Source: Candidatus Omnitrophota bacterium
Lineage (GTDB): Bacteria; Omnitrophota; Gorgyraeia; 2-01-FULL-45-10
NCBI GenBank assembly: GCA_026387175.1
Contig: JAPLME010000007.1
Location: forward strand, 64,487-128,486
Reading direction: 5' to 3'
DNA: 64,000 nucleotides
This document shows, in pieces, positions 1-64,000 of the stretch. How positions within the stretch are numbered: position 1 is the first letter of the stretch; the number at the start of each line of letters is the position of its first letter. The notes below the pieces were generated by a model. It made no database searches, was not told where the DNA came from, and worked only from the letters and a program-made list of their open reading frames with translations. Position numbers and translations under genes: made by a program.

Positions 1-906
1 CGGCCTGTATTTTGAGGGGTCGATACCGAACAGCTTAGCAGCTCCTTCCATATTTTTTGTTAATCGATCAATATAAAATACCCCTCTCATGGTACCGCCA
101 TCCACATGCATCTCATCATAAACTTCGCCGGACTCGGAAGAAACTTTAAAATTTACGGGGGAAAATGTCATCGGTAAGGAGCTTGAGGCCAGAAGTATCT
201 TCCGGAACATCTTTAGCGAATCGGAGCCGCCCTTACACGCAAGCGCTCCCATGTCCCAAACGACGAATTCCTGCGCATCAAGATTTACGGTCCCCACGAA
301 TAGCCTGCGGCCGCGCTTATGTTCCTCGGCAACCTTCGCCATTAATTTTCCGTCTACAATGGATGAGATCTTTTTGACCATAGGAGCGGAGCTCATAAGC
401 GAGTCTCCGAATAAAATTTTGAATAAGTTATTTTTTCTCATTATATCTTTGGTTGATATAGTAGTAAAGAAATTCTCGAGCTGGTCATCGTAATCTTTTC
501 CTAGAAACGCGTAAAGAGCGATAAGCGACCCGCTGCTGACGCCTGTAATTATTTTAAAGATCGGCCGTGAACCTTCCTTAGACCACCCTTTTAAGAGCCC
601 TGCGCCATAAGCGCCGTTAGCCCCGCCGCCTGAGACAGCTAGCACGGGATAGATCTTTATGCCCAGGAAGTTAACCGGGCCTTCCTGCTTAAATGAATCT
701 ATCAGGCTCTTCTGCATGACGATCGGGTCGGGATTGTCGATATCAGAGCGGATATCCGGCATGCCGTTAACGGTAACTTTTCCGGCAAAATCCATCGGCA
801 CCGCATTCCGTGATCGTATGGTAGCGCAGCCCTGGATTGACAGCGCGCCTATCGAAAGAATAATTATAAGAAAACCTGACATCCATTTTGTTCTTATGAC
901 TCTCAT
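1..906 (-). CDS. Patatin-like phospholipase, probable lipoprotein (partial: C-terminus lies beyond window start)
   Basis: Minus-strand frame open from an ATG at 904-906 to the window edge. It is absent from the ORF track only because it runs off the edge. The translation MRVIRTKWMSGFLIIILSIGALSIQGC... has a signal peptide ending in Cys. It contains the patatin oxyanion motif SGGGANGAYGAG and a GxSxG nucleophile elbow (GVSSG). Confidence 0.75.
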   Translation of the reverse strand, partial: MRVIRTKWMSGFLIIILSIGALSIQGCATIRSRNAVPMDFAGKVTVNGMPDIRSDIDNPDPIVMQKSLIDSFKQEGPVNFLGIKIYPVLAVSGGGANGAYGAGLLKGWSKEGSRPIFKIITGVSSGSLIALYAFLGKDYDDQLENFFTTISTKDIMRKNNLFKILFGDSLMSSAPMVKKISSIVDGKLMAKVAEEHKRGRRLFVGTVNLDAQEFVVWDMGALACKGGSDSLKMFRKILLASSSLPMTFSPVNFKVSSESGEVYDEMHVDGGTMRGVFYIDRLTKNMEGAAKLFGIDPSKYRP

Positions 907-910
907 ATAT

Positions 911-1252
911 TCATCTCCCTATCGCTTTTATTATATCCTTCACCGAATGTACTCCCTTATGAAAACATCCGCATACTGAACGAGAAAACGCTTTAGCGTT
1001 CTCCGTATGTCCAGAGTGAATATAAATCCTGGCAAACTCCCACCTGTTTATAAGCGTTGCTATGAGCTCTATTCCGCTTATTTCAGGCAGATATAGATCC
1101 AGGATAATGACATCAGGAACATATCCCGACTTAACCAATCCCAACACCTCGTAGCCTGCAAACGCTGTCTCTACCGTATAACCCGAACTCACAAATTGAC
1201 ATTTCATCATCTTTACAAGGTCATGGTCGTCATCAATGATTAAGAGTTTCAT
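911..1252 (-). CDS. Single-domain response regulator (CheY-like receiver)
   Basis: Translation MKLLIIDDDHDLVKMMK...IILDLYLPEISGIEL is a receiver domain with the acid pocket and phospho-Asp context. The ORF-track start at 1300 is a TTG overlapping the upstream gene, so the in-frame ATG at 1252 is preferred. Confidence 0.7.
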   Translation of the reverse strand: MKLLIIDDDHDLVKMMKCQFVSSGYTVETAFAGYEVLGLVKSGYVPDVIILDLYLPEISGIELIATLINRWEFARIYIHSGHTENAKAFSRSVCGCFHKGVHSVKDIIKAIGR

Positions 1253-1268
1253 TTCCCGCTCTTCTGCG

Positions 1269-1679
1269 CTACTTTTCTTTAGCGCCTTCCGGAACCCCAA
1301 GGCTTACTGTTTTGTTTTTTAAGACGTCTTCGATTTCCCACAGAAGGTCATCCGGGTCAAATGGTTTGCTTATTAAGTATTCTGCTCCACTCGCTATTCC
1401 GTGCCGCTGCACAGATTCTCCGAGCAGTGCCGTTACCATAATAATAGGTATGTCTTTCGTTTTAGCATTTGCTTTGAGCATCTTACTCACTTCAAAGCCG
1501 CTTTGCCCCGACAACAGCACGTCTAGCAGTATGACGTTCGGCTTTTCCTCGACAGCTTTTTCGATACATTCATTCCCGTTAGACGCGGTGATAACCGTAT
1601 ACCCGTTTTTTTCTAAACGAATTCTAAGCATTTTCAGTATATCATGCTCATCATCTACTACCAAAATTTTTGTCCCCAT
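1269..1679 (-). CDS. Single-domain response regulator (CheY-like receiver)
   Basis: Translation KILVVDDEHDILKML...ILLDVLLSGQSGFEV...PIIMVTA shows the canonical receiver fold motifs. There is no output domain. Confidence 0.8.
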   Translation of the reverse strand: MGTKILVVDDEHDILKMLRIRLEKNGYTVITASNGNECIEKAVEEKPNVILLDVLLSGQSGFEVSKMLKANAKTKDIPIIMVTALLGESVQRHGIASGAEYLISKPFDPDDLLWEIEDVLKNKTVSLGVPEGAKEK

Positions 1680-1719
1680 ATTCCGCCTCCTTTGATTTAA
1701 TGTCGCTCGTTTGACCTTT

Positions 1720-2082
1720 TTATCCCAGTATCTTCTTTACTGCGTCTATTAATTCTTTAGGCTCGAATGGCTTGGCAATGCACCCGTTAGCGCCGCATTC
1801 CTTAGCTCTTTGGTCAATAGATGTGACGGTGGCAGAGATCAGGATTATAGGGATATGCTTCATATCCTTATCCCCTCTTAAAATTCCGGCAACAACATCA
1901 CCGTTCATGTCCGGTAGATGGAAATCGAGTATAATAAGGTCAGGGATAATTTGGCGCGCCAGATCCAGCGCCTCCCGGCCGTCTCTGGCGCCTGTCACCT
2001 CATAACCGGTCTTCTTTAATCTTAATAATATGATCTTTAACACATCCGGCTCATCATCGACGACCAGGATCTTCTGTGCCAT
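1720..2082 (-). CDS. Single-domain response regulator (CheY-like receiver)
   Basis: Translation KILVVDDEPDVLKII...LIILDFHLPDMNGDVV...PIILISA is a receiver domain only. Confidence 0.8.
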   Translation of the reverse strand: MAQKILVVDDEPDVLKIILLRLKKTGYEVTGARDGREALDLARQIIPDLIILDFHLPDMNGDVVAGILRGDKDMKHIPIILISATVTSIDQRAKECGANGCIAKPFEPKELIDAVKKILG

Positions 2083-2085
2083 GCT

Positions 2086-4554
2086 TTAGCCTCTACTTTC
2101 TTTTATGGGCAGGGTAAAGTGAAATATCGAACCTTTACCGGGTTGCGACTCCGCCCATATATTCCCGTTATGCGCCTGAATTATCTCTTTAGATATGGCC
2201 AGCCCGAGACCTGTGCCGCCCGTCTTTTTTCCAAGCCCCCCGCCCAATTGCTCGAATGTCTGAAAAAGCTTGGGCATATCTGTGGCCTGGATTCCAAGTC
2301 CGGTATCCTCCACCATCACATGCAGCACACTATCCCCACTCTTAGTAGTAATGGATATACTGCCTTTCTCTGTGAACTTTACGGCGTTACTCAATAAATT
2401 GGTGAGCACCTGAATGATCTTGTCTTTATCAAACTTTGCCCTGGGCAGGCTCTCATCTATGTTCACTATGAAGCTCATGCCCTTCTCCTCCGCCAGAAAA
2501 TTCATCCCCTTACTCGTTGCCAGTACTACCTCATTTATATTATATTCCTTGATATCGAACTCTGTCTTCCCCGCTTCCATCTTCTGAAAATCCAAAACGT
2601 TATTTATCAGGCGGCCCAATCTGTCGATATTGCTCTTTGCGGTATCTAAAATATCCTTCTGCTCAAGCGTTACGTCCCCTGCCAACCCCTCCATAACAAG
2701 ATTGATGCTTTCCTTGATAACTGTCAGCGGGCTTCTGAGTTCGTGAGATACCATAGAAGCAAACTTTGATTTTGCTTCTGCGACTTCTTTAGTGGCTTCT
2801 TCCGCTTTCTTACGCTCGGTGATGTCTTCAATAGCCAGCAGGATGATCCGCTCCTTACCCGTCCCTTGCTCAATTTGCCTGGCATTCAAAAGCATTGTGC
2901 GCATGCCGATGGTAGAAAAATCGTGTTCAACCTCGTAGTTATCAAAGGTTGTCTTTTGGGGAAGTATGGTTTCCAGCAGTTCCCGCAACCTGGGAATGTT
3001 CCACTGCTTATTGCCCAGATCATAGATAAGCTGTCCCACGGTCTCTTTGGTGCTTACCTTAAATACTTCACAGAAGGAGCGGCTGGCGGTGACTACCCTT
3101 AAATCTTGATCTAGAGCGATTAAGGGTTCACGGACGGTGTTGATGATGCTCTCGGCGTATTCGCGGGCCGCATCTTCTGATATTTTAGTTACTTCCAGTT
3201 CTTTGCGGATTTTTTCCAGCCCATTTTCTATCGCCTTACGCTCGGTGATGTCTTCAATAGCCAGCAGGATGATTCGCTCCTTACCCAGCACTCTTTGAAT
3301 CTGCCGTGCATTCAAAAGCATTGTGCGCATGCCGATGGTAGAAAAATCGTGTTCAACCTCGTAGTTATCAAGGGTTGCTTCTTGGGGAAGTATGTTTTCC
3401 AGCAGTTCCCGCAGTTTGGGAATGTTCCACTGCTTATTGCCCAGGTCATAGATAAGCTGTCCCACGGTCTCTTCGGTGTTTACCTTAAAGACTTCATAGA
3501 AGGAGCGGCTGGCGGTGACTACCCTTAAATCTTGATCTAGAACTATTAAGGGTTCACGCACGGTGTTGATGATGATCTCGGCGTATTCGCGGGCCGCATC
3601 TTCGGATATTTTAGTTACTTCCAGTTCTTTGCGGGTCTTTTCCAGGCCAGCTTCTATCTCCTTACGCTCGGTGATATCTTCAATAGCCAGCAGGATGACC
3701 CGCTCCTTACCCATCCCCCGTTCAATTTGCCTGGCATTTAAAAGCATTATACGCCTGCCGATAGCAGCAAAATTGTGTTCAACCTCGTAGTTATCAAAGG
3801 TTGTCTTTTGGGGAAGTATGGTTTCCAGCAGTTCCCGCAGCTTGGGGATATTCCACTGCTTATTGCCCAGGTCATAGATAAGCTGCCCGACGGTCTCTTC
3901 AGGTTTTACCTTAAAAAAGTCATAGAAGGAACGGCTTACCATGACCACCCTGAGATCTTTGTCCAAAGAAATTAATGGTTCACGCACAGTGTTGATAACG
4001 CTCTCAGCGAATTCACTGACTTCATCTGCGGACTTTTTAATAACCGCCAGTTCTTTTCGAGTCTTTTCCAGCCCGGCTTCTATTTCCTTGCGCTCGGTAA
4101 TATCCTCAATGGCCAGGAGGATTAGCTCTTCTTCCTCATCTTCTTCCCCTGCTTCTTCTCTTGTTTTTTCTCTTACCCCTGCCGCTATTATTGCCGCTAT
4201 TTTCTTGGGGATACGCAGCTGAGAGACATTCAGGTTAATACATCGCTGTCCAATTTGCTCGAATTCGTGTTCGATTTCATAGTTTTCTATAACTTTTTTT
4301 TCCGGAAGTATCTCCCTTAAGAGAACAAGCAGTCTTGGAATATCCCATTGCCTATTGCCTAAATCAGTAAGCGGCCGGCCTAATGTATCTTCTTTAGCGA
4401 CCTTAAAGGTATTATAGAAAGATTGGTTGGCGGAAATAACGCGCAAGTTTTTATCGAGCACCAGGAACGGTTCTCTTAGTGTAGCGATAATGCTATTGCC
4501 ATATTCTAAAGCTATCTCAATCTTTGATTTGTCCATTCCCTTTTTATCTTTCAT
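2086..4554 (-). CDS. Sensor histidine kinase with four tandem PAS domains (PAS x4, HisKA, HATPase_c; no transmembrane region or receiver)
   Basis: The C-terminus has an H-box (SHELRSPL) and an ATPase G-box (GTGLGLAISKEIIQAHNG). The N-terminal 570 aa consist of four ~142-aa PAS-like units, each beginning ...LLAIEDITERK.IE.GLEK.RKEL.... Confidence 0.8.
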   Translation of the reverse strand: MKDKKGMDKSKIEIALEYGNSIIATLREPFLVLDKNLRVISANQSFYNTFKVAKEDTLGRPLTDLGNRQWDIPRLLVLLREILPEKKVIENYEIEHEFEQIGQRCINLNVSQLRIPKKIAAIIAAGVREKTREEAGEEDEEEELILLAIEDITERKEIEAGLEKTRKELAVIKKSADEVSEFAESVINTVREPLISLDKDLRVVMVSRSFYDFFKVKPEETVGQLIYDLGNKQWNIPKLRELLETILPQKTTFDNYEVEHNFAAIGRRIMLLNARQIERGMGKERVILLAIEDITERKEIEAGLEKTRKELEVTKISEDAAREYAEIIINTVREPLIVLDQDLRVVTASRSFYEVFKVNTEETVGQLIYDLGNKQWNIPKLRELLENILPQEATLDNYEVEHDFSTIGMRTMLLNARQIQRVLGKERIILLAIEDITERKAIENGLEKIRKELEVTKISEDAAREYAESIINTVREPLIALDQDLRVVTASRSFCEVFKVSTKETVGQLIYDLGNKQWNIPRLRELLETILPQKTTFDNYEVEHDFSTIGMRTMLLNARQIEQGTGKERIILLAIEDITERKKAEEATKEVAEAKSKFASMVSHELRSPLTVIKESINLVMEGLAGDVTLEQKDILDTAKSNIDRLGRLINNVLDFQKMEAGKTEFDIKEYNINEVVLATSKGMNFLAEEKGMSFIVNIDESLPRAKFDKDKIIQVLTNLLSNAVKFTEKGSISITTKSGDSVLHVMVEDTGLGIQATDMPKLFQTFEQLGGGLGKKTGGTGLGLAISKEIIQAHNGNIWAESQPGKGSIFHFTLPIKESRG
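2809..4512 (-). repeat. Intragenic tandem DNA repeat of 4 units with an exact 426-bp period; units 1-3 are near-identical and unit 4 is diverged
   Basis: The anchor cttacgctcggtgat(g/a)tcttcaatagccagcaggatga recurs at 2809, 3235, 3661 and (diverged) 4087. Plus-strand antisense ORFs 2866-3102, 3295-3528 and 3775-3975 have near-identical translations, which reflects the same repeat. Confidence 0.85.
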
Positions 4555-4637
4555 GTCTCAGACCCTCGCGTCTCATTCATCTTTATACTTGTACTATATG
4601 GGAAATCCGGAAGTTGGTCAATTGTACATGGGTATAA

Positions 4638-7361
4638 TCACTTGAGTTTTATGACCTCTTCCCTTATGCCGAAGGCTATCGCCTCATAATCATCTTTGGC
4701 CCCTAATTTTAGCCCTTCTTTTTTAAGCCCTTCGGAATCAAAAGGCTTTCCAAATGTTATCGTAATCGGATGCGGTCTCGGAAGCCGCTTTGTCCTCGGC
4801 CAGGATTCGTATGAACCGTTTATGCGTACGGGTACCAGCGGGACATTCAGTTCTTTTGCCAATATCCCGACGCCTTTTTTGAATTCCTTAATTTCTCCAT
4901 CTATGGTTCTTTCTCCCTCCGGAAAGATACAGACCATCTTGTTATTCTTAAGGACATAAGAAGATGCCTGCATGGCTTCCACGAAATGTACGCCCGGATC
5001 GATGGGAATGACCTTGATATATTTTATGATATTCCTGATCAGGAAATGGTCGAAGAAGGCCTCAAAGCCTACGAGGTAAAGGTCCTTTCGTAAGCCTCTC
5101 GGCATAGAGGCCGCAACGATGAAACCATCCAGGTAGCTGCCGTGGTTAACGCACAGGATGCACTTTCCCTTTATCGGGATATTTTCTGTTCCAAGTATCC
5201 TGAGCCGCCAGATCGTTCTAAAAACAAGACGTAACGTTCCGGTGAATAGCAGTGTTCCTAAAATTGCCGCAAGGTTGGGCGCTATATACAACTTTTTAAT
5301 GATCTCCTTGACCGGCTCTTTGTTCAGGATCTCACTCCATGAAGTTTGGATCTTGGCCTGCCCGGCGGGCACCTCGCTTCGAGCCTCTGTGCCCGGGGCC
5401 AATTTTTCTATCTCGAGAATAAGTTCTTTAACAGTGGAGGCCTTAGCCAATACCTCCTCAGGGATATGCTTGTTAAACGCCTGTTCTAAGGCCATCGTCA
5501 GTTCCACGCGGCCTAGTGAATCGATGCCGAGATCTAACTCGAGATGGTCGGTCAGGGCGATCTGCCTTCCCAGCTTTGCGTGTTTAGCGAGGGCCTCGAT
5601 TATCTTTCTGCCAACGTCGGAAGAGAGCATCTTAAGGTCCTCATCCGTAGCGGGGGCCCCCTCTCCTTGCTCCGTTTTTGGCTTTATACCCTTAAGTTCA
5701 TCCAGATATTTTTTCTTAACCTCATACCTTATTATCTTGCCCAACCGCGTGCGCGGTATGTTTTCCTTTACAATAATAAAGCCCTTGATGCGTTGGTATG
5801 GAGCAAGGCTGTTAGATAGGTTTTCCAGCTCCCATTTAAGCTTACTATGAATATCTCCCTCCCCGGCCTTGCGGCAATAGTCAGCGTCAGGCACTACCAC
5901 GGCGGACAGGCTCTGGGCGCCCTCTTCGCCTATACCGATAACGCATACCTCTTTGATGTAGGGGCTCTTGGCATAGTGGGATTCGATCTCTTCGGGAAAG
6001 ATCTTTTTGCCGGAACTTAAAACGATCATCTCTTTTATCCTTCCGGTAATATAAAGATACCCGTCCCTATCTATATGGCCCAGGTCGCCGGAGTAAAACC
6101 AGCCGTCTTTTAAGACGCTCGCGGTATCGTCCGGCCGTTTATAGTAGCCTTTCATGACGTTTGGGCCCTTGATCATCACTTCGCCCATACCCGCTTGATC
6201 GGGATTGACAATTTTCACTTCTACATCCGGGATCACCTTGCCGACAGAACCGATCTTCTGCCTTCTCAATGGATTAAAGGCTACGCCCGGCGATGTTTCG
6301 GTAAGTCCGTATCCTTCAAGTATCGTGAAACCGATCTTCATGAGAAATCTCGCCGCTTCTTCATTTAACTTGGCTCCGCCGGAGATAAAAAATCTTAAAG
6401 TTTTGCCAAATGGCCGGTGTATCTTCGACAGGACCTGCTTGTTTAAATTTATTCCGCTAAGCCTTCTTATCTGCCACAATAGCCCTATCAGGCCTGAAAG
6501 AGGGACCTTGAACAAAAACGGCATCTTCTTCATCTTGGCCGTAGCTTGCGTATAAAACATATAAAAAAGTTGTGGCACTCCCGCCAGTACCGTTACCCCT
6601 GCCTCCTTCATCGATGCCAGTAATTCATCGGTTTTAAGGCTTGAAGCATACGTGACCCGTGCCCGGCAAAAAAGAGGCAGGATCAGCGTAACTATGAAAG
6701 GGAAACAATGGTGCAGTGGCAATATCGATATGAAGTTATCCTTATCCGAGAAGAGTTTCAGCTTGTAGATACTTTGAAAATTAGAGCAGAAATTTTTATG
6801 CGTGAGCATTACCCCTTTTGGCTCGCCGGTGGTGCCTGATGTATAGATAAGCGAAGCGATATCTTCGGGAAGGACCTCGGGCCACGCGACGCCTTCGCGC
6901 AAAGTAGACTTGACCTGCGCCAGGCCTATGAGGTTCTCTTTCTCGATATCCAGGTCCAGTATAACGATCTTGTTCAGTCCGGTTTTTATCTTATCGATTT
7001 TTTTTGCCTGAAAAACAGCATTGGAGACGAATATGACCTTTGCGGCGCAGTCATTGATGAGGTTTTCTATTTCCTGTCCGGTCAACTGCGTATCAAAAGG
7101 AACGCAAGTTAGGCCCGCGGCCATTATGCCTAAATAGATTATTCCCCACTCCGGCCTATTCTCCAGGCATATAGCCGCAAAGTCACCTTTTTTAAAGCCT
7201 GCCTTAATGAGAAATGCTCCTATTTTTAGAGAAAGATCTTCCATTTGCCCGTATGTCCATCTATCCCAGTCGGGGCCTTTCTTGATTTGAAGGCATACCC
7301 TGTCTGAATACTGAGAAGAGACTTGAGCAAACATCTTATGTATAACCAATTCTTCTTTCAT
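4638..7361 (-). CDS. Tri-domain fusion: fatty-acid AMP-ligase (acyl-CoA/acyl-ACP synthetase), acyl-carrier-protein domain, and 1-acyl-glycerol-3-phosphate-type (PlsC/LPLAT) acyltransferase
   Basis: AMP-binding P-loop YTSGTTGEPKGV. Phosphopantetheine attachment site LGIDSLGRVELTMAL. A hydrophobic segment, then the PlsC HxxxxD motif (NHGSYLDG) and FPEGERT. The preferred start is M11 (ATG 7359-7361), which forms an ATGA overlap with the upstream gene's stop. Confidence 0.8.
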   Translation of the reverse strand: MKEELVIHKMFAQVSSQYSDRVCLQIKKGPDWDRWTYGQMEDLSLKIGAFLIKAGFKKGDFAAICLENRPEWGIIYLGIMAAGLTCVPFDTQLTGQEIENLINDCAAKVIFVSNAVFQAKKIDKIKTGLNKIVILDLDIEKENLIGLAQVKSTLREGVAWPEVLPEDIASLIYTSGTTGEPKGVMLTHKNFCSNFQSIYKLKLFSDKDNFISILPLHHCFPFIVTLILPLFCRARVTYASSLKTDELLASMKEAGVTVLAGVPQLFYMFYTQATAKMKKMPFLFKVPLSGLIGLLWQIRRLSGINLNKQVLSKIHRPFGKTLRFFISGGAKLNEEAARFLMKIGFTILEGYGLTETSPGVAFNPLRRQKIGSVGKVIPDVEVKIVNPDQAGMGEVMIKGPNVMKGYYKRPDDTASVLKDGWFYSGDLGHIDRDGYLYITGRIKEMIVLSSGKKIFPEEIESHYAKSPYIKEVCVIGIGEEGAQSLSAVVVPDADYCRKAGEGDIHSKLKWELENLSNSLAPYQRIKGFIIVKENIPRTRLGKIIRYEVKKKYLDELKGIKPKTEQGEGAPATDEDLKMLSSDVGRKIIEALAKHAKLGRQIALTDHLELDLGIDSLGRVELTMALEQAFNKHIPEEVLAKASTVKELILEIEKLAPGTEARSEVPAGQAKIQTSWSEILNKEPVKEIIKKLYIAPNLAAILGTLLFTGTLRLVFRTIWRLRILGTENIPIKGKCILCVNHGSYLDGFIVAASMPRGLRKDLYLVGFEAFFDHFLIRNIIKYIKVIPIDPGVHFVEAMQASSYVLKNNKMVCIFPEGERTIDGEIKEFKKGVGILAKELNVPLVPVRINGSYESWPRTKRLPRPHPITITFGKPFDSEGLKKEGLKLGAKDDYEAIAFGIREEVIKLK

Positions 7362-9442
7362 TTTAGCGTCTCCTTGAATCTGTCCAAACATATCTTCATA
7401 AATTGATCCGGGAAGACGTCAAATATCCTTTCCGCATGTCCGCCGCCTTTAATGATTGTCAGGGACTTGGGATTCTTCGCCTTGTCGAATAATAGCTGGC
7501 TATTGCTCATCTTCACCAGCCAGTCTTTTTCACCATGGATGAAAAGGACCGACGTGGGCGATATCTTATTAACGATATCGCGGGGCCGGGTCTTTGTTAA
7601 AGACGGGCTTCCCATTCTAACGCCCTTCCCGCGTCCCTTGATTCCGAAATTGAGCTTCAGGTCTTCCCACATATCTTTTTCCCAAAAATGGTAATTGATG
7701 CTTCCTAGGCCTGACGGGGTGCTGACAGCTATAACGCTATCGATACTTTGATTACAGCTCGCTTCTATAAGCGCGATCGCGGCGCCCAGTGAAAAACCGA
7801 CTACGCCGATCTTCTCATAGTGAGCGCTTTTCGCGTATGCGATGACCGCGCGCAAGTCTTTCTGCTCATGTGCAGTCCATGTAAATACGTCGCTCGACTT
7901 GCCATGTCCCCTAAAATCGAATACGATGACATCGTATTCTTTACTGAATGCTTCGGCCATTTTTTTAAATAAATATGTATCCTTATTATTGTAAAAGCCT
8001 GGTGCCAGTATAACTACTTTGGAAAATCCTCCCCTGATATGATTAAAGGCAATGCGCTTACCATCTTCTGTCATCACATAACGGTCAGGCTCGCTCTCTC
8101 CCGCAGGAGAAGGTGTCGCGCCCTTAGGGAGATCGCCGTTTGTGTCAACGATCTGCCTGGGTTCTGTCTTATTAAAATCTCCTTCGAATACGGATGTGGC
8201 AATGGAACCAAAATAATTCCTGAAAATATCCCACTCGGATTTAGCGCGCCATAGGAGCATAAACTGTGAGCTATTCTTCTTGCCTACTGAAATAGACTTT
8301 CTCGATCTTGCGTCTTCATAGATCTCTAGCATGCGTGTAGCGGAAGCATTGATCGTGAATTTCTGCGCCGTAGTCCTTGCGGCCTGTTTCATGGTTTTTG
8401 ATTCTTCCGGAGAGCTGCTTAAAACCGAAAGCAGTGCATCGGTATAAGTCTGCTGATCCATCTCATTGAGTAGTCTCCCGTTCTTACGGTCCTCTACAAC
8501 GTCTCGCGCTCCAGGCGCATCCAACGCTACCACGGGAGCACCTGCTGCCATGGCTTCAATGAGGACAATGCCTTGAGTTTCGCTTAATGAGGCGAACGCG
8601 AAGAGATCCATGGCAAAATACGCGTCTACCAGCTCCTGATAATGCAGGACCCCGGCTAAGTGCAATCTATCTTCAAGGCCGGCCTCTTTAAATGTATCCT
8701 GGATCATCTTTTCGGCAGGGCCCTTGCCGACGATAAGGGCATGGGCCTTCGGATCCTTCTTTAATGCTTCAACCATACAATTTATCAGGAAGTCCAGGTT
8801 CTTCTCCGGAGCCAGCCGCCCCGCGTGGCCGATCACTTTAGCCTCAAGAGGAATATGGTTCTGCTGGCGAAAAGCATTTCCATTGCCCTTTGAAAAACGT
8901 TCTACGTCTACCCCCGTCGGAACGACCGCCATGGGAGTCTTGACGCCTCTTTTGAACAGGATCTCCTGCACGCTTTCAGTGGGAACGATCACCCGATCGA
9001 CCATATTGGCATATCCGGCAGCAAGCTTTACAATGAATCGTTTTACTCCCTCATTCTGAACAGGCCAATCATGCACATATTGTTCAAACATACAGTGATA
9101 AGTAAATATAAGCGGTATCGCGTGCTGTCGGCTAAGGCGTAACGCAAAATCTCCCATGAAGAACGGGCAATGGCTGTGCGCGATATCCGGCGAGAATTCT
9201 TTCATTAATTTCGTTAAGAGCCGTGAGGCCGGGAAGTTAACGGAGAAGATGGTTCCGCTGAATTTTTGGAAGGCAGGAATACGGATAACGCCCGGCTCCT
9301 CTGTCGGCATACCCTGAAAGGTCGGAGTAACGATTAAAACCTCGTGCCCCAGTCTTCTGAATTCTTCGCTGAAAGAATAGACCGATTGTTCCAGCCCCCC
9401 GACAATCGGAAAATATGTATTCGTCATCATCAGAATTCTCAT
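7358..9442 (-). CDS. Fusion of a GT4-family glycosyltransferase (N-terminal) and an alpha/beta-hydrolase (esterase/lipase-like, C-terminal)
   Basis: The N-terminal ~400 aa have a GT-B/GT4 layout (MRILMMTNTYFPIVGGLEQ..., GRLAPEKNLDFL). The C-terminal ~280 aa carry the nucleophile elbow GFSLGA, plus IHGEKDWLV and a GGGHAE His region. A TAATG overlap with the upstream gene indicates translational coupling. Confidence 0.7.
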   Translation of the reverse strand: MRILMMTNTYFPIVGGLEQSVYSFSEEFRRLGHEVLIVTPTFQGMPTEEPGVIRIPAFQKFSGTIFSVNFPASRLLTKLMKEFSPDIAHSHCPFFMGDFALRLSRQHAIPLIFTYHCMFEQYVHDWPVQNEGVKRFIVKLAAGYANMVDRVIVPTESVQEILFKRGVKTPMAVVPTGVDVERFSKGNGNAFRQQNHIPLEAKVIGHAGRLAPEKNLDFLINCMVEALKKDPKAHALIVGKGPAEKMIQDTFKEAGLEDRLHLAGVLHYQELVDAYFAMDLFAFASLSETQGIVLIEAMAAGAPVVALDAPGARDVVEDRKNGRLLNEMDQQTYTDALLSVLSSSPEESKTMKQAARTTAQKFTINASATRMLEIYEDARSRKSISVGKKNSSQFMLLWRAKSEWDIFRNYFGSIATSVFEGDFNKTEPRQIVDTNGDLPKGATPSPAGESEPDRYVMTEDGKRIAFNHIRGGFSKVVILAPGFYNNKDTYLFKKMAEAFSKEYDVIVFDFRGHGKSSDVFTWTAHEQKDLRAVIAYAKSAHYEKIGVVGFSLGAAIALIEASCNQSIDSVIAVSTPSGLGSINYHFWEKDMWEDLKLNFGIKGRGKGVRMGSPSLTKTRPRDIVNKISPTSVLFIHGEKDWLVKMSNSQLLFDKAKNPKSLTIIKGGGHAERIFDVFPDQFMKICLDRFKETLK

Positions 9443-10917
9443 TATTTATCCTTGTCTGCCGGTGGGCAGGTTTTTAGTTCCACGAGCGCTTTTCTGGCTG
9501 CCACACATATTGCGTCGTAACTATTTTTTGCGCCCATGATCATCCCTTCCTTTTCCATGTCTTCGGGAAGAAGCGGCTTTCCGAACCTTACTTTGATCAG
9601 ATGACGCTTAGGATATTTTGCGGTACTGGCCCAAGCCTCGTGAGCTCCATCTATGGCCACAGGAACAAGCCTTGCCCCCGTCTCTTTAGCCAGGACGCCA
9701 AACCCTTTCTTAAATTTTCCTATAACACCGTCGCTCGAGCGCAACCCTTCAGGGAAATAACACAAGCCCTTGCCGTGGTGTAGTACGAAATAACAGCTGC
9801 GCAGAGCCTCTAAAAAATGCGTGGAGAAATCAAAGGGGATTATCCTTCCCATCTTTATCATATTCCTTAGCACACGGTTCTTTAGAAACGGCCTGAAATA
9901 GTACGGACCGAATACGAAATAAAATAGCTGAAAGCCCGGCCTGCGCGGCAGAGAAGCGATAATGGCAGCCCCATCAAGAAAACTCGTGTGGTTGGGATAT
10001 ATAATATAAGCCCCTTCTTCTGGCACGTTTTCCGCTCCTTCCACCTTAATACCGAAGAATAATTTTATATACGTACAGATTATGGCCGTGCAGATAAACC
10101 TGAACAGCCATGCGAAGAAACCGGTGGTTAATTCGAGAACTTCCAGATTTTCTTTTTTTGGCAGCACATGTAAAGTCTCTTTCCAGAAGCCCGGCCCCAG
10201 AGATATCCCTAGATCCTCACGGGGGATATCTTTAGCTCCCCTCAATGCATCCGTTATCCTCAGAATAAGGCCCTTTACGCTAAATGCTCTCGAGATCGCC
10301 TGGTCCTTTATTTCAGCGTTAAAAGCCAACTCAAGCCGCGAAGCAAGCTCTATCCTGCCTAATGAATCTATGCCCAGGTCCAACTCTAAAGAGTCCTCGA
10401 GTATTATCGGCCTTCCAATACCGCTTTGCTCCTTTAAACAGTCCAGGATTTTTTTGCCGGTCGGGGACTCTGTCAACAGAAGGTCCTCTTCCGAAAGTTC
10501 TCCTGATACCGGAAGGGCGCCTTCTATTCCCGCGATCACTCTGGGTTCATATAACTCCTTAACCGCATACCTGACCACTTTACCGAACAGATTATGCGGC
10601 AGATCCTCCAACGTGATGGTAAAGCCTTTTATCCTTTTATAGGACGGTAGCAACTGCGAGGCATTATCGAATCTCTCCTCGATAACGGAGCGCAGATTAA
10701 CCTCCGAAAATTCCCTGAATTTATCAAGATCCGGCTGAATGACGGCCCAGAGAACCTTCGATCTCTTTTCGCCTTTCATCCCGGAGACCGTAAAGATGCA
10801 CATCTCTTTTATGGGAGCAACCTTTGTATAAGCCTCCTCGATCTCTTCCGGATAAATTATATTTCCAGAATTCATCATAATGAACTCCCTGAATTTATCC
10901 GCGAAAGTCTCCGTCAT
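9442..10917 (-). CDS. Paralogue of the 4638-7361 fusion lacking the adenylation core: AMP-binding C-terminal subdomain, ACP domain, PlsC/LPLAT acyltransferase
   Basis: The N-terminal ~120 aa (NIIYPEEIEEAYTKVAPIKEMCIF...YKRIKGFTI...GKVVRYAVKELYE) align to the C-terminal subdomain of the adenylation domain in the 4638-7361 protein. They are followed by the ACP site LGIDSLGRIELASRL, then HxxxxD (PNHTSFLDG) and FPEGLRS. There is an ATGA overlap with the upstream gene. Confidence 0.7.
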   Translation of the reverse strand: MTETFADKFREFIMMNSGNIIYPEEIEEAYTKVAPIKEMCIFTVSGMKGEKRSKVLWAVIQPDLDKFREFSEVNLRSVIEERFDNASQLLPSYKRIKGFTITLEDLPHNLFGKVVRYAVKELYEPRVIAGIEGALPVSGELSEEDLLLTESPTGKKILDCLKEQSGIGRPIILEDSLELDLGIDSLGRIELASRLELAFNAEIKDQAISRAFSVKGLILRITDALRGAKDIPREDLGISLGPGFWKETLHVLPKKENLEVLELTTGFFAWLFRFICTAIICTYIKLFFGIKVEGAENVPEEGAYIIYPNHTSFLDGAAIIASLPRRPGFQLFYFVFGPYYFRPFLKNRVLRNMIKMGRIIPFDFSTHFLEALRSCYFVLHHGKGLCYFPEGLRSSDGVIGKFKKGFGVLAKETGARLVPVAIDGAHEAWASTAKYPKRHLIKVRFGKPLLPEDMEKEGMIMGAKNSYDAICVAARKALVELKTCPPADKDK

Positions 10918-13589
10918 TTATCCGTCCCATATTTTAATTCGATAGAATTCGTGCCGGGCGAAATTCTCACGTTGGCAATACCTGGTAATCGAATATCGAT
11001 CGGCGGCTCTTTTGCGCGCCATTGCCCCTGCCATTCGATAAGGATATTTTGCCCTTGGGGTTTTATGTAAATTTGAATATCCCCGAAACTTGTCGGAGCG
11101 GGCCCAAACGCGAGCGGCTGGTCTTTCTCCAGCCAGATCCGCGGTATGCCGGAACATAATATTAATCTATCGTTTTCTTCGCGCACAAAACAATTTCTTA
11201 TCATCAAGACCCATTCCGCTGCGGCCCATACGTGCTGCCCATCTCCCATACATCCGCCGCCTGTGCGAGGATGTACCGACTCGGGCCATTGACCCGTAGG
11301 TGAAGCCAGGTTAGCCACCGCGGTCATTAGACCGAAATATCTGGGGTCCCCCGCGCGCAAAAGCGCTTGAGCTAAATGCAGCGTAAGATAAGGGTTGATC
11401 CCTGAATGGGTCATGTCATGAAAAAATCCGCCATGGACCAAACAATTTTTCATCAAATATTCGGCAGTGTCTAAGATCTTCGGATCGTTCTGTTCAAAAA
11501 TACGAAGCGGATAGCTGGCAGCCAAAGAACCGATCGCTCCCGCGTCCAGGCGGCGATAGGGAGAGGCCGGTATCGCGGGTCTTTTTAGACGTTCACACGC
11601 TTTCTTTAAACTTTGATTGATGCTCTTCAGAAATGCGTGCGATTCTTTTTCAAAGTAGCCGGCCTCGGCTTTATCCTTGTAAGCAGCACATAAAAAGGCC
11701 GCTGCTTTTAATCCGGCAACACCCCAAAAGTCATCCCAATAATAAAAATCATTCGGCCCCAAATGCTCTGCGCTAAATCCTGATGGTAATAGACCTGCGT
11801 GAGGAGACTGCGCATCATCAGACAAACGTTTCTTATAAATCCACTTACCCGCTTTATCGATCGAGTCTTTCCATTCTTTCGGCGGCACGTTTCCCGTCAT
11901 CTCGCAATATTGACGCATGATCCACAGGGCCTCACCGTTAGAATCCCATTCCCCTTCCTGGGAGAGGAAATAACCCTCGGCTGTCTGACGGGAGCGGAAA
12001 CAATCCAGCGCCCGGCGGACGCGTTCCTTTAACCCGACACTTAATAAACCGTATAAAATAAAAGCGGCGTCGCGAAACCAAAACCGCCGGTAAATATAAG
12101 GCCCGGGATAAACTTCCTTGGGAGAGTGTAGAATCATGGTATGGACAGCGGCATCGTAAAGGAACTGGAAATGTTCATCGGGAATTTGCATTGAACACGC
12201 GCCGTGAAGGCTCTTCTTCCACGCCAGCTTGGCATTTTCCTGATAGTCCCAATGGGACTCTTTTTCAATTTTATTTTTCGTTAAAGGCACCGAAACGGTA
12301 ATTTCCCGCGGTTGCCCCTCTTCTATTATATATAACGCCGCGGAGCTGGCCATGCCGACTTTACATGTAACTTCTTTTTCATCTTCTTTTGATGACAAGC
12401 GGCCATAAACATCGCCTCGATGATAATCCGAAAATACGCATTGGTCCGGAGGTTTATCAAAATAGACAAAATTTTCCCGATTCACCTGCCAACCCGACGA
12501 ATCTTCAAGGAGAGCGATACTATTTATTAAGCTTACGCCTTCGGGGTTATATGGCCTGAGAGAAACGACTAAGTGCGCCTTTACGGAAGCGGATCCTGTG
12601 ATCTTGACCTGGCAAATAGGCGCTTCGGCTGAACCGATAACCTGCGCTTTCAATCGAAGCTTTAATTGACCAAGGTTTGATTCTGTGATCACACAAAGAT
12701 TATCATCCATAACCATCTTTTGGGATATGCTTGGGATACGCGATGGGACCAGTGGCTCTCCCTCTTCTGGAATGATCCAGACATCAATAGACCAGCTATC
12801 GTAAAATGGAGTAAAAAGACCGCGAGGATCCACCAGAGGAAACTCGGTGCTGTCCGGAACGCCCAGAGCTGTCCAATTTCTATGTGTAAGATTAATCTGG
12901 GTTAACGAAAAAGACCGCGGAATAAACGCCTCGTTCTCGGGATCATATTGACATTCCACCCAATAAGGCCAGACCCAATCGAGGTTATGCTGAATAGCTA
13001 AACTATTTATCAGGCCGCGAGCGTGTAAGACAGCGCCTGAGCGCAACAGTTCCAATGGAGCTGCCACCTCTGAGGGTTGCGCAAATTTCTCTAATTGAGA
13101 AAGGACTTTGATGGGGTCTAAAAATCCCTGCCTTCGCGCGGCATCTGTCACTAAAAATTTCCATGGGAGCCACTTCCACCACATGAAATATACCTTTTCC
13201 TTCAAAATGATCCTGAAGACCCACCATTTAAAGCAGATAAAGGCAAATAGGCTCGTGAATATAGTGGCAATGATCAGTGCCGGATAAATGGCGCCGTGCC
13301 ACATATTAAGAATACTTTGATTTATTATCACATTGATCCCTAGTGCTAAGAAATTGATCAGCGCATACCGGCCAAATTCTAAATATGAAGGCTGGCTGTG
13401 TTTAAATGTCCAATACTTGTAAAGCAGGTATCCGAGGCTGCCGGCGCATGTAAAAGATATCGCCTTGGCTAGGCTGAAAGGCAGAAAATGGAACAGGATA
13501 TAATAAACACTGAAGTCTGTAGCATTGACTATAGTCCCTGCAATAAATGCCTTGATGACCTCTTTTCTGGAATCATTATCGATCTTCAA
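10914..13589 (-). CDS. Fusion of a GtrA-like 4-TM domain (N-terminal) and a large (alpha/alpha)6-barrel glycoside hydrolase-like domain (GH15/GH63/GDE-like)
   Basis: The N-terminal 120 aa match the GtrA family pattern (IAGTIVNATDFSVYYILF...YKYWTFK). The remainder carries FWFRDAAF, WDDFWG, QWPE and GDGQHVW, which resemble the glucoamylase/debranching-type six-hairpin hydrolase family. The start appears to be TTG. Confidence 0.55.
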   Translation of the reverse strand: MKIDNDSRKEVIKAFIAGTIVNATDFSVYYILFHFLPFSLAKAISFTCAGSLGYLLYKYWTFKHSQPSYLEFGRYALINFLALGINVIINQSILNMWHGAIYPALIIATIFTSLFAFICFKWWVFRIILKEKVYFMWWKWLPWKFLVTDAARRQGFLDPIKVLSQLEKFAQPSEVAAPLELLRSGAVLHARGLINSLAIQHNLDWVWPYWVECQYDPENEAFIPRSFSLTQINLTHRNWTALGVPDSTEFPLVDPRGLFTPFYDSWSIDVWIIPEEGEPLVPSRIPSISQKMVMDDNLCVITESNLGQLKLRLKAQVIGSAEAPICQVKITGSASVKAHLVVSLRPYNPEGVSLINSIALLEDSSGWQVNRENFVYFDKPPDQCVFSDYHRGDVYGRLSSKEDEKEVTCKVGMASSAALYIIEEGQPREITVSVPLTKNKIEKESHWDYQENAKLAWKKSLHGACSMQIPDEHFQFLYDAAVHTMILHSPKEVYPGPYIYRRFWFRDAAFILYGLLSVGLKERVRRALDCFRSRQTAEGYFLSQEGEWDSNGEALWIMRQYCEMTGNVPPKEWKDSIDKAGKWIYKKRLSDDAQSPHAGLLPSGFSAEHLGPNDFYYWDDFWGVAGLKAAAFLCAAYKDKAEAGYFEKESHAFLKSINQSLKKACERLKRPAIPASPYRRLDAGAIGSLAASYPLRIFEQNDPKILDTAEYLMKNCLVHGGFFHDMTHSGINPYLTLHLAQALLRAGDPRYFGLMTAVANLASPTGQWPESVHPRTGGGCMGDGQHVWAAAEWVLMIRNCFVREENDRLILCSGIPRIWLEKDQPLAFGPAPTSFGDIQIYIKPQGQNILIEWQGQWRAKEPPIDIRLPGIANVRISPGTNSIELKYGTDK

Positions 13590-13606
13590 TAGATTTTCCT
13601 TTGCCG

Positions 13607-14908
13607 CTAAATACGCAGCTTACCCGACCTGATGATCTCCTCGAATCTTCTTGCCGATTCCCGGATCTTTCTGCTTTGCGTCATATAGTCCACTTCTATT
13701 AACCCGAACCGCGGAGCAAAACCATCCGCCCACTCATAATTATCCAGGAGCGACCAATAGAGATAGCCGATCACGGGGGCCCCTTCCTTAATCGCCATAG
13801 CCGTGGCTTTAAGATGCTCTACGATGAACTCCGAACGCTCGGCATCATCATTTGTGCAAATACCGTTTTCTGAAATTAGAATAGGTAGTTTGTACTTTGA
13901 AAATATTTTTATGAGCATATGCAACCCTTTCGGATAAATTTCCCAACCGAGAAAATTTTTCCTATTGCCGGGGCTATCTAAAACACGCTCATCACCTGAG
14001 ATAGCAGATGATAGAAACCCGCGATTGCGTACATGTTCCCGCATGTAGTAATTTAAACCGATAAAATCCAGGGTTCTCGCCGTGGAGAGCCGTATACTGA
14101 GTATCCCGGAGACCTTTGCTTTTCCAAGGATTAAGGCCTTAATAAATAGATGATTAACCACGCGATTTCTCAAGCCGGCTGAAAGCCGATCCCACAAAGA
14201 ACGATCCGAGGAAGGCGCGAATATGAGCACTTGCTGAGCTATTCCGATCATAGGCCTCTTCCAACCTTTTTGAGCGTAAACTTCTTTGATCTTTCCATGA
14301 GCCAGGACATGGGCTTTGGCTAAATTTTGTACAACTTTAAATGCTTTTTTTATTGATTTCTCTCCCGGCGGCCACTGCCCGGTAACATAGCTCTTATACG
14401 CGTAAACCGTCGGTTCATTTAACGTAATCCAATACTGAACATCATTTCCCAGGTATTCCGTCGCTTTCTGGACATATTTGGCAAAAAGTTCCGGGCTTTT
14501 ATCCGAAAGCCATCCCTCCCGGCTCGCCATCCATAAAGGGATAGTAAAATGATTCAATGTTACAATGGGCTCTATTCCCTTGGATTTCAGCGAAAGGATC
14601 ATCTTGCGATAATGATCAAGGGCTGAGTTGTCAAATTGGCCGGGCGAAGGTTCGATACGGCTCCATTCAAGGGAAAAACGATAGGCCGTAAGCCCTAAAG
14701 TCTGAGCGAGCTTAAAATCCTCTTCAAAACGATTCCAGTGATCACAAGCCTGGCCGGAACGCATTTCCGGGGGGATATGTTGCTCCCACTGCCACCAATC
14801 GTTATTGGTATTGTTGCCTTCGACCTGATGAGAAGATGTGCCTGCTCCCCACAAAAAATATTTGGGAAATACAAATTCCTGCGGAGTTGTTTCCATATTT
14901 AAGCCCAT
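13607..14908 (-). CDS. Glycoside hydrolase family 1 beta-glucosidase/beta-galactosidase
   Basis: GH1 catalytic acid/base motif WITLNEP and nucleophile motif ISENG. The N-terminus F.WGAGTSSHQVEG is GH1-like. Confidence 0.85.
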   Translation of the reverse strand: MGLNMETTPQEFVFPKYFLWGAGTSSHQVEGNNTNNDWWQWEQHIPPEMRSGQACDHWNRFEEDFKLAQTLGLTAYRFSLEWSRIEPSPGQFDNSALDHYRKMILSLKSKGIEPIVTLNHFTIPLWMASREGWLSDKSPELFAKYVQKATEYLGNDVQYWITLNEPTVYAYKSYVTGQWPPGEKSIKKAFKVVQNLAKAHVLAHGKIKEVYAQKGWKRPMIGIAQQVLIFAPSSDRSLWDRLSAGLRNRVVNHLFIKALILGKAKVSGILSIRLSTARTLDFIGLNYYMREHVRNRGFLSSAISGDERVLDSPGNRKNFLGWEIYPKGLHMLIKIFSKYKLPILISENGICTNDDAERSEFIVEHLKATAMAIKEGAPVIGYLYWSLLDNYEWADGFAPRFGLIEVDYMTQSRKIRESARRFEEIIRSGKLRI

Positions 14909-14911
14909 ATT

Positions 14912-15184
14912 TTAATTTACCGCTGTTTCCCTTACAATGAAACGCGTCACACCCACTAGAACCACCGCACCGACAAGCGCCAGTAGTAATGTGGCGACCA
15001 AACTATTGGTAGATAGCCCGGTCCTCCCAACCAACCATCCACCAAGCATAGCTCCAACAATCCCGGTCAAGATGTCCCCAGTGATCCCGAATCCCCGGCC
15101 TCTATTGAGAATCCCTGCCAACCATCCGATCATCCCGCCGATAAAGAGAAGCCACACCAAATACCTGATAGCGTCATGTTCCAT
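14912..15184 (-). CDS. GlsB/YeaQ/YmgE (Transgly_assoc) family small membrane protein
   Basis: A 90-aa protein with three predicted TM helices and the GxxGxxxGW-rich pattern (LLFIGGMIGWLAGIL..ITGDILTGIVGAMLGGWL) typical of this family. Confidence 0.65.
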   Translation of the reverse strand: MEHDAIRYLVWLLFIGGMIGWLAGILNRGRGFGITGDILTGIVGAMLGGWLVGRTGLSTNSLVATLLLALVGAVVLVGVTRFIVRETAVN

Positions 15185-15202
15185 GTCTCTTCTCCTTTTT
15201 AT

Positions 15203-15580
15203 TTATGCTTTTTTGTTATTTTCAATCGCAATTTTAATAAGATCCACTAACGCCTGGTCGTTAAAAGGTTTTTGTAAAAAACCCGCCGCGCCCGCTTTTA
15301 AAACCTTCTCCTTCATGCCGCCATTTCTGTCCGCCGAAATAATAATGACCGGGCGATCGGATCCTGATGCAAGAAGATGCTTTAACGCCTCCCATCCGTC
15401 CATTCCCGGCATATGGATGTCCAGAATTAAACAACCGGTAACACTATTGGGCACAGTGCTAAAAAATTCTATTGCGGAAGTAAAAGCATCAACATTAAAC
15501 CCGTATGTGCCCAGCAGGATGCTCAGCGCGCGGCAGACTGATTCGTCGTCGTCCACAATGTAAATTTGTTTCTTGTTCAT
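15203..15580 (-). CDS. Single-domain response regulator (receiver)
   Basis: IYIVDDDESVCRAL...LILDIHMPGMDGWE...PVIIISA is a receiver domain only. Confidence 0.8.
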   Translation of the reverse strand: MNKKQIYIVDDDESVCRALSILLGTYGFNVDAFTSAIEFFSTVPNSVTGCLILDIHMPGMDGWEALKHLLASGSDRPVIIISADRNGGMKEKVLKAGAAGFLQKPFNDQALVDLIKIAIENNKKA

Positions 15581-15656
15581 GTTTGGATTGTAGAGGAAAA
15601 TCGAAAAGCGGTCAATTATACTTGGGTATAACAGCCTTTTAGGAATCGAAGATTGG

Positions 15657-16283
15657 TTACGTTTTAGAGGAGGTGACGCCTGCTTTTTGGGCTAAGCGGA
15701 TGAGCTCTGTTACGGTCTTAGCCTGCATCTTCTGCATGACACGGCCGCGGTGAACCTTGATCGTTTGAAGGGCGGTCCCCCGCTTGAAGGCAATCTGTTT
15801 ACTCAGCATCCCCCTGGCTACGAGCCGGAAGACTTCCAGTTCCCGCGGAGACAGGGTCCTGACGCGGCGTTTGATCTTTGCTATTTCGGCCTGTTCTTTA
15901 TTTTGAGCTGCGCTTTTTGAGATGGCAAGTGTGATGGCATCAAGCAACTTCTTCTTAGTAAAGGGTTTAGGAAGAAAATCAATAGCGCCTGCCTTCATAG
16001 TTTTTACGCTCATTGGAATATCGCCGTGTCCGGTGATAAAGATGATGGGAATGGCGATGCCCCGCTGTGTCATCATCTCCTGAAGGTTGAGCCCGTTGAT
16101 ACCCGGTAACTGGACATCTAGGACCAGGCATGACGGCAGCTTCGGATGCTTATACGCCAGGAAGGAGTCTGCGCGCGTGAACGCTTCAACTTTAAATCCG
16201 TGCGATCTTAGCAATAAGGAGAGAGCCCTGCACACAGAGAGATCGTCATCAACTATATAAATGATAGGCCCGCGGTTGTCCAT
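15657..16283 (-). CDS. FixJ/NarL-family response regulator (receiver + LuxR-type HTH)
   Basis: A receiver domain (IIYIVDDDLSVCRAL...LVLDVQLPGINGL) followed by a C-terminal HTH (LSPRELEVFRLVARGMLSKQIA). Confidence 0.8.
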   Translation of the reverse strand: MDNRGPIIYIVDDDLSVCRALSLLLRSHGFKVEAFTRADSFLAYKHPKLPSCLVLDVQLPGINGLNLQEMMTQRGIAIPIIFITGHGDIPMSVKTMKAGAIDFLPKPFTKKKLLDAITLAISKSAAQNKEQAEIAKIKRRVRTLSPRELEVFRLVARGMLSKQIAFKRGTALQTIKVHRGRVMQKMQAKTVTELIRLAQKAGVTSSKT

Positions 16284-17228
16284 TTAAGCGTCCTTTGCGC
16301 CGATAGGGATGGTGAAATAAAAGGTAGCGCCGCGATCAGGATTATTCTTTACGTCCAGCCGGCCGCCATGAGCCTCAATGATGGAGCGGCTGATAGACAG
16401 TCCCATACCCAAGCCATCCGGCTTGCTCGTAAAAAATCGGGTGAAGAGCTTAGATATATTTTGTGCGGGGATTCCGCATCCGGAATCCTTTACCTCCACG
16501 ATAATCATGCCGGGATCTTTACGCGACGCACGAATCGATATTTCACGCTTACCTCGGCTGCTTTCAATGGCATCGAAACTGTTGCTTATGAGATTCAGGA
16601 GGACCTGTTGCAGCTGTACCCGGTCGCCAAGAACAAGCGGAAGATCGCCCTCCAACTCAATTTTTAATAAAATGTTCCTTACGGTAGCATCGGTTGCAAG
16701 AAGCGCGACGGTCTCGTCAACGAGGAAATTAATATCCAGAGGTTTCATTTCGGGCGCGGTCTTCTCTAACAGCGCACGTAATCTATGGATAACAGCCGTC
16801 GCCCGCTGGCTATCATTAATGATGTACTGAAGAGTCTCCTGTATCTTAGGCTCCCTGCCGGAGAGTATACGTTGGGCAGCTTGAGCGTACGAAAGAATAG
16901 CCGTAAGAGGCTGACTGATCTCGTGGGCCAAGGACGAGACAAACTCCGCAAGCTTTCCCACTCTGGTAACATGCAAAAGCTCCTCGCGCTGTTTAATGAT
17001 CTCCAGATCCTTTTTCCGTATTAAGTTAGCGTCTGTGTGGATCCGCTTTTCCGACTTTATCCGTTCCTTTGTTCCATTCCTCAGCTGTCCATTTTTAATC
17101 TTGATCTTATCGGCTTGCCGTAGGACCAACCCCTTAAGACGCACACGCTCTCCGCTTCGGGTTCTATTTTCCGACAATGGTCTTTTCTGCGGTTTTCGCT
17201 CGAGCTCAGGTTGTTTTTTATTCATCAT
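16284..17228 (-). CDS. Sensor histidine kinase (HisKA + HATPase_c) with a basic coiled-coil N-terminus and no recognisable sensor domain
   Basis: H-box SLAHEISQPLTAI. N/G-box LISNSFDAI...GLGMGLSISRSIIEAHGG. Directly adjacent to the FixJ-like regulator (16283/16284). Confidence 0.8.
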   Translation of the reverse strand: MMNKKQPELERKPQKRPLSENRTRSGERVRLKGLVLRQADKIKIKNGQLRNGTKERIKSEKRIHTDANLIRKKDLEIIKQREELLHVTRVGKLAEFVSSLAHEISQPLTAILSYAQAAQRILSGREPKIQETLQYIINDSQRATAVIHRLRALLEKTAPEMKPLDINFLVDETVALLATDATVRNILLKIELEGDLPLVLGDRVQLQQVLLNLISNSFDAIESSRGKREISIRASRKDPGMIIVEVKDSGCGIPAQNISKLFTRFFTSKPDGLGMGLSISRSIIEAHGGRLDVKNNPDRGATFYFTIPIGAKDA

Positions 17229-18663
17229 TTTTATTTATGGTTGTTTGCTTATACAGGTATTTAATTATAGCCCGGGAAGCTTTTTTTGCCATGCCCATGG
17301 CCTCGATGACCGTGCCTTCGCCGCCGACGATATCGCCTCCGGCATATACTTTTTTTATTGAGGTCCCCATAGTTTCTTTATCCACTATCACATCCGAGTA
17401 TTTATCTATGGCGAGCGCGGGCGTTGCGCGCGTCAGCACCTGGTTCGCCATCAGGCCTATAGCGATGACGGCCATGTCGCAATTTATCTCATAATCGCTG
17501 CCGGGGATAGCGATGGGCCTTCTTCTGCCGGAGCTATCCGGCTCACCCAGTTTGCATTTCAGACAGCGCAGTTTTCTCACAAAGCTTTTATCGTCGCCGG
17601 TAAATTCTTCGGGCGAGGACAGGAACCCGAATTTTACGCCTTCCTCTTTAGCGTGTTCTATCTCGATCCTTCTTGCCGGCATCTCGGCTTCTGTGCGCCG
17701 GTATAGTATGGTGGTATCGCCCGTCATGCCCATTATCTTCTGCATCCTGAGAGCTGCCCTTGCAGCGTCCATAGCGGTATTTCCGCCGCCGATCACCACG
17801 ACAGATTTGCCTATATTTACCGGAGTGTGAAACTCGGGAAATTTAAATGCCGACATAAGATTGATTCTAGTCAGGAATTCATTGGCCGAATAGACGTTGC
17901 AGAGATTTTCTCCCTTTATTCCTAGGAAAGTCGGGACCCCGGCGCCGAGGCCGAGAAATACGGCATCGTAGCCTTCCGTCAAAAGCTCGTCCAACCCTTT
18001 GGCTTTGCCTATGATGTAATTCGGCACGATCTCGACCCCCAGCTTCTTAAGGGAGTCCAGCTCGAAATCGAGAATATCGCGCGGCAGCCTGAACGGCGGT
18101 ATGCCATAGCGCAAAACCCCGCCGGATACGTGGAGCGCCTCGAAGACAGTTACCTTTATACCCTCCCTCGCAAGCTCGCCTGCGCAAGCTACGCCCGCGG
18201 GGCCGGAACCGACGATCGCTACCTTATATCTTGATAATTCTCCACCCTTTTTAAGCCCAACCTCGAGGTCATTCTCCTTACCGTAATCACCGGCGAACCG
18301 CTCCAGCAGATGTATGTTGATCGCCTGTTCCGAAGCAAATGAAGATCCCTTTTTAGTGAAGACGCAAGTCTTCTCGCACTGATATTCCGCGGGACAAACC
18401 CTGCCGCAGATCGACGGGAAATCGTTCTTCTCCCGTATCGTGAAATAGGCGCCCGTATAGTCTTTTTGTGTTATCTGGTATATGAATTTCTTTATATCAA
18501 TATTGACCGGGCATCCCTCGATACAGGTGGGATTTTTACATTGGATGCACCTGGCGGCTTCTTCGAGAGCTTCTTTTTCGGTATAACCCAATACGACTTC
18601 GTCGAAAGAGACGGATCTCTCATTGGCTTTACGCTCGCGGACCTTTACGGGATCTTTCTTCAT
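17218..18663 (-). CDS. GltD-family FAD/NAD(P)-dependent iron-sulfur flavoprotein, NfnB/SudA-like large subunit
   Basis: N-terminal Fe-S Cys clusters (CIQCKNPTCIEGCP...CGRVCP). Dinucleotide-binding motifs VAIVGSGPAGVACAG and VVVIGGGNTAMDAA. The likely start is internal (MKKDP..., ~18663), because the ORF-track start overlaps the upstream gene by 137 nt. Confidence 0.65.
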   Translation of the reverse strand: MKKDPVKVRERKANERSVSFDEVVLGYTEKEALEEAARCIQCKNPTCIEGCPVNIDIKKFIYQITQKDYTGAYFTIREKNDFPSICGRVCPAEYQCEKTCVFTKKGSSFASEQAINIHLLERFAGDYGKENDLEVGLKKGGELSRYKVAIVGSGPAGVACAGELAREGIKVTVFEALHVSGGVLRYGIPPFRLPRDILDFELDSLKKLGVEIVPNYIIGKAKGLDELLTEGYDAVFLGLGAGVPTFLGIKGENLCNVYSANEFLTRINLMSAFKFPEFHTPVNIGKSVVVIGGGNTAMDAARAALRMQKIMGMTGDTTILYRRTEAEMPARRIEIEHAKEEGVKFGFLSSPEEFTGDDKSFVRKLRCLKCKLGEPDSSGRRRPIAIPGSDYEINCDMAVIAIGLMANQVLTRATPALAIDKYSDVIVDKETMGTSIKKVYAGGDIVGGEGTVIEAMGMAKKASRAIIKYLYKQTTINKNDE

Positions 18664-18667
18664 AGGA

Positions 18668-19495
18668 TCACAGTTTGCCCAGTTTGCAGATATGCTTCTC
18701 TTTATCTTCATATATTTTGCTGCGATTAATAAGCTCGTCCCAATCCACCTGATGGGCGTCGAATTCAGGGCCGTCCACACAGCTGAATAGTATCTTGCCT
18801 CCAATGGTCACTCTGCAGCATCCGCACATACCTGTCGCGTCCAGCATAACGGCATTAAGGGATACTATCGTTTTCACTTTATATTTAGCGGTAACGGAGG
18901 CCGAACGTTTCATCATCGGAATCGGACCTACCGAATAGACAAGATCATATTTCTGTTTCTGAAGAACCTCATCGAGGATGTCGGTAGTGAAGCCTTTGCG
19001 GCCATAGGAGCCGTCATCCGTTGCCACAAGTAAGTCGTCGGATACTGCCTTAAGCGCATTTTCCAGTATCAAAAGGTTCTTCGTCCTGGCGCCCAGTATG
19101 ACGGTTATGTGATTTCCGGCGGCTTTCAATGCCTTGGCGACCGGGTATATCTCCGCGATGCCGACTCCTCCTCCGACAAGTATCACTTTCCCGTAATTTT
19201 TTATTTCAGTGGCGTGTCCGAGAGGCCCTACCAGAGCATACAGCGAATCGCCGGCACTCATCTCTCCAAGCAGTTTCGTTGTAAATCCCAGCTGCTGGAA
19301 TATAAGCGTTATGCTTCCGATATCTTTATCCGTATCGACTATGGTCAGGGGCGTCCTCTCCCCTTTATCGCTGACCATAAGGGCGATAAATTGTCCGGGT
19401 TTCGTTTTTTTGGCGATATCGGGCGAAAGCACCTCGATCTTCGTGATCTTTACGCCGGCGGCCTCGGCGAGTGTGAGCTTTTTTAGTATCTTCAT
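18668..19495 (-). CDS. PyrK/NfnA/SudB-like FAD-binding ferredoxin-reductase-type small subunit with a C-terminal 2Fe-2S Cys cluster
   Basis: An FAD-binding FR-type fold (GQFIALMV...RTPLTI, GPLG, ILVGGGVGIAEIYP) and a C-terminal CGCCRV...C motif. The gene order, small subunit then GltD-like subunit, matches nfnAB/sudBA. Confidence 0.65.
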   Translation of the reverse strand: MKILKKLTLAEAAGVKITKIEVLSPDIAKKTKPGQFIALMVSDKGERTPLTIVDTDKDIGSITLIFQQLGFTTKLLGEMSAGDSLYALVGPLGHATEIKNYGKVILVGGGVGIAEIYPVAKALKAAGNHITVILGARTKNLLILENALKAVSDDLLVATDDGSYGRKGFTTDILDEVLQKQKYDLVYSVGPIPMMKRSASVTAKYKVKTIVSLNAVMLDATGMCGCCRVTIGGKILFSCVDGPEFDAHQVDWDELINRSKIYEDKEKHICKLGKL

Positions 19496-19516
19496 ATTTT
19501 TAGAATGACGATAAAT

Positions 19517-19735
19517 TTAAATAATGTCCACTATCTTATTTTTCGAATTAAGCCCGCGCGCAATCGATATTCTGTTCTTCTGGATATTGAAATACCCGCT
19601 CAGGGCCTTTATCAGAGCTTTGTTGGCTTTACCTTCTATTGCCGGGGATTTTACGCGCACCAGAAACTCATTATTAAGGAGCTTCTCAACGGCTTCCGTC
19701 TTAGCGCCCGGTTTGATCCTGACAGTTAGCCTCAT
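19517..19735 (-). CDS. YggU/DUF167 (UPF0235) family protein
   Basis: 72 aa. RIKPGAKTEAV...VKSPAIEGKANKALIKALSGYF matches the YggU pattern. Confidence 0.6.
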   Translation of the reverse strand: MRLTVRIKPGAKTEAVEKLLNNEFLVRVKSPAIEGKANKALIKALSGYFNIQKNRISIARGLNSKNKIVDII

Positions 19736-19757
19736 ATATCTCCCGCGCCGGCCTTCT

Positions 19758-20237
19758 CTATTCGTATCTGGTCTTCAGTCTGGCCAGGTATAAGAGATGC
19801 TTCTTCTCTTCGTTTACCAGTTCGGCTATCTTTTCCTGGTGCTGCGGTGTCATGTGACGCAGCAGTTCGCCGAAGAAGAGTATCGCGTCTCTTTCAAATC
19901 CCATCCCGTACCTGATAGCCGCAAGGGGGTTCCTGACATATTTTGCGAAGTTGGCGGAAGATACCTGTTTATATTGCATGTCATCTACGAGCGATTTTAT
20001 ATATGCTTCAAACTCTCCCTGATACGATTCGATGACTTCCGACTCCTCTACGGAATTGCGGATCTCGGTGAATTTCTGGATATGCTCTTCCTCCCAGCCT
20101 TTGAGTTTCGTAAAGAGCTCCTGCATCTCTTTATCTTTGAATTTCTTCGCGACGAGCGCATAGAAATCCCGCCGTTTCTTCTCTTTGGCGATACCCATAT
20201 CGATCACTTCGGCGGCATTGAATACATTATCTGACAT
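19758..20237 (-). CDS. Ferritin-like/rubrerythrin-family diiron protein (no rubredoxin domain)
   Basis: Two ExxH motifs (WEEEHIQKF, EEKKHLLYL) within a predicted four-helix bundle of 159 aa. Confidence 0.5.
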   Translation of the reverse strand: MSDNVFNAAEVIDMGIAKEKKRRDFYALVAKKFKDKEMQELFTKLKGWEEEHIQKFTEIRNSVEESEVIESYQGEFEAYIKSLVDDMQYKQVSSANFAKYVRNPLAAIRYGMGFERDAILFFGELLRHMTPQHQEKIAELVNEEKKHLLYLARLKTRYE

Positions 20238-20262
20238 GAACTGCTCCTTTCGTTTGCGGGGG

Positions 20263-21366
20263 TTAATTCCCGAAGCAGGTCCCTAATGATATGGATGTCT
20301 TTATCAGCGGATGATCGATCGGTACGCTCCTATGCCCTTTGGCCACATCTTTAAGGTTCACCATTATCAACTTGCTCTTCTGCATAGCCACCATATTACC
20401 GAAAGATTTAGCGGCTATCATGTCAACGGCTTTTGAGCCAAGTTGTGTGGCGAGGACCCTGTCGAACGCTGTCGGCGTGCCGCCTCTCTGGAGATGACCC
20501 ATCACCACGGAGCGCGTCTCGAAGCTTGTCAGCTTTTCTATCTGGTCTCCCAGGACAAAGCCTATGCCTCCCAGCCTTATAGGGTCCGAGCTCTCCTTAA
20601 CCATCCTCTGGATGACTACGTCGCCGCCCTTAGGCTTTGCGCCTTCGGCGACCACGATAATAGAGAAACGCTTTCCTTTTCCATGCCGCTCTTTTACCTT
20701 ATCGATTATAGATTTCATATCATACGGTATCTCGGGTATGAGTATTATATCGCCGCCGCCGGCTATGCCTGAATAGAGCGCCAGCCAACCCGCGTTATGT
20801 CCCATGACTTCGAGCACCATGACCCTGTGGTGCGATTGGGCCGTTGAGTGAAGACGGTCGATCCCTTCAGTAGCGATGGACACCGCGGTATCGAATCCGA
20901 ATGTCAGATCGGTGCCGAGAATATCATTATCTATGGTTTTTGGCACACCGACGATGGGAATACCGTCTTTAAACAGCTTGTACGCTATACCGAGCGTGCC
21001 GTCACCGCCTATTACGACGAGACAATCGATATCGAGGTTCTTGATATTGCGGATAGCGACCTTTGACATATCCTTGAATTCAAAATCACCATCCTTCTTG
21101 ATAGCGTATCTGTACGGATTTATCTTCTTGGTAGTTCCAAGGATCGTCCCGCCCATCGTCAATATACCGGATACATCGCGGTTTTCGAGTCTTCTGAAAT
21201 TATTGTTTACCGCTCCTTCGTAGCCGTCTTCTATGCCGACGATCTCCATGTTGTAGTCATGGATGGCTTTCTTGGCAACGGCCCTTATAACGGCGTTGAT
21301 GCCCGCGCAGTCGCCGCCGCCGGTCAATATCCCTATCCTCTTCTTGCTCTTTATCCGTTTTATCAT
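20263..21366 (-). CDS. pfk: 6-phosphofructokinase
   Basis: RIGILTGGGDCAGINAVIRAV, VIGGDGTLG and PKTIDNDI are PFK family motifs. Confidence 0.85.
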   Translation of the reverse strand: MIKRIKSKKRIGILTGGGDCAGINAVIRAVAKKAIHDYNMEIVGIEDGYEGAVNNNFRRLENRDVSGILTMGGTILGTTKKINPYRYAIKKDGDFEFKDMSKVAIRNIKNLDIDCLVVIGGDGTLGIAYKLFKDGIPIVGVPKTIDNDILGTDLTFGFDTAVSIATEGIDRLHSTAQSHHRVMVLEVMGHNAGWLALYSGIAGGGDIILIPEIPYDMKSIIDKVKERHGKGKRFSIIVVAEGAKPKGGDVVIQRMVKESSDPIRLGGIGFVLGDQIEKLTSFETRSVVMGHLQRGGTPTAFDRVLATQLGSKAVDMIAAKSFGNMVAMQKSKLIMVNLKDVAKGHRSVPIDHPLIKTSISLGTCFGN

Positions 21367-21376
21367 ATGCCTTCCC

Positions 21377-21934
21377 CTATAGTTTGTGGACTATTAATTC
21401 CGTTAAGACTACAATATCCTCCGTGCATAATATCCCGGAAATATTCTTATCGAACAATATACTGGCGTCGGAAGGAAACTCTTCGTCCGCTTTTGACATT
21501 TTTATGAGTATCGCGGCCTCGTCGAACGGATAGATTATTACGCTTACGTCTCCGAGCTCAACTCTTTTCGCGTTCATTCGTCCGGCAGCGGCCAATAGCG
21601 CCTCGGGATCCGCTCCGTATTTCTTTATTATGGGGTCGATAGTGCGTTTTTTAAATGCCGGATAGTAACCCTCACCGCCTTCGAGCTCATTGAAGTCGAC
21701 CCACTCGCCCGATAGTTCAGGGAGCTTGCCAAAGGCCAGTTTTCTGGCAAGGTAATGAAGCAGTATTATGGTAACGTAATCTTTAGCGACTACGTTACCG
21801 GGCGTGAAGGTGACGCGTTTTTCGGTTATATGGATCTCATAAACATCCGAAAGAAATTTGATGGAAAAACGCTCTTTGCTCGTCAGGGCGCGAACGCCTT
21901 CCCATGCTTTTTCCATCGCCTGCTGATAGCTCAT
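21377..21934 (-). CDS. Hypothetical protein (possibly a DUF3786-type domain)
   Basis: A 185-aa ORF with good coding appearance between pfk and the REC-EAL gene. No catalytic motif recognised. Confidence 0.4.
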   Translation of the reverse strand: MSYQQAMEKAWEGVRALTSKERFSIKFLSDVYEIHITEKRVTFTPGNVVAKDYVTIILLHYLARKLAFGKLPELSGEWVDFNELEGGEGYYPAFKKRTIDPIIKKYGADPEALLAAAGRMNAKRVELGDVSVIIYPFDEAAILIKMSKADEEFPSDASILFDKNISGILCTEDIVVLTELIVHKL

Positions 21935-21973
21935 GAATAGAATTTTACCATAAAGGCCCGATATCTGACAATT

Positions 21974-23092
21974 TCAAACGCAGAAAGGCTTGCTGAAATG
22001 GTACCCCTGCCCATATTCGACGCCCAGCGACAGGAGCGTGTCGCATTCCTTCTTTGTTTCTATTCCTTCGCCTATGAGGCGGCTATTAGTATTTCTGGCC
22101 AGATCCGCCACCAGGCGGACAAGGTTCTGTTTTACGCTGTCCGTTTCCATGTTCCGGATTATATTTATATCTATCTTGATAAATTCCGGCCTTAATTCCG
22201 CGATGGCGTTCAGGCTGGAGTATCCTTCGCCGATATCATCTATGGCAACCCTCACGCCTTCGGATCTCACCTCTTTTAAGTTCATCGAAAGCATCGGGAA
22301 GTTTTTTACAAAGGTCCTTTCGGTGATTTCAAGGCATATCTGGCTCGGGGCTATTTTAGAATTGTTCAGAAACTTCAGTTTTTTGAAGTGCGGAGTGCCT
22401 GTTATGGCGGGATCGATATTTAAAAACAGGATCTCTCCGCTTTTAAGGAATACCGCCCTCTCTATAGATATATCTCTGCAAATGGAATCCAGCTCGTTGA
22501 ACATGTTGACGTCTGTGGCGAAAGTAAACAGATCTGCCGGATTTTCAAATAGCGTTCCTTTTGGTCCGCGCGCCAGGGCTTCGTAACCGATCGGGACCCC
22601 GGTCTTAAGAAGAACTATCGGCTGAAATAGTATCTGCAGATTCTTTCTTTGAACGATATCCCGTAAATCTGATATCTTCCTGTTCTTTTCTTCGACGGAT
22701 TCCCTGGCTTTCTCCGGCGACTTCGTTTTGAGCACTGCCTGTATCCTGACCAGCATCTCCTCGAACGGAAACTGCTTGCCCATGTAATCGGCTACGCCGA
22801 AATCAAAAGCCGTCACCTTCTCCAGTGTGGTGGTGTTTAGTGTAAGCATGATTATCGGGATATCCTCGGTGGCCTTATTCTCCTTCAGGCGCTTGCACAC
22901 CGTAAGCCCGTCCATCTCCGGCATATTGATATCGAGAAGAATAAGGTCTGGTTTGAGGAGGGCTTTGCGCAGCCCTTCATGGGGGGTTGAGGCGGTGATG
23001 ACCTTAAAATTGGAGCTCTCAAGCAAAAATTGAGTGGTCGACAGGAAATCTACCTCGTCGTCTATCATTAAAATAGTCTTCGCCTCTTTCAT
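21974..23092 (-). CDS. Response regulator with EAL domain (c-di-GMP phosphodiesterase)
   Basis: N-terminal receiver (ILMIDDEVDFL...LILLDINMPEMDGL). C-terminal EAL motifs (LFQPIV, GYEALARG, DDIGEGYSSL). Confidence 0.8.
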   Translation of the reverse strand: MKEAKTILMIDDEVDFLSTTQFLLESSNFKVITASTPHEGLRKALLKPDLILLDINMPEMDGLTVCKRLKENKATEDIPIIMLTLNTTTLEKVTAFDFGVADYMGKQFPFEEMLVRIQAVLKTKSPEKARESVEEKNRKISDLRDIVQRKNLQILFQPIVLLKTGVPIGYEALARGPKGTLFENPADLFTFATDVNMFNELDSICRDISIERAVFLKSGEILFLNIDPAITGTPHFKKLKFLNNSKIAPSQICLEITERTFVKNFPMLSMNLKEVRSEGVRVAIDDIGEGYSSLNAIAELRPEFIKIDINIIRNMETDSVKQNLVRLVADLARNTNSRLIGEGIETKKECDTLLSLGVEYGQGYHFSKPFCV

Positions 23093-23104
23093 CTTAAACC
23101 CTTT

Positions 23105-24520
23105 TTATACCGGGATCTTAAAAATAAACGTGGAACCTTTATTGAGCTCGCTCTTGGCCCAGATGGTTCCTCCGTGAAGGTTTATCATCTCCTTGGAAAT
23201 GTATAGCCCTAGCCCTGTGCCGCTGACATGATGCAGTGATCCCCCGCTTCCGAGTTGCTGAAATTTATTGAATAGTTTCGGGATATCCTCTTTCGCTATC
23301 CCCGCGCCGGTATCGGCCACGCTTACGATCAGCATATCCTTCCCCTCGGCCTGAGTTATGTTTACGCTGATCGTTATGGTGCCCTTGTTTGGAGTAAATT
23401 TAATGGCGTTGCCGATAAGGTTGGTAAGCACCTGCGTAATCCGTTTCCGGTCTATGGACACCTTACGAATATTGCGCTGCACATTTCTTGATATAGCTAT
23501 CTCTTTTGTGCCGGCCCATGCCTCAAGAGAGTCGCAGGTTTCATCGATCACCTGTTCTATGTCCGATGGTTCCGGGTGCAATTCCGCTTTTTTCGCTTCC
23601 ACTTTCGAGAGATCGAGCAGGTCGTCTATCAGGAGGCCCAGCCTCTTTAAGTTATTTTCGGCGATCGACAAAAACTTATTCTGTTCCTCTGTAAGCGGCC
23701 CGGATTTTTTGGCGAGCATTATCTCCACCGAATTCCGGATGGCGATGAGCGGGGTCCTAAGCTCATGCGATATGTTCGAGACAAATTGCGACTTCATAGC
23801 GTCCAGCTCTTTCTGCTTGGTGACATCCGTAAAGACCGAGACCATGCCGATGGTCTGCCCGTTTTCATTTTCGATTACGGCGTTTGAGGCCCTGAGGACC
23901 TTCTTCGTGTCCTCGCTGGTGGCTTCCATCTCTATCTCCGTCTCTTCGCTCCCTGCCTCGCGGGTCGCCAACGACATAAGCTGGGACTTCTTTATCATCC
24001 CCCGCACCGGTTTTCCCATCTGGTCCGCCTTGTCGACATCGAGCAATTTCTCAGCCGCCGGATTCATCATGATGACCTCGCCGCGGTCGTTGAGGACCAC
24101 CAGGCCTTCGGCGACGCTCCTTACAATTGAGTCTATCTGTTTCTTCTCGACAAGCGTCTGTTTGTATTTTTGATCGACCTCTCCGTATTGGATATTTTTT
24201 TCTTTTATTATATCGTTGAACTTCTTACTCACCTCTTCCAGTATAGTATCGGTCTCTTTGGCGAAGCCGCTGTGCCTCAGCTTGGTCAGCGTTAAGGCAG
24301 CGCGTTCGCTTAGGTCGTGAGGATCGAATGGCCCGTCAATTTTACCGTGTATTTTAGGACTTATGACGGGACTGGTCCATTCGTTGGGCGTGGGCTCCGG
24401 ATTTTTATCGATCGTCTTTAGAGACCTAAAATATTTCGACCATAGGAAGGCTAATATGGCCGCCAGTATGCCAAGGTAAACGAAATGCATTCCGGTAAGT
24501 CCTTCAGTTTCAGCTGCCAT
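23105..24520 (-). CDS. Membrane-anchored PAS sensor histidine kinase
   Basis: N-terminal TM helix, PAS-like region, H-box SHELRTPL and G-box GTGLGLYISKEMINLHGG. Confidence 0.8.
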   Translation of the reverse strand: MAAETEGLTGMHFVYLGILAAILAFLWSKYFRSLKTIDKNPEPTPNEWTSPVISPKIHGKIDGPFDPHDLSERAALTLTKLRHSGFAKETDTILEEVSKKFNDIIKEKNIQYGEVDQKYKQTLVEKKQIDSIVRSVAEGLVVLNDRGEVIMMNPAAEKLLDVDKADQMGKPVRGMIKKSQLMSLATREAGSEETEIEMEATSEDTKKVLRASNAVIENENGQTIGMVSVFTDVTKQKELDAMKSQFVSNISHELRTPLIAIRNSVEIMLAKKSGPLTEEQNKFLSIAENNLKRLGLLIDDLLDLSKVEAKKAELHPEPSDIEQVIDETCDSLEAWAGTKEIAISRNVQRNIRKVSIDRKRITQVLTNLIGNAIKFTPNKGTITISVNITQAEGKDMLIVSVADTGAGIAKEDIPKLFNKFQQLGSGGSLHHVSGTGLGLYISKEMINLHGGTIWAKSELNKGSTFIFKIPV

Positions 24521-24599
24521 GGATACATTATACTATATCATTGAAAGCGGAACCATTAATTTTATTGGATAAATCATTGCGTTAGATTATAATGATTCA

Positions 24600-26477
24600 A
24601 TGATATACGATAGATTTCAGGAAGAGGCGATCCGCTGGATCAACGAAGGCCATTCGGTAATAGTCTCCGCTCCGACAGGCGCGGGAAAGACGGCGATCGC
24701 CGAACATGTTATAGAAACCTGTATTCTAGAGCGCCGGGGCGTAATATATACGGCCCCGATAAAGGCTCTATCCAACCAGAAGTACCGCGATTTTCAGAAG
24801 AAATATCAGGATACGATAGGAATATTGACCGGAGATGTCTCCATTAACGCGGATGCTCCGGTCCTTATAATGACGACCGAGATATTCCGTAATAAGGTCC
24901 TCGACAAGCCGGAGGATCTTAAAAAGTATTCCTGGATAATCTTTGACGAAGTGCACTATATAGACAATCCCGAGCGCGGCACGGTCTGGGAAGAGTCCCT
25001 GATATTTTTACCGGCGCATATGAATATCCTGGCCCTTTCGGCGACGATACCTAATATCGGGCAGTTCGCGCAGTGGATCGAATCTATACATAAAAAGACG
25101 GTGAAGGTTGTGATCGAAAACAAGCGCCCGGTCCCCCTCCATTTTTTCTATCAGTGCCATAACCAGGTTTTCGATAACCTGAATAATATACGCCGCGCCA
25201 GGAGCTACAAAGTCAATACGACGAACGCGCTGATAAAACATGTCCGCGAACAGGATGAGCTGCCCTGCATATATTTCGTATTCGGAAGAAAGCGCGCCGA
25301 GTATCTGGCAGACGAGCTTTATAATTTCAACTTTCTTACGGAGCACGAACAGGCCGAGATTACGAATATGTATGATAGCCTCCTGGAGAGGTTTGACCTC
25401 AAGAATGAGAAGAGCGCTGTCAGGATGCAGCCGCTCATCGAGCGCGGCATCGCGTTCCATCATGCGGGAATGCTTCCCACGCTGAAGGAGGTCATCGAAC
25501 GGCTCTTTACGAGCCGCCTCCTGAAAGTGATATTCACTACCGAGACCTTCGCCCTCGGCATAAATATGCCCAGCCGTTCGGTGATATTCGATGAGGTAAG
25601 AAAGTTCTACGGCACTTACATCAGAAACCTCAAGACGCGCGATTTCTATCAGATGGCCGGCCGCGCAGGCAGGCGCGGCATCGACTCCGAAGGGTTCGTT
25701 TACACCCGCATAAATCTCGGGCGCACGAGGATTGACGAGGTACGCAGCATAATTTACGGTAAGCCGGAGGATGTGAAGAGCCAGTTCAACGCTTCTTACG
25801 CCACTATACTGAACCTTTACGATAAATACCAGGAAGACCTTTTTAAGATATACCCCCTATCGCTGCATTTTTTCCAGACGAAACCGCATCAGCAGGCCGA
25901 GGCGACCAGGCTTATGGGTGCGAAGCTTAAGCTATTGAAGGAGTTCGGATGCATCAGTGAGGGTGCTCTTACGATGAAGGGGCAATTCGCTAAAGCGGTT
26001 TACGGATATGAGCTGCTATTGGCGGAGCTTTACGGCCAGGGCGTGTTCGAAGAGCTGGACGAGATATCCCTGGGCGTCATCGCGGTTTCGGCCGTCTTCG
26101 AGCCCAGGAAGAACCAGCAGTTCCCTACGGGTTTATCTAAAAGCACGATAGAAGTAAAGAAGATAAGCGAGCAGATCTACTTTGAGACGAGGCGCAAGGA
26201 GACGCGCGCGAAGATCTATCCTTTCAGCAAGATGCCGTATTTCCATCTCGCCAAGGCCATGGAGTGTTGGCTGAATGGCATGGCTTTCCAGAAGATCCTG
26301 CAGTTCACGGATACCGACGAGGGCGAGCTCATCCGCTATTTCAGGATGGCGGTGCAGGTATTGAGGGAGATCAAAGACGCTCCCATATCGCCCGATTTGA
26401 AATCAAGGATCACCAAGGCCCTCCACTACATAAGCCGCGATGTCATCGACGCGGAGAAGCAGCTCCGCGAAGGGTAG
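24600..26477 (+). CDS. Ski2-like DExH-box superfamily-2 RNA/DNA helicase
   Basis: Q-motif FQEEAI, Walker A SAPTGAGKT, DEVH box IIFDEVHYI, SAT, and motif VI QMAGRAGRRG (Ski2/Mtr4-type). It is the only substantial plus-strand gene in the window. Confidence 0.75.
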   Translation: MIYDRFQEEAIRWINEGHSVIVSAPTGAGKTAIAEHVIETCILERRGVIYTAPIKALSNQKYRDFQKKYQDTIGILTGDVSINADAPVLIMTTEIFRNKVLDKPEDLKKYSWIIFDEVHYIDNPERGTVWEESLIFLPAHMNILALSATIPNIGQFAQWIESIHKKTVKVVIENKRPVPLHFFYQCHNQVFDNLNNIRRARSYKVNTTNALIKHVREQDELPCIYFVFGRKRAEYLADELYNFNFLTEHEQAEITNMYDSLLERFDLKNEKSAVRMQPLIERGIAFHHAGMLPTLKEVIERLFTSRLLKVIFTTETFALGINMPSRSVIFDEVRKFYGTYIRNLKTRDFYQMAGRAGRRGIDSEGFVYTRINLGRTRIDEVRSIIYGKPEDVKSQFNASYATILNLYDKYQEDLFKIYPLSLHFFQTKPHQQAEATRLMGAKLKLLKEFGCISEGALTMKGQFAKAVYGYELLLAELYGQGVFEELDEISLGVIAVSAVFEPRKNQQFPTGLSKSTIEVKKISEQIYFETRRKETRAKIYPFSKMPYFHLAKAMECWLNGMAFQKILQFTDTDEGELIRYFRMAVQVLREIKDAPISPDLKSRITKALHYISRDVIDAEKQLREG

Positions 26478-27002
26478 ATTTTTCGGCCTCTCAGTCCGGC
26501 GTTTACTTTCGGGCAATGCTTCCGCTTGCCGCTCGCTCGGAATAGGCTTCCTCGCTCGCTGTTGATAAAATTTCGATGATGAAGCCTGTACCGCCTATAG
26601 GTATCGAAATTTTATAAAGTCGCTTCAGCATCGCCCGAAAGTTCCGCCATCTGACTATTAGCCGAAAAATTTACTGGAAGGATGAGTAGAGAGTGAGATT
26701 GGGACAGTGAGCGGAGACGAAAATATCGCAGCAGGCAGAGGTTCTTACCGGCTGACGCACCTCATGGCTTTATGAAGCGGCGAATTGAATTTTTTCGCCA
26801 GAGTATGACATGACAGTGGGTGCGCAAGGCCGCCTAGCAAGAGAATAACTTTACGTTGAGCGAATATGAAGGTGCGTGAACCACTACACATATTCGCGAT
26901 ACGTAAACCGCAGCGCACGGCGAAAATAATTCATCGCCGCGAATAAAGACATGAGGTACGGCAGGCCCCGTAAAAACATACTGCGTAACGAGGATATTTT
27001 CG

Positions 27003-28244
27003 CTATAGCGAGGGGTTGAAGTAGCCCATTCTGAGGTGGGGAAATTCTTTGCGTAGTGAGTCGATTACAGTTTTTATACCCAGTAGTTCTGAGCTCTTCG
27101 GCCATGCTTCAAGCTCTTCGAAATACCGCATCGGGTCATAATTGAGGTTGCGCCACTGGACCATATCTATCTTGTATCTGGAAGCCAGGTTTCCGAAGGC
27201 CATAAATTCATCTTTTGTATCGGTGAAACCCGGCATCGTTAAATAGTTAATAGAGACGAATGCTTTCTTCTCTTTCACTATTTTTATAGACTCCATTACG
27301 TCCTTAAGCTCGTACCCCCTCGGCCTGTAATATTTTGCGTAATAGGCTTCTCTCGCGCTATTTAAGCTGATCCGGACGCTATCGAGGCCTGCGTCCAATA
27401 ATCTGGCGAGCGCTTCGGGTCTCGAGCCATTGGAGTTCATATGTATGGTGCCGCCTTCAGTGTTTTTCCGGATGAGCATTATCGATTTCTCTATGAGCTT
27501 ATCCTGAAGAAGCGGCTCTCCCTCGCACCCTTGCCCGAAACTCACTATGGGCCGCTTTACGTTTTCGATATGAAACAATGCTATCTGGCTGACTTCTTCA
27601 GCTGTCGGAACAAATTTTATTCTCGGCTGCGATGCAGGACATTTTTTGTCCGGCTGGAATGATATACACCCTGTGCACGAGGCGTTACAGGATGGAGATG
27701 TTGGCAGTGGCGCTTCATATCTGCCTAAGAAAAAATTCTGCGCATTAGGGCACCCGTAAATGAGAGCGCAGGCCTTAAGATGCTCTATGAGCCTGTTTTT
27801 AGGGAAGAGCTTCGCTAATTTTACAATCCCCTTTCGTACAAGCGCCATATCTATATAGCGGCAATCATGCCGCCTGTCTTTGTCTATATGGATAGCAGCG
27901 GCATATAGTTCGTTTTTATACATACAAGCCGCGGCATATGCAAATAATGGGAGCTGTTTAGGATTGCCAATCGGGGTATAGGCGGCCGAGTAGGTTGCGG
28001 TATATCCGCTCGCCAGGAAAACCGCAACCGCAAACGCTCCTTCTATAACTATAAACCTGCCTGTTGCGGCATCGTAACCTATAGCGGACCTTGATGGCAG
28101 AATGAAGAGCCTGGACGCCGGGGGCAGTTTTATGAGATCGAGGCATTCTAACCTGAATATGAGTCCGCCTTTCATACCTGCCGCTTTCAGGTGTGTGTCA
28201 AAAGAGATATTCCCTTTTATGTCCGATACGAGCAGTCTAGGCAT
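27003..28244 (-). CDS. Radical SAM domain protein with an uncharacterised ~190-aa N-terminal domain
   Basis: CxxxCxxC motif CNASCTGC, followed by a glycine-rich SAM-binding region (SFGQGCEGEPLL). The N-terminal domain is not recognised. Confidence 0.55.
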   Translation of the reverse strand: MPRLLVSDIKGNISFDTHLKAAGMKGGLIFRLECLDLIKLPPASRLFILPSRSAIGYDAATGRFIVIEGAFAVAVFLASGYTATYSAAYTPIGNPKQLPLFAYAAACMYKNELYAAAIHIDKDRRHDCRYIDMALVRKGIVKLAKLFPKNRLIEHLKACALIYGCPNAQNFFLGRYEAPLPTSPSCNASCTGCISFQPDKKCPASQPRIKFVPTAEEVSQIALFHIENVKRPIVSFGQGCEGEPLLQDKLIEKSIMLIRKNTEGGTIHMNSNGSRPEALARLLDAGLDSVRISLNSAREAYYAKYYRPRGYELKDVMESIKIVKEKKAFVSINYLTMPGFTDTKDEFMAFGNLASRYKIDMVQWRNLNYDPMRYFEELEAWPKSSELLGIKTVIDSLRKEFPHLRMGYFNPSL

Positions 28245-28245
28245 A

Positions 28246-30018
28246 TCAGCTATAGAATTCCTTAATAATGTTCATCTTGCCGAGTGACTTGAGTGCCTCG
28301 ATAACATATCTTTTATTGCCGGGATTCTTGAATTGTATGAGCGCGCGCTGGAGCTTCTTCTCGCGAAGGTTTTTCGCCACATATACGTCCTGCCGGGTAA
28401 ATGGGTCTTTTCCGGTGTAGAACATTGCTCCTGATGCGGTCATCGGAAGCGGAATAAAATCCTGGATCTGTTCCGGATAGACATGCATCTTTTTTAATTC
28501 AAGCGAAAGATTCAGGGAATCTTCCAGTCTGGCTCCGGGATGCCCTACTATGATATAATTCACGAGAAATTGTTTCTTATTAAGTTTTTTGTTAACAGCA
28601 TCGAAGCGCTGGACGAAATGTTCATATACGCTAAAGCGCGGCTTTCGCATAAGGTCGAGCACATGCGCCTGGCCGTGCTCGGGCGCGACTTTCAACTGCC
28701 CGCTGACATGGTGAGCGCACAGCTCTCTCAGGTATTCGTCGGATTCGTTATCGTTCAGCAGATCATATCGGACGCCGCTCCCGACAAATATATGTTTGAC
28801 GCGCTCGATCGAGCCTGCGTGTTTCCAGAGTTCTATCATCTTAGAATAGCCGAGTTTAAGGTTCTTGCATTTTGCCGGGAAAAGGCATCTGCGGTCCTTG
28901 CAGGCGCCTTTATTTTTCCATAGATCGCAATGCGCCTCATAAAGATTTGCGGTCGCTCCTCCTATGTCGGTGATAGTGCCGTTAAAATCGGGCTGAGATG
29001 CCAGGGTTTTTATTTCTTTTAGTATGGATTCAGCGCTTCGGCTCTGGATGATCCTGCCCTGATGGGCGTAGAGAGAACAGAAGCTGCACTCTCCGGGGCA
29101 CCCCCTGTGCGATATGATCGAATATTTTACCGTTTCGAAACCCGGCACTCCGCCAGCCTTCTTATAACTGGGATGCGGCGATCTTGCGAACGGCAGTTTG
29201 TATATTCTGTCCATCTCTTTTGTGGATAACGGTTTCGCGCATGGGAGCTGGATCACGAAGCGAGCGGCATGGCGCTGTATTATCGTGCGGCCCCGCAGAG
29301 GATCCTGCTCCATATATGCGAGCCGGAAGGCTTCATTGAATTTATCTTTACTGTAGCTTGCCTCTTCAAATGAAGGTATCGATACGGCATCGTTAAAATT
29401 ATCTATCGAATTCCTGACGATGACCGTTCCGCGTATGTCGTTCAGATCTTTTATCCTTTCACCATCCCGCAGGCGTCTCGCTATTTCGGCTATCTGTACT
29501 TCGCCCATCCCGTATACAAGGATATCTGCCTTGGAATCAAGCAGTATCGACCTGCGGAGGGTATCCGACCAGTAGTCATAGTGAGCGAGCCTGCGCATGC
29601 TTGCCTCGATACCGCCGATGACGATCGGTATATTACCAAAAGCCTGGCGTATCTTGTTCGTGTATATAAGCGTTGCGCGGTCAGGACGCAGATCTGTCTT
29701 ACCTCCGGGCGAATACTCATCCTCGCTTCTAAATTTCTTGTTAGCGGTATAATTGGCGATCATCGAGTCCAGGTTGCCCGCAGTGACGCCAAAAAATAAT
29801 CGCGGCCGGCCCATCCTCTTTAGGGAGTCTGGGTTCTTCAGGTCGGGCTGGGCTATTATACCGACCTTATATCCTTCAGATTCAAGGACCCTTCCGATGA
29901 CGGCCCCTCCATAAGACGGGTGATCGACGTAGGCATCACCGGTCACTATTATTATGTCGAGATAGCTCCACCCTAGCGCGGACATCTCCTCTTTCGTCAT
30001 CGGTAAAAAATCACTCAT
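28246..30018 (-). CDS. YgiQ-family (UPF0313) radical SAM protein
   Basis: A YgiQ-type N-terminal domain (IIIVTGDAYVDHPSYGGAVIGRVLE..GYKVGIIAQPD) and a radical SAM Cys motif (HRGCPGECSFCS). Confidence 0.7.
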   Translation of the reverse strand: MSDFLPMTKEEMSALGWSYLDIIIVTGDAYVDHPSYGGAVIGRVLESEGYKVGIIAQPDLKNPDSLKRMGRPRLFFGVTAGNLDSMIANYTANKKFRSEDEYSPGGKTDLRPDRATLIYTNKIRQAFGNIPIVIGGIEASMRRLAHYDYWSDTLRRSILLDSKADILVYGMGEVQIAEIARRLRDGERIKDLNDIRGTVIVRNSIDNFNDAVSIPSFEEASYSKDKFNEAFRLAYMEQDPLRGRTIIQRHAARFVIQLPCAKPLSTKEMDRIYKLPFARSPHPSYKKAGGVPGFETVKYSIISHRGCPGECSFCSLYAHQGRIIQSRSAESILKEIKTLASQPDFNGTITDIGGATANLYEAHCDLWKNKGACKDRRCLFPAKCKNLKLGYSKMIELWKHAGSIERVKHIFVGSGVRYDLLNDNESDEYLRELCAHHVSGQLKVAPEHGQAHVLDLMRKPRFSVYEHFVQRFDAVNKKLNKKQFLVNYIIVGHPGARLEDSLNLSLELKKMHVYPEQIQDFIPLPMTASGAMFYTGKDPFTRQDVYVAKNLREKKLQRALIQFKNPGNKRYVIEALKSLGKMNIIKEFYS

Positions 30019-30661
30019 ATGTAATAGCCATTATTTTTTTATAGACTTCATTAAAGTCTTTGGTCTTACAGGTATAATCAGCTATTCTTTTCAGCTTAGC
30101 GCTTGAGCAGTTGAAGGCGATAAAGAAACCGGAATTTCTGGCAAGCGGTATATCGCCTTCGGTATCACCCACGCTTATTACCTCGTGCGGTTTCACCTTG
30201 AACTTTTTGTAAATTTCCGCCAGCGCCGTATGTTTCGCGCCGTGTTCGAGGTTTATCTTCACGCCGCCGGTCAGTAAACCGTTCCGTGAGGAGAGTAGGT
30301 TTGATATGGCATAATCGAATTTCAGCTCAGATCTTACCCGTTCCGTCATGAATTGCAGGCCGGTGGATACAGCGGCTAACTTGAATCCCTGTCTTTTTAA
30401 TTTAGTTATCGAGCGCGCAGCGTTCTTCGAGTAACGCACGCTTCTGAATATCGAGCGTATCTTTCTGATACGCATTCCCTTCCAATGGGCGGCGTCAAGT
30501 TCGCAGAATTTTCTGTAGGATATCTTACCGGCGAAGAAGTCTTCCTGATAACGGAACGCGCGATTTGACCAGAGGCGGAGTTTCTCATGGATATAGCGCC
30601 ACGAGCTGATGTGACGGGTTATGGTGCCGTCGATATCGAATATTATCAGCTTATACTTCAT
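30011..30661 (-). CDS. HAD-superfamily hydrolase, subfamily IB (phosphoserine-phosphatase-like)
   Basis: Motif I LIIFDIDGTIT and motif IV VISVGDTEGDIP. Confidence 0.7.
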   Translation of the reverse strand: MKYKLIIFDIDGTITRHISSWRYIHEKLRLWSNRAFRYQEDFFAGKISYRKFCELDAAHWKGMRIRKIRSIFRSVRYSKNAARSITKLKRQGFKLAAVSTGLQFMTERVRSELKFDYAISNLLSSRNGLLTGGVKINLEHGAKHTALAEIYKKFKVKPHEVISVGDTEGDIPLARNSGFFIAFNCSSAKLKRIADYTCKTKDFNEVYKKIMAITYE

Positions 30662-31099
30662 CTATAATATTTTTAGCAGGGAGAGCCCGGTCCCGGGGTC
30701 GATCTCTTTAGTCGCCCTTACCCCTTTTAGTTCAAATACCACCGCCTCTATAACCAGGAATACTTTGGATTTTTTGCGGACACATCCGGTGAGGGTCTTG
30801 AGCTTTTTGCCCATCGAGGCATGCAGATGTATTTGCGGGCCCTTTGAGTTAGTATATATGGTGCCGATACCCATAACCTCCCAGGCATCTTTAAATCCGA
30901 CCCAGTTAGGCTCAGGTGGTATAACGGGTTTTTTGGGCCCGGTCACGAGATCGCCTTTTTTCAGGGCGCCTATAAATACGAGCGTAGCGGCCCTTATCTT
31001 CTCTTTTCTGGCGAGCTTATCAAGCTCGTCTAACAGCACATCGTCGTCGTTGAATTTTATCAAAAATATTCTGCCTATGGAGCCTTTAGTATATTTCAT
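30662..31099 (-). CDS. PPC/DUF296 domain protein (predicted PD1-like DNA-binding fold)
   Basis: A 145-aa protein with the DUF296-like pattern (GRIFLIKFNDDDVLLDELDKLARKEKIRAATLVFIGAL). It overlaps the atpC stop by 4 nt. Confidence 0.5.
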   Translation of the reverse strand: MKYTKGSIGRIFLIKFNDDDVLLDELDKLARKEKIRAATLVFIGALKKGDLVTGPKKPVIPPEPNWVGFKDAWEVMGIGTIYTNSKGPQIHLHASMGKKLKTLTGCVRKKSKVFLVIEAVVFELKGVRATKEIDPGTGLSLLKIL

Positions 31100-31362
31100 G
31101 TCCTGTGCTCCTGGTCTAACAATATAGTAGCTCTATTCTTTATGATCTCGAGAAATCCGTTGGTCTTCGAGTCTAAAGCCGTTGTCTTTCCGGAGGCGTC
31201 TTTCAGAGTTATCTTTCCGGGGAGGAGAGTTGTCATCAGGGGGGCATGGTCGGCCAGTATTCCCAGATAGCCGATCTCTCCCGGAGCGACCAGCGACTGC
31301 AGGTCGCCCTCGAATATCTTTTTATCGCTCGATAGGATAGTCAGGTGAAATAACTTTGGCAC
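31096..31362 (-). CDS. atpC: F1 ATP synthase epsilon subunit, short form with the beta-sandwich domain only
   Basis: LTILSSDKKIFEGDLQSLVAPGEIGYLGILADHAPLMTTLLPGKITL is the epsilon N-terminal domain. At only 88 aa it lacks the C-terminal helical hairpin. Confidence 0.75.
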   Translation of the reverse strand: MPKLFHLTILSSDKKIFEGDLQSLVAPGEIGYLGILADHAPLMTTLLPGKITLKDASGKTTALDSKTNGFLEIIKNRATILLDQEHRT

Positions 31363-31367
31363 GATGA

Positions 31368-33633
<2,266 letters not shown>

Positions 33634-33637
<4 letters not shown>

Positions 33638-35151
33638 TTAATGGTATTCCTGAATCCGGTTTTGAATGATTCTATGGCTTTATTAAGTTTTTCCTTCAGC
33701 GGATCATCAAGAACCCTCTTCGCTTCGATCTCGCGCTCTATATCCGGATGAGTCGAATCGATATATTTATAGAATTCAATCTCAAATTTTCGGATCACAG
33801 ATATCTTCAAATCGTCCAGAAATCCATTTGTCGCGGCATAAATAATCATTACCTGTTTCCCCAGCCCGAGCGTATCGTATTGCCCCTGTTTCAATATCTC
33901 GACCATTCGCTCTCCGCGATGCAGCTGTGCCTGCGTGGTCTTATCGAGCTCCGACCCAAACTGGGAGAAAGCGATAAGCTCCCTGTACTGCGCCAGGTCC
34001 AGCCTCAACCTTCCGGCTACCTGCTTCATGGCCTTCTCCTGGGCGTTACCGCCTACCCGCGAGACCGATAAGCCCACATTGATCGCAGGGCGTACGCCTG
34101 CATAGAACAGGTCGGTTTCGAGATATATCTGGCCGTCGGTGATAGATATGACGTTCGTCGGTATGTAACTCGTTATGTCTCCCGCTTGCGTCTCTATTAT
34201 CGGAAGCGCGGTGATGGACCCTCCCCCGAGCTTGTCGCTCAGCTTTGCCGCGCGCTCCAGTAGCCTCGAATGCAGATAGAAGATATCTCCCGGGTATGCT
34301 TCCCTGCCCGGAGGCCTTCTCAATAGGAGCGAAAGCTGTCTGTAGGCCTGCGCGTGTTTTGAGAGATCGTCATATATGACCAGTACGTCTTTCCCTAAAT
34401 GCATGAACTCTTCCGCCATGGCGCAGGCTGAATAAGGGGCCAGATACTGCAGTGAGGCCGATGCGCGCGATGAAGCGCTTACGATAATCGTATGCTCCAT
34501 TGCGCCATACTGCTTAAGCGTCTCCGAGACGGATACTATGCTCGACATCTTCTGCCCGATAGCTACATAGATGCAGTAAACGCCTTTACCCTTCTGGTTG
34601 ATTATCGTATCGATCGCGATAGCTGTCTTGCCTGTCTGGCGGTCCGCGATTATGAGTTCACGTTGTCCGCGGCCTATGGGGATCATTGAATCGATAGCTT
34701 TTATGCCTGTATAGAGCGGCTGGGTGACAGGCTGCCGGTCTATGACGCCCGGCGACCTTGCCTCGACGGGCCGGTGTCTATTCGTGGCGATGGGTCCTTT
34801 GCCGTCTCTCGGATGTCCGAGTGCGCTAACGACCCTTCCTAAAAGGGCTTCTCCTACCGGCACCTGAGCGATCTTCCCCGTCCGCTTTACGATCTCGCCT
34901 TCCCGTATCTCTTTTTCATCTCCCAGTATGACTATGCCTACGCTATCCTCCTCCAGATTGAAGACTATCCCTTCGGTGCCGTCTTTAAACGTGACAAGCT
35001 CGCCCACCATGACATCATCTAACCCGTACACGAGGGCTATCCCGTCACCGACCTGCAGGACCGTTCCGACCGATTCGACCCTGAGCCTGGTTCGGTATTT
35101 CTCTAATTCTTTCTTAATTATGGCTGTTACTTCATGCGGCTGCAGATGCAT
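33634..35151 (-). CDS. atpA: F1 ATP synthase alpha subunit
   Basis: Walker [10 protein letters not shown] and the typical alpha C-terminus. Confidence 0.95.
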
Positions 35152-35152
35152 A

Positions 35153-35701
35153 TCATACCACCTTCAGTACGTCGAGCTTTTTTTTCATATCTTCCAGGCG
35201 TTTTTTGACGGACCCGTCTATTATTAAATTTCCTATTTGCGCATACGCGCCGCCGACCAGGTCTGCGTCAAGCTGAATATATAGATGGATCTTCCTGCTT
35301 ATGCGCTGCTCAAGAGCGTTTTTTATCCTATGGAGCGTATTCGTCTCAAGCGGATAGCTTGTCTTAAGGAGCGTGTCGGCTTCAGCGCCGTGAGCGTAAT
35401 GTATGCGCGTATATTCCGCTATGTCGACGAATAGATCGATGCGTTTGGCTTCGATAAGCAGTTTGAGAAAGTGTATCAGCTCATCATTAAATTCATTTTT
35501 AAATACAGCGTTGACGACTTCATCCTTTTCGGAGTTTGTTATCGCGGGACTCTCGAGAAACTCTTTAAGGTTCGGGTTGTCGCGCATAATGCGCTTTGCC
35601 CTATGCAGCTCATCCAGGCCCTGCACGAAACCGATCGTCTCTTTAGCGTATGCTAAAAATGCGTTTGCGTACCTCTTTGACACTATCTCTTCCCTGATCA
35701 C
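35153..35701 (-). CDS. atpH: F1 ATP synthase delta (OSCP) subunit
   Basis: A 182-aa protein in the canonical position between b and alpha. It has OSCP-like N-terminal helices. Confidence 0.75.
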
Positions 35702-36192
35702 TTTTTCTCGATCCCCTTAAGAAAATCTTCGACCAGCCGCCTGTCGCTTTCCTCGGAAAGCTTCTCCTGAATGACCTTCTCGGCCACCCGTATGGTCAGG
35801 TCCACGATGTCATCCTTAAGCTCTTCTCTGGCTTTCGCGACTTCGTCCTTGATATTAGATTTTGCCTTATCAATGATCTTTTCCGAGTCCAGCTCAGCCT
35901 TGGCTTTCAATTCTTCGGCAAGTACGCGGCCCTGGTCCACCGCCTCCCGTATCTTCGCCTTAGCTTCATCGTCTATATCGGCAAGCTTCTTTTCGTACTC
36001 TCCTTTAATCCGCGAAAGAGTCTCTTTGGCCTCTTCGATCCTCTTAAACTCGGACGAGACAGTCTCCCGCCTCTTGTCGATAATGCCGAGGAACTTCTTC
36101 CACAGAAAGCTCCGCATTATTACAAGCAGTATCAGAAAGCATATTATCTGGGCGACCAGCTCATTTGTGTTGAGAAGTTTCAGCAGGCCCAT
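35698..36192 (-). CDS. atpF: Fo ATP synthase b subunit
   Basis: A single N-terminal TM helix followed by a long charged coiled coil (KAKIREAVDQGRVLAEELKAKAE...). Confidence 0.8.
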   Translation of the reverse strand: MGLLKLLNTNELVAQIICFLILLVIMRSFLWKKFLGIIDKRRETVSSEFKRIEEAKETLSRIKGEYEKKLADIDDEAKAKIREAVDQGRVLAEELKAKAELDSEKIIDKAKSNIKDEVAKAREELKDDIVDLTIRVAEKVIQEKLSEESDRRLVEDFLKGIEKK

Positions 36193-36203
36193 TCAGTATT
36201 TCC

Positions 36204-36434
36204 TTAAATTTTCCCTGCCAGGCTAAAAGCGAAGACAAGCGCATAGATCGTTATGGCCTCAATGAACGCGCAGCCGGTAGCCATATTTATCAATATCTTC
36301 ATCGACGCTTCCGGTTGCCTGCCCGTCGCCTCCATCGCTGCCGCTACCGCCCTGCCCAGCGCTATAGCCGAGCCGAAAGCGGCTATCCCCAGACCTATGG
36401 GAAGGCCGAACGATAACATCGTCTTATAATCCAT
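36204..36434 (-). CDS. atpE: Fo ATP synthase c subunit (proteolipid)
   Basis: A 76-aa helical hairpin with the RQP loop motif and a conserved carboxylate in helix 2 (AFIEAITIY). GGAGG RBS 6-10 nt upstream. Confidence 0.9.
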   Translation of the reverse strand: MDYKTMLSFGLPIGLGIAAFGSAIALGRAVAAAMEATGRQPEASMKILINMATGCAFIEAITIYALVFAFSLAGKI

Positions 36435-36447
36435 CTCCTACCTCCTT

Positions 36448-36549
36448 GTTTATTCAGCCGTACTGTATGCCAAGTGCCGATATCCCTGATATCGGCCTAG
36501 TTTATTCAGCCTTATTGTAGGCTAAGTGCCGATATCTCTGATATCGGCC
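36448..36549. repeat. Tandem pair of a ~50-bp double-hairpin repeat unit (GATATC-palindrome element) between atpB and atpE
   Basis: Unit A spans 36448-36497 and unit B spans 36498-36549. Each unit contains a 5-bp-stem hairpin AGCCt-N6-AGGCT and a perfect palindrome GCCGATATC-N3-GATATCGGC. The same family recurs at 56023-56126. Confidence 0.85.
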
Positions 36550-37295
36550 TTTTCTTCGCGGGTTAATGCTAACGCAAAATATATTGTCGTCAAAAGACAG
36601 AATACCGAGGCCTGCACGACCGCGGCAAGGGCGGCAATGAACATATTGAATAATAAGAGCGGTACCCCTTTAAGGCCGAAGCCCGCGAGCACCGCGAGCA
36701 GCATGTCATCGCCCCATATATTGGACCGGAGCCTGAGCGATAGGCTTATGGGCCTTACAAGTTCTGAGATGATATGCAGAAATAGCATCAGTAATGGTAT
36801 GACCACCGATGCCGCCAGTATTCCCCTGGGTTTCCCCATAAGATGGTCGACGAATCCCAATAACCCGAGCTCCTTCAATGTGGTGTACTGCAGATAGACG
36901 AATACGCATAACGCGAGCGCAAGAGTTACGGACCAGTTCGATGTGGGCGCTTTCATGAAAGGCACGAGGCTTATGAGGTTCATGGATAGTATGTATATGA
37001 AGAGAGTCCCTATGAAAGGCGTAAAACGCCTTCCCTTGGGCCCGAGTATGCCGCATATGAATGAGTCAAATCCTCCTACGAACATTTCGAACGCCGACTG
37101 CAGCCTTCCGGGGATCATCCTGAGGCGCCGGGACGCGACTATAGTAATCAGCGAAATGGCGGCTATAACTATCAAAGAGAAGATGACATTCTCGTAATGG
37201 GACAGGTTTCTCAGTACCGGGATATCTTTAAAATGCTCCGAGATAATAGTTACGATATTCGGAAGCTCGTGGCTTGCTACGCTCGCTTCGGCCAT
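36522..37295 (-). CDS. atpB: Fo ATP synthase a subunit
   Basis: Multi-TM protein with the conserved Arg in LSLRLRSNIWGDD (the a-subunit R210 region). The last 8 codons and the stop (ADIRDIGT*) are encoded by repeat unit B. Confidence 0.85.
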   Translation of the reverse strand: MAEASVASHELPNIVTIISEHFKDIPVLRNLSHYENVIFSLIVIAAISLITIVASRRLRMIPGRLQSAFEMFVGGFDSFICGILGPKGRRFTPFIGTLFIYILSMNLISLVPFMKAPTSNWSVTLALALCVFVYLQYTTLKELGLLGFVDHLMGKPRGILAASVVIPLLMLFLHIISELVRPISLSLRLRSNIWGDDMLLAVLAGFGLKGVPLLLFNMFIAALAAVVQASVFCLLTTIYFALALTREEKADIRDIGT

Positions 37296-37624
37296 ATATT
37301 CATAATTCCTATAATTAATAGCGTAAGCCCTATCCCGGTTAAAAGGCTCATTACCGGAAAGAGTTTATATTTTAAGATGAAGAATCCCCCAATATACAAT
37401 ACCGGGAACTTTATTATAAGCGCCCTGGTTATTCTTTTTGGTTCTTTCTGCAGAAGCGCCATCTCAAAGAGGCTCACTGTTAGCGAGTAGTTTATAACGC
37501 ACCATAGTATGCCCGCCATTAAGCCTGCCGCCCAATCGATTTCGTTCCGGAAAAGCAGCATGGCCCCTGCGGCGGCGCCCGTCAGGTATGCGGTCTTCCT
37601 GACGCTTCTTACGATATCATTCAT
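37277..37624 (-). CDS. atpI: ATP synthase protein I (AtpI)-like small membrane protein
   Basis: Hydrophobic ~115-aa protein immediately upstream of atpB. The start is taken at the internal Met (MNDIVRSV...), because the longer ORF overlaps atpZ. Confidence 0.55.
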   Translation of the reverse strand: MNDIVRSVRKTAYLTGAAAGAMLLFRNEIDWAAGLMAGILWCVINYSLTVSLFEMALLQKEPKRITRALIIKFPVLYIGGFFILKYKLFPVMSLLTGIGLTLLIIGIMNIWPKRA

Positions 37625-37854
37625 TACCGCTCCTTGGTCCTGAGGGCGATCTTTATTATTCTGATGGTCTCCTGGACGCTTGCTATGAAACCCAGTATAA
37701 CACAAATAACTGCTGTGTAGCCAGGCAAAGTAAATTTTTTTATCAATAGATCAGCTATAAGATATCCGCCAAGCGGCCCGCCTGCCAGAATTATGGGAAT
37801 GACCGCCAAGAGCCCTGCTGTCCTCACCCATCTATACAGCTCTTCGCTCTTCAT
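37624..37854 (-). CDS. atpZ: AtpZ/ATPase_gene1-family small 2-TM protein
   Basis: A ~76-aa protein (MKSEELYRWVRTAGLLAVIPIILAGGPLGGYLIADLL...) in the atpZ position upstream of atpI. The start is taken at the internal Met of the longer ORF. Confidence 0.5.
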   Translation of the reverse strand: MKSEELYRWVRTAGLLAVIPIILAGGPLGGYLIADLLIKKFTLPGYTAVICVILGFIASVQETIRIIKIALRTKER

Positions 37855-38351
37855 TAGGCAATAGTCTCTGCCAATATGACGGCAACTTTCTCCGCCGCCG
37901 TCTCTACGCTTTTGGATACGGCCTTGCCGAAATCGATCCTTTTTGGCTGAATGCCTATTACGGTAGCCTGACATCCGCATGAATTCACAAGGTAATCTAT
38001 CAGTATCTTCGCGGGCATCTTGTGGGTCGAAAAAGATGCGCCGCCTCCTACGTCTTCGGGTTTGAAGAGATAGATCGATCCGGCTCTCTTTCCGGCATCT
38101 ATAGTATCGATCATTATAAGGTGCGAGGGCTTAAATTTTTTGATCTCACCGGTGAGGTTTTCAGGCGCTGTTTCTCCGAAGAATATTTTTACGGGGACGC
38201 GGGCTTTTCGTTTGGATAATTTATCTTTCAGGCTGCGGGCGGCGAGCATACCGGAAACGTCGTCGGCCCTGAGATCAGAACCTATGCCGAGGACGGCAAT
38301 TTTTTCGGCGTTATGAAATCTATTTTTTAACGTCTTCCTTAATGTCCGCAC
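37854..38351 (-). CDS. [NiFe]-hydrogenase maturation endopeptidase (HycI/HybD family)
   Basis: IAVLGIGSDLRADDVSGM (the GxGN..DDG-type metal site), with downstream Asp (IMIDTIDAG) and His (STHKMP) ligands. Confidence 0.7.
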   Translation of the reverse strand: MRTLRKTLKNRFHNAEKIAVLGIGSDLRADDVSGMLAARSLKDKLSKRKARVPVKIFFGETAPENLTGEIKKFKPSHLIMIDTIDAGKRAGSIYLFKPEDVGGGASFSTHKMPAKILIDYLVNSCGCQATVIGIQPKRIDFGKAVSKSVETAAEKVAVILAETIA

Positions 38352-38697
38352 CGAATATCACTTTCAGTTTTTTCTTATCGAGAACGGCGAGCTCGAACTC
38401 TTTAGTGGATTCCAGCGCTTTTTTCATGCAGGAGTCTACGCACTGAGCGCAATATATGCATTTTGCGAGATTGAACTCCGCTTCAAATTTCTTATCCCCG
38501 ACTTTATTGATGGTTATGGCATTTGACGGGCAATCCCTGACGCACATCTTGCAGCCTATGCATAATTCCGGGTGGAAGATTATCTTTCCCCTGTAGCGAT
38601 CCGGCATTGCGCTCTTCTTGAAAGGGTATTGCGACGTCGCCGGTTTCTTGAAAAGGGACTCAAGCACCTGTTTTACCATCTTTCCGGGCCTGATCAT
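38320..38697 (-). CDS. 2x[4Fe-4S] ferredoxin subunit of the group-4 hydrogenase (NuoI/MbhN/EchF-like)
   Basis: Two CxxCxxCxxxCP motifs (CIGCKMCVRDCP and CIYCAQCVDSC). The start is taken at the Met that gives an ATGA overlap with the upstream gene. Confidence 0.8.
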   Translation of the reverse strand: MIRPGKMVKQVLESLFKKPATSQYPFKKSAMPDRYRGKIIFHPELCIGCKMCVRDCPSNAITINKVGDKKFEAEFNLAKCIYCAQCVDSCMKKALESTKEFELAVLDKKKLKVIFGADIKEDVKK

Positions 38698-39635
38698 TTC
38701 GTGAGCACCCCTTTCATGATGAGGCATATGAGCATCTGGAGGAATGCGAACGGCGATACGTATTTCCAGCAGAATTCCACCATCTGGTCCATTCTGAAGC
38801 GCGCGAAGACTGTGCGCGCGAGCGACATGATCGCTATTATAAATAATAGTTTGGCTATATATACGGGAAACCCGAGTACTGCCGGAAGCCCGAATCCGAA
38901 CGGCAGATAGACGGCCGCGACAAGCGACGCGCCTACGATCGTCTCCACATTGATGGAAAGCCTGAAGAGCGCCAATAGCCTGCCGCTGTATTCGGTGAAG
39001 GTACCTCCGACGATCTCCGTCTCGGCTTCGGGCGTGTCGAACGGCACCTTTTCCAGTTTTCCCAATAACGCGATTATCGATATGACAAACCCTATCAGGT
39101 TAAAGAGCCAGTACCAGTGGTGACTGCTGTAGAAGAGCGCCATTTCGCTGAGTGACCAGGTATTGGCAAGCATGGCCGGCGCCAGTATGCACATTAATAA
39201 CGGTACTTCATACGCGAAAAGCTGCGTGAGCGACCTGATGGCGCCGATCTTAGAATATAATGAGGTTGAATACCATCCGCCCAGAAAGTATGTAAGGGTC
39301 GGTATCGTCAGCAGATATATTGTCACTATCAGGTCCCCGTTAAACGAGTAAAGCGCCTGCGTATGCCAGAGAGGTATATAGAACGAAGCTGTGATAGTGG
39401 CTGTTAACGCGAATATAGGCATCGCTTTAAACATCCTGGGGTTAGCTTCCGCCGGTATTATAGATTCTTTCGAGACGAGCTTTATAAAGTCGGCCCATGG
39501 CTGGAACCATGGCGGCCCGACTCTGTTTTGCAGTCTGGCATATAATTTGCGGTCGATAAATTCCGCGGCCAGCCCGGCTGTGCCGAGAAACAAAAAGCCG
39601 GGAAATATGACAATATTGAACAGGTCTAATAACAT
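38694..39635 (-). CDS. NuoH/MbhM/EchB-like integral membrane subunit
   Basis: A 313-aa polytopic protein with the complex I subunit-1 family pattern (RKLYARLQNRVGPPWFQPWADFIKLVSKE). Confidence 0.8.
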   Translation of the reverse strand: MLLDLFNIVIFPGFLFLGTAGLAAEFIDRKLYARLQNRVGPPWFQPWADFIKLVSKESIIPAEANPRMFKAMPIFALTATITASFYIPLWHTQALYSFNGDLIVTIYLLTIPTLTYFLGGWYSTSLYSKIGAIRSLTQLFAYEVPLLMCILAPAMLANTWSLSEMALFYSSHHWYWLFNLIGFVISIIALLGKLEKVPFDTPEAETEIVGGTFTEYSGRLLALFRLSINVETIVGASLVAAVYLPFGFGLPAVLGFPVYIAKLLFIIAIMSLARTVFARFRMDQMVEFCWKYVSPFAFLQMLICLIMKGVLTK

Positions 39636-40858
39636 CTTATAGCCTCTTGAGCGAATTTCTTGTTAAGTTTCGAGAAGTCGATACCGTTCGAACGGTGCCA
39701 TTCTATGCCGTGTAAACGCAGCTCTTCCCACTTTACGATGTGGGGTGACCTCTTATTAAGATCTTTGACAGTGATAAGCCTGTCAGTGCATGAAAAGCAC
39801 GGGTCTATCGCCGCGATCACTATAGGAAGATCCGCAAGCTGCCTGTCCTCAAGCATCTTCGCTACCGTCTGAATGTTCGCCAGGGTCGGAGCCCTCACTT
39901 TTACTCTTTCGGGCTTATCGGTGCCATTGGCCTTCACATAGTGGACGTCCTCGCCTCTGGGGGCCTCGTAACGGCTGAAGGCTTCTCCGGCGGGTATCTT
40001 GCGCGGAGACTTTATCGCTATAGGGCCGTCCGGTATATTTTTTAAGGCCGTGCGGATCAGGCGATATGACTCCATCAGCTCACCCATCCTAACGAGCGTC
40101 CGGCCGTATACGTCATTATGGTCATCCGTAACGATCTTGAAATCCAGTTCTGCGTAAGCCGCATAAGGGTCGTCGCGTCTCGTGTCTCTGGCTACATTTG
40201 AAGCTCGCGCGGTAGGCCCGACAGCTCCGAGAGATAACGCGTCCTCGCGCGAGAGCATTCCTACTCCCGACAGCCTCTGAATTAAAGTGGTCTCTTCTTT
40301 TGCTACCTGGATGTAATACTTTGTTCTCTCTTCCAGAATATCCATGGCCTTTAAGATGTGTTCTATGTGCTCGGGGCTAAGATCGCGCTTTACGCCCCCT
40401 ATCACATTCATGCCGTAATTGACGCGATTACCGGTCAGTTCCGCAAGGATGTCCATTACCACTTCGCGGTCGCGCCATGTATACATCAGGAGAGTATCAA
40501 ATCCTACCTCATGGCCGGCGACGCCGAGCCACAAGAGATGGCTGTGTATTCTCTCCAATTCGCCTATTATCGAGCGGATGTAAAGGGCCCTGCGCGGAGT
40601 CTCCAGTCCGGCTATCTCTTCGACGGCCTGGGCGAAGCATGTAGCGTGTGTGTGCGAGCATATACCGCATATACGTTCGATAAGATAGATATCCTGTAGG
40701 TACGTTCTGGCTTCACACGCTTTCTCTATGCCGCGATGATTATATCCGAGCCGGGCGCTGAACGCCATTATCCTCTCGCCCGCCAAAGTGACGCTGAAGC
40801 TCTCGGGCTCTTTCAGCGCCGGATGCTGGGGGCCTATCGGTATTACGACTTTACGCAT
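39626..40858 (-). CDS. Group 4 [NiFe] hydrogenase large (catalytic) subunit (NuoD-like)
   Basis: N-terminal Ni-Fe ligand motif RICGICSHTH and C-terminal DPCFSCTDR, so all four Cys are present. A ~50-aa extension after the C-terminal motif is consistent with protease processing. Confidence 0.85.
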   Translation of the reverse strand: MRKVVIPIGPQHPALKEPESFSVTLAGERIMAFSARLGYNHRGIEKACEARTYLQDIYLIERICGICSHTHATCFAQAVEEIAGLETPRRALYIRSIIGELERIHSHLLWLGVAGHEVGFDTLLMYTWRDREVVMDILAELTGNRVNYGMNVIGGVKRDLSPEHIEHILKAMDILEERTKYYIQVAKEETTLIQRLSGVGMLSREDALSLGAVGPTARASNVARDTRRDDPYAAYAELDFKIVTDDHNDVYGRTLVRMGELMESYRLIRTALKNIPDGPIAIKSPRKIPAGEAFSRYEAPRGEDVHYVKANGTDKPERVKVRAPTLANIQTVAKMLEDRQLADLPIVIAAIDPCFSCTDRLITVKDLNKRSPHIVKWEELRLHGIEWHRSNGIDFSKLNKKFAQEAIRCY

Positions 40859-41349
40859 TATATTTTTTCCTCCTCATCTGGTAACGCACCGGATGCGGCG
40901 GTGCCTTTTGGCTTCCAGTCTTTCCTCAGCGGGTGCTCATCTTTAGGCCAATCATCCGGAAGCGGATAGCGATTGCCTTTTGTGAGCCCTTCTACCTCGG
41001 CTCCTAAAAGGTCCATGACCTCTCTTTCGTAAATATCGGAATTCGGAAAATATTTAAAGACGGACTTGATCACGGGTTTATCTTTCGGCACAGAGAATTT
41101 CAGGCTGAAAGTTATCCCGTCAGTGCGGGCCATATGATATATGAAGCCAAGCGCCTGGCCTTCATCGAGGCCGGTTATCGTGCACAGGATAGAGAATTTG
41201 AGATCCTCTTTGGCATACACAAAGACTTCCTCGAAACCCTCCGCAGGGGTCTCGGCGACGACCCTCCTCACCCGCTGCACCTTAGCCTTATCCTTGAGAA
41301 ACGGAAATTTCTTTAGGAGCTCCTGAACTATATTTTCTTCTTTAGTCAT
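40858..41349 (-). CDS. NuoC-like (30-kDa) subunit of the group-4 hydrogenase
   Basis: A 163-aa protein in the position between the small and large subunits, with the NuoC/MbhK-like pattern. Confidence 0.7.
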   Translation of the reverse strand: MTKEENIVQELLKKFPFLKDKAKVQRVRRVVAETPAEGFEEVFVYAKEDLKFSILCTITGLDEGQALGFIYHMARTDGITFSLKFSVPKDKPVIKSVFKYFPNSDIYEREVMDLLGAEVEGLTKGNRYPLPDDWPKDEHPLRKDWKPKGTAASGALPDEEEKI

Positions 41350-41354
41350 AAATT

Positions 41355-41792
41355 TTACTTTTTCTCTTCCAGGCTGGCCAATAACTTTACAACGCCGTCT
41401 ATTATCGCCTTAGGGCTGGCCGGGCATCCGGGTATGTATGCGGATACCGGAATGACCTGGTCTATTCCCGATTCTACGCAATAGCATCCGTCGAAGACTC
41501 CGCCTGAGCAGGAACAGCTTCCCACTGCCACTACAAATTTCGGCTCAGCCATCTGGTCATATATCCTTTTAAGTCTGTCTTTTGTCTGTTTCGTTACGGG
41601 GCCGGAGCAGACCAGCACATCGGCGTGTTTCGGAGCGCCTTTCAACTGCACCCCGAAACGTTCTACATCGTAACGCGGCGTAAGGGCGGCGACTATCTCG
41701 ATATCACAGGCGTTACAGGCCCCCGTATTAAAATGGATTATCCACGGCGACTTAATCCTCGACCAGGTTACTATTTTCTTGATCAGCTCCAT
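41355..41792 (-). CDS. Group 4 [NiFe] hydrogenase small subunit (NuoB-like, proximal 4Fe-4S)
   Basis: Cys ligands in GACNAC, GSCSCSGG and GCP. Confidence 0.8.
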   Translation of the reverse strand: MELIKKIVTWSRIKSPWIIHFNTGACNACDIEIVAALTPRYDVERFGVQLKGAPKHADVLVCSGPVTKQTKDRLKRIYDQMAEPKFVVAVGSCSCSGGVFDGCYCVESGIDQVIPVSAYIPGCPASPKAIIDGVVKLLASLEEKK

Positions 41793-41793
41793 A

Positions 41794-42129
41794 TTATCTC
41801 CTGAGCAGTATCGTAAGTCCCGCCGTCGCCCCCGCCAGATATATTACCGCGATGGCAAAGGAGTTCGTCGTCTCGATAGGTATAGTCGCTATGGTCAACG
41901 CCACCACGTGCAGTACCGTGAAAAGAAACGCAAACGGAAAAAATTGGCTATAATCGGGCTGCATCAAATGGGTCTTAACGTCTTCTCCGCAGGCATACGA
42001 TGTCCCTATATCTTCCGGAGGGTTTTTCGATTTTAGCGAAAGCCTGGATAGGACTCCGGAGAAGATAGTGGTCATTAAAAGCACCGTAACGAAACATATC
42101 GGAGGAGTCAATAATAGCTTATTCATCAT
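41794..42129 (-). CDS. NuoA-like small membrane subunit
   Basis: A 111-aa 3-TM protein with a YACGED motif resembling the NuoA PYECG loop. Confidence 0.55.
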   Translation of the reverse strand: MMNKLLLTPPICFVTVLLMTTIFSGVLSRLSLKSKNPPEDIGTSYACGEDVKTHLMQPDYSQFFPFAFLFTVLHVVALTIATIPIETTNSFAIAVIYLAGATAGLTILLRR

Positions 42130-42450
42130 TTATCCCTTCAGCCTCTTTAATTCCCTTACGTCGAGCGAGTCATTGGATCTGAATACCCGCAGAGCTATGC
42201 CGCTGGCTATCGCGGCGACCACAACCTCTATCACTATTATAGTTATCACCATGGCCTGAGTTACAGCCGTGCGCCCTGTTATGTAGCCGGCCACTATCAC
42301 CAGCAGTGTCACCGCTTTTATCAATAGCTCGAGCCCTATTATGGTCCGTATCAGGTTGCGCGTCACGAGTATGCAATAGAGCCCGCAGACGAAAGTCAGT
42401 ACGATGAAAAAGCCGAACATTAAGAAAACATGCCAGGACTCACCACTCAT
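42130..42450 (-). CDS. NuoK/MrpC-like small membrane subunit
   Basis: A ~107-aa 3-TM protein with conserved charged residues within the helices (IIGLELLIKAV...VIEVVVAAIASGIAL). Confidence 0.65.
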   Translation of the reverse strand: MSGESWHVFLMFGFFIVLTFVCGLYCILVTRNLIRTIIGLELLIKAVTLLVIVAGYITGRTAVTQAMVITIIVIEVVVAAIASGIALRVFRSNDSLDVRELKRLKG

Positions 42451-42955
42451 CTCTTCTTCTCTCCTCAAATAGTATTACCACCCCGAGCGCGCCTATGATG
42501 ACCACGATTATCTGCCCGATCATATCCAACTGTCGCATATTCCACATTACGTATCTCACGTCTTTCAGCGCGCCTTCCGTCACGGGCGGCACGGTGATAT
42601 TGCTCTTTATCTTTATCAGAGTGAGAACTATACTCGTTATGATCATCAATATGGGAAGGTATCCGAACCTCTTATTCCTCTCCTTGGAAGATTCCACTAT
42701 CTCCTTATTCGTTAGCGGTTTCGTCAGGCTTATTGTGCTGACGAATACGACCGTTATCAGGCCCGTGCAGACGGAGAGCTCAAACACAGCGGCCAGCGGC
42801 GAATTCAGCCTGAACATGAGTATAGTTATAACAGCACTCGTAACTGCAAGCCCTATAGCGGCCTTCAATAAGCTTCTGCCCATCACCGTCCATAGTGCGG
42901 CCACGATCATTATCACAAGAAGGCCTGAGTCTATAGATATATAAGAAGTCATCAT
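42440..42955 (-). CDS. MrpB-like membrane subunit
   Basis: 171-aa polytopic membrane protein in an Mrp-like gene context. Confidence 0.5.
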   Translation of the reverse strand: MMTSYISIDSGLLVIMIVAALWTVMGRSLLKAAIGLAVTSAVITILMFRLNSPLAAVFELSVCTGLITVVFVSTISLTKPLTNKEIVESSKERNKRFGYLPILMIITSIVLTLIKIKSNITVPPVTEGALKDVRYVMWNMRQLDMIGQIIVVIIGALGVVILFEERRRDEW

Positions 42956-44382
42956 TTCGTTATCAACTCCTGTAGGGGTGCGATGAAGGTATTAAAGACA
43001 AACGGAAAAAAGATGCCTGAGGCGACTAGTATCGCCGCGAGTATAATCGACGCCGTTGCTATGCCGGGCCTGGCCTCTTTCAGATGCTCGTTTTCCTTCG
43101 CCAATTTACCGAAAAAGGCCCTCCTCTGCATAACCAATAGGTATGCCAGTGTAATAACGCCCGCCATTATCGCTATCACTGAATAGGCATGGCTGCCGGA
43201 CTGCCAGAGAGCTATGATTATCATCAGCTTTGACCAGAATCCGGATAGAGGCGGTATGCCTGCCGCCGATAATAGCCCTATGACCGAAGTCGCGCCGGTT
43301 ATAGGCATCTTTGAAGATAACCCTCCCATCTTATCCATGTCTGTCGTTCCGAGCCTTGTCTCAACGGCAGCGGAATTCACGAAAAGAAGAGATTTGAATA
43401 TCGAGTGATTAAACAGGTGAAATATCGCTCCCGCTATTCCCAGGAACGTCCCCGTGCCGAAACCTACCACTATATAACCCACCTGGCTTATGCTGGAATA
43501 AGCCAGCATTCTCTTCATATCGTTTTGCCCCATAGCGGCAAAAGCTCCGACAAGTATGGATAAAGTGCCTATTAGTAGTAGCGTAGATTTCAGGGCAGGG
43601 CTAAAGCCTAATATGGCCGTCAGGACCCTTATCAATGTGTATATGCCTGCCACCTTGGTCACGATACCCCCAAGAAGCACCGAGACTGCCGCGGGCGCGG
43701 AACTGTAAGAATCCGGAACCCACGCATGGAACGGCACGAGCCCTCCTTTTATCAGAAGGCCGCATATCAGCAATCCGATCGTAACGAGCACGATATTATT
43801 GTTCGGCAGGAGCAGAGCTTCCCGGATCGCCGCAAACGATGTGCTGCCGGAGATCATAAAAAGAAGAGCTATCGAAGTAAGTATCATTATCGTAGCGACT
43901 GCGGAGAGGATCAGGTATTTGAAAGCGCCTTCAAGAGCATATATATCTTTTTCGAACGCTATAAGCACGAAGGTAGATATCGCGGTCACCTCAAGAAATA
44001 CATATAACGAGAAAATATCCCTGACTATCACTATCCCGCTCATTCCGATAGACGCTATTATGAGCAGATTTATGAATTTAAAACGCTCTTTCTCGTCATG
44101 TATGGTGTTGCGCGCGACCAGGAGCGTGGATATCGAAACTATTCCTATACATAAGAGCATTATGAAACTTAATTGATCCAAAGAGTAATCCGCTTTGAAG
44201 AATGAGTCGATATGGCTAAACTCATTGCGCCAGAATATGGGATGGTGGCTTATCGCAAGAAGTATCTGCGAGACGAACAGGATAAGCGCGAACCAGAACG
44301 CAAATTTCCTCATTATGTCTTTAAGAGGAAGATTGAGAATCACTATCCCTATAAGCGGCATCAGAATAAGTAGTGACGGCAT
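42952..44382 (-). CDS. Antiporter-like subunit (MrpD/NuoN family)
   Basis: 476-aa 14-TM-type protein with NuoL/M/N family conserved segments (GGLVPFHAWVPDSYSSAP, FLEVTAISTF). Confidence 0.75.
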   Translation of the reverse strand: MPSLLILMPLIGIVILNLPLKDIMRKFAFWFALILFVSQILLAISHHPIFWRNEFSHIDSFFKADYSLDQLSFIMLLCIGIVSISTLLVARNTIHDEKERFKFINLLIIASIGMSGIVIVRDIFSLYVFLEVTAISTFVLIAFEKDIYALEGAFKYLILSAVATIMILTSIALLFMISGSTSFAAIREALLLPNNNIVLVTIGLLICGLLIKGGLVPFHAWVPDSYSSAPAAVSVLLGGIVTKVAGIYTLIRVLTAILGFSPALKSTLLLIGTLSILVGAFAAMGQNDMKRMLAYSSISQVGYIVVGFGTGTFLGIAGAIFHLFNHSIFKSLLFVNSAAVETRLGTTDMDKMGGLSSKMPITGATSVIGLLSAAGIPPLSGFWSKLMIIIALWQSGSHAYSVIAIMAGVITLAYLLVMQRRAFFGKLAKENEHLKEARPGIATASIILAAILVASGIFFPFVFNTFIAPLQELITK

Positions 44383-44398
44383 TATTATTTCTCGCTCT

Positions 44399-46222
44399 TT
44401 ACTTTAATAAAAATAAGACTATGATCGCGGTGGTCGCGATCGACCATATTATATACGTCTTGTAGCTTCCGTCGTGCAGATTTCGTATCGCGCCCGTTAT
44501 CGCCCCGGTCGCCGCAGGAGTGAAGACGTTATAGACCCAGTCCACCGCCCTGTCGCAGGTCCTGCAGCAGGCGGCGAAGATACCGGCCGATCCCATCCCT
44601 ATATTATAGGGATCGAGCCTGCCTTTTTCGGCGTACTCATAAATAGTCCGAAGCCCCGGAGCGTAATGGATATGGTCCGCGGCTTTCAGGGAGCTTCCCG
44701 TGCGCTTTACGCCGTATAGATGATTCAATAAAGCGGCTATCAGGGTTATCACCGTAATCATCACCAGTGTGGAGTTTGCCGGCCACCCCGCAAAATTGTG
44801 GCCCTCAAGCCTTGCGCCCAATATGGGCTGAATCAATTTATTAATAGGCAGAGCATTCCATACGCCGAATAGAACGCATGAAGCCGCTATCACTACCATG
44901 GGGATGAGCATTGGAAGAGGCGCTTCTTTTACGTCATTCCTGTTCGATTTGCCCATGAATGCTGCATGCCCGAGCTTCAAAAAAGACGCCGCGGTAAGGA
45001 ACGATCCAAGCGCTGCGGCAACGTAGAATATCATCCCTCTTTCAAGGGCGCCGTCATAGATCAGTTCTTTAGAGAAGAACCCGTTGAACGGCGGCACTCC
45101 GGATATCGAAGCCGCTGTTATCAGGAAGCAGATGAACGTCACCGGCATCATCTTCCCCAACCCGCCCAGCTGTTCTAGATCGGTTGTACCGGCCTGCCTC
45201 TCGACTGAACCTCCGGTAAGAAACAGACAGCTCTTATACAACGCGTTATTTATCATGTGAAATAGCCCGCCCACTATACCTATGGGCACAAGAGTGCCTA
45301 TGCCGAGTATCATATAACCGACCTGGCTTACGGCGTGGTAAGCTAATAATCTCTTATAATCTTTCTGCACCAGCGCCATCATTACAGCTCCCAATATGGT
45401 GATCGCGCCCACGGTCATCATCGCAAAGCTGGCCCACGAATCAGGCGTAAGCCTGAAGATGTCCAGGGATATCCTTGTCAAAAAGTATATGCCCAATAAT
45501 TTCTCGAGCGCTCCGGGGAATATCGCCATGAATGGCAGCGGCGCATCGATCGCGGCATCCGGTATCCATGTATGAAACGGCATCGATCCTGCCTTAGCTA
45601 TCGCTCCCGTCACCATCAGTATGAATGCCAGCCCCCCGAACCCGCTTGCAGCAATGCTTATCTTCGAGATAGTGAGCGTGCCCGCGATGTGGCCGCATAT
45701 CGCTATCCCAGCCATCATGCAAAGGTCGCTTATTCCTATGATAATAAACATTTTAGTCGCAGTCCTGAAAGCGTCTTTATTGCCGATGGCTATCATTCCC
45801 CACAGAGTGATGAGAAGCCCCTCCCAGAAGAATAGCAGCATGATGAGATTATCTGAGAGCGCCGCTCCGTTAACGAGAGCCAATGACATCAATAGAAGTC
45901 CGAAAAAGAGGCTCGAATTGATCCTTTCGCGCATGAAGACAATGGAATACAGGATTACAAGAAATCCAAATCCCGCCGATGCCAGTATGGTAAATGCGCT
46001 GAAGTGGTAGAGCCTAAACGAGAATTCAAAGCCGAAACCCGCCCAGGGCATCGAAAATGCAGCATTGCTTTTAAAGAGTGAGAACGCTATAAAAAGATTG
46101 GCTGCGGCCCCCGCAAGCGTTAACAGGTCCCTGGTCAATCTCATTTTACGCTGGAAAAGGATTATCGCCAGCCCGGCCAGCGCCGGCATTATTATTAAGG
46201 ATAGGGATAGTTTTTCTATCAT
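44399..46222 (-). CDS. Antiporter-like subunit (MrpA/NuoL family, long form)
   Basis: 607 aa, with the conserved GSMPFHTWIPDA segment and a C-terminal extension typical of NuoL/MrpA. Confidence 0.75.
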   Translation of the reverse strand: MIEKLSLSLIIMPALAGLAIILFQRKMRLTRDLLTLAGAAANLFIAFSLFKSNAAFSMPWAGFGFEFSFRLYHFSAFTILASAGFGFLVILYSIVFMRERINSSLFFGLLLMSLALVNGAALSDNLIMLLFFWEGLLITLWGMIAIGNKDAFRTATKMFIIIGISDLCMMAGIAICGHIAGTLTISKISIAASGFGGLAFILMVTGAIAKAGSMPFHTWIPDAAIDAPLPFMAIFPGALEKLLGIYFLTRISLDIFRLTPDSWASFAMMTVGAITILGAVMMALVQKDYKRLLAYHAVSQVGYMILGIGTLVPIGIVGGLFHMINNALYKSCLFLTGGSVERQAGTTDLEQLGGLGKMMPVTFICFLITAASISGVPPFNGFFSKELIYDGALERGMIFYVAAALGSFLTAASFLKLGHAAFMGKSNRNDVKEAPLPMLIPMVVIAASCVLFGVWNALPINKLIQPILGARLEGHNFAGWPANSTLVMITVITLIAALLNHLYGVKRTGSSLKAADHIHYAPGLRTIYEYAEKGRLDPYNIGMGSAGIFAACCRTCDRAVDWVYNVFTPAATGAITGAIRNLHDGSYKTYIIWSIATTAIIVLFLLK

Positions 46223-46223
46223 A

Positions 46224-47660
46224 TTATATGCCTAACATCTGTTTGATCGTTGTTTGTACGAATGAGGCCGGATATTGAATATATATACCGCCCAGCAGTG
46301 AGAGTATTCCAAGGACTGCGACGCTGGCCACCATTATATAGGAACCTTCCCTCGCGGCCGGGGTATTCTCATCACCCATGAATACCATATTGAATAGCCT
46401 GAACAGATAGAGTATTGTCATAAAGGCCCCAACCAGAAACGTAAGAGCTATCCATACATTATCGTTGAATGCGCCCGACATGACCATATACTTCGAGAAG
46501 AACCCGCCGAATGGCGGCGTGCCCATTACTGAAAAAGCGCAGAACAGAAATGAGATCGCGGTTAAAGGCATCGCGCTGAAAAGCCCGCCCATCTTTGTTA
46601 TGTCCTTAGTGTGTGTGCCGTGTTCGATTATACCCGCGGAGAGGAAGAGCCCCGCCTTCGCTATGCCGTGCATTAATATATATAAGAGAGCGCCGGCTAA
46701 CCCTATTCCGCCCCCTAATGTGAGGCCGAGGAATATAAATGCTATCTGGCTCACGGTCGAATACGCTATTATTCGCTTCATGTCCGTTTCGACCAGCGCG
46801 GCGCCCGCGGAAACAAGGGCGCTCATTGCCGCTATGACCGGTACTATGGTGTGCCATATAGTCGAGATCGTGAATGTCGCGATGAATAACCTGGCAAACA
46901 CATAGACGCCGATCTTTACGAGGACCGCCGCATGTAGAAGCGCCGTTACTGGCGATGGCGCGACGCCGGCGTCAGGCAGCCATGTGTGGAACGGCAGAGT
47001 TGCCGATTTTGCCAGGATTCCGAATAATATCAGGAGCACTACTATGTCGGGAACGGCCTTCGGGCCCAGCGAGCTCTTTATAACGGCAAGATCGAATGAG
47101 CCTGTTTCGGCGTACAATAAGATGAAGCCCATAAGCATCAGCAGGGCTCCGAATACCGTTACGAGGAATGCCTTATCCGCCTTTATCACGTATGATCTTT
47201 CCCTGAAAAAGCCTATCAAGCGCCAGCTGGTCAGCGCGGTTATCTCCCAGAAGATATATAGTAATATCAGATTTGCGGAAAATACGAGGCCCATCATCGA
47301 ACCTATGAAAAGCACGACCATAGTATAGTATTCGGTGCGATTCGGGTAATGGCTTATATAGCCGAATGAATAGATGACTATGATGAAGCTTATAAGCGAT
47401 GAAACTATCGCCATGAATACTGCTAGAGCGTCCGCTGTGAGGACGAAGTTGAAACCGAGCGGAAACGCGCAAGAGACGGTGACTGTAGTCCCGGACAATA
47501 CGGTCGGCACCAAGAGCGCCGAAGCCACCAGCGATGCCAGGACAAAGATCGCCGCCGCCCCATTCCTGGCGTGCTCGGAAACCTTTCCGATGATCGGTAG
47601 CAGGCATGCCCCTATTACCGGCACGAAGACCGCAGTTAATAACAGGCTGTTATTTGTCAT
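46224..47660 (-). CDS. Antiporter-like subunit (MrpD/NuoM family); first gene of the array
   Basis: 478 aa, with LPFHTWLPDAGVAPSPVTALLHAAVLVKIGVY characteristic of the family. Confidence 0.75.
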   Translation of the reverse strand: MTNNSLLLTAVFVPVIGACLLPIIGKVSEHARNGAAAIFVLASLVASALLVPTVLSGTTVTVSCAFPLGFNFVLTADALAVFMAIVSSLISFIIVIYSFGYISHYPNRTEYYTMVVLFIGSMMGLVFSANLILLYIFWEITALTSWRLIGFFRERSYVIKADKAFLVTVFGALLMLMGFILLYAETGSFDLAVIKSSLGPKAVPDIVVLLILFGILAKSATLPFHTWLPDAGVAPSPVTALLHAAVLVKIGVYVFARLFIATFTISTIWHTIVPVIAAMSALVSAGAALVETDMKRIIAYSTVSQIAFIFLGLTLGGGIGLAGALLYILMHGIAKAGLFLSAGIIEHGTHTKDITKMGGLFSAMPLTAISFLFCAFSVMGTPPFGGFFSKYMVMSGAFNDNVWIALTFLVGAFMTILYLFRLFNMVFMGDENTPAAREGSYIMVASVAVLGILSLLGGIYIQYPASFVQTTIKQMLGI

Positions 47661-47685
47661 AGAATCCGTTATTTTTAATTATGGT

Positions 47686-47727
47686 ACAAAAAAATTAAGC
47701 CCTGCTACTGCTTGCGAGGCGGGCTTT
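47686..47727 (-). terminator. Rho-independent terminator downstream of gltD
   Basis: On the minus strand, a hairpin (AAGCCC / GGGCTT arms with a GC-rich interior) is followed by AATTTTTTTG. Confidence 0.6.
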
Positions 47728-47775
47728 AGTTGTAGTAAGATAGCATAAAGTAAATAACATTTCAAGAAAAATCAG

Positions 47776-49221
47776 TTATATTACCGGCAGATTGGTCGAG
47801 CCCATGAGATATTTATCGATGCAGTGGGCGGCTCTGCGGCCTTCGGAGATGGCCCAGACTACGAGCGACTGTCCCCGCCTGGTGTCCCCGGCCGCGAATA
47901 CGTTCTTTAGCGATGTCATGTAATCCGGGCCGGTCTTGATATTTCCGCGGCCGTCTAACTCTACGCCAAGCTCCTTAAGAAGCCCCCGATGCTCCGGATG
48001 AACGAAGCCGATCGCAAGTATTACGAGATCCGCGTCTATTTCAAACCCGCTCCCGGGGGTCTCCTTCATCAGCGGACAGCCTTTAGTGTCTTTTTCAGAA
48101 AAGTCTAATTTTGCGCAAGCAACTTTCTTTACCTGCCCGGAATCGCCAATAAACTTTTTGGTCGACACTGCCCAGCTGCGAAGACCGCCTTCTTCATGGC
48201 TGGTCGAGGTCTTTAATATCGCAGGATATTTTGGCCACGGAAAGTCCGGCGTCCGGCAATCGGCGGGTTTGGGCAGGACCTCTATCTGCATCACGCATGA
48301 AGCACCCTGCCTGTGAGCTGTGCCGACGCAGTCCGCGCCGGTATCGCCGCCTCCGACCACAAGGACTTTCTTACCTTCCGCATTCAGTGAATTATCAGAT
48401 GGCTTCTCTTTAGAGGAGGTTCTTTTATTGGACCGTATCAGGTAATCCATCGCGAAGTGTATTCCCGCGAGTCCCCTCCCCTCTATCTTAAGATCCCGAG
48501 GAACCCGGCTTCCGAGAGAGAGGCATATCGCGTCGAAATCCTTAATAAGTTTTGAGGTCGGAAACGTTACGCCGACATCGGTATCCATTAGGAATTTTAT
48601 CCCCTCTTTCTTTAATATGCCGATGCGCCGATCGAGCAGGGATTTAGCTAATTTAAAATCCGGTATACCATAACGCAGGATACCCCCCGCCTTATCGTAC
48701 TTTTCAAATATCGTGACAGTATGGCCGGCCTTGTTTAACTGATCGGCGGCGGCAAGCCCTGCCGGGCCTGAGCCTACGACGGCCACTGCTTTTCGAGTGC
48801 GTTTTTTGGGAGGGTTCGCTTTTATCAGGCCCGCCTTGAAAGCATTTTCGATAATGGAAAGCTCGTTCTCCCGTATCGTTACGGGTTCATCATTTATGCC
48901 GAGCACGCAGGCATATTCGCACATCGCCGGACATATACGCCCGGTGAACTCGGGAAAGTTATTGGTCGCGTGCAGGAGTTCGATGGCTTTTTTCCATTTT
49001 CCGCGGAACATCAAGTCGTTCCATTCCGGGATATAATTTCCAACGGGACAGCCCCAATGGCAGAATGGCGTGCCGCAGTCCATGCATCGGGATGCCTGCT
49101 CTTTTGATAATCCTTCAGGCCTTGGGATGGAGACCTCTTTATAGTCCGCTATGCGCTCGCATACGGGCCGGTATATGCCGGCTTGGCGCCGGACCTTAAG
49201 GAAGCCCTTTGGATCACCCAT
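47776..49221 (-). CDS. gltD: Glutamate synthase (NADPH) small subunit
   Basis: RCMDCGTPFCHWGCP Fe-S motif, plus the dinucleotide folds VAVVGSGPAGLAAA and VLVVGGGDTGADC. Confidence 0.85.
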   Translation of the reverse strand: MGDPKGFLKVRRQAGIYRPVCERIADYKEVSIPRPEGLSKEQASRCMDCGTPFCHWGCPVGNYIPEWNDLMFRGKWKKAIELLHATNNFPEFTGRICPAMCEYACVLGINDEPVTIRENELSIIENAFKAGLIKANPPKKRTRKAVAVVGSGPAGLAAADQLNKAGHTVTIFEKYDKAGGILRYGIPDFKLAKSLLDRRIGILKKEGIKFLMDTDVGVTFPTSKLIKDFDAICLSLGSRVPRDLKIEGRGLAGIHFAMDYLIRSNKRTSSKEKPSDNSLNAEGKKVLVVGGGDTGADCVGTAHRQGASCVMQIEVLPKPADCRTPDFPWPKYPAILKTSTSHEEGGLRSWAVSTKKFIGDSGQVKKVACAKLDFSEKDTKGCPLMKETPGSGFEIDADLVILAIGFVHPEHRGLLKELGVELDGRGNIKTGPDYMTSLKNVFAAGDTRRGQSLVVWAISEGRRAAHCIDKYLMGSTNLPVI

Positions 49222-52200
49222 CGGATGCCTCCGAGAGATCAGTCTTCGCCTCTACCCTGGAAGCGTTCAGGATGCGTTTGTATTCCATCGGCATTACTTT
49301 CACGAAATGGCGGCTGGCTGATTTGAAGTTTTCAAGTATCCCCTTCGCCAGCGTGCTCTTTGAGTATCTATAATGATTGGCCAGGAGTCCCTTTAAGGCT
49401 ATCTCATCCTCCTTATTGATCTTTTCCAGGACGACCATTTCCATGTTGCATTTATTTTTAAAATCCCCATCGATATCATATACGTAGGCCATGCCTCCCG
49501 ACATGCCCGCGCCGAAATTGCGGCCGGTCCTGCCGAGCACGACCACCTTACCGCCCGTCATATATTCGCAGCCGTGATCGCCCAGGCCTTCTACTACCGT
49601 CAATAGGCCCGAGTTTCGTATACAGAACCTCTCGCCCGCGACTCCCCTGATATAGGCCTCGCCGGTTATCGCTCCATAGAAAGCGGTATTCCCTATTATG
49701 ATATTTTCTTCCGGTACGTAATCGGTGTTCCTGTCCGGATAAATAATTATTTTGCCGCCCGAGATCCCCTTACCCACATAGTCGTTTGCCATGCCTTCAA
49801 GCTCGAAGGTGATGCCTGAGGCCAGCCATGCTCCAAAGCTTTGGCCCGCCGTGCCTTTAAATTTACAGCGAAGGGTATCTTCCGGCAGGCCCTGCTCACC
49901 GTGGATTCCGCAGAGCCTGCCGCTCAAGGCCGCCCCTGTGGTCCTGTTTATATTTTTAATATTCATTTCTATCCTGGCCTTCGTGCCTTTTTTAATAGCG
50001 TCTTCCAGCATATCGTTCAGCTCTAGATCGAGAATTTTATCGATTCCATGGTCCTGCTTTATTGTGCAATGGGTCGATACTCTTTCCGGTGAGTCAGGCT
50101 TGAATAATATTTTGGAAAAGTCTATGTTTTTTGCCTTAGGCGGCAGGATATCATTATTGACTTCCAGGAGATCTGTCCGGCCTATCATTTCATCGATTGT
50201 CCTGATGCCGAGGGACGCCATTATTTCGCGTAATTCGCCCGCGACGAAATGGAAGAAATTGATCACATATTCAGGGCGGCCCTGAAACTTTCTTTCCAGT
50301 ATCTCGTCCTGCGTCGCCACTCCGACCGAACAGTTATTCAGGTGGCAGTGTCTCAGCATTACACATCCGGATATTATCAATGCGGCGGTGCAGAATCCGT
50401 ATTCCTCCGCGCCTAAGAGCGCCGCGATAGCTACGTCCCTCCCTGTTCTCATCTGTCCATCCGTCTGCAGTCTCACGCGGCTCCGGAGGTCGTTGAGCAC
50501 AAGCGTCTGGTGTGTTTCTGACAGGCCGAGCTCCCATGGCGCGCCTGCATGTTTTATGGAGCCTAAAGGCGACGCGCCTGTTCCGCCGTCGCCTCCGGAG
50601 ATGAGTATCATATCGGCATGGCCTTTTGCGACGCCGGCAGCTACGGTACCTACACCCACTTCTGAAACCAGTTTAACGCTTATGCGGGCGCGCGGATTCA
50701 CGTTCTTTAAGTCGAAGATCAATTGCGCCAGGTCTTCAATGGAATAGATGTCGTGGTGCGGCGGCGGCGATATCAACGTCACGCCCGGCGTCGTGTACCG
50801 TGTACGGGCGATAATCGCGCTCACCTTATGTCCTGGCAATTGCCCGCCTTCGCCGGGCTTGGCGCCCTGTGCTATCTTTATCTGAAGCTCGTCCGCGTTG
50901 ACCAGGTAATTAGTAGTGACCCCGAACCTGCCGGAAGCGACCTGCTTTATTGCGCTTCTGGTAGAGTCGCCGTTTGGCAGTGGAATAAACCGTGCCGGAT
51001 CCTCTCCGCCTTCACCGGTATTCGACTTTCCGCCTATCCTGTTCATCGCGATGGCGAGGGTCTCGTGCGCCGCTTTTGAGATCGATCCGAAACTCATTGC
51101 GCCGGTCGCGAATCGCTTGAATATAACCTCAGCGGGCTCGACCTCTTCGATTGGAATAGGTTTGCCGGAATATTTAAATTTAAGAAGGCTTCTCAATGTC
51201 GTCGGATTGCCCGATTGGTTATTTACCAGAGCGGCGAATTCGCTGTATTTTTTATAATCGTTTTTTCTAGTCGCGTCCTGCAAGGCCGCGATCGTATCCG
51301 GGTTCCACAGATGGAATTCACCGTCCCTCTTCCACTGGTATGCGCCTCCGGGGCTAAGATATGGAGCATTAACAATGAACGCAGGATACGCCTCTCCGTG
51401 CTTCAGAAGCGTCTCTCTGGCGATTTCACCGAAACCGGCGCCGCCTATACGCGAAACAGTTCCTGAGAAGCATTTATCGATTATTTCATTATTTAACCCA
51501 ATCGCTTCGAATATCTGGGAGCCTCTATAGCTCTGCAGTGTCGAGATGCCCATCTTCGAAAGCACCTTGAGTATGCCGTGATACAGCGCCTTACGGTAAT
51601 TTTTCAAGGCTTTCTTGGCGTTTATAGTTATCTCTGAGTTCTGCGCCATGTTCCTTATGGCCTCATATGACAGGTATGGGTTTACGCAGTCCGCTCCGTA
51701 GCCGAATAGAAGCGCGAAATGGTGCACCTCTCTTGGTTCACCGCTTTCTATGATAATGCCTATTTGAGTCCTGAGGAATTTTCTCACTAAATGGTGATGC
51801 ACCGCCCCGGCGGCCAATAATGAAGGCAGCGCCGCATTATCTTTATCGACCCCTCTGTCGCTCAGGATAATAAAGCTGTATCCGTTCTTTATGGCGCTTT
51901 CAGCTTCTTTGCATACCTTATCGATAGTTTTGACAAAATTCTTTTCGTTCGAAGGGTTAAATAGAAGCGGTATCGTCTTCGTGCGGAAACCGTTCTGCCT
52001 GATATTGCGGATCTTCTCAAGGCCCTCATCCGTCAATATCGGTTCTTTGATATGAAGCTTATGGCAATGTTCCGGCGTTTCGCTCAGGATATTTCTCTGA
52101 GGGCCGATAAAGCTTTCCAGACTCATCACGCATTCTTCTCTTATCGGATCTATCGCGGGGTTCGTTACCTGCGCGAAGAGTTGTTTAAAATAAGTGAAGA

Positions 52201-53746
52201 GAAGCTGGGGTTTATTGGAAAGAATAGCGTGAGGTGTGTCATTCCCCATTGAGCCGACGGGCTCCTTTCCTTCCTCAGACATCGGTTTTAAAATAAATTT
52301 CATATCATCTCGCGTATAGCCGAAGGCCTTTAGCGTTTTAAGAAGGGGTTCTTTATATCTCTTCGGTTTTTTAATGTTTGTAACGTCGGCAAGTTCCACG
52401 AGATTTGATTTAAGCCATTTCCCGTAAGGTTTCCTCCCGGCCATCTCTTCCTTAATTTCCCCGTCATTGACGATCCTCCCTTTTTCGGTATCAATGAAGA
52501 GTATCTTGCCGGGTTCCAACCTGCCGGAGATAAGAATGTCCGCAGGAGCTATATCTAGGACACCGACCTCCGATGCCATCACGACGATCTCTTTCTTGGT
52601 GACTATATACCGCGCAGGCCTCAGCCCGTTCCTGTCTAGGAGCGCGCCGATGCTCGTTCCATCGGTGAAGGCCATTGCGGCCGGGCCATCCCACGGCTCC
52701 ATCAGGCAGGAATGATATTTATAGAAATCGACATGGCTCCTGCTCATAAGGGCATTCCCTTCCCATGCGCTCGGGATCAGCATCATCATCGCGTGAGGAA
52801 GAGATCTCCCGGAGAGTACCAGCAGCTCAAAGACATTATCGATTGTAGCTGAGTCGCTGCCACCGGGGACTATTACGGGATATAGCTTCTTTATGTCTTT
52901 ACCGAATAGCTCGCTTTCCAGCAGTTTCTCTCTCGCCTTCATCCAGTTTATATTGCCGCGCAGCGTATTGATCTCTCCGTTGTGGGCGAGGAACCTGAAT
53001 GGCTGCGACAGGTCCCATGTCGGGAAAGTGTTGGTGCTGTATCGGGAATGGACGAGGCAGATGGCGCTCTTAACGAGCGGGCTTTTCAAGTCCGGAAAAA
53101 AATTTTCAACCTGGTTGGGCATTAACAGCCCTTTATAAGAAAATGTTCTGGACGATAGATTTGTGATATAGAAAAAAGATCTCTGCGCGATGGCCGAAGA
53201 ACGCACAGAATTCTCGACCCTTTTTCTTATAATATAAAGCTTGCGTTCAAACTCGAGGATGTCTTTGATCTTTTCATTTTTCGCAATAAATACCTGCTCG
53301 ATCCCGGGTTCCGTCTCTTTTGCCGTATGCCCGATATCGGAATTATCTACGGGCACCTTTCTCCAGCCAAGCAGTGTCTGGCCCTCTTCCTTGATAACTT
53401 TTCTGAAAAGCTCTTTACAGAATGTGCCTGCGGCCTTATCCGTAGGAAGGAATACGAGCCCTGTGCCGTAACTGCCTCTTGACGGCAGTTCTATATTGCA
53501 AGCTAGGCAGGACTTCTTGAAGAATTCATGAGGGATCTGGATCAATATCCCGGCGCCGTCGCCTGTCTTGGGGTCCGCCCCCGTTGCGCCTCGATGAGCG
53601 AGGCGGTTTAAGACCTCGAGTCCTTGCTTCACTATCGTATTTGACGACTTGCCTTTAATATTACAGACAAATCCCACCCCGCACGCATCATGCTCGAAAC
53701 GCGGATCGTACAATCCTTGCGCGGGTGGTAAATGTTTATACTGCAT
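49214..53746 (-). CDS. gltB: Glutamate synthase large subunit
   Basis: 1510 aa. An N-terminal class-II amidotransferase (MQYK...HDACGVGFV, Cys1-type), a central FMN domain with a 3Fe-4S cluster, and a C-terminal GXGXG beta-helix. Confidence 0.9.
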   Translation of the reverse strand: MQYKHLPPAQGLYDPRFEHDACGVGFVCNIKGKSSNTIVKQGLEVLNRLAHRGATGADPKTGDGAGILIQIPHEFFKKSCLACNIELPSRGSYGTGLVFLPTDKAAGTFCKELFRKVIKEEGQTLLGWRKVPVDNSDIGHTAKETEPGIEQVFIAKNEKIKDILEFERKLYIIRKRVENSVRSSAIAQRSFFYITNLSSRTFSYKGLLMPNQVENFFPDLKSPLVKSAICLVHSRYSTNTFPTWDLSQPFRFLAHNGEINTLRGNINWMKAREKLLESELFGKDIKKLYPVIVPGGSDSATIDNVFELLVLSGRSLPHAMMMLIPSAWEGNALMSRSHVDFYKYHSCLMEPWDGPAAMAFTDGTSIGALLDRNGLRPARYIVTKKEIVVMASEVGVLDIAPADILISGRLEPGKILFIDTEKGRIVNDGEIKEEMAGRKPYGKWLKSNLVELADVTNIKKPKRYKEPLLKTLKAFGYTRDDMKFILKPMSEEGKEPVGSMGNDTPHAILSNKPQLLFTYFKQLFAQVTNPAIDPIREECVMSLESFIGPQRNILSETPEHCHKLHIKEPILTDEGLEKIRNIRQNGFRTKTIPLLFNPSNEKNFVKTIDKVCKEAESAIKNGYSFIILSDRGVDKDNAALPSLLAAGAVHHHLVRKFLRTQIGIIIESGEPREVHHFALLFGYGADCVNPYLSYEAIRNMAQNSEITINAKKALKNYRKALYHGILKVLSKMGISTLQSYRGSQIFEAIGLNNEIIDKCFSGTVSRIGGAGFGEIARETLLKHGEAYPAFIVNAPYLSPGGAYQWKRDGEFHLWNPDTIAALQDATRKNDYKKYSEFAALVNNQSGNPTTLRSLLKFKYSGKPIPIEEVEPAEVIFKRFATGAMSFGSISKAAHETLAIAMNRIGGKSNTGEGGEDPARFIPLPNGDSTRSAIKQVASGRFGVTTNYLVNADELQIKIAQGAKPGEGGQLPGHKVSAIIARTRYTTPGVTLISPPPHHDIYSIEDLAQLIFDLKNVNPRARISVKLVSEVGVGTVAAGVAKGHADMILISGGDGGTGASPLGSIKHAGAPWELGLSETHQTLVLNDLRSRVRLQTDGQMRTGRDVAIAALLGAEEYGFCTAALIISGCVMLRHCHLNNCSVGVATQDEILERKFQGRPEYVINFFHFVAGELREIMASLGIRTIDEMIGRTDLLEVNNDILPPKAKNIDFSKILFKPDSPERVSTHCTIKQDHGIDKILDLELNDMLEDAIKKGTKARIEMNIKNINRTTGAALSGRLCGIHGEQGLPEDTLRCKFKGTAGQSFGAWLASGITFELEGMANDYVGKGISGGKIIIYPDRNTDYVPEENIIIGNTAFYGAITGEAYIRGVAGERFCIRNSGLLTVVEGLGDHGCEYMTGGKVVVLGRTGRNFGAGMSGGMAYVYDIDGDFKNKCNMEMVVLEKINKEDEIALKGLLANHYRYSKSTLAKGILENFKSASRHFVKVMPMEYKRILNASRVEAKTDLSEASDG

Positions 53747-53771
53747 AAACTGATCCTAATTTAATTATGAT

Positions 53772-53804
53772 AAAAACGCCTTCCTGAAGAAGAAAGGCGT
53801 TTTT
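53772..53804. terminator. Symmetric (bidirectional) hairpin terminator between glnN and gltB
   Basis: AAAAACGCCTT-N10-AAGGCGTTTTT is an 11-bp stem whose A/T runs form the U-tract in either orientation. Confidence 0.55.
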
Positions 53805-53820
53805 ATCTGTTATCTTAGCC

Positions 53821-56013
53821 CTACTTAATAAAAAGCATCTCTCTGTATTTCGGCAGATCCCAGTGCTCGTCCGGCACTACCCTCTCCAGATCGTCGACAT
53901 GCTTTCGTATGTGCTCCATCAAAGGCTTCAGCTCATTGAAATAAAGCTTGGCCTTTTTCTCATGGCCTATCGTGTTTGCCTTTTCGAGCAGTTTTACCAG
54001 CGCGGCGGTATTGCGCCGTACATAGTATATCTTAGCTACGACCTCCGCCAGATGCTCTTTCTGGTCTTTAAGTGCCGCTTCGTCTACCTTTAGAGCGGCA
54101 TCTTTCTTCAATCGAACTACCTTTAATAGATTGTCCGCCAGCATCTCTTCGTATTCCATACTGGCAGGAACAACGGTTGAATTCACCATCTCATTCAGGG
54201 TGTTTGCCTCGATCTCGATCATCGTATCATAGGTATGCACCCATATATGGTAGCGCGCGATTATCTCTTCGGCCGAGAAGACTTTGTATTTCTCGAATAA
54301 GGCGATATTCTTTTTATCCGCGAGCGCCTTCAGGGCTTCGCATGTCGAAGCGACATTGGGGAGGCCTCTTTTCTTGGCCTCCTTCAGCCATTCCTCGGCA
54401 TAATTGTTTCCCTCGAAACGGATATCTTTGGTCTCTTTAGCTATTTTGGCGATCACGCGCAAGGCCGCTGTATTGAAATCTTTGCCGCTCGAAGCTTTTC
54501 TTATCTCCTCAGCTACGTAATCAAGCGAATCGGCAATAATAGTATTCACCATCGTAGCCGGCGTAGATATGTTCTGGGACGACCCGACAGCCCTAAACTC
54601 GAATTTTGCCCCGGTAAACGCGAAGGGCGAAGTGCGGTTTCTGTCGGTCGTATCCTTATTGAATCTGGGCAGCCTTGCCACGCCCAGATCTATGATGTCC
54701 CTTTTTGAGACCTTATTCTTCGAGCCCTTCTCTATCATATTGAGAATGGCGTTCAGCTGGTCACCGAGATATACGCTTATGATCGCCGGGGGCGCTTCGT
54801 TCGCGCCTAACCTGTGCTCGTTACCCGCAAGGGCGACGCTTGCCCTTAAGAGATCCGCGTGTAGATATACCGCCCGCAATACCGCCACCAGCACCGCCAG
54901 AAACTGCAGATTGTCTTCCGGCGTGTCACCTGGGTTGAGAAGGTTATTACCCTTATCATCGGCAAGCGACCAATTCAAGTGTTTGCCGCTGCCATTGATC
55001 CCCGCGAACGGTTTTTCATGCAAGAGACATACCAGATTATGCCGTAATGCCACTTTCTTCATGATCTCCATCAAGAGCAGGTTGTGGTCCGTTGCTATAT
55101 TCGATTCCTCGAATACAGGCGCGAACTCATATTGATGCGGCGCTACCTCATTGTGCCTGGTCATCACAGGTATGCCGAGCTTGTAGGCCTCTTCAGCCAC
55201 TTCAAACATGTAGTTCACCACGCGTTCTTTGATAGCGCCGAAATACTGGTCTTCCAGCTGCTGCCCTTTCGGAGACGACGCTCCAACGAGCGTGCGTCCG
55301 GTCATTATAAGGTCCGGCCTCAGGTTATAGTAATTCTTATCGATCAGAAAATATTCCTGCTCCGGCCCGCAGGTAGATACCACCTTTTTCACGTCCTTGT
55401 GCCCGAAAAGCTTCAATAAATTTACGGCGGCTTTACTGAGCGCTTCATCCGAACGCAGAAGCGGCAATTTTTTGTCAAGGGCTTCGCCATTATAGGAGAT
55501 GAAGATGGTCGGTATGCAGAGAGTCTTGCCGAGAGCTGCTTCTATGATGAATGCCGGGCTCGAAGGGTCCCATGCCGTATATCCGCGGGCCTCAAATGTG
55601 GCGCGGATACCGCCTGATGGGAAGGAACTTGCGTCCGGCTCGCCCTGGATAAGTTTATTACCGGAGAACTTCTCTATCACCACCCCCGGTGAGGTTATCG
55701 ATATGAAGCTGTCGTGCTTTTCCGCCGTGAGCCCGGTCATCGGCTGGAACCAATGCGTGTAGTAGGTTGCGCCTTTAGAGATCGCCCAGTCTTTCATCTT
55801 ATCGGCGATCTCGTTCGCCTGCTCGATCGTTATCGTTACGCCTTCCGTCATCCAGCGTTTAAACGCCTTGAACGTGCTTTCGGAGATATATTTCTTCATG
55901 GACTCCACATTGAAAGTGTTCTCTCCGAAATACGAGGATACCTTCTTAGGAATCGCTACCTTTTCGAGCTCAGGACCTTTTACTCTGAATAATGCTTTCT
56001 GTCTGATTGCCAT
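53821..56013 (-). CDS. glnN: Glutamine synthetase type III
   Basis: A ~730-aa GS with the GSIII-type N-terminus (MAIRQKALFRVKGPELEKV...). The start is set at the internal ATG 56011-56013, which has GGAGG 6 nt upstream. The longer ORF-track start simply translates the upstream repeat. Confidence 0.8.
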   Translation of the reverse strand: MAIRQKALFRVKGPELEKVAIPKKVSSYFGENTFNVESMKKYISESTFKAFKRWMTEGVTITIEQANEIADKMKDWAISKGATYYTHWFQPMTGLTAEKHDSFISITSPGVVIEKFSGNKLIQGEPDASSFPSGGIRATFEARGYTAWDPSSPAFIIEAALGKTLCIPTIFISYNGEALDKKLPLLRSDEALSKAAVNLLKLFGHKDVKKVVSTCGPEQEYFLIDKNYYNLRPDLIMTGRTLVGASSPKGQQLEDQYFGAIKERVVNYMFEVAEEAYKLGIPVMTRHNEVAPHQYEFAPVFEESNIATDHNLLLMEIMKKVALRHNLVCLLHEKPFAGINGSGKHLNWSLADDKGNNLLNPGDTPEDNLQFLAVLVAVLRAVYLHADLLRASVALAGNEHRLGANEAPPAIISVYLGDQLNAILNMIEKGSKNKVSKRDIIDLGVARLPRFNKDTTDRNRTSPFAFTGAKFEFRAVGSSQNISTPATMVNTIIADSLDYVAEEIRKASSGKDFNTAALRVIAKIAKETKDIRFEGNNYAEEWLKEAKKRGLPNVASTCEALKALADKKNIALFEKYKVFSAEEIIARYHIWVHTYDTMIEIEANTLNEMVNSTVVPASMEYEEMLADNLLKVVRLKKDAALKVDEAALKDQKEHLAEVVAKIYYVRRNTAALVKLLEKANTIGHEKKAKLYFNELKPLMEHIRKHVDDLERVVPDEHWDLPKYREMLFIK

Positions 56014-56022
56014 AATTCCTCC

Positions 56023-56126
56023 AAGTTTATTCATCCATATTACAGGCTGAGTGCCGATATCCTTGATATCGGCCAAGTTTATTAAGCCGTATTGTAGACT
56101 AAGTGCCGATGTCTCTGACATCGGCC
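56023..56126. repeat. Second tandem pair of the GATATC-palindrome double-hairpin repeat, directly upstream of glnN
   Basis: Unit C spans 56023-56074 and unit D spans 56075-56126. They have the same architecture and ~80-90% identity to 36448-36549 (AGTTTATT.AGCC.TA.TGTAG.CTAAGTGCCGAT.TC...GA.ATCGGCC). Confidence 0.85.
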
Positions 56127-56299
56127 TTTAAAGTGTAAATAAAAAACGTTCGTTTCTCCCCTTTATCTCTTAAAGAAAATATCGGGTCGCCTCGAACGTC
56201 GATGTTCTTATCATTTTATTTTATCTGCTGTTATTGGCACTTCTCTGTGCCCGAAAATCGTACCACACTCTCCGTGATTGTGCAAGCACATTAATAGCG

Positions 56300-56677
56300 T
56301 TATGCTATTTTCCATTTGCCTGCATTGATGCCCAGCCTTTTTATCTTCACCCGCATCGTATTTCGGTTTATGCCCAATATTCGCGCGGCCTTCAGTTGGT
56401 TGCCGTCGGTTCTCTTCAGGGCGCGTTCGATAAGCGGTCTCTCGATCTTTTCCAGTATCGCTTTATAGATCGCGCCGCGCTTTTCTTCATACAGCAGGCC
56501 CTCCATTTCGATGATTTTTTCTTCCAGGGAATCGATTGAAACTGCGTCATCATCTTTATGAGCGTGAATTACGCCGTTACCAACGCTTCCTGATATCAGA
56601 TACCCTTTTTCTTTCAGCAATTGCGCTAAAAGTCCGCTTACTTTCTTTTCACAACTTGACGCCGTGATAGTTATCAT
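56300..56677 (-). CDS. Small Fis-family HTH DNA-binding protein (NtrC C-terminal-like) with a ~55-aa N-terminal domain
   Basis: C-terminal HTH_8 pattern GNQLKAARILGINRNTMRVKIKRLGI. Confidence 0.6.
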   Translation of the reverse strand: MITITASSCEKKVSGLLAQLLKEKGYLISGSVGNGVIHAHKDDDAVSIDSLEEKIIEMEGLLYEEKRGAIYKAILEKIERPLIERALKRTDGNQLKAARILGINRNTMRVKIKRLGINAGKWKIA

Positions 56678-57369
56678 ATCCCCCTTTCGTCGGCGATCCT
56701 AATAAAATTGCCGTACAGCAGCGCCGCGTGTTTTTTATAGGCCTTTTCTATCCGTCTATATCGTTCGAGAAACCCGTTCTTATCGACTTTAAACGGAGAT
56801 GCTTCGCACCATTCTTCGATCATCCGCATTGTCATCTCGGGATGGAATTGAATTGCCCACGCGCATTCACCTATGCGGGCTGCCTGGTTCGGGCATATCT
56901 CGGAATAGGCGAGCGAAGTTCCATTCCGCGGAATATCGAACATATCTTCATGCCAGTGAAATGTTTCGACCAGATGCGGCAGGCCGCTAAAAAAGGGATC
57001 TGAATCTGCCTCTTTAGCGAGGCGCACCGGATGCCAGCCAATCTCTATTTCATCGGCCTTGAGCACTTTGGCGCCCATGCATTTGACCAACAACTGCGCG
57101 CCAAGGCATATCCCAAGGGTCGGTATTTCATGCTCGATCGCGCCTCTTAAAAATTCATCCTCGAGGGCCAAAAACGGATAGCGTTCTTCTTCATAGACGT
57201 TCATCGGCCCGCCGAGAGATACGATCGCCTTACAATCGTCGAGAGCGGGAAGTTTGCCCGTCTCCCCCGGTTCGACGACCCTGAAAGGACGGCCTGTTGC
57301 GATCAAGTGTTCTTCGAGCGTACCTGCGCCTTCTATCTTCTCATGCTTGACGACCAGTATTGTGCGCAT
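56674..57369 (-). CDS. Class I glutamine amidotransferase (GATase1) domain protein
   Basis: Catalytic Cys in GICLGAQLL and His in IQFHPE. There is a 4-nt overlap with the downstream HTH gene. Confidence 0.7.
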   Translation of the reverse strand: MRTILVVKHEKIEGAGTLEEHLIATGRPFRVVEPGETGKLPALDDCKAIVSLGGPMNVYEEERYPFLALEDEFLRGAIEHEIPTLGICLGAQLLVKCMGAKVLKADEIEIGWHPVRLAKEADSDPFFSGLPHLVETFHWHEDMFDIPRNGTSLAYSEICPNQAARIGECAWAIQFHPEMTMRMIEEWCEASPFKVDKNGFLERYRRIEKAYKKHAALLYGNFIRIADERGI

Positions 57370-57524
57370 ATGACAACAATTTCCGTTAGATCTACTGTAC
57401 GCAAAAGGTGTTCAAGCCGGTCAACCGCATTAACCAGACTCGAACGCCTATGTTCGCTTTAATCATGCTTAACTAAGCACTGCGACGTGCCTAAAAACTA
57501 TACAATGTTACAAGTACTAACAGT

Positions 57525-58055
57525 TCAATTTTGGTAACCGATATTGTTCCTTAAGAGCCTTATTTTACTCTTAAGCCGGGAACGGATCTTGACCACCATC
57601 ACGTGAGAGATGTTGAGCCGTTTGCCGATCTCTCTTACCGTAAGCCCGTCATACGAGAGCTCTAGCACTTCCCTTTCCCGCGCATCCATATTCTCTCCTG
57701 CGGATTCTCTCAACAGCCTCTCGTCGACATCTTTTGCTATATTTTGCGAATTATCCGGTATCAGATTTTCGAGAGAAGTGTCATCATTTTCCGAAAATTC
57801 GTTAAAACTTGTAAAGGCCGCCTTATCGACCGCTGTGCGAATATAGTTCTTAAGGTAAAAGTAGCATCCTTGGAGTATGTAGCTATCCGTCTTGCCGGAA
57901 AGGCTGCCATTGGCAAACGTTACCCATAAATGAGCGAGCGCCTCTTGGAATAGGTCATCGTCATTGAAGAACGTGAAGCGCCCGTTAAGCCTGTGCGCTA
58001 TCCCGCGTAAGCGCGGCGACAGCCTCTTTAACATATCTTCAAAATTTTTATACAT
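57525..58055 (-). CDS. ECF-type sigma-70 family RNA polymerase sigma factor
   Basis: Region 2 (LFQEALAHLWVTF) and region 4 HTH (LTVREIGKRLNISHVMVVKIRSRLKSK). The start is taken at the ATG that has GAGGTG 7 nt upstream, because the ORF-track start is TTG. Confidence 0.7.
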   Translation of the reverse strand: MYKNFEDMLKRLSPRLRGIAHRLNGRFTFFNDDDLFQEALAHLWVTFANGSLSGKTDSYILQGCYFYLKNYIRTAVDKAAFTSFNEFSENDDTSLENLIPDNSQNIAKDVDERLLRESAGENMDAREREVLELSYDGLTVREIGKRLNISHVMVVKIRSRLKSKIRLLRNNIGYQN

Positions 58056-58079
58056 ATAGATCACCTCGATCAAATAAAA

Positions 58080-58116
58080 AAGCCCTTTTGCGCGCTCTAA
58101 TGCGCTAAAAGGGCTT
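58080..58116 (-). terminator. Rho-independent terminator downstream of nadE
   Basis: A 10-bp stem AAGCCCTTTT / AAAAGGGCTT, followed on the minus strand by TTTTTATTTG. Confidence 0.6.
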
Positions 58117-58166
58117 CCTCGCTCTTTACGGCTATTTCTCAGCTATGAGATATGGCTGCAAGCTTC

Positions 58167-59840
58167 CTATTTATACTTATTCGTGATCGGCATTCTCCTG
58201 TCTTTACCAAGAGCTTTCGGCGTTATCTTTATTCCGGGAGGAGATTGCCTCCTCTTATACTCGCTCTTATCCACCATATTTATTACCTTTGCGACCACCT
58301 CTTCATCGAAACCGAGCTCCGCGATCTCGCCCAGGCTCTTGTCTTCTTCCACATATGCTTTAATTATAGGGTCCAGTATATCGTATGGCGGCAGCGTATC
58401 TCTATCTTTCTGATCATGCCTGAGTTCGGCGGTAGGTTCCTTGGTCATGACCGAGGCCGGAATCACCCTCGAAATACTGTTTCTGTATTTAGCCAATATA
58501 TAAACCAGTGTTTTCGGCACATCCTTTATGATTGCCAGTCCGCCCGCCATATCGCCATAGAGCGTCGCATAACCGGTGCTCATCTCGGATTTATTGCCTG
58601 TTGTAAGCACCAGCCATCCGAATTTGTTCGAAAGCGCCATCAAAATGTTGCCCCTGATGCGCGCCTGCACATTTTCTTCGGTTACGTCCCGCGCGGCGCC
58701 GGCGAAGAGCGGCTCGAACGCGATCAGATATAGTTTATATATGTGGTCTATCGAGATAGCGGTGTAATTTATACCGAGATTAGAGGCCACCTTCCTCGCG
58801 TCGTGTTCTGATTGCTGGGAAGAGTACCTTGTGGACATGAATACGCCCGTCACATTCTCTTTCCCCAGAGCGTCCGACGCTAATACCACCACGAGCGAAG
58901 AATCTATCCCGCCGCTTAATCCTATGATAACTTTAGTGAAGCCGTTCTTTGCCGTATAGTCCTTAAGCCCCAGGAGGAGAGCCTGGTAAATCTCTGCGGT
59001 CTCACCCAGAGGGCTTATCTCTTTCCGCGTTAGCGCCGGTTTTGATTTTTCGCTTAATTTATTCGATACGATTACCGCGTTTTCGGCTATTTCGGCGCCC
59101 TTTGTCTCTATCTCTATATCCGTAACAAGCAGGTCCTCTTTAAAGGCCTCGGCCCTCGCTATGACTTTCCCTTGCGGGTCGATGACCATGCTCTGCCCGT
59201 CGAATACGATCTCATCCTGTCCACCGACAAGGTTCGCGTAAACTATGTACACATTATTGGCCTTAGCGCCGCGTTTCGCTATCTCCTCTCTCTCCAATAT
59301 CTTACCGGCGTGATAGGGCGATGAGTTAATATTTATTATCAGCTTTGCCCCTAAAGAGGCCTCTTGCAATAGCGGTCCTTCTTTATGCCAGATATCCTCG
59401 CATATATTAACGCCGAACCCGATATCGTCGATCCTGAAAATTTGCGGCACACTGCCGGTATTGAAATAGCGCTTCTCGTCAAATACACCGTAGTTAGGCA
59501 GTATCATCTTGTGATATAGTCCCTTAACGATGCCTTTATGCATGACGGCCGCGGAATTGTAAATGTCCTTACCTTCCCGGCCGACGAAACCGACCACAAC
59601 TACGATATCATTTACTGACTTCGCCACCTTCTTCATCATGTCGATATTGTCGGAGATGAATTTTGGCTTAAGCAGTAGATCCTCGGGCGGATAGCCGGTT
59701 ATGGCAAGCTCGGGGAAGGCGACTATATCCGCCCCTGCGGCCTTAGCCTTTCGGATATAATCGATGATCTTTAAGGCGTTGTTTTCCAGGTCACCCACCG
59801 TACAATTGATCTGCGCTATAGCTACCCTAATATTTTTCAT
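58167..59840 (-). CDS. nadE: Glutamine-dependent NAD+ synthetase (N-terminal CN-hydrolase domain + C-terminal NadE)
   Basis: N-terminal nitrilase-type domain (IRVAIAQINCTVGDLENN). C-terminal PP-loop GLSGGIDSS. Confidence 0.9.
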   Translation of the reverse strand: MKNIRVAIAQINCTVGDLENNALKIIDYIRKAKAAGADIVAFPELAITGYPPEDLLLKPKFISDNIDMMKKVAKSVNDIVVVVGFVGREGKDIYNSAAVMHKGIVKGLYHKMILPNYGVFDEKRYFNTGSVPQIFRIDDIGFGVNICEDIWHKEGPLLQEASLGAKLIININSSPYHAGKILEREEIAKRGAKANNVYIVYANLVGGQDEIVFDGQSMVIDPQGKVIARAEAFKEDLLVTDIEIETKGAEIAENAVIVSNKLSEKSKPALTRKEISPLGETAEIYQALLLGLKDYTAKNGFTKVIIGLSGGIDSSLVVVLASDALGKENVTGVFMSTRYSSQQSEHDARKVASNLGINYTAISIDHIYKLYLIAFEPLFAGAARDVTEENVQARIRGNILMALSNKFGWLVLTTGNKSEMSTGYATLYGDMAGGLAIIKDVPKTLVYILAKYRNSISRVIPASVMTKEPTAELRHDQKDRDTLPPYDILDPIIKAYVEEDKSLGEIAELGFDEEVVAKVINMVDKSEYKRRQSPPGIKITPKALGKDRRMPITNKYK

Positions 59841-60037
59841 TATCAGGCCGCCTTATGGTAATAAATAAAAAACGCCCATTTCCCTTCGTAGGATTTGGAC
59901 GTCTTAGTCTTGATAAATAAAAAATCTTCCTGCAATTCGTGCGGGAAGACATCCTTGTCTTTTGATCTTCATACCCAGTATACCATGGATTGTGTTTATG
60001 TCAATATAAATCACTAAATATTAGAATTCCTAACCTG

Positions 60038-60754
60038 TCACTTTTGCATATTATCGATGAGGATGATAGCTTCCGCTATCTCCCGCATAGATTTTCTAAT
60101 GTCCATGCTCTGCCGCTGTATTTTACGGAATGCTTCCTCCTCGGATAATCCCTGCTGCCGCATCAAGATGCCCTTTGCCCTCTCTATAGCTTTGCGTGAT
60201 TCAAGTTCTTCCTGTATGACCCTCGTCTTTACCATGAGCTCCGAGTTCTCTATTACGATCGATGCCTGGCTCGCGACGGTGGTCAGTATGTTGATTTCAT
60301 CTTTTGTGAATTTATGCGGGTAGGATGTGTAACTGTTAAGCACGCCTATAACTTTGCCTTTTACGGCAAGCGGCACAGAGAGAAGCGATTTCAGGCTCTC
60401 TTTTTCAGCTATAGCCTTCGATCTGTACTCCGGCTCCCTTGACAGATCGTAGACCGATATTGGCTTATTCTCGAGAGCGACTTTGCCTGCGATACCCTCG
60501 CCTATTTTAAGATGCGGTTTTTTATTGTAGATTTCGCTCATTGACTGGGTGGCCTTCAGTACCAGGTTGCCGGTCTTTTCGTCTATTAACATAAGTGAAC
60601 ATATCTTTGAGTCCATTATCTCCGCCGTCACCGTGACTATCAGTTTCAATATATCTTCTAGGTACAGGTTGGAGGTTATGGTCTTACTGACCTTAGAGAT
60701 TGCCTCTAATTGTTTCGCGTGAGATATAGTCCTTTTATTGGATTTTTTTATCAT
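60038..60754 (-). CDS. GAF + ANTAR domain regulator (RNA-binding antiterminator-type)
   Basis: A GAF-like central region and a C-terminal ANTAR (EELESRKAIERAKGILMRQQGLSEEEAFRKIQRQSMD). The start is set at the internal Met, which gives an ATGA overlap with the upstream radical SAM gene. Confidence 0.7.
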   Translation of the reverse strand: MIKKSNKRTISHAKQLEAISKVSKTITSNLYLEDILKLIVTVTAEIMDSKICSLMLIDEKTGNLVLKATQSMSEIYNKKPHLKIGEGIAGKVALENKPISVYDLSREPEYRSKAIAEKESLKSLLSVPLAVKGKVIGVLNSYTSYPHKFTKDEINILTTVASQASIVIENSELMVKTRVIQEELESRKAIERAKGILMRQQGLSEEEAFRKIQRQSMDIRKSMREIAEAIILIDNMQK

Positions 60755-61713
60755 GCTATTCCGTTTTTTCTTTCTTGTTTGATGTTTGTTCCCATGAACC
60801 TGGGATCGGCATTTGCAGGGGCCTCCTGCAGCCATCCATTATTTAACTCTAAAAGATGTGCCTCGTCAACTACATTCTTATACTCCTCAGGTGTTATTCC
60901 TCGCGATATATCGCTAAAGCCGCAGGCTTTGAAGGTCGGATAGTATTGGCTCATTATGCTCAAGTAAACGTTACGGCCCAGCTCTTTCTTTGCGAATCTC
61001 AATGTATCTTCAATCCCGGATACATCATTTGGCAGCGCCAGGAGGCGTATGATGAGCCCTCTTCTTGCTATGCCGTTTTTATCAATCTCAAGATCTCCAA
61101 CCTGACGGCGCATCTCTTTCACGGCCGTTCTGTTAAACTCTACATACCTATCGGCATCCGAATATTTCTTTGCCATTTCGTTGTCGGAATATCTCATATC
61201 CGGCAGATATATGTCGATTATTCCATCCAGAAGCTTTATAGTTTCCGCGAGTTCGTAACCGCTTGTATTATAGACGATCGGTATCTCCAAGCCTCTTTCC
61301 AGCGCTATCTCCAGAGACATGAGTATCTGCGGGATGTAATGAGTCGGTGTCACCAAATTAATATTATGGCAACCCTTGGCTTGTAGAGCCAGCATTATAT
61401 CGGCCAGCTTTTCCATAGTGACCTCCTCCCCTTTATCCAGCTGGCTGAAGTAATAATTCTGGCAATAGACGCACTTCATATTACAGTGGGAAAAGAATAT
61501 GGTGCCGGACCCTTTGGTCCCTGAGATCGGCGGCTCTTCGCCGTGGTGGGATAAATGGCTATATACGATCGGGTTATACAGCGCCCTGCAGTATCCCGAT
61601 TTACCGGCGGTCCTGTCGACTCCGCACTTGCGCGGGCAGACAGCGCAGTTTTTAAGAGAATCTTTTAATGCTATATTGGCTTTTTTTACTAAGGTTATTT
61701 TTTGCGGGCTCAT
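60751..61713 (-). CDS. Radical SAM enzyme, PflA-like, resembling the AmmeMemoRadiSam-system radical SAM subfamily
   Basis: An N-terminal Cys-rich segment (CAVCPRKCGVDRTAGKSGYC), then GTIFFSHCNMKCVYCQN (CxxxCxxC). Confidence 0.55.
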   Translation of the reverse strand: MSPQKITLVKKANIALKDSLKNCAVCPRKCGVDRTAGKSGYCRALYNPIVYSHLSHHGEEPPISGTKGSGTIFFSHCNMKCVYCQNYYFSQLDKGEEVTMEKLADIMLALQAKGCHNINLVTPTHYIPQILMSLEIALERGLEIPIVYNTSGYELAETIKLLDGIIDIYLPDMRYSDNEMAKKYSDADRYVEFNRTAVKEMRRQVGDLEIDKNGIARRGLIIRLLALPNDVSGIEDTLRFAKKELGRNVYLSIMSQYYPTFKACGFSDISRGITPEEYKNVVDEAHLLELNNGWLQEAPANADPRFMGTNIKQERKNGIA

Positions 61714-61716
61714 CTG

Positions 61717-62235
61717 CTATCGTATAGCTTCGGCAGGGTCCACAGGGTCGCCATCCGCCCTTATCTCGAAGTGCAGGTGCGGCTGTATGTTTTTATTAGC
61801 GGCGTTGCCTGTTTTGCCTACAAAGCCTATCAATTCTCCCTTATGCACCTTCTTGCCGGTATTGACGGCCCAGTTCGAGAGGTGGCCGTACATTGTTTGA
61901 GTTCCGTCCGGGTGATAGAGGAGCACATACTTGCCGTATCCGGTAGGAATGTTCCCGCGGAAGACTATTCCGCTCTTCGATGCATATACAGGAGTGCCCA
62001 CCTCCGCGGATATATCTACGCCCGAATGGGACCGCCCGCCGTTTCGCTTGGCGCCGAAATCGCCGCTTCCGAATACGTCATGTCTTATCGCCAGATGACC
62101 GGACGGGCTCTTTATAGGGCTCCCGAAAGATGGTTCGGTGATTTTGAAGATCAGCACAGAGGCCGGCTCATATAGAAAAATCGTGGCAACGGCCGTTATG
62201 ATAACGGTAATAAGGATCGAAAAAAATAATTTCAT
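61717..62235 (-). CDS. M23-family (LytM) metallopeptidase with an N-terminal TM anchor
   Basis: HSGVDISAEVGTPVYA ... HLHFEI, the HxxxD and HxH zinc-site motifs. Confidence 0.8.
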   Translation of the reverse strand: MKLFFSILITVIITAVATIFLYEPASVLIFKITEPSFGSPIKSPSGHLAIRHDVFGSGDFGAKRNGGRSHSGVDISAEVGTPVYASKSGIVFRGNIPTGYGKYVLLYHPDGTQTMYGHLSNWAVNTGKKVHKGELIGFVGKTGNAANKNIQPHLHFEIRADGDPVDPAEAIR

Positions 62236-62268
62236 ACCGGGCCTATTCTTTGATGAATACTTTTATGT

Positions 62269-62312
62269 GAGAAAAAGCCATATCGATTATTTCGACGATA
62301 TGGCTTTTTCTC
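62269..62312 (-). terminator. Long perfect hairpin terminator downstream of the secreted-protein gene
   Basis: A 17-bp perfect stem GAGAAAAAGCCATATCG / CGATATGGCTTTTTCTC with the U-run within and after the stem. Confidence 0.5.
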
Positions 62313-62344
62313 ATTGTTCATTTATACCGGTGAGGCTTATATTC

Positions 62345-62725
62345 TTATTTAGTAGCTTCAGCTTTATTGGCTTCAGTAGGGATCTTGGCGGTCTCTTCCA
62401 CTGCTTTTGCCACAGTATCAGCGGTGCCTTTTACCGGTTCGGTAACGAGGGCTCCACCCTTTTCTGTGTCGCCCGAAGTGACCTGTCCCACGGTCTTTAC
62501 TTCGTCAGTTACCACGGCCGTTCCCCTCTTAGCGGTCTCCGCGACAACGTTCACGGATTCCTTTGTCACGTTTGCCGGATAATTGAAGAGTTTCTGCCAG
62601 AAGTTCTTGGCTTGATTTCCCTTATTCTCATCCGCAGCGTTAGAAACAGCTGTCAGCGCAATACAAATCACGAATGCCATGCAAAGACATACAACGACTT
62701 TTTTATTCATTTTTCCTCCTTTCAT
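62345..62725 (-). CDS. Secreted low-complexity protein (signal peptide + Thr/Ala/Glu/Lys/Val-rich repeats)
   Basis: Signal peptide MKGGKMNKKVVVCLCMAFVICIALTAVSNA, then repetitive VTDEVKTVGQVTSGDTEKGGALVTEPVKGTADTVAKAVEETAK. Confidence 0.5.
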   Translation of the reverse strand: MKGGKMNKKVVVCLCMAFVICIALTAVSNAADENKGNQAKNFWQKLFNYPANVTKESVNVVAETAKRGTAVVTDEVKTVGQVTSGDTEKGGALVTEPVKGTADTVAKAVEETAKIPTEANKAEATK

Positions 62726-62776
62726 ATCGCACTAATATACTACAGTATAAATTAATTATCAAGAGAATAATACTTA

Positions 62777-63223
62777 TTATTGCAGAGATTCCATTACCAG
62801 CTGGCTGATCAGCTTGCCGTCACAGGCGCCCTTCGTCTTTTCCATAACGAGCTTCATTACTTTGCCCATCTCAGATTTGGTCTTCGCCCCGCTCTCCGCG
62901 ATCGCCGCTTTGATTATAGACTTCAGCTCCTCTTCGCTCATCTGTTCGGGCATATAGGTTTCCAGTATCTTGAGCTCAGAGAGCTCTTTATCCGCAAGAT
63001 CTTGTCTATTGCCGTTCTTAAATTGCTCTATAGATTCTTTATGTTGTTTAATATGCCGCTGAAGGACCTGCAGCATATCGGACTCTGTGACGGACTTACT
63101 GTTCTTGTTAATCTGTATCTGCCGCGCCGCGGCGACCAGCATCCTTAATACGGAGAGCTTGAGGGCATTACTCTCCTTTAAGGCCGCTTTCATATCAGAT
63201 TCTATCTTTTCGTATAGGCTCAT
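62777..63223 (-). CDS. GatB/YqeY domain protein
   Basis: MSLYEKIESDMKAALKESNALKLSVLRML matches the YqeY family. Confidence 0.75.
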   Translation of the reverse strand: MSLYEKIESDMKAALKESNALKLSVLRMLVAAARQIQINKNSKSVTESDMLQVLQRHIKQHKESIEQFKNGNRQDLADKELSELKILETYMPEQMSEEELKSIIKAAIAESGAKTKSEMGKVMKLVMEKTKGACDGKLISQLVMESLQ

Positions 63224-63714
63224 AGTTCAACTCCGTTTTTTCGCGATAGTTTCTTCCTGGCCAGCAGCTTCTTCACCGGGCTCAAATAATCGATTATGAG
63301 CTTGCCTAATAGGTGGTCTAGTTCATGCTGCACCGCTCTTGCCAATAATCCCTCAGCCTTTAGCTCTATAAAGTCGCCGTTCTCATTCAGGAAGTTAACA
63401 ACCACTTTTTTAGCGCGCTTTATCTTTACGGTAAGGCCGGGGCAACTAAGGCATCCTTCTTCTTGCGCCTCGATGCCGTCCTTTTTTACGATTACAGGAT
63501 TGACCAGCTTTATTAAACCTTCTCCGATATCTATTACCGCAAGCTGCTTATCTATGCCCACCTGCACCGCGGCGAGCCCCACCCCCTGGCTCAGGTACAT
63601 TACATCTGCCATTTCGGATAGTATCGATCTCTCGTCTTCCGTCACCTTTCCTACTTTGGCGGCCTTTTTCCTGAGTATGCTTTCTGGAAATTTCCGTATC
63701 TTCAGGTCTTGCAT
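63220..63714 (-). CDS. def: Peptide deformylase
   Basis: Motifs GVGLAAVQVG, EGCLSCPG and QHELDHL. Confidence 0.9.
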   Translation of the reverse strand: MQDLKIRKFPESILRKKAAKVGKVTEDERSILSEMADVMYLSQGVGLAAVQVGIDKQLAVIDIGEGLIKLVNPVIVKKDGIEAQEEGCLSCPGLTVKIKRAKKVVVNFLNENGDFIELKAEGLLARAVQHELDHLLGKLIIDYLSPVKKLLARKKLSRKNGVEL

Positions 63715-64000
63715 GGCTGTTTGACGATCTTATTATTGGAGTCTACATAGACGGGTTTTAGCTTCAGGTGGCAGGCCTTCTTATCCTCTACGAATCCATA
63801 AGAGAGTATGATTACCAGGTCTCCGGCATTTCCGAGATGCGCCGCCGCTCCATATAATCCGATGGTTCCCGATCCGGCCTTCTCCTCGATAGCGTAAGTT
63901 TCAAATCTGGCGGCATTATTGATATTGACCACTTGCACTATCTCTCCGGGATAGATATCCGCGGCCTTGAGGATCAGAGAGTCTATGCCTATGCTGCCTT
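63702..64000 (-). CDS. panD: Aspartate 1-decarboxylase (partial; N-terminus beyond window end)
   Basis: The frame is open to the window edge. ...GSIGIDSLILKAADIYPGEIVQVVNINNAARFETYAIEEKAGSGTIGLYGAAAHLGNAGDLVIILSY aligns with PanD, including the self-cleavage region. Confidence 0.75.
   Translation of the reverse strand, partial: GSIGIDSLILKAADIYPGEIVQVVNINNAARFETYAIEEKAGSGTIGLYGAAAHLGNAGDLVIILSYGFVEDKKACHLKLKPVYVDSNNKIVKQPCKT

What the first reader, a model, noticed from the sequence alone, without database searches (positions are those of the whole stretch)
36448..36549. Novel double-hairpin 'GATATC-palindrome' repeat cassette between atpB and atpE
Two tandem ~50-bp units make up the region. 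Each unit is AGTTTATTCAGCC-t-TA-TGTAGGCT-AAGTGCCGATATC-N3-GATATCGGCC. It contains a small hairpin (AGCCT-N6-AGGCT) and a perfect 21-bp palindrome (GCCGATATC-N3-GATATCGGC).

On the coding (minus) strand each unit ends ...GGCTGAATAAAC. At the gene-proximal unit this is followed by AAGGAGG and then the atpE ATG, so the element supplies or abuts the Shine-Dalgarno context of the c-subunit gene. The distal unit encodes the last 8 codons plus the stop of atpB (ADIRDIGT*). That suggests the element inserted into the 3' end of the a-subunit gene and recoded its C-terminus.

The loop of the first hairpin reads TACAAT/TACAGT on the coding strand, which is -10-like. Possible roles are a portable promoter/5'-UTR element, an operator for a dimeric regulator (the perfect palindrome), an RNA processing or stability element, or a MITE-like intergenic repeat.
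Basis: seen in the sequence. Interest (0 to 1): 0.7.

Follow-up and report, generated by a model that had tools for sequence, protein, structure and literature searches.

The report
Repeated hairpin leader cassette in Omnitrophota
The two 52-base units between the ATP synthase a and c subunit genes belong to a large, apparently undescribed repeat family of the uncultured phylum Omnitrophota: a hairpin-containing module, alone or in short tandem arrays, that sits exactly two bases upstream of the ribosome-binding site of many unrelated genes and is probably a plug-in mRNA leader.

Summary
The window, from a Candidatus Omnitrophota MAG, holds four 52-nt units. Two lie between atpB and atpE and two lie upstream of a type III glutamine synthetase gene. 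One metagenome scan hit its 120-locus limit and gave about 110 non-redundant arrays of 1 to 4 or more units, all on Omnitrophota-like contigs.

Each unit has a 9-bp hairpin in which every pair covaries, a weaker second hairpin, and an A-rich tail, AAUAAAC. About 80-85% of arrays end 2 nt before a Shine-Dalgarno sequence and start codon. The downstream genes span about 100 Pfam families. Arrays begin either 10-22 nt after a canonical sigma-70 promoter or at the stop codon of the upstream gene, and that gene often reads into the unit, as atpB does.

Relatives with 65-80% AtpB identity have no unit at this site, while close relatives have 2 or 3. Orthologous units diverge far less than 4-fold degenerate sites.

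The best reading is a transcribed, modular leader or intercistronic cassette (stops, hairpins, A-rich platform, SD) that spreads by insertion and duplication. Its biochemical action is inferred, not shown. Promoter and operator readings are not supported. There is no Rfam or literature match.

The parts
36500..36549 (-). atp array, distal unit. Hairpin 1: 36548-36540 pairs with 36536-36528, loop AGA. Hairpin 2: 36523-36519 pairs with 36512-36508. Tail: AAUAAAC. Its first 28 nt encode the atpB C-terminus ADIRDIGT and the stop codon (36524-36522).
   Evidence: CM hit of 76.4 bits; 52/52 identical to the orthologous unit in L259 and 50/52 to that in L257
36448..36497 (-). atp array, proximal unit. 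Hairpin 1: 36496-36488 pairs with 36484-36476, loop AGG. Hairpin 2 is degenerate. Tail: AAUAAAC.
   Evidence: CM hit of 54.6 bits
36432..36447 (-). AAGGAGG-TAGGAG-ATG: the Shine-Dalgarno sequence, spacer and start codon of atpE, immediately after the array.
   Evidence: GGAGGTAGGAGATGGA is identical in the window, L257 and L259
36522..37295 (-). atpB (F0 subunit a), whose 3' end reads into the distal unit.
56077..56126 (-). glnN array, distal unit. Hairpin 1: 56125-56105, GCCGAUGUC-AGA-GACAUCGGC, compensated relative to the GAUAUC type.
   Evidence: CM hit of 73.4 bits
56025..56074 (-). glnN array, proximal unit. Hairpin 1: 56073-56053, loop AAG.
   Evidence: CM hit of 45 bits
56011..56024 (-). 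UU-GGAGG-AAUU-AUG: the SD (56022-56018) and start codon (56013-56011) of the type III glutamine synthetase gene.
   Evidence: Pfam GSIII_N

Best explanation
The units are copies of a multi-copy, 52-nt, cis-acting module specific to Omnitrophota. It is transcribed as part of mRNAs, either as the 5' leader just after a promoter or as the whole spacer between two genes of an operon.

Each module brings four things:
- stop codons in two or three reading frames, which close the upstream reading frame;
- a stable 9-bp hairpin and a second small hairpin;
- an unstructured A-rich stretch (AAUAAAC);
- 2 nt further on, a strong Shine-Dalgarno sequence.

The proposed action is that of a standardised expression cassette. 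The hairpins insulate and stabilise the downstream message as 5'-proximal structure. For the upstream cistron they give 3'-terminal structure and a barrier next to the stop codon. The A-rich platform plus SD then gives efficient translation initiation that does not depend on upstream context. This uncouples a gene such as atpE from its upstream neighbour. Array length (1 to 4 or more units) may tune the effect.

The family spreads by insertion next to SD sequences and by tandem duplication.

**Shown:** family membership, position and orientation relative to genes, hairpin covariation, conservation above the neutral rate, gain and copy-number change at the atp site.

**Inferred:** stabilisation, processing and translation enhancement, and the means of spreading.
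For: **1. Scale and host.**
- One exact-pattern scan of metagenomes hit its 120-locus limit. It yielded 131 arrays, about 110 of them non-redundant real ones.
- One 830-kb contig has at least 12 arrays.
- Neighbouring proteins fall in clusters named Candidatus Omnitrophota.

**2. Registration with translation starts.**
- 87 of 110 arrays are followed by an SD and a start codon 3-11 nt after it. In 71 of those 87 the SD begins exactly 2 nt after AATAAAC.
- Several more were missed by the filter.

**3. Generic use.**
- 82 downstream proteins hit about 100 Pfam families, including L21, GAPDH, DnaK, MreB, FtsH and GSIII.
- EF-Tu, AtpE and pilins were read from the N-terminal translations.

**4. 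The units are transcribed.**
- About 25 arrays have a strong TTGACA-17-TATAAT promoter whose -10 ends about 10-22 nt before the first unit.
- Of 63 arrays with a co-directional upstream ORF of at least 120 codons, 31 ORFs stop within 15 nt before the unit or at its start. Another 17 stop inside the unit, 7 of them at the conserved UAG.

**5. Structure.**
- All 9 pairs of hairpin 1 show changes on both sides. 0 of 500 shuffles reach the observed covariation, and slid controls collapse.
- Loop length and sequence vary.
- The window leaders fold with z-scores of -7.0 and -4.3.

**6. Constraint, from loci fetched through the protein and so not biased by the search pattern.**
- 4-fold degenerate sites of atpB and atpE differ by 0.31-0.37 between the window, L259 and L257.
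- The distal unit differs at 0/52 and 2/52 positions, and those 2 are a compensatory U-A to G-C change in hairpin 2. The proximal unit differs at 7/52.

**7. Dynamics.**
- Four relatives have an empty atpB-atpE site.
- Close relatives have 2 or 3 units.

**8. Accessibility.**
- Translation-initiation regions behind units are modestly more open than those of control genes: median unpaired probability 0.55 against 0.48, P=6e-5.
Against: - No transcript, half-life or translation data exist for these uncultured organisms, so the biochemical action is inference by analogy.
- The commonest hairpin variant (GCCUCGGUC..GACCUCGGC, 72 of 151 distinct units) has a conserved 2x2 UC/UC internal loop and no significant predicted stability on its own (z = -0.35). 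This suggests recognition by a factor rather than simple thermodynamic blocking.
- In promoter-driven arrays the hairpin probably starts about 5-15 nt from the 5' end, which is not ideal for a classical 5'-terminal stabiliser.
- The SD itself is not significantly more accessible (P=0.16).
- G.U and A.C mismatches in the stem are about equally frequent, so the stem gives no strand-specific RNA signature.
- A minority of arrays do not fit. They abut tRNA genes (L152), abut the -35 box of a promoter (L132, L173, L242, L248, L229, L198), or lie antisense next to RNase P RNA (L132).
- Conservation could partly reflect gene conversion among copies rather than selection on each copy.
Confidence: 0.5

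Rival explanations
1. A selfish or near-neutral interspersed repeat. A non-autonomous element is mobilised as a single-stranded DNA hairpin, for example by a Y1/HUH transposase as with REP/RAYT or IS200/IS605, and is tolerated in intergenic spacers. Any effect on expression is incidental.
For: - Lineage-specific insertion into a previously overlapping atpB/atpE junction, and 2 versus 3 copies among close relatives.
- All nine Logan contigs carrying this atpB end inside the repeat, as expected for multi-copy DNA.
- The commonest variant is an imperfect hairpin with a conserved internal mismatch.
- There is no strand asymmetry between G.U and A.C mismatches.
- Y1_Tnp genes (PF01797) occur in Omnitrophota loci L255 and L147.
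- Upstream ORFs read into the units, as with Rickettsia palindromic elements (PMC2229807).
Against: - Strict co-orientation with the downstream gene and 2-nt registration with the SD in 80% or more of arrays.
- Orthologous units are conserved far above 4-fold degenerate sites, with compensatory changes.
- No inverted pairs, no GTAG-type tetranucleotide and no terminal inverted repeats.
- The Y1_Tnp genes are not next to units.
- A different repeat in the same genomes is the one that looks REP-like, a GTAG-palindrome.
Confidence: 0.2
2. A binding platform for one trans-acting post-transcriptional factor, such as a CsrA-, S1- or cold-shock-like protein, a dedicated endoribonuclease, or a small RNA. 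The arrays would mark a large regulon controlled or processed together.
For: - The single-stranded segments (CACUUAG, GGCUKAAUAAAC) stay highly conserved even in units found only as neighbours of pattern hits.
- The conserved UC/UC internal loop is not explained by thermodynamics.
- The hairpin-1 loop is GGA in 76 of 151 distinct units, and the glnN-proximal unit reads AUCAAGGAUAU, which resembles a CsrA site (the CsrA consensus is from my own knowledge).
- Precedent: TAACTGA tandem repeats just upstream of start codons of many unrelated genes in Beggiatoaceae were proposed to be regulator binding sites (PMC4679880).
Against: - GGA loops are not universal. AGA, UAAA, UGA and GCCA loops occur, and the window has AGA, AGG and AAG.
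- No CsrA or Hfq homologue was found by tblastn in the roughly 0.9 Mb held, which is weak evidence because these are fragments of many genomes.
- The downstream genes have no common function.
Confidence: 0.2
3. A DNA-level transcription element: a portable promoter, an UP element, or an operator for a dimeric regulator.
For: - TACAAT and TACAGT occur in the hairpin-2 loop of the window's units.
- Hairpin 1 is a perfect palindrome here.
- About 8 arrays end exactly where a -35 hexamer begins (AATAAAC|TTGACA-N17-TATACT in L132, L173, L242, L248, L229, L198), so the A/T-rich tail sits where an UP element would.
- GGCAC weakly resembles a sigma-54 -24 box.
Against: - Across the family the loop is ACACCG, ACACUG or ACAAUA, not -10-like.
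- There is no -35/-10 pair at proper spacing inside a unit. The sigma-54 -12 GC is absent (read directly from the alignment).
- Separate canonical promoters lie upstream of about 25 arrays.
- The SD follows the unit after 2 nt, leaving no room for a start site and leader.
- The arms covary freely and the loop is 3 or 4 nt, which is incompatible with a sequence-specific dimer operator.
Confidence: 0.06
4. Antisense-direction intrinsic terminators that block antisense or convergent transcription into the upstream gene.
For: - On the opposite strand each hairpin is followed by C-NN-GUUUAUU or, for the first unit, CUUUU. The consensus scan calls these terminator-like, finding 3 sites in the two window regions where about 0.2-0.3 are expected per region.
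- The 5' flank of first units is A-rich throughout the family.
Against: - For internal units the U-run starts 3-4 nt after the stem.
- The element's placement tracks the downstream sense gene and its SD, which an antisense terminator has no reason to do.
- The 31-nt tail is conserved well beyond what a terminator needs.
Confidence: 0.04

Closest known systems
REP/BIME extragenic palindromes (Enterobacteria, Pseudomonas) and their RAYT transposases
   Same: Short, high-copy palindromic hairpins in intergenic DNA. They are co-transcribed with genes and are known to stabilise adjacent mRNA. When close to a stop codon they affect translation of the upstream gene (own knowledge). Copy number varies between relatives.
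   Different: REPs have a GTAG-type 5' tetranucleotide, occur mainly downstream of genes, often form inverted pairs, and have no fixed relation to the next gene's SD. The present units are 52-nt direct tandem modules with a conserved 31-nt non-palindromic tail. They are co-oriented with the downstream gene and end 2 nt before its SD. No RAYT association was found.
TAACTGA tandem heptamer repeats upstream of start codons in Beggiatoaceae, Cyanobacteria and Bacteroidetes (MacGregor 2015, PMC4679880)
   Same: Tandem direct repeats lying within a few nucleotides upstream of the start codons of many functionally unrelated genes, including ribosomal protein genes. They contain stop codons, have a lineage-restricted distribution, and were proposed to act post-transcriptionally.
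   Different: [quoted passage not shown] The present units are 52 nt, contain two hairpins with covariation, and deliver a canonical strong SD.
Correia/NEMIS elements, ERIC/IRU, RUP/BOX and Rickettsia palindromic elements (reviewed in PMC2229807)
   Same: Small non-autonomous repeats that are co-transcribed, form RNA hairpins, alter the expression or stability of neighbouring genes, and can fuse to reading frames (RPE), as the unit does with atpB.
   Different: Those elements have terminal inverted repeats and target-site duplications (MITE-like) and insert in either orientation at variable distances from genes. None is SD-registered or arranged as direct tandem modules.
5'-UTR stabiliser hairpins and A/U-rich translational enhancers (ompA leader, B. 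subtilis aprE leader, T7 gene 10 leader), chloroplast intercistronic elements (PPR10 site upstream of atpH) and synthetic insulators (RiboJ, Csy4 sites)
   Same: Functional analogy only (own knowledge): a structure or barrier upstream of an exposed ribosome-binding site that stabilises the message, defines processed ends in polycistronic RNA and makes translation independent of context. In chloroplasts such an element also serves the c-subunit gene.
   Different: Those are single-locus elements or engineered parts. Here one sequence family is reused at tens of loci per genome and in tandem. No processing or stabilisation has been measured.

Membership tests
Any Rfam family | A covariance-model match at or near the family's gathering score | tested here: not met
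   No hit at gathering score in the whole window. With E up to 10 on 36300-36700 the only match is a chance plant miRNA, 14 bits against 48 needed.
REP/BIME (RAYT-mobilised) | An imperfect palindrome of about 20-40 nt present in many copies | tested here: met
   A 21-22 nt hairpin in hundreds of copies, many with a conserved internal mismatch.
REP/BIME (RAYT-mobilised) | A conserved GTAG-like tetranucleotide at the 5' foot of the palindrome | tested here: not met
   The flanks are (A-rich)GG on the 5' side and ACUUAG on the 3' side. On the opposite strand the foot reads CUAAGU.
REP/BIME (RAYT-mobilised) | Copies arranged as inverted pairs (REPIN/BIME), and a RAYT gene flanked by copies | tested here: not met
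   All arrays are direct repeats at a 52-53 nt period. Y1_Tnp homologues in L255 and L147 are not adjacent to units. Whole genomes could not be examined.
MITE | Terminal inverted repeats and a target-site duplication | tested here: not met
   The unit ends GGCCGA... and ...AATAAAC are not complementary. The one empty/filled comparison (L250 against the window, L257 and L259) gives no unambiguous duplication.
Sigma-70 promoter | -35 and -10 hexamers 16-18 nt apart inside the element, with a transcript start downstream | tested here: not met
   The scan finds no promoter inside the units. The loop that reads TACAAT here is ACACCG or ACACUG in most copies. Separate promoters lie upstream. Start sites cannot be tested with these tools.
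Operator for a dimeric DNA-binding regulator | Conserved half-site sequence at fixed spacing | tested here: not met
   The half-site sequence varies freely while complementarity is kept. The spacer is 3 or 4 nt.
Intrinsic terminator (sense strand) | A GC-rich hairpin immediately followed by a U-run | tested here: not met
   On the sense strand the hairpin is followed by ACUUAGCC. Only the antisense strand matches the consensus.
Riboswitch or regulon-specific cis-regulatory RNA | Association with functionally related genes | tested here: not met
   The 82 downstream proteins hit about 100 different Pfam families.
CRISPR array | Repeats separated by unique spacers | tested here: not met
   Units are contiguous, and the 31 nt between hairpins is itself conserved.
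CsrA/RsmA binding site | A GGA motif presented in a hairpin loop, paired with a second GGA at the SD | tested here: inconclusive
   The loop is GGA in 76 of 151 distinct units, but AGA (30), UAAA (20) and others also occur. No CsrA gene was found in the sequence held.

The most novel reading that the evidence does not exclude
Omnitrophota carry a self-propagating translation-start cassette. It is a non-autonomous module that inserts at Shine-Dalgarno sequences, as seen at atpE where it split an SD lying inside atpB. It delivers stops in all frames, hairpins, an enhancer and a fresh SD. A dedicated, still unknown factor, either an endoribonuclease or an RNA-binding protein, reads its conserved tail and the UC/UC loop. 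Together these would form a phylum-specific system for cutting polycistronic transcripts into independently translated units.
Probability: 0.2. Interest if true: 0.9.

Novelty: new variant of a known kind. Interest (0 to 1): 0.74.

Why it matters
Omnitrophota are widespread, uncultured, ultra-small bacteria whose gene regulation is essentially unknown. This family points to a genome-wide, modular way of building mRNA leaders and intercistronic spacers. One 52-nt part is reused in front of tens of genes per genome, in 1 to 4 or more copies, and is registered to the ribosome-binding site.

If it stabilises messages or boosts and uncouples translation, it is a natural counterpart of the synthetic 'insulator' parts used in engineering, and a ready-made portable element to test.

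There are practical consequences too. The repeat breaks short-read assemblies: all Logan contigs with this atpB end in it. It extends annotated reading frames, giving the ADIRDIGT tail of AtpB and a false 766-aa call for the GSIII gene. A covariance model for it would improve annotation of Omnitrophota MAGs.

Tried and rejected
- **Wasted genome scan.** The genome-contig scan used the bare palindrome GCCGATRTCNNNGAYATCGGC, which was too loose. 119 of 120 loci were chance matches inside coding regions of unrelated bacteria, and only L037 (an Omnitrophota MAG, upstream of nusB) was real.
- **Viral contigs.** No match.
- **Promoter readings (sigma-70, sigma-54).** Examined by eye and by scan, then rejected.
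- **Biased constraint test.** I compared unit divergence with 4-fold degenerate sites using pairs drawn from the pattern-selected loci. I rejected this as invalid because 18 of the 31 tail positions were fixed by the search pattern. The unbiased atp-locus comparison replaced it.
- **Alternative fold of the UC/UC variant.** The right arm can pair with GCCGA of hairpin 2, but the energy is not above shuffles and the pairing is not conserved.
- **RAYT association.** Y1_Tnp homologues exist but are not next to units.
- **CsrA and Hfq.** Not found in the sequence held.
- **Diverged copies.** A CM search of 360 kb of loci and 78 kb of four other Omnitrophota genomes found none.
- **Literature.** Searches by organism, motif words and the sequence itself found no description.

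Full report
**1. What is in the window**

Read on the minus strand, the atpB-atpE junction is...GAA GAA AAG | GGCCGAUAUC-AGA-GAUAUCGGC ACUUAGCCUACAAUAAGGCUGAAUAAAC | UA | GGCCGAUAUC-AGG-GAUAUCGGC ACUUGGCAUACAGUACGGCUGAAUAAAC | AAGGAGG UAGGAG AUG. The two 52-nt copies are 88% identical. The atpB frame continues through the first hairpin and stops at the UAG of CACUUAGCC, giving the tail ADIRDIGT.

The palindrome pattern occurs four times in the window against 0.05 expected. The other two copies form a second tandem pair at 56126->56025. It ends UU-GGAGG-AAUU-AUG, in front of a type III glutamine synthetase gene. One of these copies has GAUGUC..GACAUC in place of GAUAUC..GAUAUC, a compensatory change. 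A covariance model built later finds exactly these four units in the 64 kb.

**2. The host**

The AtpB protein is 100% identical to an NCBI MAG protein labelled Candidatus Omnitrophica, and every named relative is Omnitrophota.

**3. The family**

My first collection scan, of genomes with the palindrome alone, was too loose. It returned chance hits except for L037, an Omnitrophota MAG with a full unit upstream of the nusB SD.

A metagenome scan used a pattern taken from the right foot of hairpin 1 plus the non-palindromic tail (CGGCACT-N2-G-N10-GG-N-T-N-AATAAAC). It stopped at its 120-locus limit. About a dozen of the loci were chance matches. The rest gave 131 arrays: 91 single, 36 double, 2 triple and 2 quadruple, some cut by contig ends. 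About 110 were non-redundant real arrays.

Nine of ten neighbouring proteins were found in the protein collection, and every named cluster member is from Candidatus Omnitrophota or Omnitrophica. One 830-kb contig has at least 12 arrays, and contigs of 461 and 328 kb have at least 4 and 5. A genome therefore carries tens of arrays. All nine Logan contigs that carry this atpB end inside the repeat, as multi-copy sequence does in short-read assembly.

**4. Anatomy**

Hairpin 1 is a 9-bp stem with a 3- or 4-nt loop: GGA in 76 distinct units, AGA in 30, UAAA in 20, and others. Its sequence varies while complementarity is kept:
- GCCGAUAUC / GAUAUCGGC
- GAUGUC / GACAUC
- GAGGUC / GACCUC
- GAGAUC / GAUCUC
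- GUCGAUAUC / GAUAUCGAC
- GCCUAUGUC / GACAUAGGC
- GCAUAGGUC / GACCUAUGC
- CCCUCCGCC / GGCGUCGGG

On a 90-sequence alignment all nine pairs show changes on both sides. 0 of 500 shuffles reach the observed covariation, and sliding the partner by 1-3 columns drops pairing from 85% to 24-47%.

The commonest variant, GCCUCGGUC..GACCUCGGC, has a conserved 2x2 UC/UC internal loop flanked by covarying pairs. It has no significant predicted stability on its own. I cannot explain this feature.

Hairpin 2 (UAGCC-N6-GGCUK) is supported mainly by wobble-compatible changes and by covariation of its innermost pair. Most of its 3' side was fixed by my search pattern, so this is weak evidence. It gains support from one unbiased compensatory U-A to G-C change between orthologous units.

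The unit ends in AAUAAAC. A variable dinucleotide follows (UU in 99 of 116 array ends), then either the next unit (GGCC...) or an SD (GGAGG...).

The consensus unit has a UAG in one reading frame and UAA in another. Copies with CUGAAUAAAC also have a UGA in the third frame (read directly from the sequences).

**5. Position relative to genes**

*Downstream.* Of 110 arrays, 87 are followed by an SD and then a start codon 3-11 nt later. In 71 of those 87 the SD starts 2 nt after the unit. Several of the remaining 23 are the same arrangement missed by my filter or cut by contig ends.

*Downstream genes.* They are heterogeneous. By their N-terminal translations or Pfam matches they include EF-Tu, GAPDH, DnaK, ribosomal proteins L21, L35, L7/L12 and L31, SSB, MreB, FtsH, GyrB, ParB, pilins, biosynthetic enzymes, many small secreted or membrane proteins, and a product of more than 2,200 aa. 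They hit about 100 Pfam families across 82 proteins.

*Upstream.* There are two situations.
- About 25 arrays have a strong sigma-70 promoter (for example TTGACA-17-TATAAT) whose -10 box ends about 10-22 nt before the first unit. Here the array makes up nearly the whole 5' UTR.
- In 63 of 106 arrays a co-directional ORF of at least 120 codons ends nearby. In 31 it ends within 15 nt before the unit or at its start. In 17 it ends inside the unit, 7 of them at the conserved UAG at +28, as in atpB. Reading into the unit is therefore a family trait, not a peculiarity of atpB.

*Exceptions.*
- A tRNA-Gly gene starts 2 nt after a unit in L152.
- About 8 arrays end exactly at the TTG of a -35 hexamer.
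- Units lie antisense next to RNase P RNA in L132.

**6. Evolution at the atp site**

Loci were fetched through AtpB homologues, so they were not selected by the repeat. Four relatives at 65-80% AtpB identity have no unit. atpB and atpE overlap by 11 nt in L250, or are 14, 21 and 1 nt apart in L252, L253 and L255. In L250 the atpE SD lies inside atpB: CAUGAAAAGGAGGAACUGCAUGGAUUAUAAG.

Relatives at 88-90% identity have 2 units (L259) or 3 units (L257) at the same place. They share the ADIRDIGT tail and an identical GGAGGUAGGAGAUGGA after the array. L259 still keeps AAGGAGG on the left of the array, so the insertion took place at or within the old SD. No clean target duplication can be read from this one case.

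Between these three genomes the 4-fold degenerate sites of atpB and atpE differ by 0.31-0.37. The distal unit differs at 0/52 and 2/52 positions, the two being a compensatory pair, and the proximal unit at 7/52. L257 also shows a G.U intermediate (GAUGUC..GAUAUC) next to a compensated copy (GAUGUC..GACAUC). The units are thus gained, duplicated and then held under constraint, or homogenised by conversion.

**7. Interpretation**

*Why an RNA element.* The arrays are on the sense strand, behind promoters or inside operons, and registered to the SD. This places them in mRNAs. Free covariation and variable loop length point to a hairpin in single-stranded nucleic acid rather than a protein operator on duplex DNA. 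The heterogeneous gene set rules out a ligand- or pathway-specific regulator.

*Proposed role.* The combination of stops, hairpins, an A-rich single-stranded stretch and a strong SD is what one would design to end upstream translation, shield the message and present an open ribosome-binding site. Initiation regions behind units are modestly more accessible than those of control genes in the same contigs: 0.55 against 0.48, P=6e-5. The SD alone is not significantly different.

I therefore favour a modular leader or intercistronic expression cassette. Placing it between atpB (one copy per enzyme) and atpE (many copies per enzyme) fits a device that uncouples and raises downstream translation. 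That last step is inference from established knowledge of ATP synthase stoichiometry and of 5' hairpin and A/U-rich enhancer effects in model bacteria. It is not a result obtained here.

*Rivals.*
- A largely selfish hairpin repeat.
- A platform for one global RNA-binding factor or nuclease. The conserved tail and the UC/UC loop argue that something reads the sequence.
- A promoter, UP element or operator.
- An antisense terminator. The consensus scan calls the opposite strand terminator-like.

**8. Comparison with known elements**

There is no Rfam match. No description was found in the held literature by organism, keywords or the sequence itself.

The nearest conceptual precedent is the TAACTGA tandem heptamers just upstream of start codons of many unrelated genes in Beggiatoaceae (PMC4679880). 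REP/BIME, Correia, ERIC and RPE elements share multi-copy hairpins, co-transcription and fusion to reading frames (PMC2229807). The defining features of REP (GTAG foot, inverted pairs, RAYT linkage) and of MITEs (terminal inverted repeats) were tested and not met.

I class it as a new variant of the known kind 'small interspersed hairpin repeats co-transcribed with genes'. Its distinguishing features are direct tandem 52-nt modules, strict sense orientation and 2-nt registration to the SD.

**9. Limits**

- The family sample was ascertained with an exact pattern covering 18 positions. Conservation of those positions, and the fraction of copies with an SD, may be inflated.
- No expression data were available.

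Noticed in passing
L137:21, L139:4695 and 6407, L161:4508, L164:11751, L182:696, L184:6049, L220:1420, L248:1240: A second repeat family occurs in the same Omnitrophota contigs: the perfect palindrome GTAGCGCACCC-TTAA-GGGTGCGCTAC (GTAG foot, REP-like). A few bases to one side it has TTATCCACA, the E. coli DnaA-box consensus. In L137, L184 and L220 it lies about 25 nt upstream of a unit that precedes a pilin gene.
   Followed up: partly
L150:242-290, L180:638-686, L194:137-176, L245:1014-1062: A third recurrent structure is a roughly 50-nt long hairpin, AACCGCGUAGGUU...AACCUACGCGGUU. It is found directly upstream of units (L150, L180), between units and an SD (L194), or directly before an SD on its own (L245). 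This suggests that these genomes use several interchangeable hairpin leader modules.
   Followed up: no
L255:6822-7307 (-) and L147:4875-5171 (+): IS200/RAYT-type Y1 transposase genes (PF01797) occur in Omnitrophota contigs. They are candidates for mobilising hairpin repeats but are not adjacent to any unit.
   Followed up: partly
window 56236-56251: The palindrome GGCAC-TTCTCT-GTGCC lies about 110 nt upstream of the glnN array and overlaps the -35 of the only sigma-70-like promoter predicted there (GTGCCA-16-TAAAAT, 56240-56213, minus strand). The next gene upstream (56300-56677, minus) encodes a 125-aa protein with a Fis-type HTH-like C-terminus. This is a possible regulator site for glnN.
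   Followed up: no
L121-L129 (3' ends); L258: Every Logan contig carrying this atpB or its 90%-identical relative stops inside the first unit. The repeat systematically breaks k-mer assemblies of these genomes.
   Followed up: yes
window 53821-56121 (-): The longest ORF for the GSIII gene (766 aa) starts inside the distal unit. The real start, behind the SD, is at 56013 (730 aa). The units can cause over-extended gene calls.
   Followed up: yes
L132:426-974 (-); L141:~150-226 (-); L229:10050-10704: RNase P RNA has units on both sides in L132, and those at its 5' side are antisense to it. In L141 a unit is followed by a tRNA-like 5' half that ARAGORN does not call, possibly an interrupted tRNA. 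L229 has a group I intron about 370 nt downstream of a tRNA gene.
   Followed up: no
window 36425-36556 (-): The two atp units have identical palindromic arms, so the minimum-energy fold pairs arms across units in a nested fashion instead of forming two local hairpins. About half of adjacent units in the family have different arms: 23 of 45 pairs.
   Followed up: partly
window ~33600-45000 (-); L121, L250, L252: The synteny is conserved: an Mbh/Ech-type membrane-bound [NiFe] hydrogenase cluster ending in the HycI protease is followed directly by the F-type ATP synthase operon. This hints at a co-transcribed energy-conservation module.
   Followed up: no
unit tail, e.g. window 36500-36510: The tail CUGAAUAAAC loosely resembles two joined TAACTGA heptamers (..CUGAUAAC..) of the Beggiatoaceae and cyanobacterial repeats, which also sit just upstream of start codons. 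This is a resemblance only and was not tested.
   Followed up: no

What the first reader, a model, noticed from the sequence alone, without database searches (positions are those of the whole stretch)
56023..56126. Same repeat cassette placed directly upstream of glnN, generating a spurious N-terminal extension
A second tandem pair of the element (units at 56023-56074 and 56075-56126) sits upstream of glnN (type III glutamine synthetase). The proximal unit ends ...GGATGAATAAAC, followed by TTGGAGG, 6 nt, then ATG (56013). This is the same geometry as at atpE.

Because the element lacks stops in one frame, the longest-ORF call (start 56121) adds 36 residues that are just the translated repeat. 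Two highly expressed genes, an ATP synthase c-ring and glutamine synthetase, share an identical upstream cassette including the SD spacing. That argues for a functional expression or regulatory module rather than random junk.
Basis: seen in the sequence. Interest (0 to 1): 0.65.

Follow-up and report, generated by a model that had tools for sequence, protein, structure and literature searches.

The report
Mobile repeat inserted at ribosome-binding sites
The 104-base cassette in front of the glutamine synthetase gene is two copies of a 52-base hairpin-forming repeat, scattered through some Omnitrophota genomes, that sits exactly at the edge of ribosome-binding sites; here it is a recent insertion, not a conserved expression signal, and the 36 extra codons it seems to add to the gene are not real.

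Summary
Two 52-nt units lie at 56075-56126 and 56023-56074 (minus strand) and abut the glnN Shine-Dalgarno GGAGG. A second pair lies between atpB and atpE.

Public-data scans found 56 units at 39 sites, mostly in Candidatus Omnitrophota contigs. Each unit has a 9-bp covarying hairpin, invariant GCACU, a 5-bp hairpin and the tail GAAUAAACUU. Arrays hold 1-3 co-oriented units. About 85% are followed immediately by GGAG and a start codon 6-17 nt later.

The element is a lineage-specific insertion, not a conserved glnN or atpE signal:
- A relative with 95% identical GlnN has the same leader but no element (AAAA^GGAGGAATCATG).
- Eight further glnN loci (167 kb) have none.
- Only the four closest AtpB homologues carry the hairpin-encoded tail ADIRDIGT*.
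- An 80% relative shows the empty site GAAAA^GGAGG.
- atpI gives a third filled/empty pair.

Downstream genes are functionally diverse. Predicted ribosome-site accessibility is unchanged by the element.

The 36-codon GlnN extension is spurious. glnN's probable control region is an upstream ANTAR-type leader.

Closest analogue: mycobacterial MIRUs. No Rfam family matched and no description turned up in the literature library searched.

The parts
56075..56126 (-). Distal 52-nt unit (u3) of the glnN pair. Hairpin P1 is GCCGAUGUC-AGA-GACAUCGGC; hairpin P2 is AGUC..GGCU; the tail is UAAUAAACUU. It contains the spurious ATG at 56121-56119.
   Evidence: covariance model R1 scores 74.1 bits.
56023..56074 (-). 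Proximal 52-nt unit (u4) of the glnN pair. P1 is GCCGAUAUC-AAG-GAUAUCGGC. The usual TAG is mutated to CAG.
   Evidence: R1 scores 61.1 bits.
56018..56022 (-). Native Shine-Dalgarno GGAGG of glnN, immediately 3' of the array. It is the right-hand side of the insertion site (AAA^GGAGG).
   Evidence: The empty allele in L048 reads ...GTTAAAA^GGAGGAATCATG.
53821..56013 (-). glnN, type III glutamine synthetase, 730 aa. The true start is ATG 56013.
   Evidence: Pfam GSIII_N, Gln-synt_C and Gln-synt_C-ter; PDB 3O6X alignment; homologue lengths.
56014..56121 (-). Spurious 36-codon extension (MSETSALSLQYGLINLADIKDIGTQPVIWMNKLGGI), which is the translated repeat.
56139..56285 (-). Context: the glnN promoter and leader, which the repeat does not touch. 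It has TTGCAC-17-TACGAT (56285-56257), hairpin GCAC-AGAGAA-GUGC (56250-56237), hairpin GAAC-AUCGAC-GUUC (56207-56194) and an overlapping terminator with a U-run (56200-56139). This is an ANTAR-type antiterminator layout.
   Evidence: Conserved in orthologous loci L040-L048; fold z = -4.2; GAF-ANTAR gene at 60038-60835.
36498..36549 (-). Distal unit of the atpB/atpE pair. Its P1 and TAG supply the last 8 codons and the stop of atpB (ADIRDIGT*).
   Evidence: C-termini of AtpB homologues.
36446..36497 (-). Proximal unit of the atpB/atpE pair. It is followed by GGAGG (36445-36441), 6 nt, then the atpE ATG at 36434.
36204..36434 (-). atpE (ATP synthase c subunit, 76 aa), downstream of the second array.
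   Evidence: The orthologous gene is annotated ATP-synt_C in L049-L051.
36522..37295 (-). atpB (ATP synthase a subunit). Its native C-terminus (...THEE(A) in relatives) is replaced by an element-encoded tail.
   Evidence: The empty site in L051, where atpB overlaps the atpE start, is shown.
37622..37640 (-). Unoccupied target site in this genome: ACCAA^GGAGCGGTAATG, 5' of the atpI-like gene (junction at 37634/37633). The relative L050 carries one unit exactly here.

Best explanation
The cassette is two copies of a small, non-autonomous, mobile or expanding interspersed repeat found in some Candidatus Omnitrophota lineages.

Shown. The 52-nt unit occurs in arrays of 1-3 direct copies. It lies on the same strand as the downstream gene. 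Its 3' end (AAUAAACUU) touches the GGAG of that gene's Shine-Dalgarno sequence. Three filled/empty allele pairs place the insertion point at N(A-rich)^GGAG. In two of them this point lies inside the last codons of an upstream gene that overlapped the SD and start of the next gene.

Shown. The unit carries stop codons in all three sense frames and re-creates an A/U-rich context in front of the SD. The upstream ORF is therefore closed after a short neo-tail (AtpB ...ADIRDIGT*), and the downstream RBS is left intact and equally accessible.

Inferred. These properties make insertion nearly harmless, so copies persist and vary in number (2 against 3 units at atpB/atpE).

Inferred. The precise junction reflects target choice by an unidentified machinery, or microhomology-driven copying between A-rich/GGAGG sites. 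The uniform orientation may instead be selected, because the reverse orientation reads as an intrinsic terminator.

Inferred. The element is co-transcribed and folds into two local hairpins. Any effect on glnN expression is secondary. glnN is controlled by the upstream ANTAR-type leader. The 36-codon extension is an annotation artefact.
For: Family. There are 56 units at 39 sites, with nothing expected by chance in the window.

Structure. 89% of cells are paired, against 28-40% in slid controls. Seven of the 9 P1 pairs covary.

Position. Of 37 scorable sites, 33 have a start codon 6-17 nt after the last unit, in most of them preceded directly by GGAG or a close variant (GGGGG, GGAAG). All 39 are co-oriented with the downstream ORF. 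The search patterns did not include the SD, so this is not an ascertainment effect.

Empty and filled sites:
- glnN is filled in the window and empty in L048, whose GlnN is 95% identical and whose leader is about 90% identical up to the junction.
- There are zero copies in 167 kb around eight other glnN orthologues.
- atpB/atpE: L051 is empty (GAAAA^GGAGGAACTGCATG), L049 has 2 units and L050 has 3 units.
- The ADIRDIGT tail is present only in the 4 closest of the 120 best AtpB homologues listed.
- atpI is filled in L050 and empty in the window.

Other points. Stops are present in three frames in 38 of 53 units. The upstream ORF ends inside the element at 13 or more sites. RBS accessibility is 0.495 with the element, 0.466 shuffled and 0.485 deleted. 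Downstream genes are functionally diverse. The glnN units are closer to units at other loci (0.92, 0.87) than to each other. P1 plus its A-rich 5' flank scores as a terminator on the antisense strand only.
Against: No transposase, autonomous partner, terminal inverted repeats or clear target duplication was found. At most there is a 'GG' duplication, and L049 keeps a GGAG 5' of the array.

The conservation is stronger than expected for junk. There are 12 invariant positions, including GCACU. P1 covaries. G-U outnumbers A-C by 16 to 5 in P2. The distal atp unit is 52/52 identical between genomes whose AtpB is 88% identical. The atp array is retained in all four members of its clade.

These points fit an RNA-level function or concerted evolution equally well. 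Position and orientation bias could result from selection rather than targeting.

The sample is about 40 sites from fragments. No complete genome was surveyed.
Confidence: 0.62

Rival explanations
1. Functional expression module. The cassette is a selected 5'-UTR or intercistronic device. Its hairpins would protect the mRNA and its A/U-rich tail would act as a translation enhancer or standby site directly 5' of the SD, and it would have been recruited to genes that need high or uncoupled expression.
For: The SD-abutting geometry is strict. The fold is conserved, with covariation and sense-strand G-U pairs. The tail is single-stranded AAUAAACUU. The array is retained in front of atpE in the whole 84-100% AtpB clade. 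Several copies sit 10-20 nt downstream of promoter-like -10 boxes, that is, near the mRNA 5' end (L028, L029, L035).
Against: The element is absent from glnN in a 95%-identical relative and in eight other orthologous loci. It is absent from atpE in all but 4 of the 120 best AtpB homologues listed. The target genes are functionally unrelated and include low-abundance functions such as a GNAT, ParB and MoxR. There is no gain in predicted RBS accessibility. Insertions truncate or re-tail upstream proteins, which looks like tolerated damage rather than design.
Confidence: 0.2
2. Protein-recognised RNA 'punctuation' element. The invariant GCACU at the foot of P1, together with P2, would be the binding or cleavage site of a lineage-specific RNA-binding protein or endoribonuclease. 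That protein would cut polycistronic transcripts at cistron boundaries or regulate many genes at once.
For: Invariant single-stranded GCACU lies between two hairpins whose stems are free to vary. The location is at cistron boundaries, in the sense orientation only. A related two-hairpin repeat sharing P1+GGCACUU exists in other phyla.
Against: There is no candidate protein and no transcript data. Copies also occur in monocistronic leaders and in front of promoters (L013, L002). The rapid gain/loss pattern is unlike a regulon. No Rfam family matches.
Confidence: 0.1
3. The long ORF is real, and GlnN in this organism carries a 36-residue N-terminal extension starting at ATG 56121.
For: The frame is open across both units. 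This required the loss of two otherwise conserved stops (G43T, T26C) and is seen at only 3 of 33 sites.
Against: The ATG lies inside the 5' arm of the P1 hairpin, with only AAGG 3 nt upstream. The peptide is the translated repeat. The 95% relative and 116 of the 120 best homologues listed start at MA(I/V)RQ. The solved GSIII structure begins at the same position. A canonical GGAGG-4 nt-ATG precedes Met 56013.
Confidence: 0.03
4. Local minisatellite. The two pairs arose by in-situ duplication of pre-existing leader sequence and share their sequence by descent or chance, without any dispersal.
For: The arrangement is tandem and copy number varies (2 against 3 units).
Against: Near-identical units occur at about 39 unrelated loci in several MAGs and metagenomes. 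The glnN units are closer to units elsewhere than to each other. Empty alleles lack the whole unit.
Confidence: 0.02

Closest known systems
MIRUs (mycobacterial interspersed repetitive units)
   Same: Both are short units (roughly 40-100 bp by my own recollection; 52 nt here) in direct tandem arrays that vary in copy number between strains. Both lie between co-transcribed genes and in the same orientation as them. MIRUs are regarded as mobile and as inserting at gene starts in a way that minimises the impact on the downstream gene (PMC12548453). The size, tandem and copy-number properties of MIRUs rest on my own knowledge.
   Different: MIRUs are reported to carry an internal ORF that becomes translationally coupled to the downstream start with -4 nt spacing. 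This element instead carries stops in all three frames and leaves the native SD in place, with a 6-17 nt gap to the start. It has two conserved hairpins, it belongs to another phylum, and it also occupies monocistronic leaders. Sequence similarity to MIRUs was not tested.
REP / BIME / REPIN palindromic repeats (GTAG- and CGTC-tagged)
   Same: P1 is a G+C-rich palindrome of about 21 nt that is repeated many times, transcribed and able to form RNA hairpins. REPs are described as 20-40 bp palindromes thought to act in mRNA stabilisation or termination (PMC3733652).
   Different: There is no GTAG or CGTC tag: the flanks are A-rich or ACTT on the 5' side and ACTTAG on the 3' side. Units form direct tandems, not inverted dimers. 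They lie upstream of genes, not predominantly downstream or between convergent genes. A conserved 30-nt non-palindromic tail is part of the unit. RAYT association could not be tested.
Transcribed MITE-like repeats (Correia elements, ERIC, BOX, RUP)
   Same: They are small, structured, dispersed repeats co-transcribed with neighbouring genes. They show presence/absence polymorphism and are known to alter expression through RNase sites, attenuation or new promoters (background section of PMC3049150).
   Different: There are no terminal inverted repeats. The position and orientation rule relative to the SD is strict, whereas the pneumococcal repeats are over-represented between convergent genes. 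The unit is much shorter.
Rickettsia palindromic elements (RPE)
   Same: An insertion changes the protein sequence of a host gene without destroying it. Here AtpB and other upstream proteins acquire an element-encoded C-terminal tail. The description of RPE rests on my own knowledge.
   Different: RPEs insert in frame inside ORFs and are read through. This element terminates the ORF and sits at gene boundaries.

Membership tests
MIRU-like intercistronic tandem repeats | Short unit in direct tandem arrays, with copy number varying between related genomes | tested here: met
   There are 1-3 units per site. The atpB/atpE array has 2 units in the window and L049 and 3 in L050.
MIRU-like intercistronic tandem repeats | Located between co-oriented genes, in the same orientation as them | tested here: met
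   All 39 sites are co-oriented with the downstream ORF. At most sites a same-strand upstream ORF ends within about 60 nt or inside the unit.
MIRU-like intercistronic tandem repeats | An internal ORF overlapping or coupled to the downstream start codon (-4 spacing; PMC12548453) | tested here: not met
   The consensus unit has TAG, TGA and TAA in three frames. 30 of 33 sites have an in-frame stop in or after the last unit. The native SD is retained 4-12 nt before the start.
MIRU-like intercistronic tandem repeats | Sequence homology to mycobacterial MIRU units | not tested
The host phylum differs.
Tagged REP / REPIN | Imperfect palindrome of 20-40 nt | tested here: met
   P1 has a 9-bp stem and a 3-4 nt loop, with 89% of cells paired.
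Tagged REP / REPIN | GTAG or CGTC tetranucleotide at one end of the palindrome (PMC3733652) | tested here: not met
   The flanks in alignment A1 are A-rich or ACTT (5') and ACTTAG (3'). Neither tag is present on either strand.
Tagged REP / REPIN | Mostly inverted dimers, downstream of genes or between convergent genes | tested here: not met
   Only direct tandems were seen. 33 of 37 scorable sites lie directly 5' of a start codon.
Tagged REP / REPIN | Association with a RAYT (Y1) transposase gene | not testable with these tools
   Whole genomes of the carriers could not be scanned. No stand-alone P1 copy was found in about 500 kb of loci.
MITE | Terminal inverted repeats | tested here: not met
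   The unit ends GGCCGA... and ...ATAAACTT are not complementary.
MITE | Target-site duplication | tested here: inconclusive
   Every unit starts with GG (or G) and every array is followed by G(G). This is compatible with a 1-2 bp duplication or with arbitrary unit phasing. L049 keeps GGAG on both sides.
MITE | Presence/absence polymorphism with precise junctions | tested here: met
   There are three filled/empty pairs: glnN, atpB/atpE and atpI.
Known Rfam cis-regulatory RNA (including glutamine riboswitch / glnA RNA) | Match to a curated covariance model at its gathering score | tested here: not met
   There were no hits at gathering threshold in the whole window. The E<=10 scan of 55950-56320 gave only chance-level hits, and none on the units.
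CRISPR array | Identical repeats separated by unique, non-palindromic spacers, forming long arrays | tested here: not met
   Arrays hold only 1-3 units. The variable part (P1) is a palindrome that recurs at many loci. Arrays always abut a gene start.

The most novel reading that the evidence does not exclude
The repeat may home to ribosome-binding sites through a dedicated mechanism: a transposition or recombination system, or an RNA/ssDNA-guided step, that recognises the A-rich/GGAGG junction. Alternatively it may have been domesticated as a genome-wide 'cistron boundary' RNA signal, read through its invariant GCACU by a lineage-specific protein. Either reading would define a new class of RBS-directed genetic element able to split overlapping, translationally coupled genes.
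Probability: 0.2. Interest if true: 0.8.

Novelty: new variant of a known kind. Interest (0 to 1): 0.55.

Why it matters
First, it corrects annotation. Longest-ORF calls across these repeats create false N-terminal extensions, and real but element-encoded C-terminal tails such as AtpB ...ADIRDIGT appear in upstream proteins.

Second, it describes a repeat family of an uncultivated phylum whose insertion point is the 5' edge of the Shine-Dalgarno sequence. The element is built with three-frame stops, self-contained hairpins and a regenerated A/U-rich SD context, so it can land even inside overlapping gene pairs without killing either gene. This gives a natural system for studying two questions: how mobile DNA can target or survive at translation-initiation sites, and how splitting coupled genes such as atpB/atpE affects their stoichiometry.

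Third, the filled and empty alleles provide ready-made controls for experiments.

Tried and rejected
- Rfam: no match, either at gathering threshold on the whole window or in a permissive scan of the locus.
- Glutamine riboswitch or nitrogen leader: rejected. The conserved glnN leader lies upstream and is of ANTAR type.
- Promoter inside the unit: the sigma-70 consensus scan finds none in the units. By eye the GGCAC-N5 spacing does not fit the sigma-54 GG-N10-GC rule, and the TACAAT-like box is not conserved across units.
- CsrA-type site: GGA in the P1 loop is present in only about half of the units (AGA 20, GGA 19).
- RBS-insulator or enhancer through structure: there is no meaningful change in predicted accessibility (0.495 against 0.466 and 0.485).
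- CRISPR-like reading (constant tail as repeat, P1 as spacer): rejected because P1 is palindromic and recurrent.
- Strand test by G-U against A-C counts: weak overall (17 against 11) and suggestive only in P2 (16 against 5).
- Phage origin: no match in IMG/VR for either pattern.
- Literature: full-text searches for a description in Omnitrophota found none. A broader search on Shine-Dalgarno and interspersed repeats returned only background on other repeat families.
- Lindowbacteria and groundwater-MAG hits: these share only P1+GGCACTT. They belong to a different GC-rich repeat that lies in different frames of long ORFs, and were not pursued.

Full report
OBSERVATION

On the minus strand the sequence reads ...TTTACACTTTAAA, then two 52-nt units (56126-56075 and 56074-56023), then GGAGG (56022-56018), AATT and ATG (56013). 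Tandem Repeats Finder reports period 52 at 56021-56126 and again at 36444-36550. A hairpin pattern and an independent tail pattern each find exactly these four units in the 64-kb window, with none expected in shuffles. The ORF list shows the 766-aa call from 56121 against 730 aa from 56013.

The description is therefore correct, with three small errors.
- The SD-to-ATG spacer is 4 nt at glnN and 6 nt at atpE.
- The cassettes are similar but not identical.
- The open frame is a peculiarity of these two copies, not of the element.

WHAT THE UNIT IS

Scanning one genome per species with the hairpin pattern, and JGI metagenomes with the tail pattern, returned 39 loci. 35 of them carry the same element; the named ones are Candidatus Omnitrophota MAGs. 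The other four, from Lindowbacteria and a groundwater MAG, share only the hairpin. The window itself is from a Candidatus Omnitrophica MAG contig of 247,818 bp.

Fifty distinct units align without effort. The layout is:
- hairpin P1, with 9 bp and a 3-4 nt purine-rich loop;
- invariant GCACU;
- hairpin P2 (AGCCN / N'GGCU, loop of about 6 nt);
- the tail GAAUAAACUU.

On this structure 89% of cells are standard pairs, against 28-40% when partners are slid. Seven of the nine P1 pairs show changes on both sides. P2 varies mainly by C-to-U changes that keep G-U pairs. A covariance model (R1) finds 56 units at 39 sites and nothing else in about 300 kb. No Rfam family matches.

WHERE IT SITS

All 39 arrays (1-3 units) lie on the strand of the downstream ORF. 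Of 37 scorable sites, 33 have a start codon 6-17 nt after the last unit, and in most the intervening sequence begins with GGAG or a close variant. The search patterns did not contain the SD, so this is not an ascertainment effect.

The same-strand upstream ORF typically stops a few nucleotides before the array or inside it, at the unit's own TAG (positions 26-28), TGA (42-44) or TAA (46-48). These three stops lie in three different frames and are all kept in 38 of 53 units.

In the window, atpB ends ...TREEK-ADIRDIGT*. The last eight residues and the stop are P1 plus TAG. Solved a-subunits end 3-5 residues after the point where homology stops, at residue 244.

The downstream genes are ordinary and diverse. 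They include NusB, RpoZ, IlvC, FtsH, PyrB, OsmC, Hcp, L31, FolD, AcpP, a GNAT, ParB, arginine decarboxylase, MlaD, MoxR and signal peptidase.

There are a few exceptions. In L013(-) and L002 the 3' CTTG is fused to a near-consensus -35/-10 pair. In L026 the array is followed by a large hairpin.

IS IT A CONSERVED PART OF glnN OR atpE? NO.

glnN:
- GlnN homologues were retrieved and their contigs fetched.
- Eight orthologous loci (GlnN 82-89% identical, 167 kb in all) contain no copy anywhere.
- The closest relative, L048 (95% identical GlnN), has the same promoter and leader at about 90% nucleotide identity up to ...TTTACACCTTAAAAGTTAAAA. It then continues directly with GGAGGAATCATG.
- The 104-nt pair is therefore an insertion exactly at AAA^GGAGG, younger than that split.

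atpB/atpE:
- Only the four closest of the 120 best AtpB homologues listed (84-100% identity) end in ADIRDIGT. The rest end natively, in ...THEE(A) or in an unrelated short extension.
- L051 (80%) shows the empty site ...CATGAAAA^GGAGGAACTGCATG. There atpB runs through the SD and overlaps the atpE start.
- L049 has two units and L050 has three.

atpI: L050 also has a unit 10 nt upstream of atpI, at ACCAG[unit]GGAGCGGCAATG. The window has the empty site ACCAA^GGAGCGGTAATG at 37634/37633.

In total there are three independent filled/empty pairs, all at the 5' edge of GGAG, and two of them lie inside the tail of an overlapping upstream gene. The two glnN units are each closer to units at other loci (0.92 and 0.87 identity) than to each other (about 0.79). 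The pair is therefore not a fresh local duplication.

THE N-TERMINAL EXTENSION

The frame from ATG 56121 is open only because u3 lost TGA (G43T) and u4 lost TAG (T26C). 30 of 33 sites have an in-frame stop in or after the last unit. The ATG lies in the 5' arm of P1.

NCBI annotates 730 aa, and 116 of the 120 best homologues listed are 728-732 aa and begin MA(I/V)RQ. None has a repeat-derived extension. Residue 52 of the long ORF aligns with residue 18 of the solved GSIII 3O6X. The extension is spurious.

WHAT ACTUALLY CONTROLS glnN

Comparison of the orthologous leaders shows four conserved features:
- a TTGCAC-17-TACGAT promoter;
- a hairpin GCAC-AGAGAA-GUGC;
- a hairpin GAAC-AUCGAC-GUUC, whose hexaloop keeps A1 and G4 in all orthologues examined;
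- a terminator that reuses ACGUUCG as its 5' arm and ends in a U-run (fold z = -4.2).

This is the layout of ANTAR-controlled antitermination, a statement that rests on my own knowledge of ANTAR systems. A GAF-ANTAR gene lies at 60038-60835, and also near glnN in L040, L042 and L045. The repeat pair lies between this terminator and the SD and leaves the leader intact.

DOES THE REPEAT DO ANYTHING TO EXPRESSION?

ViennaRNA partition-function estimates for 33 sites give a mean unpaired probability of the SD-start region of 0.495 with the element, 0.466 with the element shuffled and 0.485 with it deleted. The element neither occludes nor opens the RBS.

No promoter-like site lies within the units in the sense orientation. 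On the antisense strand, however, P1 followed by the complement of the A-rich flank scores as an intrinsic terminator. An inverted insertion inside an operon would therefore probably terminate transcription. This alone could explain the uniform orientation.

MECHANISM (BEST ESTIMATE)

The element is a small non-autonomous repeat that spreads within certain Omnitrophota lineages and becomes fixed at N^GGAG in the sense orientation. Its three-frame stops close any upstream ORF. Its hairpins fold locally. Its A/U-rich 3' end restores the usual context of the SD. Both neighbours therefore survive, at the price of a short neo-tail on the upstream protein and loss of start/stop overlap.

What is shown:
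- the structure;
- the positional rule;
- the insertion polymorphisms;
- the neutrality of predicted RBS accessibility.

What is inferred:
- mobility as a process, since no enzyme, terminal inverted repeats or clear target duplication were found;
- targeting as opposed to selection;
- the absence of a strong expression effect.

Conservation leaves room for an RNA-level role. The relevant observations are the invariant GCACU, the covariation, the distal atp unit being identical in two genomes with 88% AtpB identity, and retention in the atp clade.

COMPARISON WITH KNOWN ELEMENTS

The nearest analogue is the mycobacterial MIRU. A recent review describes MIRUs as apparently mobile and as inserting at start codons so that an internal ORF is coupled to the gene with -4 spacing, which minimises the impact (PMC12548453). 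The strategy here is the same in spirit and different in implementation: stops plus a retained SD, instead of a coupling ORF.

REPs share the palindrome, but they carry GTAG or CGTC tags, form inverted dimers and lie mainly downstream of genes (PMC3733652). None of these features holds here. Correia, ERIC, BOX and RUP elements are also transcribed structured repeats that can alter expression (PMC3049150), but they have no SD-edge rule.

I found no description of this family in the searchable literature, in Rfam, or in IMG/VR.

OPEN POINTS

- In five tandem pairs the 30-nt tails are identical while the P1 hairpins are only 55-70% identical.
- Two common P1 types carry a conserved UC/UC internal loop.
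- The same 26-nt P1+GGCACTT occurs in a different GC-rich repeat in Lindowbacteria and in a groundwater MAG.
- No complete genome could be surveyed, so copy number per genome and any partner gene remain unknown.

Noticed in passing
window 56139-56285 (minus strand) and 60038-60835 (minus strand): The glnN leader has a conserved promoter and two hairpins, the second of which (GAAC-AUCGAC-GUUC) keeps A1 and G4 of its hexaloop in all orthologues examined. A terminator shares its 5' arm with the second hairpin. This is an ANTAR-type antiterminator layout. A GAF-ANTAR regulator gene lies 4 kb upstream, and similar genes lie near glnN in L040, L042 and L045. The 29-nt linker between the hairpins seems longer than I recall for characterised ANTAR targets.
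   Followed up: partly
L051 10740-10770; window 37622-37640: In genomes or sites without the repeat, neighbouring genes overlap. The atpB stop lies 8 nt inside atpE, with the atpE SD inside atpB. The ORF upstream of atpI ends in TAATG. Insertion of the repeat abolishes these overlaps and so probably abolishes translational coupling.
   Followed up: partly
L004 629-685, L006 7350-7395, L009 3240-3283, L010 6936-6979: A different GC-rich two-hairpin repeat (GATCC-GGCCGATGTCGGAGACATCGGCACTTGGGGCGTCGGAGACGCTGATCCGGC) occurs in a Lindowbacteria MAG and a groundwater MAG. It shares 26 nt (P1+GGCACTT) with the Omnitrophota element. It overlaps long same-strand ORFs in different frames.
   Followed up: partly
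L013 249-300 (minus strand) and L002 82-133: At two sites the element's 3' CTTG forms the start of a near-consensus promoter (TTGACA-17-TATACT; TTGCAA-17-TATAAT) instead of abutting an SD. The flank here is G-initial but is not GGAG.
   Followed up: no
window 36476-36496, 36528-36548 and 56053-56073 (plus strand): Read on the antisense strand, P1 plus the complement of the A-rich flank or of the preceding tail scores as an intrinsic terminator. The element may block antisense transcription, and would be polar if inserted in the opposite orientation.
   Followed up: partly
window 2809-4122: There is a 426-nt tandem repeat with 3.1 copies and 87% matches (TRF score 1952). It is unrelated to the 52-nt element and is probably a repeated coding domain.
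   Followed up: no
L038 2431-4400 (ORF downstream of the element): The UDP-glucose dehydrogenase-like gene downstream of the element is 656 aa. It has an insertion of about 220 aa after GGHC that ends in ...THNC, which looks like an intein.
   Followed up: no
L040 10001-10072: The glnN orthologue is called as 753 aa there because an in-frame ATG with its own AAGGAGG lies 23 codons upstream of the conserved MPVRQ start. This may be a uORF or an alternative start, and it is unrelated to the repeat.
   Followed up: no
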